Made by a program: the position numbers and the translations under genes. Below, piece by piece: positions 1 to 35,141 of a stretch of 35,141 bases of DNA. How positions within the stretch are numbered: the first letter of the stretch is position 1; the number at the start of each line of letters is the position of its first letter. The stretch is from a virus: positions 1-35,141 of the IMG/VR virus record IMGVR_UViG_3300025902_000010; one strand, given 5' to 3'. The notes under the pieces are model-generated. The model did not search any database. It was given only the letters and a program-made list of their open reading frames with translations, and was not told where the DNA came from.

Positions 1-276
1 TGGCCAATATTCGGCTTTGCAATGGTCGGGATTCCAGCCGTGATCGCCTTGCTGGTCAATGCGTGTTTCTGGCCAATATTCGGCTTTGCAATGGTCGGGA
101 TTCCAGCCGTGATCGCCTTGCTGGTCAGCGCGTGTTTCTGCCCGATGGTTGGCTGTTCAAGTGTTGGTACACCAACCTCAATCGTCTTGCTTGTTAGCGC
201 GTGCTTTTCAGCGATTGTTGGCTTTCCAATCGTTGGCGTGCCGCAAGTGATCGCCTGCGCCGTCAGTTCGTCCGCA
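1..276. repeat. 69-bp (23-codon) tandem repeat array, left-edge part (units 1-69, 70-138, 139-207, 208-276)
   Basis: Units 1 and 2 differ at 2 of 69 positions; units 3-4 are diverged. The array is coding and in frame (xALTSKAITxGxPTIxKPxIGQKH). nt 1-95 are identical to 35047-35141. Confidence 0.9.
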
Positions 277-791
277 CTAGAACCTTCCGTGTAGTATACG
301 GTTATGCGTATATGATCGACATAAGCCTGCGCCATCACCTTACCAGCAGGGACAAGCTTGACCTGCAGGACGACCCCAAAATCAGAACCGTTTATTTGCG
401 ATACCGTTGGCGTCAATCCCCATTTATCGGATGATCCGCCATAAGAAGAATACGTGAATGACGATGGCCATTTTGTACTTGTGGCGGCGTAATTTGACCC
501 TGTTACGCTGCCGCCGACAACGAGCTTGACCTCGTTATCGTAAATGGTGTCTAGTGCCGCTCTTTTTTTATAAATTTCTACTTTAATCCCGTCAATGGTC
601 GCACCAGAAGGGATTGAAAATCCGAAATTCGTTGCCTTTAGATAATGTGTATATTTAGTGGAGCTAGAAGCCGAGGAACCTGCGTAATCGCCATCGTTAT
701 ATTTTGCATATTGAGGAGTATACCAAGTCTCAGTCCCGACAGCGCTATCGTCTACAACGGTACCTGGATCGTATGGGCCTACGCTCGCCAT
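1..791 (-). CDS. N-terminal part of a wrap-around gene: about 170-aa beta-rich (lectin-like?) domain followed by 23-aa tandem repeats; continues at 35141..34719
   Basis: ATG at 791-789 overlaps the TAG of the upstream gene (ATGGCGAGCGTAG). My hand translation of 791->1 is stop-free (MASVGPYDPGTVVDDSAVGTETWYTPQYAKYNDGDY...HIRITVYYTEGSSADELTAQAITCGTPTIGKPTIAEKHALTSK...). It leaves the left edge in the same frame as the ORF that is open at the right edge. It is absent from the ORF track because it has no stop inside the window. Confidence 0.75.
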   Translation of the reverse strand, partial: MASVGPYDPGTVVDDSAVGTETWYTPQYAKYNDGDYAGSSASSSTKYTHYLKATNFGFSIPSGATIDGIKVEIYKKRAALDTIYDNEVKLVVGGSVTGSNYAATSTKWPSSFTYSSYGGSSDKWGLTPTVSQINGSDFGVVLQVKLVPAGKVMAQAYVDHIRITVYYTEGSSADELTAQAITCGTPTIGKPTIAEKHALTSKTIEVGVPTLEQPTIGQKHALTSKAITAGIPTIAKPNIGQKHALTSKAITAGIPTIAKPNIG

Positions 792-1363
792 TTGCCGCCA
801 TCCAATCTAGAACGATATAACGCCTCGGTTACGCACTCCGCAGCCTTCGCAGCGTCAATTTTCCAGCCGGCTTTCACAAGTTTTTCAAACTCCACCAATG
901 GCTGTTTGACCACATCTTCATACTGAAGGATAATCGCGTCAACGTCTCCGCGTGCCAGTAAGCGCCTATTTAGCTCCGATAAAATCGGCGTGTATAAATA
1001 GGTGATAGTCTCGTTAATTCCCCACGACCTGCCAGGCGTGAACGCAGCCATGCTCTTTCTGATCTCTGCTGGATTCCTCTGCATAAATACCAATTTATAT
1101 TGATGCTTTGGCAGTTTCAATAATTTTTGGTATGGGCATTTGACGAGCTTCCCATCATATTCCTCTACGAAGTCAGGTCGCGCAAACTCGCCGTAATCCA
1201 GCGCATAAAATCCGTTCTGGTTCGGAAGGTATTCGCCGCGCCCATATAGAACATTCATGTTTTCCTGACTGTTATCATAGACCGCCGGCATACCACCTGC
1301 GATTAAGCAGCGCATCATCATGCTGCTTCCCGACCTGTTGAAACTGCTAACCAGATAGATCAT
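779..1363 (-). CDS. sulfotransferase-like enzyme (194 aa)
   Basis: N-terminal SSFNRSGSSMMMRCL resembles the 5'-phosphosulfate-binding loop (RSG[ST][ST]-type). MQRNPAEIRKSM resembles the RxPxDxxxS 3'-phosphate motif of bacterial sulfotransferases. Start and stop overlap the neighbouring genes. Confidence 0.5.
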   Translation of the reverse strand: MIYLVSSFNRSGSSMMMRCLIAGGMPAVYDNSQENMNVLYGRGEYLPNQNGFYALDYGEFARPDFVEEYDGKLVKCPYQKLLKLPKHQYKLVFMQRNPAEIRKSMAAFTPGRSWGINETITYLYTPILSELNRRLLARGDVDAIILQYEDVVKQPLVEFEKLVKAGWKIDAAKAAECVTEALYRSRLDGGKWRA

Positions 1364-1773
1364 TCGATGAACAAATCCAAATACTCTGCTTTGAAATTAT
1401 TGATTAACCACGTTTTCAACGAGGTAAACGCCTCGTGGGTTTCAGCCAGGATGCCCATTCTCATCGCCTGTTGAGCAGCTCCGAATTTACGTAACTGACT
1501 TTCGTACAATGCGCGTGCTTCGTCAACGACGGGTTTTTTCGTTTCTGCTAGAGACGTGTCAACCAATCCGACTTTGATATTTCCGGCAAACGCGGCGAGC
1601 GCATCCAGTTCAGCGCAGCGTCTTTTGGCTTCTTCGAGAATCCAATCATCTCTTTGCGCGCATTTTGTCTCCATTGTCTCGGTATGGGATTTAACCCCAT
1701 CCGAATATTGCAGCGTGACCAGCAGTTTGCCGTTTACGATTACCTTTTCTTTCACTTCAGCTTGATATGACAT
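1360..1773 (-). CDS. hypothetical protein (137 aa)
   Basis: ORF track. ATGA overlap with the downstream gene; no recognisable motif. Confidence 0.7.
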   Translation of the reverse strand: MSYQAEVKEKVIVNGKLLVTLQYSDGVKSHTETMETKCAQRDDWILEEAKRRCAELDALAAFAGNIKVGLVDTSLAETKKPVVDEARALYESQLRKFGAAQQAMRMGILAETHEAFTSLKTWLINNFKAEYLDLFIE

Positions 1774-1782
1774 TGATCCTCC

Positions 1783-2154
1783 TTACGCCGTTGGATCAGG
1801 AATAGCAATGATAAACTCGGTCAGCGTGAATGTGTTCCCGCTGGTCACCGATTGACTGGCATTTAGCGCCTGCGTAGCGTAGAGCGTGTCACTGCCGTTA
1901 GTGATGGCGAAATATGCCGCCGTTCCTGACGCCGATACAACGCCGTCCGTAATGGCTGCGACAGTCAGCTTGCGCCCGCTGGTGTGGTCTGCTGGACCAG
2001 TATAACCGGGAGACGACTTATACCCCAGCTGGTAGGTCGATGATGCCTGCGTGTATGTGGTTGGCTGTGAGCTGCAAATATGCAGTTTGCTGCCACTGTT
2101 TTTGATGACGTTCAGTGCCGCGTCCAGTACTCCGTCTGATAATGTTGCTGCCAT
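1783..2154 (-). CDS. 123-aa protein, paralog A of the gene at 19656..20027
   Basis: Same length as 19656..20027 and roughly 40-45% identical by hand alignment. Shared blocks: DAALN, ICxxxPxTY, GRKxT, AITDGxVSASGTA, TFTLTE, PDP. Confidence 0.75.
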   Translation of the reverse strand: MAATLSDGVLDAALNVIKNSGSKLHICSSQPTTYTQASSTYQLGYKSSPGYTGPADHTSGRKLTVAAITDGVVSASGTAAYFAITNGSDTLYATQALNASQSVTSGNTFTLTEFIIAIPDPTA

Positions 2155-2157
2155 AAT

Positions 2158-3882
2158 TTAGCTCCTGTCTATTGAGGTTATTTCGCCTCTGGAATTTCTA
2201 TGCACGACCAATTTGCCTTCCTTTTCAGGAACGTTCACGTTCACTGTTGGCGGTTCCTGCTGTGGAACGGATACATTCACCACCGGAGCAGGAACAGTGA
2301 CGTTGATAGGCTGCTCTGGTATGTTCACCACCGGCGCCGCCACGTTCACAATCGGAACGGGTTGCTCTGGAACGTTGACATTGACAATTGGCGCCGGCTG
2401 TTCTGGAACGGTAATGTTAATCTGTGGCATGTCCATTTTGAATACTCTCCCCGCCGGTTTCTGTTCCGGATCCGGTTCAGGTTCTGCTTTCACCGCTTCA
2501 ATAGCGTTTCGCAGTTCGAAAAGCAAATCCGCCATGCCGCTGTGTTCATACGTGCCATCGAATACGCTCTTGACCTCTTCCTCGTCATGGCACAGTTTCA
2601 ACGCCTCATGAATCTCCGCCTGCATTCCCGCCGGTATGATCTCGCTCTCGAATGAGCAGTCCGCCGCTTTGCCGTCCTTCACCCTCTTCAGCGCTTTCTT
2701 TTGCCACTTTCCCAATTCATCATCAAGCGGATTAGGCGCCGGTTCCTGTGCCTCTGGTGCTACGCTGATAATCGGTTCAGGTTCAGGCTTCGGTGCCAGT
2801 GGATCAACCCCTTCAGGTACATCAATGCCCAGCATTTCAATGACCACGAGTGGATTAAGACCGGCATTGACATAAGTTGCGAATGCGTTCGCCCGCTCTA
2901 CCTCATCCTCCTGGAAAATGTCCATTTCGTCAAAGGCAAATTCAAATTCCATCCCCATGGCATTGAGCAATTGCCGGTTCAACGCGGACTCAAGCAACCT
3001 TGCGCGTGGTCTGATAACATCCTGCCAGAAGCCCATGCGGTGCGAGTCGGCTGAAGCGTAGTTGTCGTCACCCATAAACATTGTCACTGGAATACCAAAG
3101 GCGTTAGCGATACTCGAGGTCGCTTGCTGGTAAAGTTCCGGCATGGTCATCTTGTCGAGGTCTTGACTGACAACTTCAGGGGTTAGTTTTGTCCTCGTGG
3201 CCAGCACGCGCCAGGCGTTGCCGACTCCGCTTGCTAACTTGCTAAAGAAGTTTTGAATCCGTTTTGTTTCATCCTCTACCAGTGTGCCATCGGCTGAAAT
3301 GAGGATGATCGGCATTGCGCCGTTCTCGAAGAATCTGCTTGCAAACCGCGTCTGGAAGTTCATCAGCGCCGCGTCGTTGAGGCACGCCTGCACCGTCGAG
3401 TTTCCGCTTGTCATGTCATCGGAGTATGAAAACTCCTTGATGTAAATAATGTCCGACTCCGGCCATACCTTTCCCGCCTGCGAGAAGGTAAGCCCGTACG
3501 CCGCGTCGTAATGCACGGCAACTGTGAAGGGGTTGAGCCGTTGCAGGTCAAGTATTCGCACCTTGTTGCGGAGTTTCAGGATGGTTGCGATTCCAGCCCC
3601 AAGCAGGTCGGCTTCGGTCTTCCAAATCAAATCCCGCATCTCACACGGGAACGGCCAGTCGACTTCCGTTTCCCCCTTGTAGATGTGGATAGGCACGCTC
3701 GAAATAGCGTCGCATCTCATCTTGACCGCGCGGTAAATAAGCGGGACTTGCGAGTACGCCTCTGCTACCGAACTAATCGAATTGGTAAAGTTGCCCGCGT
3801 CCGCCAATGCCTGCTGTTGCCAGGCTGGAAGCGTGACCAGCGCCTTCGTTGCTTTTTGCATGGTTGATAATTTCATAATCAC
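2158..3882 (-). CDS. portal protein (574 aa) with repetitive C-terminal extension
   Basis: Lies directly after TerL (ATGA overlap at 3879-3882). Size and HK97-type portal N-region (SQVPLIYRAVKMRCDAISSVPIHIY) fit. The C-terminus carries VNVxVPEQPxP repeats. Confidence 0.85.
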   Translation of the reverse strand: MIMKLSTMQKATKALVTLPAWQQQALADAGNFTNSISSVAEAYSQVPLIYRAVKMRCDAISSVPIHIYKGETEVDWPFPCEMRDLIWKTEADLLGAGIATILKLRNKVRILDLQRLNPFTVAVHYDAAYGLTFSQAGKVWPESDIIYIKEFSYSDDMTSGNSTVQACLNDAALMNFQTRFASRFFENGAMPIILISADGTLVEDETKRIQNFFSKLASGVGNAWRVLATRTKLTPEVVSQDLDKMTMPELYQQATSSIANAFGIPVTMFMGDDNYASADSHRMGFWQDVIRPRARLLESALNRQLLNAMGMEFEFAFDEMDIFQEDEVERANAFATYVNAGLNPLVVIEMLGIDVPEGVDPLAPKPEPEPIISVAPEAQEPAPNPLDDELGKWQKKALKRVKDGKAADCSFESEIIPAGMQAEIHEALKLCHDEEEVKSVFDGTYEHSGMADLLFELRNAIEAVKAEPEPDPEQKPAGRVFKMDMPQINITVPEQPAPIVNVNVPEQPVPIVNVAAPVVNIPEQPINVTVPAPVVNVSVPQQEPPTVNVNVPEKEGKLVVHRNSRGEITSIDRS

Positions 3883-5075
3883 GCTCCGAATAGAATCACG
3901 GGTTGCGCCCTATCTACCGCGTACCAGGCGAGGGCAAGTGACATGACACAATCGTCGTGCTGCCCTTCCGGCGCGCTGTAGGTAAAATTCCCGCTGTTTG
4001 TCTTTTTGCTCTCAAAACTCAAGAGTTCCCCCACTAATACGGGATCGTCAATAATCTTTATCTGGCCGTGTTCAAACGCGGATTGCAGGCTCTGGATAAT
4101 GCCGTGCTTCGTTGCGTTGGTCGTGGTGAACGGCTGAATATTCATGCCCCTGTTTTGCAGGTGGTCAATGACTCCCTGCCCGATCGAGTTCGCCTCGATC
4201 ACCATGCCGGTTAGTCCCCACTTCGCATAACACGCCGCGATCCTGTCCTCGAGCACCGGGTAATCCACACGGTTGAAGCGGTCAATGGCGACCATCTCTT
4301 TTGTCTGCGCGTCGAGTACGGTGATAACCGTGTAATCCACGCTTGCCGCCACGTCTACCCCTCCCACGTACTGCCCCGGCTGTGGCTCTCGCGGTTCAAG
4401 GCGTGCCGCGTCGTGTACCCGCCGGAAGACAGCGCCCTCACTATCCACAAACTCCGCCAGGTATTCCTGCCTGAAAATGATCTCCGGCAATTCAGCCCGC
4501 GCCGCTTCGATCTCACCCGCAGGCATAAACGGGTTCGCGCTTGTCGGGTAGGTGAACGATGACCAATCCGGCTCTACTCCACCCTTGCGGTGAATATCCC
4601 AAAACCAGTTACGCCCGCGCGGGGTCGAGATGAACAGCGCCCTCCCTAACCTGTCTGACAACGCCGGTCTAATTGCCTCTATCCACGCCTCCGGCATAAT
4701 GTACGCCGCTTCATCCATCACAACGAAATCAAGCCCTTCACCGCGTAGCGCGTCCGGGTTGTCAGCCGATCTAACAGCCACAAGCCCGCCGCCGGGTATA
4801 ACGACTTCCCTCTCCGCCTTTCGTATCACAGCGCCGGGAATCCGGCTCGCCATTTGCCGGAGGGGTCGCCAGCCCACGTTGCTCATTTTGTAAGTCGGGC
4901 TGATCCACCAGGCGCGCTTTCCCTCGTTCGCAACCGCTAAGCATTCGAGGACTGCCAGCCGCGTCTTACCGAACCTACGCCCCGCAGATACCACCCGGAA
5001 ACGGGAATCGCACGAGTTGATAATGTACTGCGCGTGATGTAACTCGAAAGTAGCGTCAATCAGTATCACCCTCAA
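3879..5075 (-). CDS. terL: terminase large subunit (398 aa)
   Basis: Walker A GRRFGKTR and Walker B DFVVMDEAA, with a C-terminal nuclease half. Located between TerS and portal. The annotated start is TTG; GTG at 5069 is an alternative. Confidence 0.9.
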   Translation of the reverse strand: MRVILIDATFELHHAQYIINSCDSRFRVVSAGRRFGKTRLAVLECLAVANEGKRAWWISPTYKMSNVGWRPLRQMASRIPGAVIRKAEREVVIPGGGLVAVRSADNPDALRGEGLDFVVMDEAAYIMPEAWIEAIRPALSDRLGRALFISTPRGRNWFWDIHRKGGVEPDWSSFTYPTSANPFMPAGEIEAARAELPEIIFRQEYLAEFVDSEGAVFRRVHDAARLEPREPQPGQYVGGVDVAASVDYTVITVLDAQTKEMVAIDRFNRVDYPVLEDRIAACYAKWGLTGMVIEANSIGQGVIDHLQNRGMNIQPFTTTNATKHGIIQSLQSAFEHGQIKIIDDPVLVGELLSFESKKTNSGNFTYSAPEGQHDDCVMSLALAWYAVDRAQPVILFGA

Positions 5076-5397
5076 CGTCTACCCAGCGAATATTCATCGG
5101 CTTTCCATCCGCCCCCGTGACCTCCTGCCGCTCGACGTAACCGCGATTCTTGCCAAGCGATTTCAGCGTGAGCGTGACCGCCCACGGCTCGCCGTTCATC
5201 ACCGCCTGCTCAAGTTTCAGTTCCGCCTTGTCAATAAGTTTGCCGCGATACGAGTCAATAACATCCTGTACGTGCGCGTTCTTTTCAGCCCTGCGGTAAA
5301 TCGTATGAGGTGAACATCCAAGCGCGTTCGCGGCAAGGTAAATCATGCCGTGAGTTTCTTCCAGCGCCTTGATGATGTCCTCTGTACGGTATGCCAT
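5056..5397 (-). CDS. terS: terminase small subunit (113 aa), HTH type
   Basis: Immediately upstream of and overlapping terL. N-terminal HTH (IYLAANALGCSPHTIYRRAEKN) and a WAVTLTLKSLGKNRGYVERQE segment typical of small terminases. Confidence 0.6.
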   Translation of the reverse strand: MAYRTEDIIKALEETHGMIYLAANALGCSPHTIYRRAEKNAHVQDVIDSYRGKLIDKAELKLEQAVMNGEPWAVTLTLKSLGKNRGYVERQEVTGADGKPMNIRWVDVEGDTD

Positions 5398-6051
5398 TTA
5401 TGTCACTTCACTTTCAAGGAGCGGACGGGTCGGACTTGCACCGCCAGTTTCCCGATTGGAGTCGGGTGCGTTATCGATTTCGCCTCGTCCGCGCTTTGGA
5501 TATGGTTGTCTAAGTGGTTCAATTTGTTTTTTCATTTCGTTATCAAGCGGATAAAGATATTTATGTTTTGCTGGCGCTTTTCTTTTCGGATATCCCGACA
5601 TTCGATTAGCGTGAACATCGTTTCTCCACCGACCGTTAATAAGCATTTGCTGAACTATACTAACCCCAACATAAACCCAATTAGACGCCTGATAAATACC
5701 CCCCAAGTGTCCTTGCTCTGTATCCGCAAAAGAAACAAGTAAACGTAAACTTGGGTTTTTGTTGACAATCATTTTTATTGACCTTGCTATCATCTTAGTA
5801 ACCGGATTTTCATGTTCCCTTAAGGAAATTCTTTTTAGTTCTGTGACTTCAGTTTGTTTTAATCCAAACAAAGAACCCAAGTGCGGACTAATTGAATACC
5901 CATAAATAAACGAACCAATATATTTGTCATTTTCCCAAACGCCTATATAATTATTTCTTCCGCTCGGCATTCTCTTTGAATAATGCCAATGCTCAACTGC
6001 ATATTTAGCCGCCTCGTGGCTACACCAATCAAGGTGTAAACTCATGTCCAC
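5398..6051 (-). CDS. GNAT-fold, Mom-like acyltransferase candidate (217 aa); possible DNA-modification enzyme
   Basis: EHWHYSKRMP...IGVWENDKYIGSFIYG...LVSFADTEQGHLGGIYQASNWVYVG matches my memory of the phage Mom / Mom-like family pattern (HHYS..., SFAD..GH.G.IY.A.NW.Y.G). No DPPY/NPPY methyltransferase motif. Not verified by search. Confidence 0.45.
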   Translation of the reverse strand: MDMSLHLDWCSHEAAKYAVEHWHYSKRMPSGRNNYIGVWENDKYIGSFIYGYSISPHLGSLFGLKQTEVTELKRISLREHENPVTKMIARSIKMIVNKNPSLRLLVSFADTEQGHLGGIYQASNWVYVGVSIVQQMLINGRWRNDVHANRMSGYPKRKAPAKHKYLYPLDNEMKKQIEPLRQPYPKRGRGEIDNAPDSNRETGGASPTRPLLESEVT

Positions 6052-6541
6052 ACTCCGGGCAAATAACCTTTTTCTTTTGGTCTAACCTGACCTGTTCGTC
6101 AATTCCAACTGGCTCAAAGTCAGGCGGTATGATTCCCTCTTTAGTCGCTATCTCACTAATAAGCGCCTGCACCTGCTCATTATCAGACTGTATCCCCCGC
6201 ATCAAATCATCCAGCTTCGCCCTGTCTGTTGCCGCCATAGCGGCTATCGGGTCAAGCGTTGACAGCACCAGCGCCTCCTCTTCCTCGCTCAAGTCAACGT
6301 ATTTCACGGGGATGGTCTTAGTGCCTTCCCTTGCCGCTAACTGACAGCGTAAATGCCCGTCCACGAGGTGACCGGTTCGCTGGTTGATAATGACTTCCTG
6401 CACCCAGCCGACTTCTTCGAGTACGCCCTTGAGCGCGTTCTGCTGGTTAAGCGGATGCACCCGCCAATTACGCGGGTTAAAAAGTATTTGGTCAAGCGGT
6501 TCAACGCCTGACCCTATGATGCGGTTTTTATACTCCGTCAA
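6029..6541 (-). CDS. ParB-like nuclease domain protein with C-terminal zinc ribbon (170 aa)
   Basis: PLDQILFNPRNWRVHP...VIINQRTGHLVDGHLRCQLA is a ParB N-terminal (ParBc) signature. C-terminal CPECGHEF. Confidence 0.75.
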   Translation of the reverse strand: MTEYKNRIIGSGVEPLDQILFNPRNWRVHPLNQQNALKGVLEEVGWVQEVIINQRTGHLVDGHLRCQLAAREGTKTIPVKYVDLSEEEEALVLSTLDPIAAMAATDRAKLDDLMRGIQSDNEQVQALISEIATKEGIIPPDFEPVGIDEQVRLDQKKKVICPECGHEFTP

Positions 6542-6727
6542 CTATCCAACTCCCCCGCCCGCCTTCTCACCGGCGTCCTCGATGGCGATACCGGCAATCA
6601 CGACGCCAATCAGCGCGGCAATGGTCTGCCAGATTTCTTCCGGCACGTCAAAGTAAAACAACACAACCGCCTGAATAACACCGAACACCGCCAGCCAAAA
6701 CTTGCGTGATCTCAAAAGTCCTGCCAT
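6542..6727 (-). CDS. small membrane protein (61 aa)
   Basis: Two hydrophobic segments (FWLAVFGVIQAVVLFYF; IAALIGVVIAGIAI). TAATG overlap with the upstream gene. Confidence 0.6.
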   Translation of the reverse strand: MAGLLRSRKFWLAVFGVIQAVVLFYFDVPEEIWQTIAALIGVVIAGIAIEDAGEKAGGGVG

Positions 6728-6927
6728 TAGTACACTCCTAAATCTGTGAAAGTGATTTCGTGTTCATCAATACGGCGCTCTTGTCTGAGTTCACGTCTCA
6801 TGTCATTGACGTAGAATTTTAGCCATGCCGGCCACTCCGCCCTATCAGCGCCGTATATTGATAGACATTCAGCGCATAACTCGTTCTTTCCAACGATGTT
6901 TTTTCCGCATACGCATTTATGGTGCAT
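6727..6927 (-). CDS. small Cys-rich zinc-finger protein (66 aa)
   Basis: HKCVCGKN...CAEC motif. RBS GAGGA upstream of the ATG. Confidence 0.6.
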   Translation of the reverse strand: MHHKCVCGKNIVGKNELCAECLSIYGADRAEWPAWLKFYVNDMRRELRQERRIDEHEITFTDLGVY

Positions 6928-6963
6928 GATGTCCTCAATATCTATAAGGCACGAAATAGACGT

Positions 6964-7167
6964 TTAATCACAATATTCCCTGTAAAATCTTCGAAATTGC
7001 TTCATCCAGTTGCATATCGTGTTTCTATGAACCCCCAACGCGTCAGCCACCTCCTGCTGCGTGTACCCCCGCATAAACAGGAGCGCTGCCCTCCTGTGTG
7101 TTTCAGGGAGGGCAGCAAATACCAAGTCCATGTCAAACTTGAGTTCGCACTTTTCAACTTCCGTCAT
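6964..7167 (-). CDS. sigma-70 region-4-like / LuxR-type HTH protein (67 aa), candidate late-gene regulator
   Basis: LPETHRRAALLFMRGYTQQEVADALGVHRNTICNWM resembles sigma region 4.2 HTH. Confidence 0.55.
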   Translation of the reverse strand: MTEVEKCELKFDMDLVFAALPETHRRAALLFMRGYTQQEVADALGVHRNTICNWMKQFRRFYREYCD

Positions 7168-7427
7168 TCAGCCTCCGGCGGATTAGGTAATGGCATCCAA
7201 TGAGTGACGTAATCGTCATCGCACATCCAAACGGGCTCTCCGTTTTCTACCCGTAATAGTCTGTCTGTTAGATAATCGCTGTGGTCATCAAATAAAAGCA
7301 CTTCTACGCCAGCTTCCGGCAGTCTCTCGCTCACCGGAATCCATCCCGCCTTGAAATACTCCCCGCACTCCGCGCATTGAACATCCTCAAGCCGTGACGT
7401 GCCACACTTGCAAACGATTTCAGTCAT
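7164..7427 (-). CDS. DUF551-like protein (87 aa)
   Basis: WIPVSERLPE ... VTHWMPLPNPPE, a characteristic DUF551 pattern, plus an N-terminal CxxC..CxxC. Confidence 0.6.
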   Translation of the reverse strand: MTEIVCKCGTSRLEDVQCAECGEYFKAGWIPVSERLPEAGVEVLLFDDHSDYLTDRLLRVENGEPVWMCDDDYVTHWMPLPNPPEAE

Positions 7428-7636
7428 CAGATATAACCTCCGCTAATCAAATCATCCGCGTCCGCCTTGTATTCTTCTATCAGGCGTTCTTTATGCAGTT
7501 TCACAGATTGTCTTACCTGCTCCGCTGAATAATGGCAGTCACGCGCAATACTCTCAAACGACGCGCCCTTGTCATGCAGGTTGCCCCACCCCGCGTCACG
7601 CTGTCTATTCCACCATCCATACGCCTTGTATTTCAT
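7427..7636 (-). CDS. hypothetical protein (69 aa), possible HTH
   Basis: ORF track. TGATG overlap with the downstream gene. Confidence 0.6.
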   Translation of the reverse strand: MKYKAYGWWNRQRDAGWGNLHDKGASFESIARDCHYSAEQVRQSVKLHKERLIEEYKADADDLISGGYI

Positions 7637-7956
7637 TCATCACACCTCCCAAGATAATCACAGATCAGCCTGATGGCCGTGCCGTCCTCGACCATCTCAC
7701 GGTCAAACTGGTAGTACCTGTACCCCATCGCCTGCGCTCCGTTGGCCTTCTCGTAGTCGCGGTGTATTCCGGCGTAACTGGTATGCCCGCGTGACGCAAC
7801 GTGGGTCATGCCATTCACCTCCACAATGAGGCGCGATTCCGGCCAGCAAAAGTCAGCCAACCAGCGGCGGCTACTGTGAAAACGGTACTGCCGTTTCGGT
7901 TCGGGTACGTCGTGAGCGCGGAGTTCAAGCGCCAGCACATCTTCGAGTTCGCTCAT
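7633..7956 (-). CDS. DUF559 / Vsr-like PD-(D/E)XK endonuclease (107 aa from MSELEDV)
   Basis: RRWLADFCWPESRLIVEVNG...H...DYEKAN...GYRYYQF fits the DUF559 endonuclease pattern. I moved the start to the ATG at 7956, which forms an ATGA overlap with the 39-aa ORF upstream. Confidence 0.55.
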   Translation of the reverse strand: MSELEDVLALELRAHDVPEPKRQYRFHSSRRWLADFCWPESRLIVEVNGMTHVASRGHTSYAGIHRDYEKANGAQAMGYRYYQFDREMVEDGTAIRLICDYLGRCDE

Positions 7957-8072
7957 TCTTCCGGCTCCGGTCTGCCAGAGCATTGTTGATTGCCGCGCCA
8001 CCTAAAACACATAATCCCGATTAGAACGACAATCGCTATAATAACGACTGGATCAACCGTTATAGTTATCAT
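7953..8072 (-). CDS. 39-aa single-pass membrane peptide (below the ORF-track length cutoff)
   Basis: Hand translation: MITITVDPVVIIAIVVLIGIMCFRWRGNQQCSGRPEPEE. RBS GGAGAAGGG. ATGA overlaps at both ends (8069-8072 and 7953-7956). Confidence 0.45.
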   Translation of the reverse strand: MITITVDPVVIIAIVVLIGIMCFRWRGNQQCSGRPEPEE

Positions 8073-8425
8073 CCCTTCTCCTTCCACGCCAGCCACGCCT
8101 CACAGATTGCGCGTTGAGGAGTGTCTGATTCTACTTCTACAATTTCGTAAGAGTTTTGAATCCACTCGCAACCCCATTTGTTCAGGGTGGGATAATATTG
8201 CAAATTAACGTCAGCCTCTTTCATCTCCTCCAGCAACTCACCGCATAACCGCCAATCGTGGGTGTAGTCGGGAGGGAAAGAGAAATACCAAAACCGACTA
8301 TCCACATCGGATTTAGTCGGTCTCTGCCACATTGGGACAGCAGGCGGGGGTAAGGCTACCCACCCCTTTGCCTTGAATATCGCCTCGTTCACCTGTTCGT
8401 CAGTCCATCCAGAATAGTCAGTCAT
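8069..8425 (-). CDS. hypothetical protein (118 aa)
   Basis: ORF track. ATGA coupling on both sides. Confidence 0.65.
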   Translation of the reverse strand: MTDYSGWTDEQVNEAIFKAKGWVALPPPAVPMWQRPTKSDVDSRFWYFSFPPDYTHDWRLCGELLEEMKEADVNLQYYPTLNKWGCEWIQNSYEIVEVESDTPQRAICEAWLAWKEKG

Positions 8426-9150
8426 TCCAACTCCTTCATCAGCGCACGGTGTAGGGTGATGGGACAGTCGGGGGCATGGTCAATCTGTTCACCAAATCTC
8501 GCCCAGTGATGACAGCCACCACGACATACCCACTCATGAGGAAATGCCTCAATAACGTAATTAGACGCCAACCTCTCCCCGTCCTCTTTCAGCCTTGCGA
8601 TAATCTCGTCACGGCGGGCTATCTCTTCCCTCGCTGACCTGTCAATGTTGCATAGTTTTTTCTCGGTTAACGCCAGCTCCTCGTCACGGCTGGCGAGTTT
8701 ATGTTTTTGCTCCATACATACCGTGTTAGCGTAATGTAACTCGTTTATTCTGCGGGCGAGTTCGGCTTCTACCGCCTCCACATAATCAATCAATGTCGTT
8801 ACCCCAATTGCGCTAACATCCGCTGGGTATGTTTTGGCAAGCGTGCGAAAATCTTCGTCAAGATACAGTTCGTCTTTATAATAATCAGGATTAGTATTTT
8901 CAACGGATTGCCCTGTTTTAATATCTGTTAAAACATCCTGTGTCATTGAAACATCAGATTTTGCCGGCTGGCGTGACACAATATATCTCGCAAAGTCCTC
9001 ACCGCACTCTTTGCACTCGTACAATTCAAATTCAGCAGTATGAATGCACTCTACGTATTTCTCACAGTTCGGGCAAAAAACGATAGGCATCCTGTGTTCC
9101 ACAATCATTTCAATATGCTGTTTCAGCCGCTTGCGGTCTTCTGGTTTCAT
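8422..9150 (-). CDS. zinc-ribbon / coiled-coil protein (242 aa)
   Basis: CPNC...CKEC N-terminal ribbon, central coiled coil, C-terminal GGCHHW...HAPDC motif shared with the next gene. Confidence 0.65.
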   Translation of the reverse strand: MKPEDRKRLKQHIEMIVEHRMPIVFCPNCEKYVECIHTAEFELYECKECGEDFARYIVSRQPAKSDVSMTQDVLTDIKTGQSVENTNPDYYKDELYLDEDFRTLAKTYPADVSAIGVTTLIDYVEAVEAELARRINELHYANTVCMEQKHKLASRDEELALTEKKLCNIDRSAREEIARRDEIIARLKEDGERLASNYVIEAFPHEWVCRGGCHHWARFGEQIDHAPDCPITLHRALMKELE

Positions 9151-9980
9151 TTATCACTCCTACTTTCCGCTTCATGCGCTCCAAGCTCCTCAATTTCAGC
9201 ATCGGATAAATCACGCTTTACAACTGTGCTGGTATCGTTATCCAAATAAGCGCGGGCAGCGAGATAAAGACAATCTTCCTCGTGTCCATTTTTCGGGGCA
9301 TCCAACGGAAGATACTTGTCATAATCACAGAACCTGCAACCACCTTCGTTATTGAGAAATCGCTGGATTATCTCTCGTGCAATAATATTTTTGGTTAGCG
9401 CCTCAGCCAGTATCTTTCCGCGTAAACCAACTTTTTCGGGATTGTATCCATGCTCTCTAAGATATTGATTTATTTTTTCAATTGGCATGCTATCAAATTC
9501 ATCCTCCTCAAGAGATGGGTCAGCTGGTCTTTGAACTGGTTTTACATCCACGCTGACTTTGCCATCAGCAACAGCACGGTTGTAATTTGTGATGAATTGG
9601 TCAATCCGCGTGAAGGCGTCTGGAGATATTCCGTAAATACCAATCTTCGCATCCTCGTTGCTGTTATAGGTGCAACAGGCGATTACTGCTCCGATTGTCA
9701 CGGTTGCCTGATTGAGCAAATCATCCGTAACATCAAAACGCTCCCGCAACTCCGCCAGCTCTGCAGTCAGACGGGCGAGTTCGGCTTGCAACTTGTCCTC
9801 GATGGGGCGGGTGTTCCAAGTAACTCGCGGGTCTTTGCCGTGCGCGTGAACTTCTGCTCCGCATACCTCGCAATGAGCAAGTTCAGCATCGCGGAGGACA
9901 CTAAAACAGATATGCGGGGCATCGTTGTTTTCATCACCTTTATAATTTCCACAAAACGGACACGCTTTTAGTTCGCTCAT
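9147..9980 (-). CDS. Lar-family-like (restriction alleviation) N-terminal zinc-ribbon domain fused to a coiled coil and an unknown C-terminal domain (277 aa)
   Basis: CPFCG...HCEVCGAEV...VTWNTRP resembles the Lar family pattern (CPFCG..C..CGA....WN.R). I set the start at the ATG at 9980 (RBS GGAGGAGAG; ATGA overlap with the upstream stop) rather than the track start at 10010. Confidence 0.55.
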   Translation of the reverse strand: MSELKACPFCGNYKGDENNDAPHICFSVLRDAELAHCEVCGAEVHAHGKDPRVTWNTRPIEDKLQAELARLTAELAELRERFDVTDDLLNQATVTIGAVIACCTYNSNEDAKIGIYGISPDAFTRIDQFITNYNRAVADGKVSVDVKPVQRPADPSLEEDEFDSMPIEKINQYLREHGYNPEKVGLRGKILAEALTKNIIAREIIQRFLNNEGGCRFCDYDKYLPLDAPKNGHEEDCLYLAARAYLDNDTSTVVKRDLSDAEIEELGAHEAESRSDK

Positions 9981-10159
9981 CTCTCCTCCACGTACATCAT
10001 CCCCCGCCACACGAATACCCGCTCCGGCACGCGGTCATGCCGGCTCGTGTAATGCTCAATCGCCCTGCTCTCATCGGCTTCATCCCGTACCACGTACACC
10101 CGCGCCAACACGGGTCGCTGGTCGCCCTGGTCGTTGGATAGGCGCGTGATGGCGGTCAT
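9977..10159 (-). CDS. hypothetical protein (60 aa)
   Basis: ORF track; overlapping start and stop. Confidence 0.55.
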   Translation of the reverse strand: MTAITRLSNDQGDQRPVLARVYVVRDEADESRAIEHYTSRHDRVPERVFVWRGMMYVEER

Positions 10160-10389
10160 GATTCGCGTTCCTTGTCAAAAAGTTTCTGCAATCGCCATGC
10201 TTTTTGTCGGTAGGATGTTCGGTTACTCACAATCTCAATAATTGTTGCGTCAAGGTTTCCGGCTACAATCGGCTTAACTCCGAGAATTTTTATATATCTG
10301 TCAAGCCAGTTTCTCTTGTAGGTTCTCTTGCAATGGTCAGCAAGTTTTTCCAATTCCTCGTAACTCAAATCAAGCGGTCTCGCTATCAT
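10156..10389 (-). CDS. hypothetical protein (77 aa)
   Basis: ORF track; ATGA overlap at 10386-10389. Confidence 0.6.
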   Translation of the reverse strand: MIARPLDLSYEELEKLADHCKRTYKRNWLDRYIKILGVKPIVAGNLDATIIEIVSNRTSYRQKAWRLQKLFDKERES

Positions 10390-10550
10390 CCCTCTGTCTC
10401 CTTTTTCGGCTTCCGTTTCAACGGCTTCCCGTCACGGTAGTACACGCCAACGGACGGGTTTTTGCTTGCCGGAGCGGTTGCCCGCTCCAGTTTCGCCACG
10501 CGCTTTTCCAGTTTCGTGATGCGCACCACGAGTTCGTCTATTTCAGTCAT
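10386..10550 (-). CDS. small coiled-coil protein (54 aa from MTEIDEL; track start 10601 also possible)
   Basis: The ATG at 10550 lies just upstream of the previous gene's stop (10545-10543, an 8-nt overlap). Basic C-terminus. Confidence 0.5.
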   Translation of the reverse strand: MTEIDELVVRITKLEKRVAKLERATAPASKNPSVGVYYRDGKPLKRKPKKETEG

Positions 10551-10728
10551 CACAATTTTCTTCTGCGGCGTAGTAGGGGTCTTTCCTATTCCACGAAACA
10601 TTAAACTCGATGAATAACCACCCGAAAAGAAATCCCCAAGCCTCGTATTCGACGTACACTCTGAGGTAAGGAAAAATAATCCAGTCGTTGAAGTGAATAT
10701 CCGGTTTCAGACCATATATAGTTTTCAT
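10543..10728 (-). CDS. hypothetical hydrophobic protein (61 aa from MKTIY)
   Basis: AGGAGG lies 7 nt upstream of the ATG at 10728. The longer track ORF (to 10800) would overlap the SSB gene. Confidence 0.5.
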   Translation of the reverse strand: MKTIYGLKPDIHFNDWIIFPYLRVYVEYEAWGFLFGWLFIEFNVSWNRKDPYYAAEENCDD

Positions 10729-10738
10729 CCCCATCCTC

Positions 10739-11086
10739 CTAAAACGGGTATTCCTGATCCGGCGCGTCCACCTTGAACCCGTCACCCTGCACGATCTCAC
10801 GCGCCACCACCTCGAAGCCCGCCGCGTGTTCTGCGCCGTCCTTGTCCGTCCACTTCCTCGGCGTTTTCGCCTGACCCGTGATCGTGACAGTCGCGCCCTT
10901 TTCGAGTGCGGAGTTCGCTTCGGCTAACTGCTCCCACGCTTCACAGCGTACCCATGCCCTCTCTTTGTAGCCCGCTTCCTTGTTACCCCCCGTGTACATC
11001 CCCAGCGAGAAGGTGAGTACCGCTTTTCCTTCCGGCGTGTACCTGGATTCCGGCTTGCCGACAATTCCTGTCAGTTTGATGTTCAT
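10739..11086 (-). CDS. ssb: single-stranded DNA-binding protein (115 aa)
   Basis: OB-fold-like MNIKLTGIVGKPESRYTPEGKAVLTFSL... and an acidic C-terminal tail ending DQEYPF. Start at 11086 (RBS AAGAGGAG; ATGA overlap), not the track start 11158. Confidence 0.85.
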   Translation of the reverse strand: MNIKLTGIVGKPESRYTPEGKAVLTFSLGMYTGGNKEAGYKERAWVRCEAWEQLAEANSALEKGATVTITGQAKTPRKWTDKDGAEHAAGFEVVAREIVQGDGFKVDAPDQEYPF

Positions 11087-11208
11087 AGTCTCCTCTTTAC
11101 ACTCTCGATTACCAGCCCGACCAGCAGCGCCACGATACCGGCTGCCATAACGACACACCCCACAATCCAGATAATCGCGTATAACGTGAAGTCTCCGGTT
11201 AGTTCCAT
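11083..11208 (-). CDS. 41-aa membrane peptide
   Basis: Hand translation: MELTGDFTLYAIIWIVGCVVMAAGIVALLVGLVIESVKRRL. TGATG and ATGA overlaps with neighbours. Confidence 0.45.
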   Translation of the reverse strand: MELTGDFTLYAIIWIVGCVVMAAGIVALLVGLVIESVKRRL

Positions 11209-11384
11209 CACGCCCCGCCTCCGTAGTGTTCGATGTACCTTGCCACCTGCCGCGCGATCTCCGGGCAGCCGTTATCCCGTGCCATGATGTACAGCGCGTC
11301 CCAACTCTCGCCGTCCCATAATCCCGCGTTGAGTTCGCGCATCAAAAGGTCGCGGACTGCGATTACCTCAAATAATGCTGTCAT
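11208..11384 (-). CDS. hypothetical protein (58 aa)
   Basis: Hand translation: MTALFEVIAVRDLLMRELNAGLWDGESWDALYIMARDNGCPEIARQVARYIEHYGGGA. ATGA overlap at 11381-11384. Confidence 0.5.
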   Translation of the reverse strand: MTALFEVIAVRDLLMRELNAGLWDGESWDALYIMARDNGCPEIARQVARYIEHYGGGA

Positions 11385-11929
11385 TTCCCCGCCTCCAGTT
11401 GTTTTGTCAACTTTCCTACCGCTTCCAGGTACTTTGCGCTCACCTGTTTCACGTCAGGTAAAAGCCGGGTGTCTTCCTCAGCCCGGTTCACGAGTGAGTC
11501 GTAAATCTTGAAAAAGTGCGCCCGGTCAACGGCTATGTTTTCCGACTCCAAAAGGTGACGGTAGCCGATCACCTTGACGGCGCGCTCCACAAGGGGATGC
11601 GAGTATTCCGGGACTCGCGCGTTGAACTGGTAGCGGTAGTATTCCCCGCATAAGTTGACCTGCCTCATTGCGTCTTCCCACGCCTCGTATGCCGTAGGGA
11701 TGTTATGCGCCCCGGTCATTAGTTTGTGCGCCATTTCGCGCCATTCCGCGACGGACGGGAAGAATTTACTTTCAGCCATGATCTGATGCGCCGCCGCTTC
11801 CAGAATTTCACCGGGAATATCAGCCAGTAACTTAGCGTAGAGTTTCACCGAGTCAGCCGATAATTCATAGCGCGGGTAGGCGTGCGCCATAACGCCCATA
11901 ATCATTGAAACCGTTTCAGAAGATGCCAC
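11381..11929 (-). CDS. G39P-like replicative-helicase loader (182 aa)
   Basis: Follows the replisome organizer, as in SPP1-type modules. The AHAYPRYELSADSVKLYAKLLADIP...FFPSVAEWRE pattern resembles the G39P family. Confidence 0.5.
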   Translation of the reverse strand: MASSETVSMIMGVMAHAYPRYELSADSVKLYAKLLADIPGEILEAAAHQIMAESKFFPSVAEWREMAHKLMTGAHNIPTAYEAWEDAMRQVNLCGEYYRYQFNARVPEYSHPLVERAVKVIGYRHLLESENIAVDRAHFFKIYDSLVNRAEEDTRLLPDVKQVSAKYLEAVGKLTKQLEAGK

Positions 11930-12662
11930 TTGATACCTCCTCGTTTTTCATTTCAGCCATGGCTTTTAGAATTGCAGCCTTCGACCTGTCAAGCGGTGTC
12001 GCCATGGGCTTTTGTACGCGTTTTGCGATTGCCGTGCGGATTGGCCCGACGAGTGACGAGTAATATTTCACCCGCTTGCCTTGCCCTGAAATCCAGGAAT
12101 AGGCCGCTTGAATATCAGGCAGGGTTGGATTAAGCGCCTCTATTTCGTCAAGCGCTTTGAGGTCGGATGAATTAGCCGGTGGTATTCCTATAACAGATTC
12201 GATCATCTGCTGGGTGAGAGAGGTAGCACCGTTTTTCTCTTTCTCTTCCTCTGTACTCTTACTCTTACTCTTACTCTTACTCTCCGTTACCTTTCGTAAC
12301 GCGTCCGTAACAGGTTCGTAACCGGAATAATCTTTTTTATGTTGCGCCTCCCTGTATTTGCGTTGCTTTTCGTCACTCGGTATTGCCGCTTGGCGCTCTT
12401 CAAATTTACGGATCACGAGACCGGTTGTGTTATCGGTGATGAAGTTGATAGCCTTGAGTTCGTCAATAACCGGCTGCCACCATGACACAGTCCGGCGGGT
12501 GTAAAACTCAATATCGTCCACGCTCGGTAAATGTCCGTCCTGCCCGACCTTCTTCGCTACCATCATCAACTCATACATTCCGAGTTTCGCGTTATCGCTG
12601 AGCCGGTAGTATTTCGGATCGTCTAAAATCTCTGTGTAGAGTTTCAGCCAATAGCCGGCCAT
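11916..12662 (-). CDS. phage replisome organizer (DnaD-like N-terminal domain) (248 aa)
   Basis: N-terminus YWLKLYTEILDDPKYYRLSDNAKLGMYELMMVAKKVGQDGHL is typical of the replisome-organizer N-domain. Central (SK)n linker. Confidence 0.6.
   Translation of the reverse strand: MAGYWLKLYTEILDDPKYYRLSDNAKLGMYELMMVAKKVGQDGHLPSVDDIEFYTRRTVSWWQPVIDELKAINFITDNTTGLVIRKFEERQAAIPSDEKQRKYREAQHKKDYSGYEPVTDALRKVTESKSKSKSKSTEEEKEKNGATSLTQQMIESVIGIPPANSSDLKALDEIEALNPTLPDIQAAYSWISGQGKRVKYYSSLVGPIRTAIAKRVQKPMATPLDRSKAAILKAMAEMKNEEVSSGIF
12255..12283. repeat. hexanucleotide microsatellite (ACTCTT x4.8) encoding SKSKSKSKS
   Basis: Seen directly: actcttactcttactcttactcttactct. Confidence 0.9.
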
Positions 12663-13058
12663 CTACAACAACCTCCCCTGTCCCGGTAACGGGTTCAGCA
12701 CGTCCGAGCCGTAGAGTTTGTTGATCTTCGACTTGTACGCGTGTACCTTCTGCAGCGTACTCATGGCCTGCGATTCTTCCTGCGCCGCGAAATGGACGTG
12801 TTTCTCAATGTCCTCCTGGTCGCTCCCGTTCATGAACAGCCCGCCGTCCTCGCGGTCCGAGCAGATCACCACGCCGTTGGAGGGATCCCCGTTGATTGCG
12901 CTTATCACCGCACGGAGTTTGCGCCGGTTATTGTCGGTCGGCTTGCCGTACATCATGGTCGTCAGCTCGTCGTAACTGATCCGGTTGGCTGAACCAACGT
13001 GGCGGAGCATGACAGTATTCACGGTGGTGAGAATGTGCTGGTCGATTTCAATTTTCAT
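12663..13058 (-). CDS. hypothetical protein (131 aa)
   Basis: ORF track; contiguous with neighbours. Confidence 0.65.
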   Translation of the reverse strand: MKIEIDQHILTTVNTVMLRHVGSANRISYDELTTMMYGKPTDNNRRKLRAVISAINGDPSNGVVICSDREDGGLFMNGSDQEDIEKHVHFAAQEESQAMSTLQKVHAYKSKINKLYGSDVLNPLPGQGRLL

Positions 13059-13285
13059 TCGTCCTCCATATCCGCGCCGATATTTTCCTCAAGCCAAAGT
13101 GCATAATCACCGTTCTCTTTGACTTCCTCCAGGCACTCGTCACATATCCACTCGTACCCGCCCTCGTTGTGGTTCAAGTCGCCGCCGTCAAACACGTCAC
13201 CGCACTTGTCACACTCCCAGTGTGTCGGTTCGTCCGGCGGGTCAAGGTATCTGTCATTTCGTGGGTTGTAATCAAGCCAGTTCAT
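13055..13285 (-). CDS. acidic zinc-ribbon protein (76 aa)
   Basis: CDKCG...CDEC; strongly acidic composition. Confidence 0.6.
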   Translation of the reverse strand: MNWLDYNPRNDRYLDPPDEPTHWECDKCGDVFDGGDLNHNEGGYEWICDECLEEVKENGDYALWLEENIGADMEDE

Positions 13286-13500
13286 TGTCCGGCCTCCTGC
13301 AAAACGTCAGCGTATTTGTCAACGTGGCCACACGGGTTGGTCCAGGTATTCACCGAATACCACTCGCCATCTTCGCAAAACCGCTTGTCAACAGGTTCGC
13401 CACGAGGACCACCACACACCGGACATTTGTCAGATATTCGGATTGCGCGTGGTCCTATTGGCCATCCTTCACGAGTTCGTTCCATCACGATTACGTCCAT
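13282..13500 (-). CDS. small zinc-binding protein (72 aa from MDVIVME)
   Basis: The ATG at 13500 is preceded by a purine-rich RBS (GGAGGGGAAGGGAGAG). The track start at 13563 is a GTG. CPVCGG...C...CGH. Confidence 0.55.
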   Translation of the reverse strand: MDVIVMERTREGWPIGPRAIRISDKCPVCGGPRGEPVDKRFCEDGEWYSVNTWTNPCGHVDKYADVLQEAGQ

Positions 13501-13584
13501 CTCTGCTCTCCCTTCCCCTCCCGTCCCGGTCGTGTTTCCCCCGCGTTGTTGAGGCGCGTTCACCGGGCGCTTGGAGGAGTCGTG

Positions 13585-14226
13585 TTACCCGCCGTTGCGA
13601 GCGGATAGAATTGTTTGTGCTGCAGTCAGTTTGCGCTCCTGCTCATCCGTGCGCTTCGGCATTTTCGCCAGCGCGTTTGCCATGTTCGAGAGTGTCTCGG
13701 TATCAATGTCGCCGTATTTCACGCCGTCCCGGTTCGTCTCGGCAAGCGCAAACTCAAGCGTCATTTTTCCATTGGCCTTCTGCGGTTCCGGTTTCGCCTG
13801 ATAAGGTTTTTCCGGCCGTTCGTGGTTCTTCGCCGGCGCGTTGCCGTCTGTGTCCTCGTCCGTTGCCAGTCCCACGATCGCTCCGAAGGAATAGCGACGG
13901 AGATAGGTTATAATTGACCCTGCAACCTGTGCCAAAGATTTTCCCTTTTCGTCGCCGAGCGGGAGTGAGATCGTGTCCTCGATCCATTGCCCGCTCGTGT
14001 GTAACAACGTGGTGGTAACTCCGATCTGACCGTCTACGCTCACCGGCTGTTGGCTGATGCTCAGGCCGTGTTTGGCGAGCACCGGTGACGCTACCCGGAT
14101 CATCTCCGCCAGGTCAGCGTACTTGTTTTTCAGGAAGGGATTGACCGCGTTCATCGGTACTGCGGGCATTTCAGCCTGTGCCTGTGCTAATGCTGCTGCT
14201 AACTTGTCTAACTGTTCTGACTTCAT
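13585..14226 (-). CDS. erf: ERF-family single-strand annealing protein (213 aa)
   Basis: NPFLKNKYADLAEMIRVASPVLAKHGLSISQ ... ITYLRRYSFGAIVGL are ERF superfamily hallmarks. Confidence 0.8.
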   Translation of the reverse strand: MKSEQLDKLAAALAQAQAEMPAVPMNAVNPFLKNKYADLAEMIRVASPVLAKHGLSISQQPVSVDGQIGVTTTLLHTSGQWIEDTISLPLGDEKGKSLAQVAGSIITYLRRYSFGAIVGLATDEDTDGNAPAKNHERPEKPYQAKPEPQKANGKMTLEFALAETNRDGVKYGDIDTETLSNMANALAKMPKRTDEQERKLTAAQTILSARNGG

Positions 14227-14492
14227 TTCATCTCCTCTCTAATCAGTCTGTATTCCTCTTCGATCAAGCGGTACAAATCCAACTGCCTGGATTCGGTCTG
14301 GATGGCAAGTTTCTCAAGTTCATCTAGCGCGGTCTCGTCGTTTGAGTAGATCGCTGCCTTGTACTCATTCCAGATTTCGTCAGCCCGACGCGCGATCTCG
14401 TTGTATTCCCGTGTCAATTCGTGAACGCGCCAGGTGCGGCGGCTGGTAGGCCGTAAACAAAACGCAGGCGGATAAGTCATGATCTCTGTCAT
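14223..14492 (-). CDS. hypothetical early protein (89 aa)
   Basis: ORF track; ATGA overlaps. Confidence 0.6.
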   Translation of the reverse strand: MTEIMTYPPAFCLRPTSRRTWRVHELTREYNEIARRADEIWNEYKAAIYSNDETALDELEKLAIQTESRQLDLYRLIEEEYRLIREEMK

Positions 14493-14662
14493 GATTCCAC
14501 CTGCTTTACCGGCTCAAACTTCACGCCCTCGTAGACTTCAGCAGTCAGCGCGTCAGCCAATGACTTGTACAGGATCACGCTGCGTTTCTTGCCGTCCCGC
14601 GAGTAAATCCGATACCCACCTTCTTCTTCGTGGATTTCAGGGAACTTGCTTATCTCTGCCAT
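14489..14662 (-). CDS. hypothetical early protein (57 aa)
   Basis: Hand translation: MAEISKFPEIHEEEGGYRIYSRDGKKRSVILYKSLADALTAEVYEGVKFEPVKQVES. ATGA overlap at 14489-14492. Confidence 0.5.
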   Translation of the reverse strand: MAEISKFPEIHEEEGGYRIYSRDGKKRSVILYKSLADALTAEVYEGVKFEPVKQVES

Positions 14663-14739
14663 CGTGCCCCCCTTGTGCCGAGTAGATATCCGGCTGAAAA
14701 AACCAGTACGATGAAAATTGCAAGTCCAGTGTTTATCAT
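14650..14739 (-). CDS. 29-aa membrane peptide, first ORF after the early promoter
   Basis: Hand translation: MINTGLAIFIVLVFSAGYLLGTRGARWQR. RBS GAGAGGAG 7 nt upstream. Confidence 0.4.
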   Translation of the reverse strand: MINTGLAIFIVLVFSAGYLLGTRGARWQR

Positions 14740-14776
14740 TGCGTCTCCTCTCTGTTATGTTTTTATTTCTAATATC

Positions 14777-14804
14777 AGTATAACAAGTGGTTTCAAAAAG
14801 TCAA
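14777..14804 (-). promoter_or_regulatory. sigma70-type early promoter (-35 TTGACT, 16-nt spacer, -10 TATACT)
   Basis: Minus strand reads TTGACTttttgaaaccacttgtTATACT, about 35 nt upstream of the first early RBS. Confidence 0.5.
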
Positions 14805-14836
14805 TAGGCAATATTTACAAATATGCAAAGTCTAAA

Positions 14837-14880
14837 ATAGCATATAGTAAACCGTGAAAACAGGTTGTGTAATATGCTAT
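14837..14880. repeat. 9-bp inverted repeat ATAGCATAT / ATATGCTAT with 26-nt spacer (inner AACC..GGTT pairing); a third ATATGC half-site at 14821-14826
   Basis: Seen directly in the AT-rich region just upstream of the early promoter. Confidence 0.6.
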
Positions 14881-14893
14881 GCAGTATGTTTTT

Positions 14894-14924
14894 ATGGCTA
14901 TAAATCATGGCTATGACATGCCAT
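14894..14924. repeat. direct repeats ATGGCTAT (14894, 14907; 13-bp period) plus ATGCCAT (14918)
   Basis: Seen directly. Confidence 0.55.
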
Positions 14925-14966
14925 ACTTGTTAATTATGGTTGGTTATACCAAATATGATGTTAAAT

Positions 14967-15005
14967 AGCGCTAATGCGCTCATGTTTGAATAAGGGGCGA
15001 CCCTT
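14967..15005 (-). terminator. two short GC hairpins (AGCGC-TAAT-GCGCT at 14967-14980; AAGGG-GCGA-CCCTT at 14992-15005); possible weak terminators between the noncoding block and the early promoter
   Basis: Seen directly. On the minus strand the first-named hairpin is followed by an A/T-rich tract (ATTTAACATCATATTT). The stems are only 5 bp. Confidence 0.3.
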
Positions 15006-15029
15006 GACTAAAAATAATCAGAAGTAATT

Positions 15030-15048
15030 TATAGTTTTGTAAACTATA
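15030..15048. promoter_or_regulatory. 19-bp palindrome TATAGTTT-TGT-AAACTATA (operator-like), overlapping a plus-strand TATAAT hexamer (15045-15050)
   Basis: Perfect 8+8 bp inverted repeat, seen directly. Confidence 0.5.
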
Positions 15049-15123
15049 ATCGACAAATATCGTTCATTGATCTATACAATCGACCATAATCGAATCACCT
15101 AACGGATAAGTAATATCACCTAA
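15047..15123. repeat. iteron-like direct repeats: AATCGA(C/A) at 15048, 15078 and 15088; ATCACCTAA at 15094 and 15115 (21-bp period)
   Basis: Seen directly. Confidence 0.5.
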
Positions 15124-15134
15124 ACTCATGGTAA

Positions 15135-15158
15135 TAACTTATCAACAACGATAAGTTA
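15135..15158 (-). other. AT-rich 9-bp hairpin TAACTTATC-AACAAC-GATAAGTTA at the 3' (minus-strand) end of the structured block
   Basis: Perfect inverted repeat, seen directly. Confidence 0.4.
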
Positions 15159-15181
15159 AATGTCACAATAATTCCTACCTT

Positions 15182-21393: not shown

Positions 21394-23501
21394 TCGCCCG
21401 CCAGCGTTGCAGGAGGTGTCACGATAATGTCCGGCTCGGTGTAGACTGTCGTTAGTACCGCTTGCCCGTTGTCCGTCAGCCATTCTTCCTCAATACCGCC
21501 CACAAGGTAATCACCGGATATGCTGTACTTCGGGATTGTCACGGTGATCTTGTCGAACAGGTCAAATGAGAATTGGCTCGCCGGTTGTGATTCCATCTGG
21601 AATATAGGGAATCTCAAAGTTGTTGCTACAAGTTGTGTCATGAATGAGTCGTAGAAGTCGGCCTGCCATGAGGTCTGAATGAACGGTGTGTCAATGGTCA
21701 GGGTTCTGGCAGCAGCCGTTCCTGCCTTGTCATAAACCTTGTAGGTAGATTCGTCAGATACAATCGGCTTGCCCCTGTTCTTTAGCAGGGTGCAGTAGTG
21801 ATTATTCACCGCATTAACGTTTGAGATAACGTTTTTACTTACTTCCCCAAAATAAGTAGTGGTAACGTCCCACTTTGCTGTCCTATCTGTACCTGTTCCA
21901 TCGGCTTTCGTGTTCATCTTGAAATCGGTTGTGTCAGCAGGTGCAACCATGTCATAACCGGCACAATCATCACCGCTGTATTTGTACCGCCCCCATACGG
22001 TCAGCCCCGCCGCCGTTGAGACAAGCGGTACATCGTTCATCTTCCACAATTTTACGGCTGTTGATTCTGGTGTACTCTTGTCGTACACATACACCTTCGC
22101 CGCGTTCCTGTTGAGTTTGTACGGTGAGGTGAGCAGTATGTCTTTCAGCATTACACTCTGGTCAAGCGAGATCACCGACGTTGTGGCTTCACGTGGTCTA
22201 AAATAGAACTTCCCGTCAGCCTTTGCGCAGAATAGCCCCGCTTCAGCGTCGGCTATGTCCTTGATGGTCTGGAAGGCTGTTTTCTCATTCGCCCAACAAT
22301 ACGGGATGATACCGTTTCCTGCGTCAATGCTCGAAGTGCCGTAAATTGCCGGCCACTCCGCGCTGGTTGTCATGTATGCGATCTGCGTACCCGTCTTCGC
22401 TGCCGCGCTTCCTGATAATATCGCCGTCGTGATGGTGTTATTCTGTAACTCTTTCAGCCCGTCGTAAGCCGTAATGAGGACTTGCGGGTTTGTCGCGTCG
22501 CCGATCTTTTCGATGGAGTCAACGCGACCAGTAAAGCGGTATCTTTCAAATCCGAAATACTGCTGTTGTGGAGGTTCAAAGGTTGATGTATAGGCGCACT
22601 CGCCATTGACGAATCTAACTTCATCAATGCGCGGTGTTGTAACGCCATAACTTGATTCCCACGCCATTACGGTTACACCTGCGGCTATATTTCCGGCTGT
22701 TTTACCGCTTATTGTGGTTCTTTCCGTCACACTATACGAAGTACCATTTATAAATATTACAGGTATATTCCCGTTCCTTCCTACGACAACGTGTACCCAA
22801 TAACCAGGCCCGAGTTTATCCAAAAAAATCATGTCGGTATAGAAGTCCCAGATAGTTACACCACCCTCTACCTGTTTACAATATAACTCACCACCGAAAC
22901 CACCTATAGATTTAATGTACCCTATCCAAAAATAATTATTAGAATCTTTATATTGTGTGATGAAAACGTGTTGATATCCTAATCCTTCCGGTAATTCGGA
23001 ATCAGGAAGCATTATCTGAAAATCCCATGACCAACTATTACTACCAAGAACAAAATCAGCGTGGTCTGCTGTCGTGGCTTTCTCGTTGATACTTGCCCCA
23101 CCGAATTTGTAATAATCTGTTGCGACTGTACCCGTCCATACCTTGCCGCTTTCATCTATAACACTTCCACCGTTGATACCGTTGCCATGCAACATCACTT
23201 TGATATGGCTATTGTCCGCAAGCGTGTCGTCTCCAACGTAAACCCGCACAAACCTTCCCGGCTCTACTTTCGGGTACAGCACCGAACTCGTGTTATACGG
23301 GTCATACACACCGTCCCAGTTGTCGAGTTTGATCTGCAACATGCCAGGCTCGACGGCTTCGAGTCCGTTCCCGCTCGCGTTGATGAAGTCCCTGCGCCCC
23401 CTGCTCAACCGGTAGTCCACCATGCGCGCCGCGTCGTTGCGGGATGTGTCAAACGTCCCCGCCGTTGTCCAGTCGAAATACACTTTCCAGGTAAGTGCCA
23501 T
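21390..23501 (-). CDS. distal tail (Dit-like) protein with inserted lectin/LamG-like domain (703 aa)
   Basis: Lies immediately after the tape measure. N-terminus (WKVYFDWTTAGTFD...LQIKLDNWDGVYDPYN...GRFVRVYVG) is typical of siphovirus distal tail proteins. Confidence 0.6.
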   Translation of the reverse strand: MALTWKVYFDWTTAGTFDTSRNDAARMVDYRLSRGRRDFINASGNGLEAVEPGMLQIKLDNWDGVYDPYNTSSVLYPKVEPGRFVRVYVGDDTLADNSHIKVMLHGNGINGGSVIDESGKVWTGTVATDYYKFGGASINEKATTADHADFVLGSNSWSWDFQIMLPDSELPEGLGYQHVFITQYKDSNNYFWIGYIKSIGGFGGELYCKQVEGGVTIWDFYTDMIFLDKLGPGYWVHVVVGRNGNIPVIFINGTSYSVTERTTISGKTAGNIAAGVTVMAWESSYGVTTPRIDEVRFVNGECAYTSTFEPPQQQYFGFERYRFTGRVDSIEKIGDATNPQVLITAYDGLKELQNNTITTAILSGSAAAKTGTQIAYMTTSAEWPAIYGTSSIDAGNGIIPYCWANEKTAFQTIKDIADAEAGLFCAKADGKFYFRPREATTSVISLDQSVMLKDILLTSPYKLNRNAAKVYVYDKSTPESTAVKLWKMNDVPLVSTAAGLTVWGRYKYSGDDCAGYDMVAPADTTDFKMNTKADGTGTDRTAKWDVTTTYFGEVSKNVISNVNAVNNHYCTLLKNRGKPIVSDESTYKVYDKAGTAAARTLTIDTPFIQTSWQADFYDSFMTQLVATTLRFPIFQMESQPASQFSFDLFDKITVTIPKYSISGDYLVGGIEEEWLTDNGQAVLTTVYTEPDIIVTPPATLAGE

Positions 23502-25211
23502 TTAGCCCGCCTTAGCCATTAGCCGTTTCATCATGGGGATCACGCGCCCCTCGAACTCTGCGCGGTCTGACAATGAGAGCGCCGGAGCGTAGGTGAAGTT
23601 GATCACCGTGTTACCGGATGAACCCCCGCCGGATGACAGTTTGTTATTCGGGATGATTGTCCCGCTTGTGTTCGGTACAAATAGTTCCGGTCCGACCTCG
23701 CCAACAATGTATGGAACCCCATTCATTACGGGACCGCCTTTGGCCTTCCCCATCTCTATCATTTTCGATCCGGCCTTATTAGAACCACCCATCAATATAC
23801 CGGCTCCCTCACCGGTTACAATGACGTTTAGTTCGATGGTCTGTTTTGGAATTACCTTGTTTTGCATTCTGACAAAGTTATCAACAGAATCCATAGCGCT
23901 TTCGTAAGCGCCTTTCATATCCTCACCGTATATTCCCCACTTTGTACCAAGTTCAATTAAGTAGCCAGATTCTTCTCTGGTAAGACCGCCCATAGCGAGT
24001 TCTTGTTCTATGAATCCTAGAATAATGCGTTGTGTTGCAATTTCGTGTTCGTCTGCGAGCCCCTGTGCTGCAAGCCCCTGCTCGTGTATCTTGTCGGTCA
24101 CGGCTTGAACTTCCGCGCTTCCAGTATCAAATCCCTGGTCAATCAGCGCTTGCTTCTCTACCATAAGTTCACGGATATTTGCGCGTATCTCGCCGAGATT
24201 GTCGTTGTAACTTTGTTCTTCTTGTGCTACCGTTTTGAACTGGGAGTAATAAGTCGCCCCGGCGTTTGTCATGTCTTCGATTGCCTGCTGTGCAGTGTCT
24301 GCCGCGTCTTGTGTTTCATAAAAGTCATCGTTAAGTTGTTCGATTTCAGCTAGTAATGCGGCGGTCTGTGCGGTGAGCTCCTCTTGTGTCAATCCGCCTT
24401 GCGCCCCGTATTTGACCAGTTGCTTGTAACGCTCTGTGAGTTCAGCTATTTTATCCTGATGTTCCTCTACCGCATCCGTTCCAGGTGTCAGTTTTCTCAT
24501 CAGGTTATCAAGCACGGGTATAACGCCCTGTGCTATTGTGTATTTGAATCCCTGCCATGAATCGCTGAGGTTATCCACGCTCCGCTTATAGTTCATGACA
24601 TCCTGCATGGAGCGCCCCGTGACGATCATATTATCCGCAATCGCCGCCGTCGCCGCTTCAATGCCAGCCGCGCCCTGCTCCATGAGTTTACCCATCTCCG
24701 CACCGGAACGCCCGAATGTCTTAAGTACAAACTCGGAGCGCTCAACGCCAGGTGGAAGCGCGAGGTACTGCTCAGACAATCTTTTCAGACCGTCGATGCT
24801 TACGTCTATTCCTTGCCGTGTCGCCGCCTGTAACGCCGCTTGTAACTTTTCCTGCGATATGAACAGGTCGTCGGAAGCCTGCACAAGACGCGAGGTGTCC
24901 TCTGTGCTGATCCCAAGCAACCGGCTCATGTTGTCAATCTCTGTGGCATACGCTACGGTTTCGTTGACAGAATCCGCGAGGAACTTTCCTAATGCCATAA
25001 CAGCGCCGCTTGCCGCTCCCGCTGCCGTTGCAAACCCCAACGAAACACCGGTCAGCGATTTGAACTTGTCACCAAACGCGCCGATCTTGTCATTCAGCCC
25101 GCCAAAACCGGTAGAGCCTTGCAATCCCTTGACCTGCCCGCCAAGTTCATTGAAGGCTTTTTTCGCGTCGTTGCGCGCCTTGATTACTACTTGTAGTTGG
25201 GCATCAGCCAT
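23502..25211 (-). CDS. tape measure protein (569 aa)
   Basis: Position after the G/GT chaperones; Ala/Gly/Gln-rich and helical. Confidence 0.8.
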   Translation of the reverse strand: MADAQLQVVIKARNDAKKAFNELGGQVKGLQGSTGFGGLNDKIGAFGDKFKSLTGVSLGFATAAGAASGAVMALGKFLADSVNETVAYATEIDNMSRLLGISTEDTSRLVQASDDLFISQEKLQAALQAATRQGIDVSIDGLKRLSEQYLALPPGVERSEFVLKTFGRSGAEMGKLMEQGAAGIEAATAAIADNMIVTGRSMQDVMNYKRSVDNLSDSWQGFKYTIAQGVIPVLDNLMRKLTPGTDAVEEHQDKIAELTERYKQLVKYGAQGGLTQEELTAQTAALLAEIEQLNDDFYETQDAADTAQQAIEDMTNAGATYYSQFKTVAQEEQSYNDNLGEIRANIRELMVEKQALIDQGFDTGSAEVQAVTDKIHEQGLAAQGLADEHEIATQRIILGFIEQELAMGGLTREESGYLIELGTKWGIYGEDMKGAYESAMDSVDNFVRMQNKVIPKQTIELNVIVTGEGAGILMGGSNKAGSKMIEMGKAKGGPVMNGVPYIVGEVGPELFVPNTSGTIIPNNKLSSGGGSSGNTVINFTYAPALSLSDRAEFEGRVIPMMKRLMAKAG

Positions 25212-25733
25212 GTTTCCTCAATTCGAGTACCTGTTTTGCTACCTGCCAGGCGTCGCTCTTGAAAAACGACGCGTCTTGTTTCGGGTCTCTCGTGATGTAC
25301 GCCTTCCACGCGTTGTACACGTTCACGGCGATTGTCATGCGCTCCACAAGTCCGGCGGGCTGGTCGAGTAACCCGCCGGAATGTGGCAGCGTTCCCCATT
25401 GCTGGCAGCGAAAAGCGAGGCGTAATTCATCCGGCGGCGACCCCTTGCCATCGGCATAGTCCGCCACCGCCAAAATCAGTTTTTTGGGTCAAATTGAAAA
25501 ACCTCTTTGATGTACTCTTGGATAGACCGGTTGATTTCGAGGATGTCGTGAGGCTTGGCATTGTCCACGTCAAACTCCAACCATCCCACCTCAACGGCAG
25601 CCCTGACAATAGCACCTGCTGATTCCACGATCCCGATGCTCTCATCATTCCCACCTAACCGGCGAAAAGACTTGTAAAACTTCTCCAATTGACCCTGCGT
25701 GATACTGTCAAAATCAATAGCTGGTAATTTCAT
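25204..25733 (-). CDS. tail assembly chaperone GT-like fusion product via -1 programmed frameshift
   Basis: The -1 frame after A_AAA_AAC reads KKLILAVADYADGKG..., continuous with ORF 25204..25473. Confidence 0.65.
25476..25733 (-). CDS. tail assembly chaperone (G-like, 85 aa from MKLPAIDF)
   Basis: Located between the major tail gene and the tape measure. RBS AAGGTGG. Ends just after an A_AAA_AAC slippery heptamer. Confidence 0.75.
   Translation of the reverse strand: MKLPAIDFDSITQGQLEKFYKSFRRLGGNDESIGIVESAGAIVRAAVEVGWLEFDVDNAKPHDILEINRSIQEYIKEVFQFDPKN
25479..25485 (-). promoter_or_regulatory. -1 ribosomal frameshift slippery heptamer A_AAA_AAC
   Basis: Minus strand ...GAC CCA AAA AAC TGA. 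I checked the frame arithmetic by hand. Confidence 0.7.
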
Positions 25734-26712
25734 TGACCACCTTGATCTCCGCGAACTTGGCGGCGGTAGCGTCATACCCGGCGCGGAATGTACCGGTCAC
25801 AATGTCATTCCCGTTCATGTCCCCGATGGAGTCAAAACTTTCCCACTTGCCCGCCAGGTCAACGATCAGCGTCTTGTAGGTGAAAGTCCCTGCGGTGGTA
25901 AGCGCGTTGCCCTCGAACTTCAGCCGTAACAGGCGAGCGGTCTTGGCTTTCCATGCGTCCTTCTCCGCTACGGCTGTGGCGTTGTGTTCAAACGTGACAT
26001 TCAAAAGAACTTCCGGCTTTGTTGACTGCGCCCATGAAAAGTACAATTGTCCATCAGCCGCGTATTTTGCGATCCATCCGGTGTTAACTGACAACGACAT
26101 ACCGAGAAGGGTGTTCGATTTCTCGGTGCTGCCGATCGTCCCGCCAACCTCGTCGATGTAGAGTTTGCCTTTTCCGAACAGGATTTCTTCAACGGTCGCC
26201 GGGGTTGTCACGGGGGTGGTGAAGGTGCATTTACTTACCTGCCGCCCCTTCCAGTTGGCCGACATTTGCAGCGCTTCACCGCCGTTGCCGGAAAGCTCAA
26301 ACGACTCTACAAATGCGTATTCGACTTCTTCAGCCTGCTGGTCGTCACCCGCTTCGATCGTCCATGTTTTGATCGAGTTCGCGCTTGTCGTCGGGAACGT
26401 GTAGGTGTACACCTTACCGCTTCCGCCCGTGTCAGTCACGCCGGTCACGACGTTCTTCACGCCAGCGCACAGGATGATCGGTAATCCCTCGAATGTAGCA
26501 GGTGTGGCATCGAACACGACGCCCGCCTCAACTTTCGGGATGTAGTTCCTGTCCTTGCCTGAAATGTAGCCGATGTCCTCGTCCGGGAAGATGACTTCCC
26601 GCTGATCCTCAATACTGCCTGTACCATGCCAGATGGTATCGGCAGCCACCGCCGTTCCGGCAGTCGTTTCCAGCCCTAACAACACTTTTCTTAACGCCTT
26701 AATTCCCATCAT
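25714..26712 (-). CDS. major tail (tube) protein (332 aa)
   Basis: Synteny: directly upstream of the chaperone pair and tape measure. Strong RBS GAGGTGA. Confidence 0.65.
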   Translation of the reverse strand: MMGIKALRKVLLGLETTAGTAVAADTIWHGTGSIEDQREVIFPDEDIGYISGKDRNYIPKVEAGVVFDATPATFEGLPIILCAGVKNVVTGVTDTGGSGKVYTYTFPTTSANSIKTWTIEAGDDQQAEEVEYAFVESFELSGNGGEALQMSANWKGRQVSKCTFTTPVTTPATVEEILFGKGKLYIDEVGGTIGSTEKSNTLLGMSLSVNTGWIAKYAADGQLYFSWAQSTKPEVLLNVTFEHNATAVAEKDAWKAKTARLLRLKFEGNALTTAGTFTYKTLIVDLAGKWESFDSIGDMNGNDIVTGTFRAGYDATAAKFAEIKVVNEITSY

Positions 26713-26866
26713 TCACCTCGCTTTGAATGTCGATCTTTTTGTCTTTTTCTTTGATGTACAACCCTGATTCCAGGAGTTGCTTGATGCCGTAAAACTTCGC
26801 TTCTTCATCGGTCAGGTCACGCGCCGGCACGCCGTGAATCCAACCGTCACCGATATACTTATACAT
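26699..26866 (-). CDS. hypothetical protein (55 aa)
   Basis: Hand translation: MYKYIGDGWIHGVPARDLTDEEAKFYGIKQLLESGLYIKEKDKKIDIQSEVNDGN. RBS GGGAGGTGG. Overlaps both neighbours. Confidence 0.5.
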   Translation of the reverse strand: MYKYIGDGWIHGVPARDLTDEEAKFYGIKQLLESGLYIKEKDKKIDIQSEVNDGN

Positions 26867-27542
26867 TTGCCACCTCCCTGTATTTCATCCTTGCGTGATT
26901 CGACTCCCACAATGAGCGCAACGGTTCACGATGCTCCACGCTGTTTTGTCGTTTCAGGTACGAACCGAGCGCCTCTCTGACGTGGTAAAACTTCACACCC
27001 TTGCTTGCCAGTCGCATCCAAAATTCATAATCGCCAGCGCTCTTGTAGGTTTCATCGAAGTAACCGAACTGCTTATGCAACCTCACCCTCCACATCGGCA
27101 TCGGACCTAAAAAACAGGCTTTGATAAGTTTGTCCAGCCCGCCCTCTTTCCACCTGTACTCACCAATAGGATTACCGCCGATTTCCTCAACGATGGAAAC
27201 GTCCGGGTAAACCACGCCGTAAGTCGTTTCCTTGTCCAAAATGTCAGCCATTTTCTTTAGCGCGTGCGGTGCGAGGCGGTCATCACAATTCGCGTTCGTG
27301 ACATACGGGGTGTTACTTGCCTTGATGCCGATGTTCCATGCCTCATACACGCCCGGAATGTCGTTAGTCTGGATAATCTCAACCTGTGGGAAACGCGCAC
27401 AAATACCGGCTTCAACGCTTCCCTTTTGCGCTACCGCGATAATGTCAACCTTCTCGGTCTGATTGACAAGGTTTTCTATCCTACCCTGAATGTAATCCTC
27501 TGCGAAATACGCGCTGATGATTGCCGTCACTCTACCAGTCAT
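26859..27542 (-). CDS. family-2 (GT-A) glycosyltransferase (227 aa from MTGRVTAI)
   Basis: VTAIISAYFAEDYIQGRIENLVNQT...IIAV... with a DxD-like NCDD; typical GT2 N-terminal half. Start at 27542 (the track start 27617 would overlap the upstream gene by 86 nt). Confidence 0.7.
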   Translation of the reverse strand: MTGRVTAIISAYFAEDYIQGRIENLVNQTEKVDIIAVAQKGSVEAGICARFPQVEIIQTNDIPGVYEAWNIGIKASNTPYVTNANCDDRLAPHALKKMADILDKETTYGVVYPDVSIVEEIGGNPIGEYRWKEGGLDKLIKACFLGPMPMWRVRLHKQFGYFDETYKSAGDYEFWMRLASKGVKFYHVREALGSYLKRQNSVEHREPLRSLWESNHARMKYREVANV

Positions 27543-28209
27543 TGATGTTTCCCTTTTCGAGTACCTGTTCTTTCGTTCCAGGCGTGAGGTTGATAATCCT
27601 GCGCCCGTGAACTTCATACATCGCCCTTGCCAGTTTGTAGGCGTGTTCGCTCCGTACTAAATCCGGATTATTCCAATGCTTACCCTTGAAGTAATCCGGG
27701 TGGAAGTGGTTCGGGTCGTTGCCGTCCAGCACCATCTCTTGATTCGGCGCTCCGTGATACTGGAATGAATGATCGACGCCAACGAGTAACACGTTCTTGA
27801 ACCCCATGTAATACGCGATCTGCATACATACGAAAGTAACGGTATGCCCCTCGTGAATCCATTGGCTCGCGTCCTGCGAAAACACAACAACGCCGGATGA
27901 GTTCAACGGCAGGCAGGTATCATCGAAACAGTAAGATGCTGGTAAAAACTTCGGCGCGTCTATCCTGGCAATGTCCTCGCTGAACTGCTGAATCACCAAC
28001 GGGTTCACCGAGCAGTAGTAGGTTGGTGTAAACCCGTCCATGAGGTATATCCGGTTCGTGCCAAACGACGGGTATTTTTTCAGGAAGTCAAGCGGTACAT
28101 CCCGCAAGGATGGTCCGTTGCCGATAATCAAACAGGTTTCGCCTTCGTGAATGTCCCTGTAATATCGCCATGAGCCGGGTGCTTGTGTGTTCGCTGTAAT
28201 ATCAGACAT
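27532..28209 (-). CDS. DUF115 (Maf/MptE-like) / GT42 sialyltransferase-like glycosyltransferase (225 aa)
   Basis: CLIIGNGPSLRDV..., FGTNRIY and GHTVTFVCMQIAYYMGFKNVLLVGVDHSF parallel the GNGPSL ... G(I/V)D motifs of Cst-type sialyltransferases and Maf flagellin nonulosonic-acid transferases. Confidence 0.55.
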   Translation of the reverse strand: MSDITANTQAPGSWRYYRDIHEGETCLIIGNGPSLRDVPLDFLKKYPSFGTNRIYLMDGFTPTYYCSVNPLVIQQFSEDIARIDAPKFLPASYCFDDTCLPLNSSGVVVFSQDASQWIHEGHTVTFVCMQIAYYMGFKNVLLVGVDHSFQYHGAPNQEMVLDGNDPNHFHPDYFKGKHWNNPDLVRSEHAYKLARAMYEVHGRRIINLTPGTKEQVLEKGNINDW

Positions 28210-28846
28210 GCGCTAATGCCCTCTTGTATCTCTGGAATGAACCGCAATCGAAGTACCAGGCGAGTGAGTACGTCCCCCAGCCGAGTTGCTCCATTGCCAT
28301 ATTGAACGCTTGCGTGTAATCCCTAATTTCAGGCAAGTATTTCTTCCATAACTCGACGCATTCCCTTGACCATACCAGCGTTCCCCATGCGGTTTGTGGA
28401 GGTGCTAGTGATGCGCTCTTGTCAACGATTTCGCCGTTCAATAACACGCCGTAATTCTGCGGGTCAAATGTCTCGAATAATCCGAGCATAAACTGGTGGT
28501 CTGGTAATTCCGGGAATCTACCTTGCTCCTGCATTGTGTCAGGCATGATGAAGTAATACCAATCCGCGTCGATGCTCAATGTCGATGCTATCGCGCCCCA
28601 AATGTCGGGCTTGTCCATCTGCGTTACAAACTCGACGTTCCTGCCCTGCAAGGCTACGGAGTGCGCCGCGATCTTCTGCGGGTTCGTGACAATGATTGTC
28701 GTATCAACCGGTATCATTTCGAGTGTGTCAACCGCGCGTGAGAGCAGCGTCATCGACTCGCCAACGGGTAACAATTCCTTGAACACGCCACCGAATCGCT
28801 TTGCCGCGCCAGCCGCCGGGATGATTCCGACTCTATTCGATGCCAT
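28202..28846 (-). CDS. sugar-phosphate nucleotidyltransferase (214 aa)
   Basis: N-terminal GIIPAAGAAKRFGGVFKELLPV matches the (I/V)IPAAGxGxR...K..LP signature of GalU/RmlA/IspD-type nucleotidyltransferases. Confidence 0.65.
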   Translation of the reverse strand: MASNRVGIIPAAGAAKRFGGVFKELLPVGESMTLLSRAVDTLEMIPVDTTIIVTNPQKIAAHSVALQGRNVEFVTQMDKPDIWGAIASTLSIDADWYYFIMPDTMQEQGRFPELPDHQFMLGLFETFDPQNYGVLLNGEIVDKSASLAPPQTAWGTLVWSRECVELWKKYLPEIRDYTQAFNMAMEQLGWGTYSLAWYFDCGSFQRYKRALAHV

Positions 28847-29459
28847 GTTTCTCCTTGAGGTAGTTCATCAAACTATTAAGCAGTTCCGCTTTTTTCTCTT
28901 TGAAGTCAGCCCGCGCCTGCTCTTTGTCCATGTAAAGATGCTCAATTCCCCACTCGTCACGATCAAACTCTATCAGGGGTATTCCCTCTTTAGCGGCTCT
29001 TATGCAGTAATCAATGTCCTCGAAATACATCGGGGTAAACGCTTCGTCAAACTTGCCTATTTTATGCCACACCTCACGGCTGATTAACATGCACCAACTG
29101 GAAAGATAATCAGGTTTCGATTTCAGCAGTTCGTGGCCTGTCCATTTTTTGAATCCATAGAGCGTGGACGTGGCAAGCGATTCAACCATTTTTGTAAAGG
29201 CTTTATGCACCCTCACGTCGTTGTTCATTACAACGTACCAATCTGAATTCCCTGCCCGGTCAATACCCCAATTCAACGCTTCTGCATAACCAAGTCTCTT
29301 GTCAGTCCTGTGGATATGCTCACCTTTCGGGTAGGGAGTAGCACTTGCGTTATCCACAACAACGATGTTTGCATCCGGCTCGTGAGTCCAAATATCCGCT
29401 ATCAACGGGCGCGTGTAGCGTTCCCAGTCGTCAATGCCAACGATAATCACACTAATCAT
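28833..29459 (-). CDS. family-2 (GT-A) glycosyltransferase (208 aa from MISVIIVG)
   Basis: ISVIIVG...IVVVDNAS...GYAEALNWGI...VVMNNDV is a GT2 signature. RBS GGAGG 7 nt before the ATG at 29459. Confidence 0.7.
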   Translation of the reverse strand: MISVIIVGIDDWERYTRPLIADIWTHEPDANIVVVDNASATPYPKGEHIHRTDKRLGYAEALNWGIDRAGNSDWYVVMNNDVRVHKAFTKMVESLATSTLYGFKKWTGHELLKSKPDYLSSWCMLISREVWHKIGKFDEAFTPMYFEDIDYCIRAAKEGIPLIEFDRDEWGIEHLYMDKEQARADFKEKKAELLNSLMNYLKEKHGIE

Positions 29460-30165
29460 CCCGCGCCTCCATGAGGTCTTGATTGTTCGCCGTCCACTTT
29501 TGCCACGTCGCGCCGTCAATAATCGCCGGGGTGATATGAGGACTTGTCACGGTAACATCTACCCACATCTTGATACCGTGCTGTACACACAGTTTGTTGA
29601 ATCCAATGTCTTCACCAGGCCAAGCGTCGCGCCATGATTGCGAGTAATCATTCCAGAACCAGGGCGGCGGGATTGTCTCAAACACTTCGCGTGCTATGAG
29701 TATCGACCCTGTACCTAACCGGTCAACCTCTACGATTTCATCGTCTTTTTCCCATGCGATTGTGTACATCGAGCCGTCCGCGCTGATCTTGTACGCGCAC
29801 GGGTCATAAGGTTCTGACCGCCTGAAATTCAATCCGCCCACGACTTGATACTTCTTCGGGTCTTTCAAAACCCATTTTGCCAAACGCTGAATAATATCGT
29901 GCGGGTGAACGTGGTCAATGTCGAGCATGAGGAGATGCGTGAAGTCTGATTTCAGCAACTCCATGCTTGCCCGGTTGCGTGCTAAATCCGTGCGCTGGTA
30001 GGGCATGTTCAAAACCACCGGACCCTGCGCCGCGATCTGCATACACGCCGGGAATACGAGGTCGGCGTAACTGATTGTTCGCTCCAGGAGGAACGCGACG
30101 AGGATGCGCGGGAACGCCCAACTCATAATCGGGTACTGCTCCAAAACACTTTTCTTCTCGACCAA
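29452..30165 (-). CDS. GT-A-like glycosyltransferase (237 aa), TTG start
   Basis: HLLMLDIDHV (DxD-like), GTGSILIAREVF, and WPGEDIGFNKLC. AGGAG lies 6 nt before the TTG at 30165. Confidence 0.5.
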   Translation of the reverse strand: MVEKKSVLEQYPIMSWAFPRILVAFLLERTISYADLVFPACMQIAAQGPVVLNMPYQRTDLARNRASMELLKSDFTHLLMLDIDHVHPHDIIQRLAKWVLKDPKKYQVVGGLNFRRSEPYDPCAYKISADGSMYTIAWEKDDEIVEVDRLGTGSILIAREVFETIPPPWFWNDYSQSWRDAWPGEDIGFNKLCVQHGIKMWVDVTVTSPHITPAIIDGATWQKWTANNQDLMEARDD

Positions 30166-30173
30166 TTTGTCTC

Positions 30174-30599
30174 CTATATCGCGGACTGAATCTTTATGTC
30201 TCGCACGGTGTACCTGAATCCCACCGTGTCAATTCCGGCGTAGTTCATAGCGATCAAGCCGGTACTCGTGATGCTTCCAAAAGTCGATACCGTGTTATTC
30301 AGTTTCGTGTCGTAGAGGTCGTCAAAGAGTTTCAACGGAATGTCATCGTATAACGCCACGATTCGCTTGTGCGCCTGCGGTAGGGTGTTACGGGGCGTGT
30401 GGATTTCAACGATTACCGAGTACATAGCCGTCATGTAACCGGAAGGCAATCCGGGGATAAATTCAGTCTCGCCGGGGTACATCACGACCCAGTTTTCCAC
30501 AGTCGGAAGGGCTTCTGGTAGATATTGATCCGCGCCCTTGATGCCGGATATGGCTTCAATGTCTGTCTGCATTCGTGCGATTGCGTCTTGGATTGCCAT
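30174..30599 (-). CDS. head-tail joining protein (tail-terminator or head-closure candidate) (141 aa)
   Basis: Called from synteny only; follows the connector gene with a TAATG overlap. Confidence 0.4.
   Translation of the reverse strand: MAIQDAIARMQTDIEAISGIKGADQYLPEALPTVENWVVMYPGETEFIPGLPSGYMTAMYSVIVEIHTPRNTLPQAHKRIVALYDDIPLKLFDDLYDTKLNNTVSTFGSITSTGLIAMNYAGIDTVGFRYTVRDIKIQSAI

Positions 30600-35141: not shown

Follow-up and report, generated by a model that had tools for sequence, protein, structure and literature searches.

The locus described here is probably a three-component DNA-hypermodification cassette, made up of a Mom-family enzyme, a glycyl-donor RNA and a ParB-like protein. It lies within the window, i.e., the whole stretch of DNA that was analyzed, 35,141 nucleotides long (IMG/VR record IMGVR_UViG_3300025902_000010). 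Of the three, we regard the RNA, a tRNA-Gly-like element located within the mom gene, as telling us the most about the locus. The relevant features, all of them on the minus strand, are the following:

2158-3882, minus strand: portal protein (PF04860 Phage_portal and PF06074 Portal_Mu, matched on the identical gene in the related locus L005)
3879-5075, minus strand: large terminase subunit (Terminase_6N and Terminase_6C; phrog_2, 6e-47)
5056-5397, minus strand: 113-aa HTH protein, putative small terminase (HTH_8, 5e-5; phrog_4044, terS, 0.006)
5398-6045, minus strand: Mom-family GNAT ORF, 215 aa from the ATG at 6045
5398-6051, minus strand: longest mom ORF, 217 aa from a GTG start at 6051
5494-6039, minus strand: Mom catalytic domain, roughly residues 3-184
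5420-5492, minus strand: tRNA-Gly-like RNA element, 73 nt, wholly inside the 3' end of mom
6029-6541, minus strand: ParB/Srx-fold protein, 170 aa, TTG start
6032-6127, minus strand: ParB-like protein, C-terminal tail (residues 139-170; PDFEP..DEQxRLD..CPECGHEF; one CxxC, codons at 6050-6061)

The Mom-family enzyme and its place among the packaging genes

The two ORFs singled out in the original prediction, one Mom-like and one ParB-like, were recovered at 5398-6051 and 6029-6541, and their strand is minus. EHWHYSKRMP and the other motifs on which kinship with the Mom protein of phage Mu had been proposed are all found in the first of them. This kinship was borne out by the match to Pfam PF25680 (143 bits, E=1.2e-41, with a cutoff of 27.1), and a PHROG search gave phrog_1384 at 1.2e-48. 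The fold comparison agreed, since the predicted model (pLDDT 84) had as its best match 8bv8, the crystal structure of Mu Mom (TM 0.70/0.74, E=1e-13), followed by other GNATs only at about 1e-5. The start of mom is likely the ATG at 6045 rather than the GTG at 6051, with a GGAG ribosome binding site ahead of it at 6053-6056; public gene calls give the same 215-aa product (P0001, 100% identity). The 23-nt overlap reported between the two genes holds with the GTG start and is reduced to 17 nt with the likelier ATG. The core of mom has a GC content of 37.5% versus 52-58% in its flanks, and a megablast of positions 3000-9000 of the window against GenBank phages gave zero matches.

The enzyme shares with Mu Mom the Pfam family, a GNAT fold with an extra, here shorter, insertion and five of the seven mapped active-site residues. 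The residues needed for the activity of Mu Mom are H58, Y59, R111, S124, D149, R151 and Y159, and its HTH-like insertion (~175-209) is essential and has been proposed to read DNA (PMC13219725). Among 51 relatives, no variation was seen at H58, Y59, R111, D149 and Y159 (Mu numbering), and the residue aligned with S124 is a serine in 36 of them and a threonine in 15. R151 is not conserved in the relatives. In the window, these last two positions are Thr and Glu, respectively. The insertion is present, with 24 residues versus 37 in Mu, and its length varies from 24 to 43 residues across the clade. With R151 not kept and a short insertion, a different substrate or product may apply. A more radical version, in which the homologue has a different target or takes its aminoacyl or acyl group from a different donor, and the chemistry of Mu is not transferable, appears to us distinctly unlikely. 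The changes at R151 and S124, the variable length of the proposed DNA-reading insertion and the low identity to Mu Mom (about 25-27%) speak for it, but five of the seven mapped active-site residues do not vary and the RNA encoded with the enzyme specifically keeps the glycine identity elements (see below).

The genes ParB, Mom, the 113-aa HTH protein, terL and portal follow each other in this order in one co-oriented cluster. The stop codon of mom (TAA, 5400-5398) directly precedes the ATG of the next gene (5397). The abutment of mom on terS, as it had been described, is therefore correct as a junction, while the name terS remains putative, being based on position and weak matches; an equivalent small HTH gene is found between Mom and terL in relatives. 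That the ParB-Mom pair leads into the packaging genes, as already pointed out in the original prediction, is a conserved trait, the first large ORF downstream coding for a large terminase, from unrelated terminase families, in at least 44 of 58 relatives. Tight or overlapping junctions of this kind are consistent with late expression. A consensus scan of the gene strand found no sigma-70-like promoter near the cassette, and the one terminator-like hairpin that it flagged, at 6513-6490 (minus strand) in the 5' end of the parB-like ORF, is no more than chance would give.

This arrangement differs from that of Mu, in which mom is located at the genome end instead of heading the packaging genes. 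Mu mom is also overlapped upstream by com, which codes for a four-Cys zinc-finger translational activator. No Com-like ORF was found in the window, where the gene overlapping mom upstream is the ParB-like one, with its single CxxC. A Mom-type modification had been expected to be unusual in a phage of Gram-positive type, an expectation that the Mom relatives in the GenBank phage collection do not support, since they come mostly from Listeria, Paenibacillus, Enterococcus, Arthrobacter and Microbacterium phages.

The ParB-like partner

Against Pfam the ParB-like protein gave nothing above threshold, and a sequence search of the PDB gave no useful match; PHROGs returned phrog_498 (5e-17) and phrog_620 (2.4e-16), and a relative (P0147) carries PF02195. 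Its predicted model (pLDDT 80.8) matches ParB N-domains at E values of 1e-6 to 1e-4 (5k5d, 7bm8, 6ryk, 7nfu and 6sdk), the proteins matched including pNOB8 ParB-N, Caulobacter ParB, PadC and Noc. Two motifs, NPRNxRxHP and DGHLR, are kept without change across 43 relatives. The second corresponds to the nucleotide-binding GxxR/DGxxR motif (D61, G62, H63 and R65, all invariant in the same set), whose counterpart in DpdB and SspE is DGQQR (PMC10164549). After the N-domain, the model has three short helices and the CxxC tail, and no HTH domain is recognizable in the protein. A canonical partition ParB, which would have a central HTH domain, a C-terminal dimerization domain, a ParA partner and parS, was rejected given the length of only 170 aa, the lack of a recognizable central HTH and the fact that ParA was not seen among the genes scanned.

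Two elements of the original description have to be dropped. The "nuclease" in the label of ParB-like domains is a historical name only, and we found no support for nuclease activity. Where a zinc ribbon had been read, there is one CxxC knuckle (CPEC, residues 161-164) instead of two, and the zinc-ribbon matches in Pfam stay below threshold (16 bits versus 30.8). Each of the 81 unique ParB partners linked to Mom has one CxxC, and no more, at its end, and a P(D/N)F motif is present in 69. The universal presence of this tail led us to discard the idea that the insertion of mom had truncated parB, leaving half a zinc ribbon behind. A role of the tail as an analogue of Com was also dropped, as it has only one CxxC and this is absent from tail type C. 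A search of genome contigs with the ParB protein retrieved only five MAG fragments (Pseudomonadota, Thermoleophilia and Planctomycetota bins).

The idea that the ParB-like protein is a partner of Mom, not a chance neighbor, was supported by synteny. In the Mom clade of the window, a parB-like gene immediately precedes mom in 77 of 79 loci; this was seen in none of the 61 loci of other Mom clades. The tail also co-varies with the enzyme, i.e., relatives with 75-90% identical N-domains have different tails and different downstream enzymes. The same N-domain was seen with a DpdA-like transglycosylase plus Vut_1 (close relatives of the window N-domain are paired with DpdA-like transglycosylases in L173 and L174), with a TAGT glycosyltransferase or with a Mu-like Mom, and it is also found fused to N6/N4 methylases (L174; P0221 and P0226). 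From these sequence patterns, we propose that the C-terminal tail acts as a Mom-specific adaptor. The ParB+Mom pair is already annotated in Enterococcus phage phiEf11, Microbacterium phage Appa and Arthrobacter phages. Cultured carriers of the module include Salinibacter phage B2_17, Arthrobacter phages Wyborn, TaeYoung and Zartrosa, and Microbacterium phage Appa.

A similar pairing of a ParB-fold DGxxR protein with a DNA base-modifying enzyme exists in DpdA/DpdB, in which the ParB-like ATPase DpdB is needed for the insertion of preQ0 into DNA by DpdA; DpdB differs in being larger, with a C-terminal helical domain, and in working with another enzyme and chemistry and no RNA (PMC10164549). ParB-Tls (ParB-terminase) loci, for which a packaging-linked role in DNA modification has been predicted (Iyer et al. 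2013, as summarized in PMC4738411), resemble the locus of the window in having a ParB N-domain beside a DNA-modifying enzyme and a large terminase (phrog_498). Compared with these loci and with ParB-methyltransferase fusions, the window has ParB and its enzyme, here Mom, encoded by separate, overlapping genes with a short CxxC tail as the proposed link, and the module includes an RNA gene.

Could the ParB-like protein act independently of Mom, in packaging (marking pac or aiding the terminase) or as a nuclease on host DNA, their adjacency reflecting only a shared place at the start of the late operon? ParB-domain genes beside terminases are common in phages, across several terminase families, and the N-domain is better conserved than Mom (identity to the nearest relatives up to 91% versus 69%), as would be expected of a protein with its own function. 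Nevertheless, we regard this as very unlikely. The pair stays together away from the terminase in Microbacterium phage Appa and in Arthrobacter phages, and the restriction of the association to one Mom clade, the co-variation of tail and enzyme, the methylase fusions and the precedent of DpdB all favor a partner of the modifying enzyme.

The tRNA-Gly-like RNA family

The element at 5420-5492 did not figure in the original prediction. Within the mom ORF, it is translated as Mom residues ~185-209. It matches the tRNA model of Rfam (RF00005) with 38.6 bits (E=1.1e-6, for a gathering score of 29) and R1, our own model of the family, with 73.6 bits. Folded as a cloverleaf it has an energy of -27.1 kcal/mol versus -28.2 kcal/mol for the MFE structure. 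ARAGORN called no tRNA in the window, missing the element; nothing else resembling a tRNA was found in the circular genome of 35 kb. The identity set of bacterial tRNA-Gly comprises G1:C72, C2:G71, (G3:C70), U73, C35 and C36 (PMC9976931), and the element has them all, G3:C70 included. It also has a 6-nt anticodon loop (CUCCAA), A8, a D-loop without GG, a T-loop UGCAAGU and a bulged A in the T-stem, and it is followed by CCU, not CCA. The core of a decoding tRNA (7-nt anticodon loop with U33, U8, G18G19 and T54-Psi55-C56) is not found in it.

Full-length matches to R1 appeared in 78 of the 83 unique loci of the clade, always on the same strand and within or adjoining mom (E values from 1e-4 to 1e-20), and there were zero in ParB loci with a DpdA-like or TAGT enzyme. 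Paired cells amount to 93.5% versus 69% in shuffles and no more than 43% in slid controls, and compensatory double changes were detected in 17 of the 21 pairs of the cloverleaf, counts of covariation that rest on an alignment fitted to R1 itself. Conservation is uneven along the acceptor stem; pairs 1 to 3 are invariant (77/77, 77/77 and 75/77), and pairs 4 to 7 covary freely. U73 is found in 75 of the 78 elements and CC in the anticodon loop in all 78, and 36 (46%) encode CCA versus about 1.6% expected by chance. Only 19 have a 7-nt anticodon loop with U33, and departures from the tRNA core are widespread (A8 in 69, a T-stem bulge in 71 and G55 in 54). A MAFFT/RNAalifold consensus of 12 elements gave only a partial cloverleaf, owing to indels among them. 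The tRNA model of Rfam found no tRNA in 20 related loci at the gathering threshold, nor, in E-value mode, in 11 loci or in the relatives L012 and L107 alone, so the family stands well apart from canonical tRNA and its charging by GlyRS cannot be taken for granted. If correctly interpreted, this RNA family is absent from Rfam, and standard tools for tRNA detection and annotation overlook it or mistake it for the tail of a protein.

The association also holds in the reverse direction. A 26-nt pattern of the T-arm and acceptor retrieved 117 new IMG/VR loci, and a Mom ORF was adjacent on the same strand in 104 of the 110 that could be evaluated; at least three of the six exceptions still have Mom nearby. 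Beyond this family, a canonical tRNA-Gly(CCC) adjoins mom in Microbacterium phage Appa, mom of Salinibacter phage B2_17 is followed at a distance of 32 nt by an annotated tRNA-Gly (B2_17_36 and B2_17_37 were assessed by visual inspection), tRNA-Gly(UCC) genes are found just upstream of Mu-like moms in L053 and L060, and in another Mom clade (L070-L084) there is a tRNA-like element upstream of mom. Canonical tRNA-Gly genes may precede or follow mom and may be on one strand or the other, as would fit a product that acts in trans. In phiEf11, ParB and Mom are present with no detectable tRNA-like element; thus, the RNA is not obligatory.

Nonetheless, the sequence could be a cis-acting RNA structure, with Mom and ParB working, as in the original prediction, as an anti-restriction pair, on the host tRNAGly alone. 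It might be an RNase P/Z site at which the mom message is separated from that of the terminase, an element that confers stability, or a device for regulation or translational coupling with a role like that of Mu Com; translation of Mu mom is controlled through an RNA structure bound by Com (database annotation). The location inside an ORF whose stop abuts the following start codon would suit such a role, as would the many copies without canonical tRNA core nucleotides and the failure of the Rfam model on the relatives. The mom ORF is open through the RNA in 70 of the 78 elements, with the same phase in 56 of the 70, so that selection could be acting on the peptide tail itself. The conserved and disordered C-terminal tail of Mom had in fact been considered as a protein docking motif, a proposal dropped because translation of the tRNA-like element explains it better. 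We consider a purely cis-acting structure unlikely. It would have no need of an invariant G1:C72, C2:G71, G3:C70, U73 and C35C36 while the other stems covary, nor of CCA encoded so far above chance, and the canonical tRNA-Gly genes near mom in Appa and upstream of the Mu-like moms fit a product that acts in trans.

An origin as a remnant of attP, copied from a host tRNA-Gly gene, was also considered, as tRNA genes serve many temperate phages as integration sites and a piece of the tRNA is then found in the phage. We dropped it as extremely unlikely. The cloverleaf is there at full length, both halves included, its position within mom is fixed across unrelated phages, and A8, G55, the T-stem bulge and the odd loops are not what a copy of a functional host gene would have; moreover, integrase families were unmatched among the genes scanned, which cover part of the genome.

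Proposed mechanism and significance

Mu Mom has been reported recently as a single-enzyme system that draws on the host tRNA pool, with Gly-tRNAGly as the donor, dsDNA as the substrate, N6-carbamoylmethyl-adenine as the product and recognition probably at the acceptor end (PMC13219725). The locus of the window resembles it in the link to tRNA-Gly, indicated here by the co-encoded RNA. It differs from that single protein using host tRNAGly in that the clade has an obligate ParB-like neighbor and a tRNA-Gly-like gene inside the mom ORF. Since Mu Mom uses Gly-tRNAGly, we propose that the RNA is a dedicated glycyl donor. The 73-nt RNA would be transcribed, cut out of the transcript, charged by the host GlyRS and delivered to Mom as a non-decoding donor. 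Mom would then move the aminoacyl group, most likely glycyl, from this charged tRNA-type molecule to the N6 of adenine in double-stranded phage DNA, if the precedent of Mu Mom applies. Poor use by EF-Tu and the ribosome would be expected from the 6-nt anticodon loop without the standard U33 context, A8, G55 and the bulged T-stem, and a dedicated RNA may let the phage modify its DNA without competing with late protein synthesis.

Known systems offer partial parallels. GNAT toxins of the TacT/AtaT type act on Gly-tRNAGly, with U73 and G71 as the determinants of TacT, which acetylates the charged tRNA (PMC9976931). Both nucleotides are invariant in the Mom-linked RNA; Mom uses the charged tRNA as a donor. 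The role proposed for the RNA is analogous to that of the non-proteogenic tRNAGly of staphylococci, which serve the Fem transferases FmhB, FemA and FemB and have a UGC/UGU T-loop as their hallmark (PMC7826273). In both cases UGC/UGU replaces UUC in the T-loop and the D and T arms are altered, but the staphylococcal genes are chromosomal and keep a normal 7-nt anticodon loop, making the likeness one of analogy only (PMC7826273). Degeneration has gone further in the phage element (6-nt loop, A8 and bulged T-stem), which is embedded in the ORF of a protein and would act in DNA modification.

By analogy with ParB and DpdB, the ParB/Srx-fold protein would engage DNA, probably in a nucleotide-dependent manner. 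It would recruit or activate Mom by contact through the enzyme-specific C-terminal CxxC tail and couple modification to the DNA due for packaging. In its most specific form, the proposal is that a large number of phages encode, in the 3' end of mom, a private glycine-accepting tRNA mimic used only by Mom, with a ParB-fold NTPase tethering Mom before packaging; it would be the first viral non-proteogenic tRNA for DNA modification. We put this forward tentatively, at slightly less than an even chance. If true, an RNA gene would occupy the same nucleotides as the gene of the protein by which the RNA is used, an arrangement that is rarely seen.

Comparative genomics suggests that the largest Mom clade sampled (about 200 related loci examined) works unlike Mu Mom. 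If this is correct, the locus provides independent genomic support for the tRNA-dependent mechanism of Mom. It would also represent a viral answer to the competition between translation and non-ribosomal uses of aminoacyl-tRNA, parallel to the cell-wall tRNAs of staphylococci, and the phage ParB N-domains would be general plug-in carriers for Mom, DpdA-like enzymes, TAGT and methylases.

The mom cassette and its Mom-family protein

The first 95 bases of the window (1-95) are repeated exactly at its end (35047-35141), so that it represents a complete phage genome assembled as a circle: the two ends overlap by 95 nt, and ca. 35,046 bases are unique. Nearly all genes are on the minus strand, including those of the cassette centered on mom.

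Features of the mom cassette and of the replication module in the window
13585-14226, minus strand: ERF recombinase
11381-11929, minus strand: G39P-like helicase loader
10739-11158, minus strand: SSB
6964-7167, minus strand: HTH_23/Terminase_5-like protein, 67 aa, ca. 0.4 kb upstream of the ParB-like ORF, the other small-terminase candidate
6727-6927 and 6542-6727, minus strand: two small ORFs, 5' of the ParB-like ORF
6029-6541, minus strand: ParB-like ORF, 170 aa
5398-6045/6051, minus strand: Mom-like ORF, 215/217 aa
5420-5492, minus strand: tRNA-Gly-like RNA, within the 3' end of mom
5056-5397, minus strand: HTH protein, 113 aa, putative terS (weak family support)
3879-5075, minus strand: large terminase
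2158-3882, minus strand: portal

The junctions between cassette genes are tight or overlapping: TAG is followed by TTG at 6542/6541, the 170-aa ORF and mom share 17 to 23 nt, and the TAA of mom is followed without any spacer by ATG at 5398/5397. No sigma-70-like promoter turned up between cassette genes on their own strand in a consensus scan, whose total of sites was no more than expected by chance; the scan marked one terminator-like hairpin (6513-6490, minus strand), which falls within the 170-aa ORF at its 5' end. Judging from the sequence, co-transcription of the cassette with the packaging genes seems plausible. The loader, recombinase and SSB agree with the replication module described in the original prediction, and they do not pinpoint the host. 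Upstream of the module, a 122-aa protein (7633-8001, minus strand) belongs to DUF559 (Vsr-like endonuclease fold); in related loci, some of the ORFs downstream of Mom also encode DUF559 and MTES_1575 endonucleases.

The Mom-like protein matches Pfam PF25680 (Mom) with 143 bits (cut-off, 27.1) and phrog_1384 (E=1e-48), and the only match of a PDB sequence search was Mom of phage Mu (8bv8). This was also the best fold match of its AlphaFold model (pLDDT 84; TM 0.70/0.74, E=1e-13), with generic GNATs eight orders of magnitude behind. Assignment to the Mom family, as originally predicted, is thus unambiguous. Residues with a mapped role in Mu Mom (PMC13219725) are unevenly conserved.

Mu Mom residues (Mu numbering) in the clade of the window protein
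H58, Y59, R111, D149 and Y159: invariant in 51 relatives
S124: Ser in 36 and Thr in 15 relatives; Thr in the window
R151, essential in Mu: not conserved in the clade; Glu in the window
W48, a dimer residue in Mu: not conserved in the clade

The HTH-like insertion, essential in Mu, has 24 residues in the window versus 37 in Mu (clade range, 24 to 43).

The ParB-like partner and its differing tails

No significant Pfam match was found for the 170-aa protein, which was recognized by ParB PHROGs (5e-17 and 2.4e-16), one of them (phrog_498) being the N-terminal ParB domain of phage DNA methyltransferases. Its model (pLDDT 80.8) matched the folds of pNOB8 ParB-N, Caulobacter ParB, PadC, Noc and B. 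subtilis ParB-CDP. Among 43 relatives, NPRNxRxHP and DGHLR do not vary, the latter motif being the counterpart of DGQQR/GxxR, the nucleotide-binding motif of DpdB, SspE and ParB (PMC10164549). The protein lacks the partition-type HTH and the dimerization domain. It had been described as a nuclease with a zinc ribbon; nuclease activity found no support, and what was read as a ribbon is a single CxxC.

Existing annotation shows ParB and Mom genes side by side or overlapping in Enterococcus phage phiEf11, Microbacterium phage Appa and Arthrobacter phages Zartrosa, Wyborn and TaeYoung. We gathered 172 loci from IMG/VR and public assemblies; for scoring, HMMs were derived from the window protein together with relatives, and the clade was defined by Moms above 240 bits. 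Of the 79 evaluable non-redundant clade loci, 77 have a ParB-like gene immediately 5' of Mom in the same orientation; of 61 loci of other Mom clades (48 of them Mu-like), none does. All 81 distinct ParB partners share a C-terminal tail of ca. 30 residues with exactly one CxxC, the consensus being P(D/N)FxP..D(E/D)Q(G/P)(R/K)LD..CPxC(G)xxF. Where enough downstream sequence was available (58 loci), the first large ORF after Mom was a large terminase in at least 44. The families were mixed (Terminase_6, 22; lambda gpA type, 12 to 13; TerL_ATPase type, 9; Terminase_3, 7), and hence the module stands before packaging machines of unrelated types; the pair is kept together in Appa and the Arthrobacter phages though no terminase adjoins. 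In one locus (L296:1-1302) a GNAT-like ORF, a ParB-like ORF, a tRNA-like element and a terS-like ORF follow each other, so the gene order is not absolutely fixed.

A homology search with the ParB-like protein retrieved relatives 75 to 90% identical over the first ca. 138 residues and with different C-terminal tails, and the type of downstream gene changes along with the tail.

ParB tail types and accompanying enzymes (L, related loci; P, homologous proteins)
CxxC tail: this Mom clade downstream (window, L009, L012)
Second tail: DpdA-like queuine tRNA-ribosyltransferase homologue (phrog_887, 8.5e-54) plus Vut_1/YhhQ, terS, terL and portal (L173-L175)
Third tail: 254-aa Mom of a more Mu-like type (L176)
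Fourth tail: PF20691 TAGT glycosyltransferase (L178, L179)
No tail (fusion): N6/N4 methyltransferase fused to the N-domain (570-aa protein of L174; P0221, P0226)

In L173:3141-4280 and L174:4644-6459, where the ParB N-domain is ca. 80 to 90% identical, the DpdA-like transglycosylase takes the place of Mom, and in L174 it is followed, just before terS-terL, by a gene of the Vut_1/YhhQ family (queuosine-precursor transporter). These loci probably represent the module in a version for 7-deazaguanine DNA modification. In L178:463-2155 and L179:157-1849 a long alternative tail precedes the TAGT glycosyltransferase, and with this enzyme the carrier domain serves a third class. The ParB N-domain is, by sequence comparison, apparently a plug-in carrier for differing enzymes. 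Because tail and enzyme co-vary, which is our main argument, the CxxC tail would be an enzyme-specific adaptor, and we infer physical contact between the two. Such pairings match the “ParB-terminase locus” concept, in the form summarized in PMC4738411, and DpdA/DpdB, whose exchange of bases in DNA depends on a ParB-like ATPase (PMC10164549), offers an experimental precedent for a ParB-like partner of a DNA-modifying enzyme.

The Mom catalytic core (5494-6045) has a GC content of 37.5% (GC3, 31%), and the surrounding ParB, tRNA-like segment and terminase genes are at 52 to 59%. The same dip, found in the mom core of relatives, fits a cassette exchanged between phages and suggests that tail and enzyme are swapped together between the conserved ParB N-domain and the conserved RNA.

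A tRNA-Gly-like RNA within mom

The last ca. 30 residues of the window's Mom are predicted to be disordered (pLDDT <50) and are conserved among close relatives; the DNA encoding them has 59% GC versus 37.5% in the rest of the gene. ARAGORN found no tRNA in the window; over all loci it called 25, almost all within or beside mom, of which 12 were tRNA-Gly and 10 had abnormal anticodon loops. A sensitive Rfam scan of 5250-5750 detected a full-length tRNA at 5420-5492 (minus strand; 38.6 bits, gathering score 29, E=1.1e-6). Both proteins of the originally predicted pair are there; this embedded RNA had been missed.

Structure of the 73-nt element in the window
Acceptor stem: GCGGACG/CGUCCGC, discriminator U
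D-stem: 3 bp
Anticodon stem: CCCGA/UCGGG, 6-nt loop CUCCAA
T-arm: GGCGG-UGCAAGU-CCG(A)CC, bulged A

CCU lies directly 3' of the element, and the cloverleaf has an energy of -27.1 versus an MFE of -28.2 kcal/mol. The opposite strand (window 5419-5492, plus; L012:1439-1512, minus) gave Rfam Plastid-ycf2 matches of 25 to 28 bits, below the gathering score of 65.7; most likely the tRNA shape, read in antisense, gives rise to them.

A covariance model built from six copies gave full-length matches (E 1e-4 to 1e-20) in 78 of 83 non-redundant ParB-linked Mom clade loci, always on the mom strand. There was no other tRNA or model match in the 35-kb window, and none in Mu, in phiEf11 or in ParB loci with a DpdA-like or TAGT enzyme. 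In 70 of the 78 the element is wholly inside the mom ORF, with the stop a median 24.5 nt past the RNA 3' end; the others straddle the stop, follow it or, in one locus (L171), lie between ParB and mom. The ORF phase through the RNA is the same in 56 of the 70 copies, and the frame may be kept open for translational coupling to the gene that follows or for control of RNA excision by ribosomes. One locus has two tandem elements at the mom end (L111:1373-1438 and 1448-1514).

In the 78-sequence alignment, which was fitted to the covariance model itself, standard pairs filled 93.5% of pair cells versus 69% in shuffles and at most 43% with slid partners, and 17 of 21 pairs had compensatory double changes. 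Acceptor pairs 4 to 7 covary freely. The fixed positions are G1:C72 (77/77), C2:G71 (77/77), G3:C70 (75/77), U73 (75/78) and CC in all anticodon loops, mostly as CCA, and they correspond to the bacterial glycine identity set plus the TacT determinants (PMC9976931). CCA follows the discriminator in 36 of 78 copies. Most of the nucleotides on which decoding and the tRNA elbow depend are missing: only 19 of 78 copies have a 7-nt anticodon loop with U33, position 8 is A in 69, the T-stem has a bulged A in 71 and the T-loop has UGC, UGU, CGC or GGC instead of UUC in 54. UGC/UGU is shared with the staphylococcal non-proteogenic tRNAGly, of which it is a mark and which binds EF-Tu and the ribosome poorly and serves Fem transferases (PMC7826273). 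Since the general Rfam tRNA model misses relatives (L012 and L107 undetected; no match in 20 loci at the gathering threshold) and no other Rfam family matched the element convincingly, this RNA family stands outside Rfam.

Searching IMG/VR with nothing but a 26-nt T-arm/acceptor pattern provided 117 new loci, and a Mom ORF adjoined the pattern on the same strand in 104 of 110 evaluable ones. At least three of the six exceptions had Mom nearby (frameshift-split, 1.3 kb upstream or immediately downstream). One short contig (L268:2-857) carries a C5 DNA methyltransferase, directly followed by the tRNA-like element and then by terL. The 784 nt of upstream sequence that this contig offers hold no Mom, and the RNA may at times persist without adjacent mom. 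Unannotated copies overlap the end of the “acetyltransferase” gene in Wyborn and TaeYoung. Other layouts point the same way, to a tie between tRNA-Gly and Mom. Appa has a single canonical tRNA-Gly(CCC), encoded on the strand opposite to mom at a distance of 33 nt; in Salinibacter phage B2_17 the Mom-like gene is followed after 32 nt by an annotated tRNA-Gly (81.9 bits with the covariance model) and preceded by an ORF with the ParB CxxC tail as judged by eye; and tRNA-Gly(UCC) is just upstream of mom in two Mu-like loci. In a separate Mom clade without ParB (L070-L084), a related element, read by ARAGORN with a two-base “anticodon”, is immediately upstream of mom (e.g., L070:4918-4990).

A possible mechanism

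Mom-like genes and ParB-Mom neighbors are already annotated in databases, ParB-linked modification loci have been predicted computationally, and reports that Mom depends on tRNA appeared in 2023 (preprint) and 2026. The literature searched had no mention of a mom-linked or mom-embedded tRNA-Gly gene, nor of an obligate ParB partner for a Mom clade, although for the latter it missed the likeliest papers on the ParB link. Mu Mom takes glycine from Gly-tRNAGly and attaches it to adenine N6 in double-stranded DNA; it accepts all tRNAGly isoacceptors, recognition being thought to center on the acceptor end (PMC13219725). As the Mu enzyme uses Gly-tRNAGly, the mom-embedded RNA can be read as a dedicated glycyl carrier, which would be charged by the host GlyRS, ignored by translation and used, once charged with glycine, by Mom, while ParB would bring the enzyme to DNA. 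A dedicated carrier combined with ParB delivery would be the most economical reading of how this Mom locus works.

Follow-up and report, generated by a model that had tools for sequence, protein, structure and literature searches.

A five-gene sugar-enzyme cassette in the structural operon of an uncultured phage: a candidate virion glycosylation system

On the minus strand of the window (the whole 35,141-nucleotide stretch of viral DNA analysed here), five overlapping genes for sugar enzymes, A-B-C-D-E, occupy positions 26859-30165, with head-tail adaptor genes on one side and the tail-tube gene on the other. We favour, with moderate confidence, the reading that this cassette is expressed late and acts in the cytoplasm, assembling a short O-linked glycan on structural proteins of the phage itself (the tail tube, the capsid or both) before or during assembly. 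To our knowledge, glycosylation of phage particle proteins has so far been experimentally shown only for some mycobacteriophages.

Position of the cassette and its coupling to virion genes

The five open reading frames of the initial annotation are present on the minus strand where it had placed them, and the genes called independently in public assemblies encode identical products of 237, 208, 214, 225 and 227 residues, followed by genes for 55 and 331 residues (Table 1). Translation of A could begin at TTG 30165, 5 nt downstream of an AGGAG, or alternatively at ATG 30126. The tight coupling to structural genes that had been claimed is borne out: of the seven junctions between g30174 and the tail-tube gene, six (A/B, B/C, C/D, D/E, E/g26699 and g26699/tail tube) are overlaps of 8-14 nt, and the remaining one, g30174/A, is an 8-nt gap with AGGAG inside it. 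The cassette is thus translationally coupled to its neighbours, and counts of candidate sites gave no sign of a promoter or terminator of its own (12 promoter-like sites against 9.0±3.3 in shuffled sequence; 16 terminator-like sites against 12.9±3.9). Its GC content is that of the adjoining genes. All five products are predicted to be soluble, a KD19 scan across A-E reaching a maximum of 1.36 and finding no hydrophobic segment of transmembrane level.

Fifteen IMG/VR contigs carry this block in this place, between the neck and tail-tube genes, so the arrangement is not due to chance; the head-tail adaptor/neck synteny upstream is kept in contigs L001-L013. A conserved A-D-E core also appears in the late or structural regions of diverse, far more distant uncultured phages, lying before the terminase gene in L177, before the tail tube in L016, L117, L127 and L178 and after the capsid gene in L017 and L179; in these last two, as in L119, the sugar-enzyme genes follow the capsid gene rather than precede the tail tube. 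The cassettes of relatives also include FkbM and Methyltransf_24 methyltransferases. The 55-residue gene is found upstream of the tail tube even in relatives without any A, D or E, and so travels with the tail-tube gene and not with the cassette.

Table 1. Cassette genes, flanking genes and candidate acceptors, with the basis of each assignment
Feature	Position	Strand	Basis or remark
Major capsid protein, HK97 fold, ~295-aa N-terminal extension; alternative candidate acceptor	31917-33623	-	PF05065
g30599, head-tail adaptor	30599-31195	-	Phage_connect_1 and phrog_442 head-tail adaptor
g30174, 141-aa neck protein	30174-30599	-	With the adaptor, upstream cassette boundary
A, GT-A-fold glycosyltransferase	29452-30165	-	AlphaFold model, Foldseek and PHROG
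B, GT2-like glycosyltransferase	28833-29459	-	Near-threshold Pfam GT2 and PHROG
C, sugar-1-phosphate nucleotidyltransferase, RmlA/GalU type	28202-28846	-	PF12804 and profile against PDB
D, single-domain DUF115/MptE-like transferase, Maf/CstII (sialyltransferase-like) fold	27532-28209	-	PF01973 and model
E, GT2 glycosyltransferase, functional partner of D	26859-27542	-	PF00535
g26699, conserved 55-aa protein	26699-26866	-	8-nt overlap with E, 14-nt overlap with the tail-tube gene
Major tail (tube) protein, 332 aa; candidate acceptor	25714-26712	-	Position before chaperone pair and tape measure

The five enzymes and their relatives

Gene A has no Pfam match and is placed by phrog_1574 and phrog_12406 among glycosyltransferases. 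Its AlphaFold model (pLDDT 90.9) has a GT-A fold, for which Foldseek ranks a viral glycosyltransferase first, A197 of STIV (E 3e-9, TMt 0.71), followed in order by COLGALT1, LH3, mimivirus R699 and ppGalNAc-T2; the motifs LDIDH and GEDxGF are invariant. The analogy with mycobacteriophages drawn earlier extends to distant homology, A being ~22% identical over 90% of its length to Thibault gp11, one of the Cluster J gp11-type enzymes, which are themselves encoded in a block of glycosyltransferase, kinase and methyltransferase genes between the capsid and connector genes. Capsid genes adjoin A-family genes both in these phages and in the unrelated podovirus-like genome MW202711. Of the 80 genomic D loci, only one, on the 3-kb contig L019, has a member of this family beside it, and the family is restricted to viruses. 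Its nearest folds include protein-directed glycosyltransferases, and A is a candidate for the priming (protein-directed) transferase.

Gene D belongs to PF01973 (MptE-like/DUF115; 47.2 bits against a cut-off of 34.6) and carries the motifs IIGNGPSL and VGVDH. Its model (pLDDT 93.5) matches Maf (5mu5, E 2e-6) and CstII (1ro8, E 3e-5) in Foldseek, and its profile matches Cst-I across the GNGPSL..N motif, with weak matches to WaaZ and PseD. The enzyme identities first proposed, including the Maf/Cst-like assignment of D, are thus upheld by Pfam, PHROG, Foldseek and profile searches. A tblastn search of D against 50,697 GenBank phage records gave zero matches, and the closest genomic homologue lies in a Chloroflexota MAG. 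Cellular relatives, 41-52% identical, are found in cell-surface glycan clusters together with Wzy, WecG/TagA, GT2, PMT_2, FkbM, acyltransferase and ABC transporter genes, where they come after a CMP-sugar module of cytidylyltransferase (CTP_transf_3, PF02348), 2-Hacid_dh and SDR genes. The acceptors of these closest relatives are probably lipid-linked glycans rather than proteins, which argues against a virion target.

In the phages examined, E (PF00535 GT2, 44.7 bits against 23.3) always lies directly downstream of D, and in L020, L023, L054 and L062 a single open reading frame combines D-like and E-like domains; this fusion in cellular enzymes implies that both act on one glycan. E is also distantly related to GT2s of cyanomyovirus LPS-like gene islands.

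Genes B and C, which travel together, are optional: many relatives that retain A-D-E have neither. B falls slightly below the Pfam GT2 thresholds (23.0 against 23.3 and 24.9 against 27), matches PHROG glycosyl/galactosyl-transferase families at 1e-9, has a weak NCBIfam rhamnosyltransferase match, and is partly similar to glycosyltransferases of a Gordonia phage and Che9c. Its slot swaps alleles: in otherwise near-identical relatives it holds versions 41-46% identical to B, which exceed the GT2 cut-off (35 bits). C, for which only 21 homologues were found, is PF12804 NTP_transf_3 (43.1 bits against 27) with the motif GIIPAAGAAKRFGG..KELLP; its profile against the PDB matches glucose-1-phosphate thymidylyltransferase 3hl3 (RmlA; E 2.7e-6 over 167 residues) and GalU (E 3.4e-5).

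The description of the cassette as a self-contained kit does not stand. The profile of C is that of hexose-1-phosphate thymidylyl/uridylyltransferases, not CMP-ulosonate synthetases, and C accordingly does not look like the enzyme that activates the donor of D; the phage encodes neither a PF02348 cytidylyltransferase nor the other donor-synthesis genes. The host must therefore supply the donor, and D probably uses a CMP-activated acidic sugar from this source. The sulfotransferase-like gene reported in the head module comes down to one weak, sub-threshold match (E 0.004, 17.8 bits against 27) and an RSGSS motif.

Proposed pathway, candidate acceptors and alternatives

In the pathway we propose, A would begin by joining a sugar to Ser/Thr of a virion protein. 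The D-E pair, in this scheme a capture from the cell-surface glycan pathways of hosts, would then lengthen the chain, E with a hexose-type sugar drawn from an NDP donor and D with a CMP-activated acidic (ulosonic-type) sugar from the host pool; where present, B-C would add one more sugar, with C making NDP-hexose locally and B transferring it. In this scheme late co-expression, the sequence of enzyme action, the sugar donors and the choice of a protein as acceptor are all inferred.

The tail-tube protein, a homologue of which matches PF18906 Phage_tube_2, is the first candidate acceptor. Position 272 (ALTTAGT) is Ser/Thr in 82% of cassette-bearing against 28% of cassette-free homologues, a weak difference uncontrolled for phylogeny, and no acceptor-specific extension, C-terminal extension or Ser/Thr-rich tail was detected to mark the cassette-bearing homologues. 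That the family is found both with and without the cassette speaks against a virion target. In the capsid protein the PF05065 match (E 1e-41) covers residues 296-565. A 141-residue Thr/Ser-rich protein after the capsid gene, also suggested by the initial annotation, cannot be an obligate acceptor, for it is missing in the close relatives L008, L010/L101, L012 and L102, all of which have the full cassette.

It is unlikely that the cassette instead remodels a host envelope glycan in infection (O-antigen-like, S-layer, cell-wall polysaccharide or lipid-linked precursors), possibly to block superinfection, to stop new virions from getting stuck on debris or to redirect the host's sugar pools. The identity of D to surface-glycan enzymes, the nativeness of the D-E pair to such clusters, where it is even fused, and the kinship of E to the cyanomyovirus GT2s all fit this role, and peripheral glycosyltransferases acting on lipid-linked acceptors likewise have no transmembrane helices. 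However, the genes of the cassette include none for a flippase, a GtrA-like protein, Wzx/Wzy or a polyprenyl-phosphate transferase, and their translational coupling to the neck and tail-tube genes is unlike a moron, which would have a promoter and terminator to itself. The phage genome showed neither an integrase nor a lysogeny module, which argues against lysogenic conversion. The restriction of A to viruses and its near-complete absence beside D loci count against host-glycan remodelling too, as does the recurrence of the trio in structural regions of unrelated phages.

We consider it rather improbable that the target is another protein or a small molecule that does not enter the virion as a surface glycan, for instance a scaffolding/assembly factor, a host protein or the receptor-binding protein only. 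The tail-tube family also occurs in phages that have no cassette, and the position of the cassette varies, the A-D-E trio of L177 adjoining the terminase gene and not a capsid or tail gene, which weighs against virion glycosylation as well. The recurrent pattern is nevertheless adjacency to capsid or tail-tube genes, and the mycobacteriophage precedent, as given in PMC11600133 and PMC12363180, concerns capsid and tail-tube subunits. Hypermodification of phage DNA with sugars, evading restriction, is very improbable: DNA glycosylation by phage glycosyltransferases is on record (Pyle et al. 2024, as cited in PMC12619734), two N6_N4 DNA methylase genes are interleaved with the cassette of L104 and this genome encodes a Mom-family DNA-modification protein, but the annotated open reading frames include no hydroxymethylase, thymidylate-synthase-like or other base-hypermodification gene, the cassette lies in the structural operon and not the replication module, and the relatives of D build glycans from CMP-sugar donors.

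Comparison with known systems

Glycosylation of virion proteins, the reading we prefer, may be set against several known systems. Temperate-phage serotype conversion (gtrABC, O-antigen acetylases) likewise employs phage-encoded GT2-type enzymes acting on glycans, but those systems are membrane-associated, prophage-expressed, near attP/int and provided with a flippase, and the window phage has none of these features. The cellular module of CTP_transf_3, 2-hydroxyacid dehydrogenase, SDR and DUF115 genes, with an adjacent or fused GT2, occurs in Chloroflexota, cyanobacteria, Bacteroidota, Actinomycetota and others, and is itself uncharacterised as far as we know. The phage shares its DUF115 member and E-like GT2; unlike the module, it retains these two only, without the three donor-synthesis genes, and adds the virus-specific A and the placement in a structural operon.

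Chlorovirus PBCV-1 encodes the glycosylation of its own capsid, and in STIV a viral GT-A enzyme, A197, provides the best structural match of A. As we propose for the window phage, these viruses bring their own cytoplasmic glycosyltransferases for structural proteins (the acceptor of A197 being putative), though their hosts are archaeal or eukaryotic and their virion architectures unrelated.

D resembles Maf and CstII (GT42) in its motifs (GNGPSL...N and G-x-D) and fold. Maf carries out cytoplasmic O-glycosylation of Ser/Thr on a self-assembling filament protein, with CMP-sugars, among them Neu5Ac and Kdo, as donors (PMC11339370; bioRxiv 10.1101/2020.06.03.131540), which would make it a close functional analogy to modification of a tail tube. 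D differs in comprising only the catalytic core (225 residues, against 632 with extra domains in Maf 5mu5; TMt 0.23), in an identity to Maf and CstII of just 13-14%, and in having no flagellin context, its nearest cellular relatives lying in polysaccharide rather than flagellar clusters.

A further comparator is mycobacteriophage virion glycosylation (Che8, Corndog, Myrna; the Cluster O and Cluster J glycosyltransferase cassettes, e.g. Thibault gp11-gp19), in which capsid and tail-tube subunits are glycosylated by the phages' own enzymes (Freeman et al. 2023, as described in PMC11600133, PMC12363180 and PMC12619734). The window phage belongs to an unrelated uncultured lineage whose host is probably not an actinobacterium, has no detected C-terminal acceptor extension, and differs in its DUF115/Maf-CstII-fold enzyme and RmlA-like nucleotidyltransferase. 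It resembles the mycobacteriophages in its GT-A/GT2 genes clustered inside or adjoining the structural operon and in the relationships of A to Thibault gp11 and of B to Che9c, and the cassettes of its relatives share O-methyltransferases with those of actinobacteriophages.

Layout of the cassette and its surroundings

Five genes for sugar enzymes (A to E, here called the cassette) lie on the minus strand, as do nearly all genes of the window. The initial annotation had described them as overlapping enzyme genes set in the structural operon, with head-tail joining genes upstream and the major tail gene downstream, and both points hold: all of the ORFs are present where it had placed them, and the overlaps can be read in the sequence. 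They amount to 8 nt at the A/B and C/D junctions and between E and a 55-aa gene that follows it, 11 nt at D/E, and 14 nt both at B/C and between the 55-aa gene and the tail-tube gene. Public gene calls on other contigs with an identical D protein give the same A to E products, followed by genes of 55 and 331 aa. Gene A has a TTG start with AGGAG 5 nt upstream. The cassette is preceded by a head-tail adaptor (Phage_connect_1, phrog_442) and a 141-aa neck protein, and followed by the conserved 55-aa gene, the 332-aa tail-tube gene (a homologue of which matches PF18906, Phage_tube_2), a chaperone pair and the tape measure. Relatives keep the glycosyltransferase genes at this position, between the neck and tail-tube genes. 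The GC content is uniform with that of neighbouring genes, and neither promoter-like sites (12 vs 9.0±3.3) nor terminator-like sites (16 vs 12.9±3.9) are enriched over shuffled sequence.

Positions of the cassette genes and of other features discussed, in the window and in compared loci
Locus	Positions	Strand	Length	Feature
Window	29452-30165	-	237 aa	A, GT-A-fold transferase
Window	28833-29459	-	208 aa	B, GT2
Window	28202-28846	-	214 aa	C, nucleotidyltransferase
Window	27532-28209	-	225 aa	D, DUF115/Maf-CstII-fold transferase
Window	26859-27542	-	227 aa	E, GT2
Window	25714-26712		332 aa	Tail tube
Window	31917-33623	-	568 aa	Capsid protein
Window	33626-34054	-		Neck1/tail-completion-like gene (phrog_5, HK97 gp10-like)
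Window	779-1363	-		Gene with RSGSS motif
Window	779-2154			Segment missing in L010
Window	1783-2154	-	123 aa	Protein gene after portal gene
Window	19656-20027	-	123 aa	Protein gene between lysin and tail-fibre gene
Window	5398-6051	-		Mom-family DNA-modification protein (PF25680, E 1e-41)
Window	6029-6541			ParB-like nuclease-domain gene
Window	1-140 and 34989-35141			69-bp (23-aa) tandem repeat
L001 (phage)	~1989-2582			B slot
L104 (phage)	6588-9185			Cassette with interleaved methylase genes
L161 (phage)	6665-7981			Sulfatase-family gene (PF00884, E 3e-27)
L016 (ERZ21831104 contig, 89 kb)	7600-19500			Tail block with A, D and E
L047 (cellular)	7556-10615			Four-gene order ending in D homologue
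L020 (cellular)	7916-12730			D/E-like fusion ORF
L023 (cellular)	9929-12970			D/E-like fusion ORF
L054 (cellular)	8243-13222			D/E-like fusion ORF
L062 (cellular)	170-3052			D/E-like fusion ORF

The Phage_capsid domain of the capsid protein covers only residues 296–565, so that a long stretch at the N-terminus is left as an extension; none of the window genes was recognised as a separate protease or scaffold gene. The Neck1-like gene stands upstream of the capsid gene, an unusual order. The Mom gene adjoins the ParB-like gene just upstream of the terminase genes. The two 123-aa proteins appear to be paralogues, as both match the same stretch of one related contig (L122) at 42–43% identity; the one following the portal gene also has a weak PHROG match to ‘virion structural protein’. 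Both ends of the window lie within the 23-aa repeat, and joining the ends gives a minus-strand protein with an N-terminal domain of ~190 aa followed by KHALTSKAIT...-type repeats, with a frame shift in the repeat gene if the joining is naive. Probably the genome is circular or permuted and the contig was opened within this gene, which makes the repeat copy number uncertain.

A putative sulfotransferase had also been proposed in the head module, and this assignment is not supported: PF13469 (Sulfotransfer_3) is matched below threshold (E 0.004, 17.8 bits vs 27), there is no NCBIfam, PHROG or PDB sequence match, and the gene has only an N-terminal RSGSS P-loop-like motif. The segment carrying it is missing, together with the repeat gene, between the portal and Mu-F-like genes of a related phage (L010).

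Enzyme identities and cellular relatives

Pfam, PHROG and fold comparisons assign A, B, D and E to the glycosyltransferases. E matches PF00535 (GT2) with 44.7 bits against a gathering score of 23.3, and B falls marginally below the same score (23.0 bits), with PHROG glycosyltransferase matches down to 1e-9; alternative alleles of the B slot in relatives pass the GT2 cut-off at 35 bits. A is without any Pfam domain, and its predicted model (pLDDT 90.9) has a GT-A fold, with the STIV viral glycosyltransferase A197 as the best Foldseek match (E 3e-9, TMt 0.71) and collagen galactosyltransferase, LH3, mimivirus R699 and ppGalNAc-T2 as further matches, several of them protein-directed enzymes. The motifs LDIDH (DxD-like) and GEDxGF are invariant in its family. 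The five enzymes are predicted to be soluble, with no transmembrane-level hydrophobic segment in any of them.

The initial annotation took C to be a sugar-phosphate nucleotidyltransferase, which is borne out by PF12804 (NTP_transf_3; 43.1 bits, cut-off 27), by the invariant family residues P10, A12, G13, R17, G19, G20 and K23 (the G-x-G-x-R...K signature) and by RmlA/GalU similarity. Because the family profile best fits the glucose-1-phosphate thymidylyltransferase 3hl3 (E 2.7e-6 over 167 residues) and GalU (3.4e-5) among PDB sequences, C is predicted to be an NDP-hexose-type activating enzyme and not a CMP-ulosonate synthetase; PF02348 (KdsB/NeuA/PseF-type) gave no match in C at E ≤ 0.1.

D matches PF01973 (MptE-like/DUF115) with 47.2 bits against a gathering score of 34.6, and the domain is found in all 120 of the D homologues listed. 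Since phmmer of D against PDB sequences gave no match, a fold search was needed. Modelled with AlphaFold from 39 homologues (pLDDT 93.5), D is closest to the Magnetospirillum Maf flagellin glycosyltransferase (5mu5; E 2e-6, TMq 0.58), followed by the sialyltransferase CstII (1ro8; E 3e-5, TM 0.50/0.46) and, more weakly, by eukaryotic sialyltransferases. Cst-I can be aligned with the family profile over the GNGPSL...N motif, and G30, N31, G32, S34, L35, N52, G144, D146 and H147 are invariant; weak NCBIfam matches are to the Kdo transferase WaaZ and to PseD. With the Pfam score above cut-off, the GNGPSL and G-x-D motifs and these fold matches, the earlier description of D as Maf- or Cst-like stands. 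It is not a bona fide Maf: those proteins are multidomain, of ~600 aa, act on flagellin and are encoded in flagellar glycosylation islands, whereas D is a single domain of 225 aa with relatives in polysaccharide clusters, and so has a Maf-like fold without being a Maf. By analogy with Maf, CstII and Kdo transferases, D would use a CMP-activated acidic sugar; Maf enzymes can put Pse, Leg, Neu5Ac or Kdo on Ser/Thr (PMC11339370; bioRxiv 10.1101/2020.06.03.131540). The window holds no CMP-sugar synthetase (PF02348), and the phage is without all three donor-synthesis genes (cytidylyltransferase, 2-hydroxyacid dehydrogenase and SDR), so the donor of D would have to be host-made.

D and E are of cellular origin. 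A profile scan of 185,579 species genomes found 210 relatives of D, mostly in Chloroflexota (Anaerolineae) and otherwise in cyanobacteria, Bacteroidota, Planctomycetota, Actinomycetota including Mycobacterium, Nitrospirota and proteobacteria. As the nearest genomic homologue of D is in a Chloroflexota MAG, the window phage probably infects Chloroflexota-type hosts. The genomic loci might themselves have been prophages revealing a host, but tblastn with all window proteins found no phage-protein similarity around nearly all of the 80 best, which are therefore cellular glycan clusters and inform on the donor of D but do not assign a host; A adjoins D at only one of the 80 (L019, a 3-kb MAG contig). 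Among 107 genes from 17 such neighbourhoods scanned with Pfam were GT2 (23), epimerase (12), SDR (11), 2-hydroxyacid dehydrogenase (11) and FkbM methyltransferase (8) genes, nine PF02348 cytidylyltransferase genes within ~5 kb of the D homologue, and Wzy, WecG/TagA, PMT_2, acyltransferase-3 and ABC transporter genes.

The order CTP_transf_3, 2-Hacid_dh, SDR, D recurs across Actinomycetota, cyanobacteria, Bacteroidota and Chloroflexota, for example in L047 and in six further loci, with partial versions in three. This four-gene module has the look of a pathway for a CMP-activated sugar that includes its own transferase and is probably uncharacterised. In four MAGs (from Planctomycetota, Chloroflexia, Anaerolineales and Deltaproteobacteria) D-like and E-like domains share one reading frame, in proteins of 961–1660 aa. 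Together, the gene order and the fusions suggest that D and E would work on one glycan and are consistent with the use of a CMP-sugar by D.

Distribution in phages and candidate acceptors

The cassette occupies the same place in 15 IMG/VR contigs, and nine more distant phages have only A, D and E, which we regard as its core. The position of this core varies: it lies just before the tail tube, just after the capsid gene or, in one further phage (L177), just before the terminase. B and C are an optional pair that travels together (L143). Detectable homologues number more than 1,000 for D and about 300 for A, and 21 proteins of the C family were found. In five relatives (L001, L003, L004, L012 and L013) the B slot holds an allele only 41–46% identical to that of the window and still a GT2, whereas A, C, D and E are 82–98% identical (65–82% in L012/L013). 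One transferase has thus been exchanged for another allele, in the manner of O-antigen loci. Relatives carry extra glycan-tailoring genes in the region, namely FkbM and Methyltransf_24 methyltransferases, a further GT2 and, in one case (L161, with a homologous tail tube), a sulfatase between capsid and neck genes. In another (L104) an FkbM methyltransferase gene and two genes of the N6/N4 DNA-methylase type (PF01555) lie in between the genes of the cassette. The core of L016 lies in a block of holin, neck-like gene, A-D-E, 66-aa gene, tail tube, tape measure, distal tail genes and GH25 lysin, which directly follows replication genes; the 10 kb upstream contain no gene for capsid, portal or terminase. 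L016 may represent a prophage that has been rearranged, or an element made up of tail genes only.

Of the 39 tail-tube homologue loci whose upstream sequence exceeds 6 kb, 13 contain A, 10 contain D and 8 contain E; the tail-tube family thus occurs both with and without the cassette, which is accessory. Searches of 50,697 GenBank phage records gave no match to the 9-kb region (megablast) or to D (tblastn), nor did tblastn of the tail-tube protein against GenBank phages. The detectable relatives of A in sequenced phages are glycosyltransferases of Cluster J mycobacteriophages and of one podovirus-like genome, both adjoining capsid genes. Uncharacterised DUF115-fold proteins are present in uncultured Caudovirales and a giant virus (BFVD), and a literature search for DUF115 in phages returned nothing relevant.

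Of the acceptors suggested by the initial annotation, the Thr/Ser-rich 141-aa protein after the capsid gene cannot be an obligate one, being absent in four relatives that keep the whole cassette. The 55-aa protein accompanies the tail-tube gene regardless of the cassette. Tail-tube proteins with and without the cassette differ neither in length nor in overall Ser/Thr content (0.175 vs 0.166). At position 272 (ALTTAGT), Ser or Thr occurs in 82% of homologues with the cassette and 28% of those without it, in counts that ignore relatedness, and the signal spans several lineages; T272, T93 and T95 are the only standout positions and are confounded by relatedness. T272 is for this reason only a lead as a putative acceptor site. 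The capsid protein is an equally possible acceptor, because glycosylation genes directly follow the capsid gene in three relatives. A literature search for O-linked glycans on phage tail tubes found nothing relevant.

Target of the cassette and relation to known systems

The cassette is most likely a late, cytoplasmic protein-glycosylation set for virion proteins. In this reading the genes would be co-expressed late with the structural genes. A would prime Ser/Thr of a virion protein, E, plus B where present, would add NDP-sugars, with C supplying NDP-hexose for B, and D would add the CMP-activated sugar. More broadly, and tentatively, A-D-E may represent a widespread, unrecognised virion O-glycosylation of uncultured tailed phages across several bacterial phyla, in which A primes tail-tube or capsid Ser/Thr and a captured DUF115/GT2 pair caps the glycan with an acidic, CMP-activated sugar that the host makes (sialic- or Kdo-like), giving ‘sialylated-like’ particles outside Actinobacteria, with B-C, methyltransferases and B alleles diversifying the glycan as O-antigen loci do.

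Remodelling of host-envelope glycans is the alternative to be taken seriously, given the descent of D and E from enzymes of envelope-glycan synthesis; we nevertheless consider it rather unlikely. The searches found neither a lysogeny module nor genes for a flippase, a polymerase or a priming enzyme, translation of the cassette is coupled to that of structural genes, and the virus-specific A is part of it. That the enzymes modify a non-virion protein is a doubtful prospect. Glycosylation of DNA is very improbable, even though L104 has DNA methylases within its cassette and the window carries a Mom gene, since base-hydroxymethylation genes were not found among the annotated ORFs, the cassette is in the wrong genomic module and the enzymes have the wrong ancestry.

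To our knowledge, the only phages demonstrated to glycosylate their own particles are a few mycobacteriophages, whose virion glycans shield the particles from antibodies. If virion glycosylation is indeed the function here, it would extend to environmental phages of other phyla, for which antibodies cannot be the point, so that other roles, such as particle stability, adhesion and evasion of host surface traps or defences, would be indicated. Its repertoire would also gain a class of enzymes that is not known from cultured phages, with the Maf/CstII fold and probably dependent on CMP-sugars, and A-D-E would be a three-gene marker for glycosylated phages in metagenomes.

The principle of phage virion glycosylation is already known: according to later accounts (PMC11600133, PMC12363180, PMC12619734) of Freeman et al. 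2023, capsid and tail-tube subunits of mycobacteriophages are glycosylated. The Cluster J phage Thibault has a comparable block between capsid and connector genes, with a glycosyltransferase, a kinase, a methyltransferase and four more glycosyltransferases. The acceptor segment of the mycobacteriophage systems is C-terminal, whereas no C-terminal extension was found here. The window phage shares with those systems the possession of its own glycosyltransferases and their location in or near the structural operon; new here would be the different, uncultured phage lineage, the Maf/CstII-fold enzyme, the optional nucleotidyltransferase within the cassette and the modular, allele-swapping architecture.
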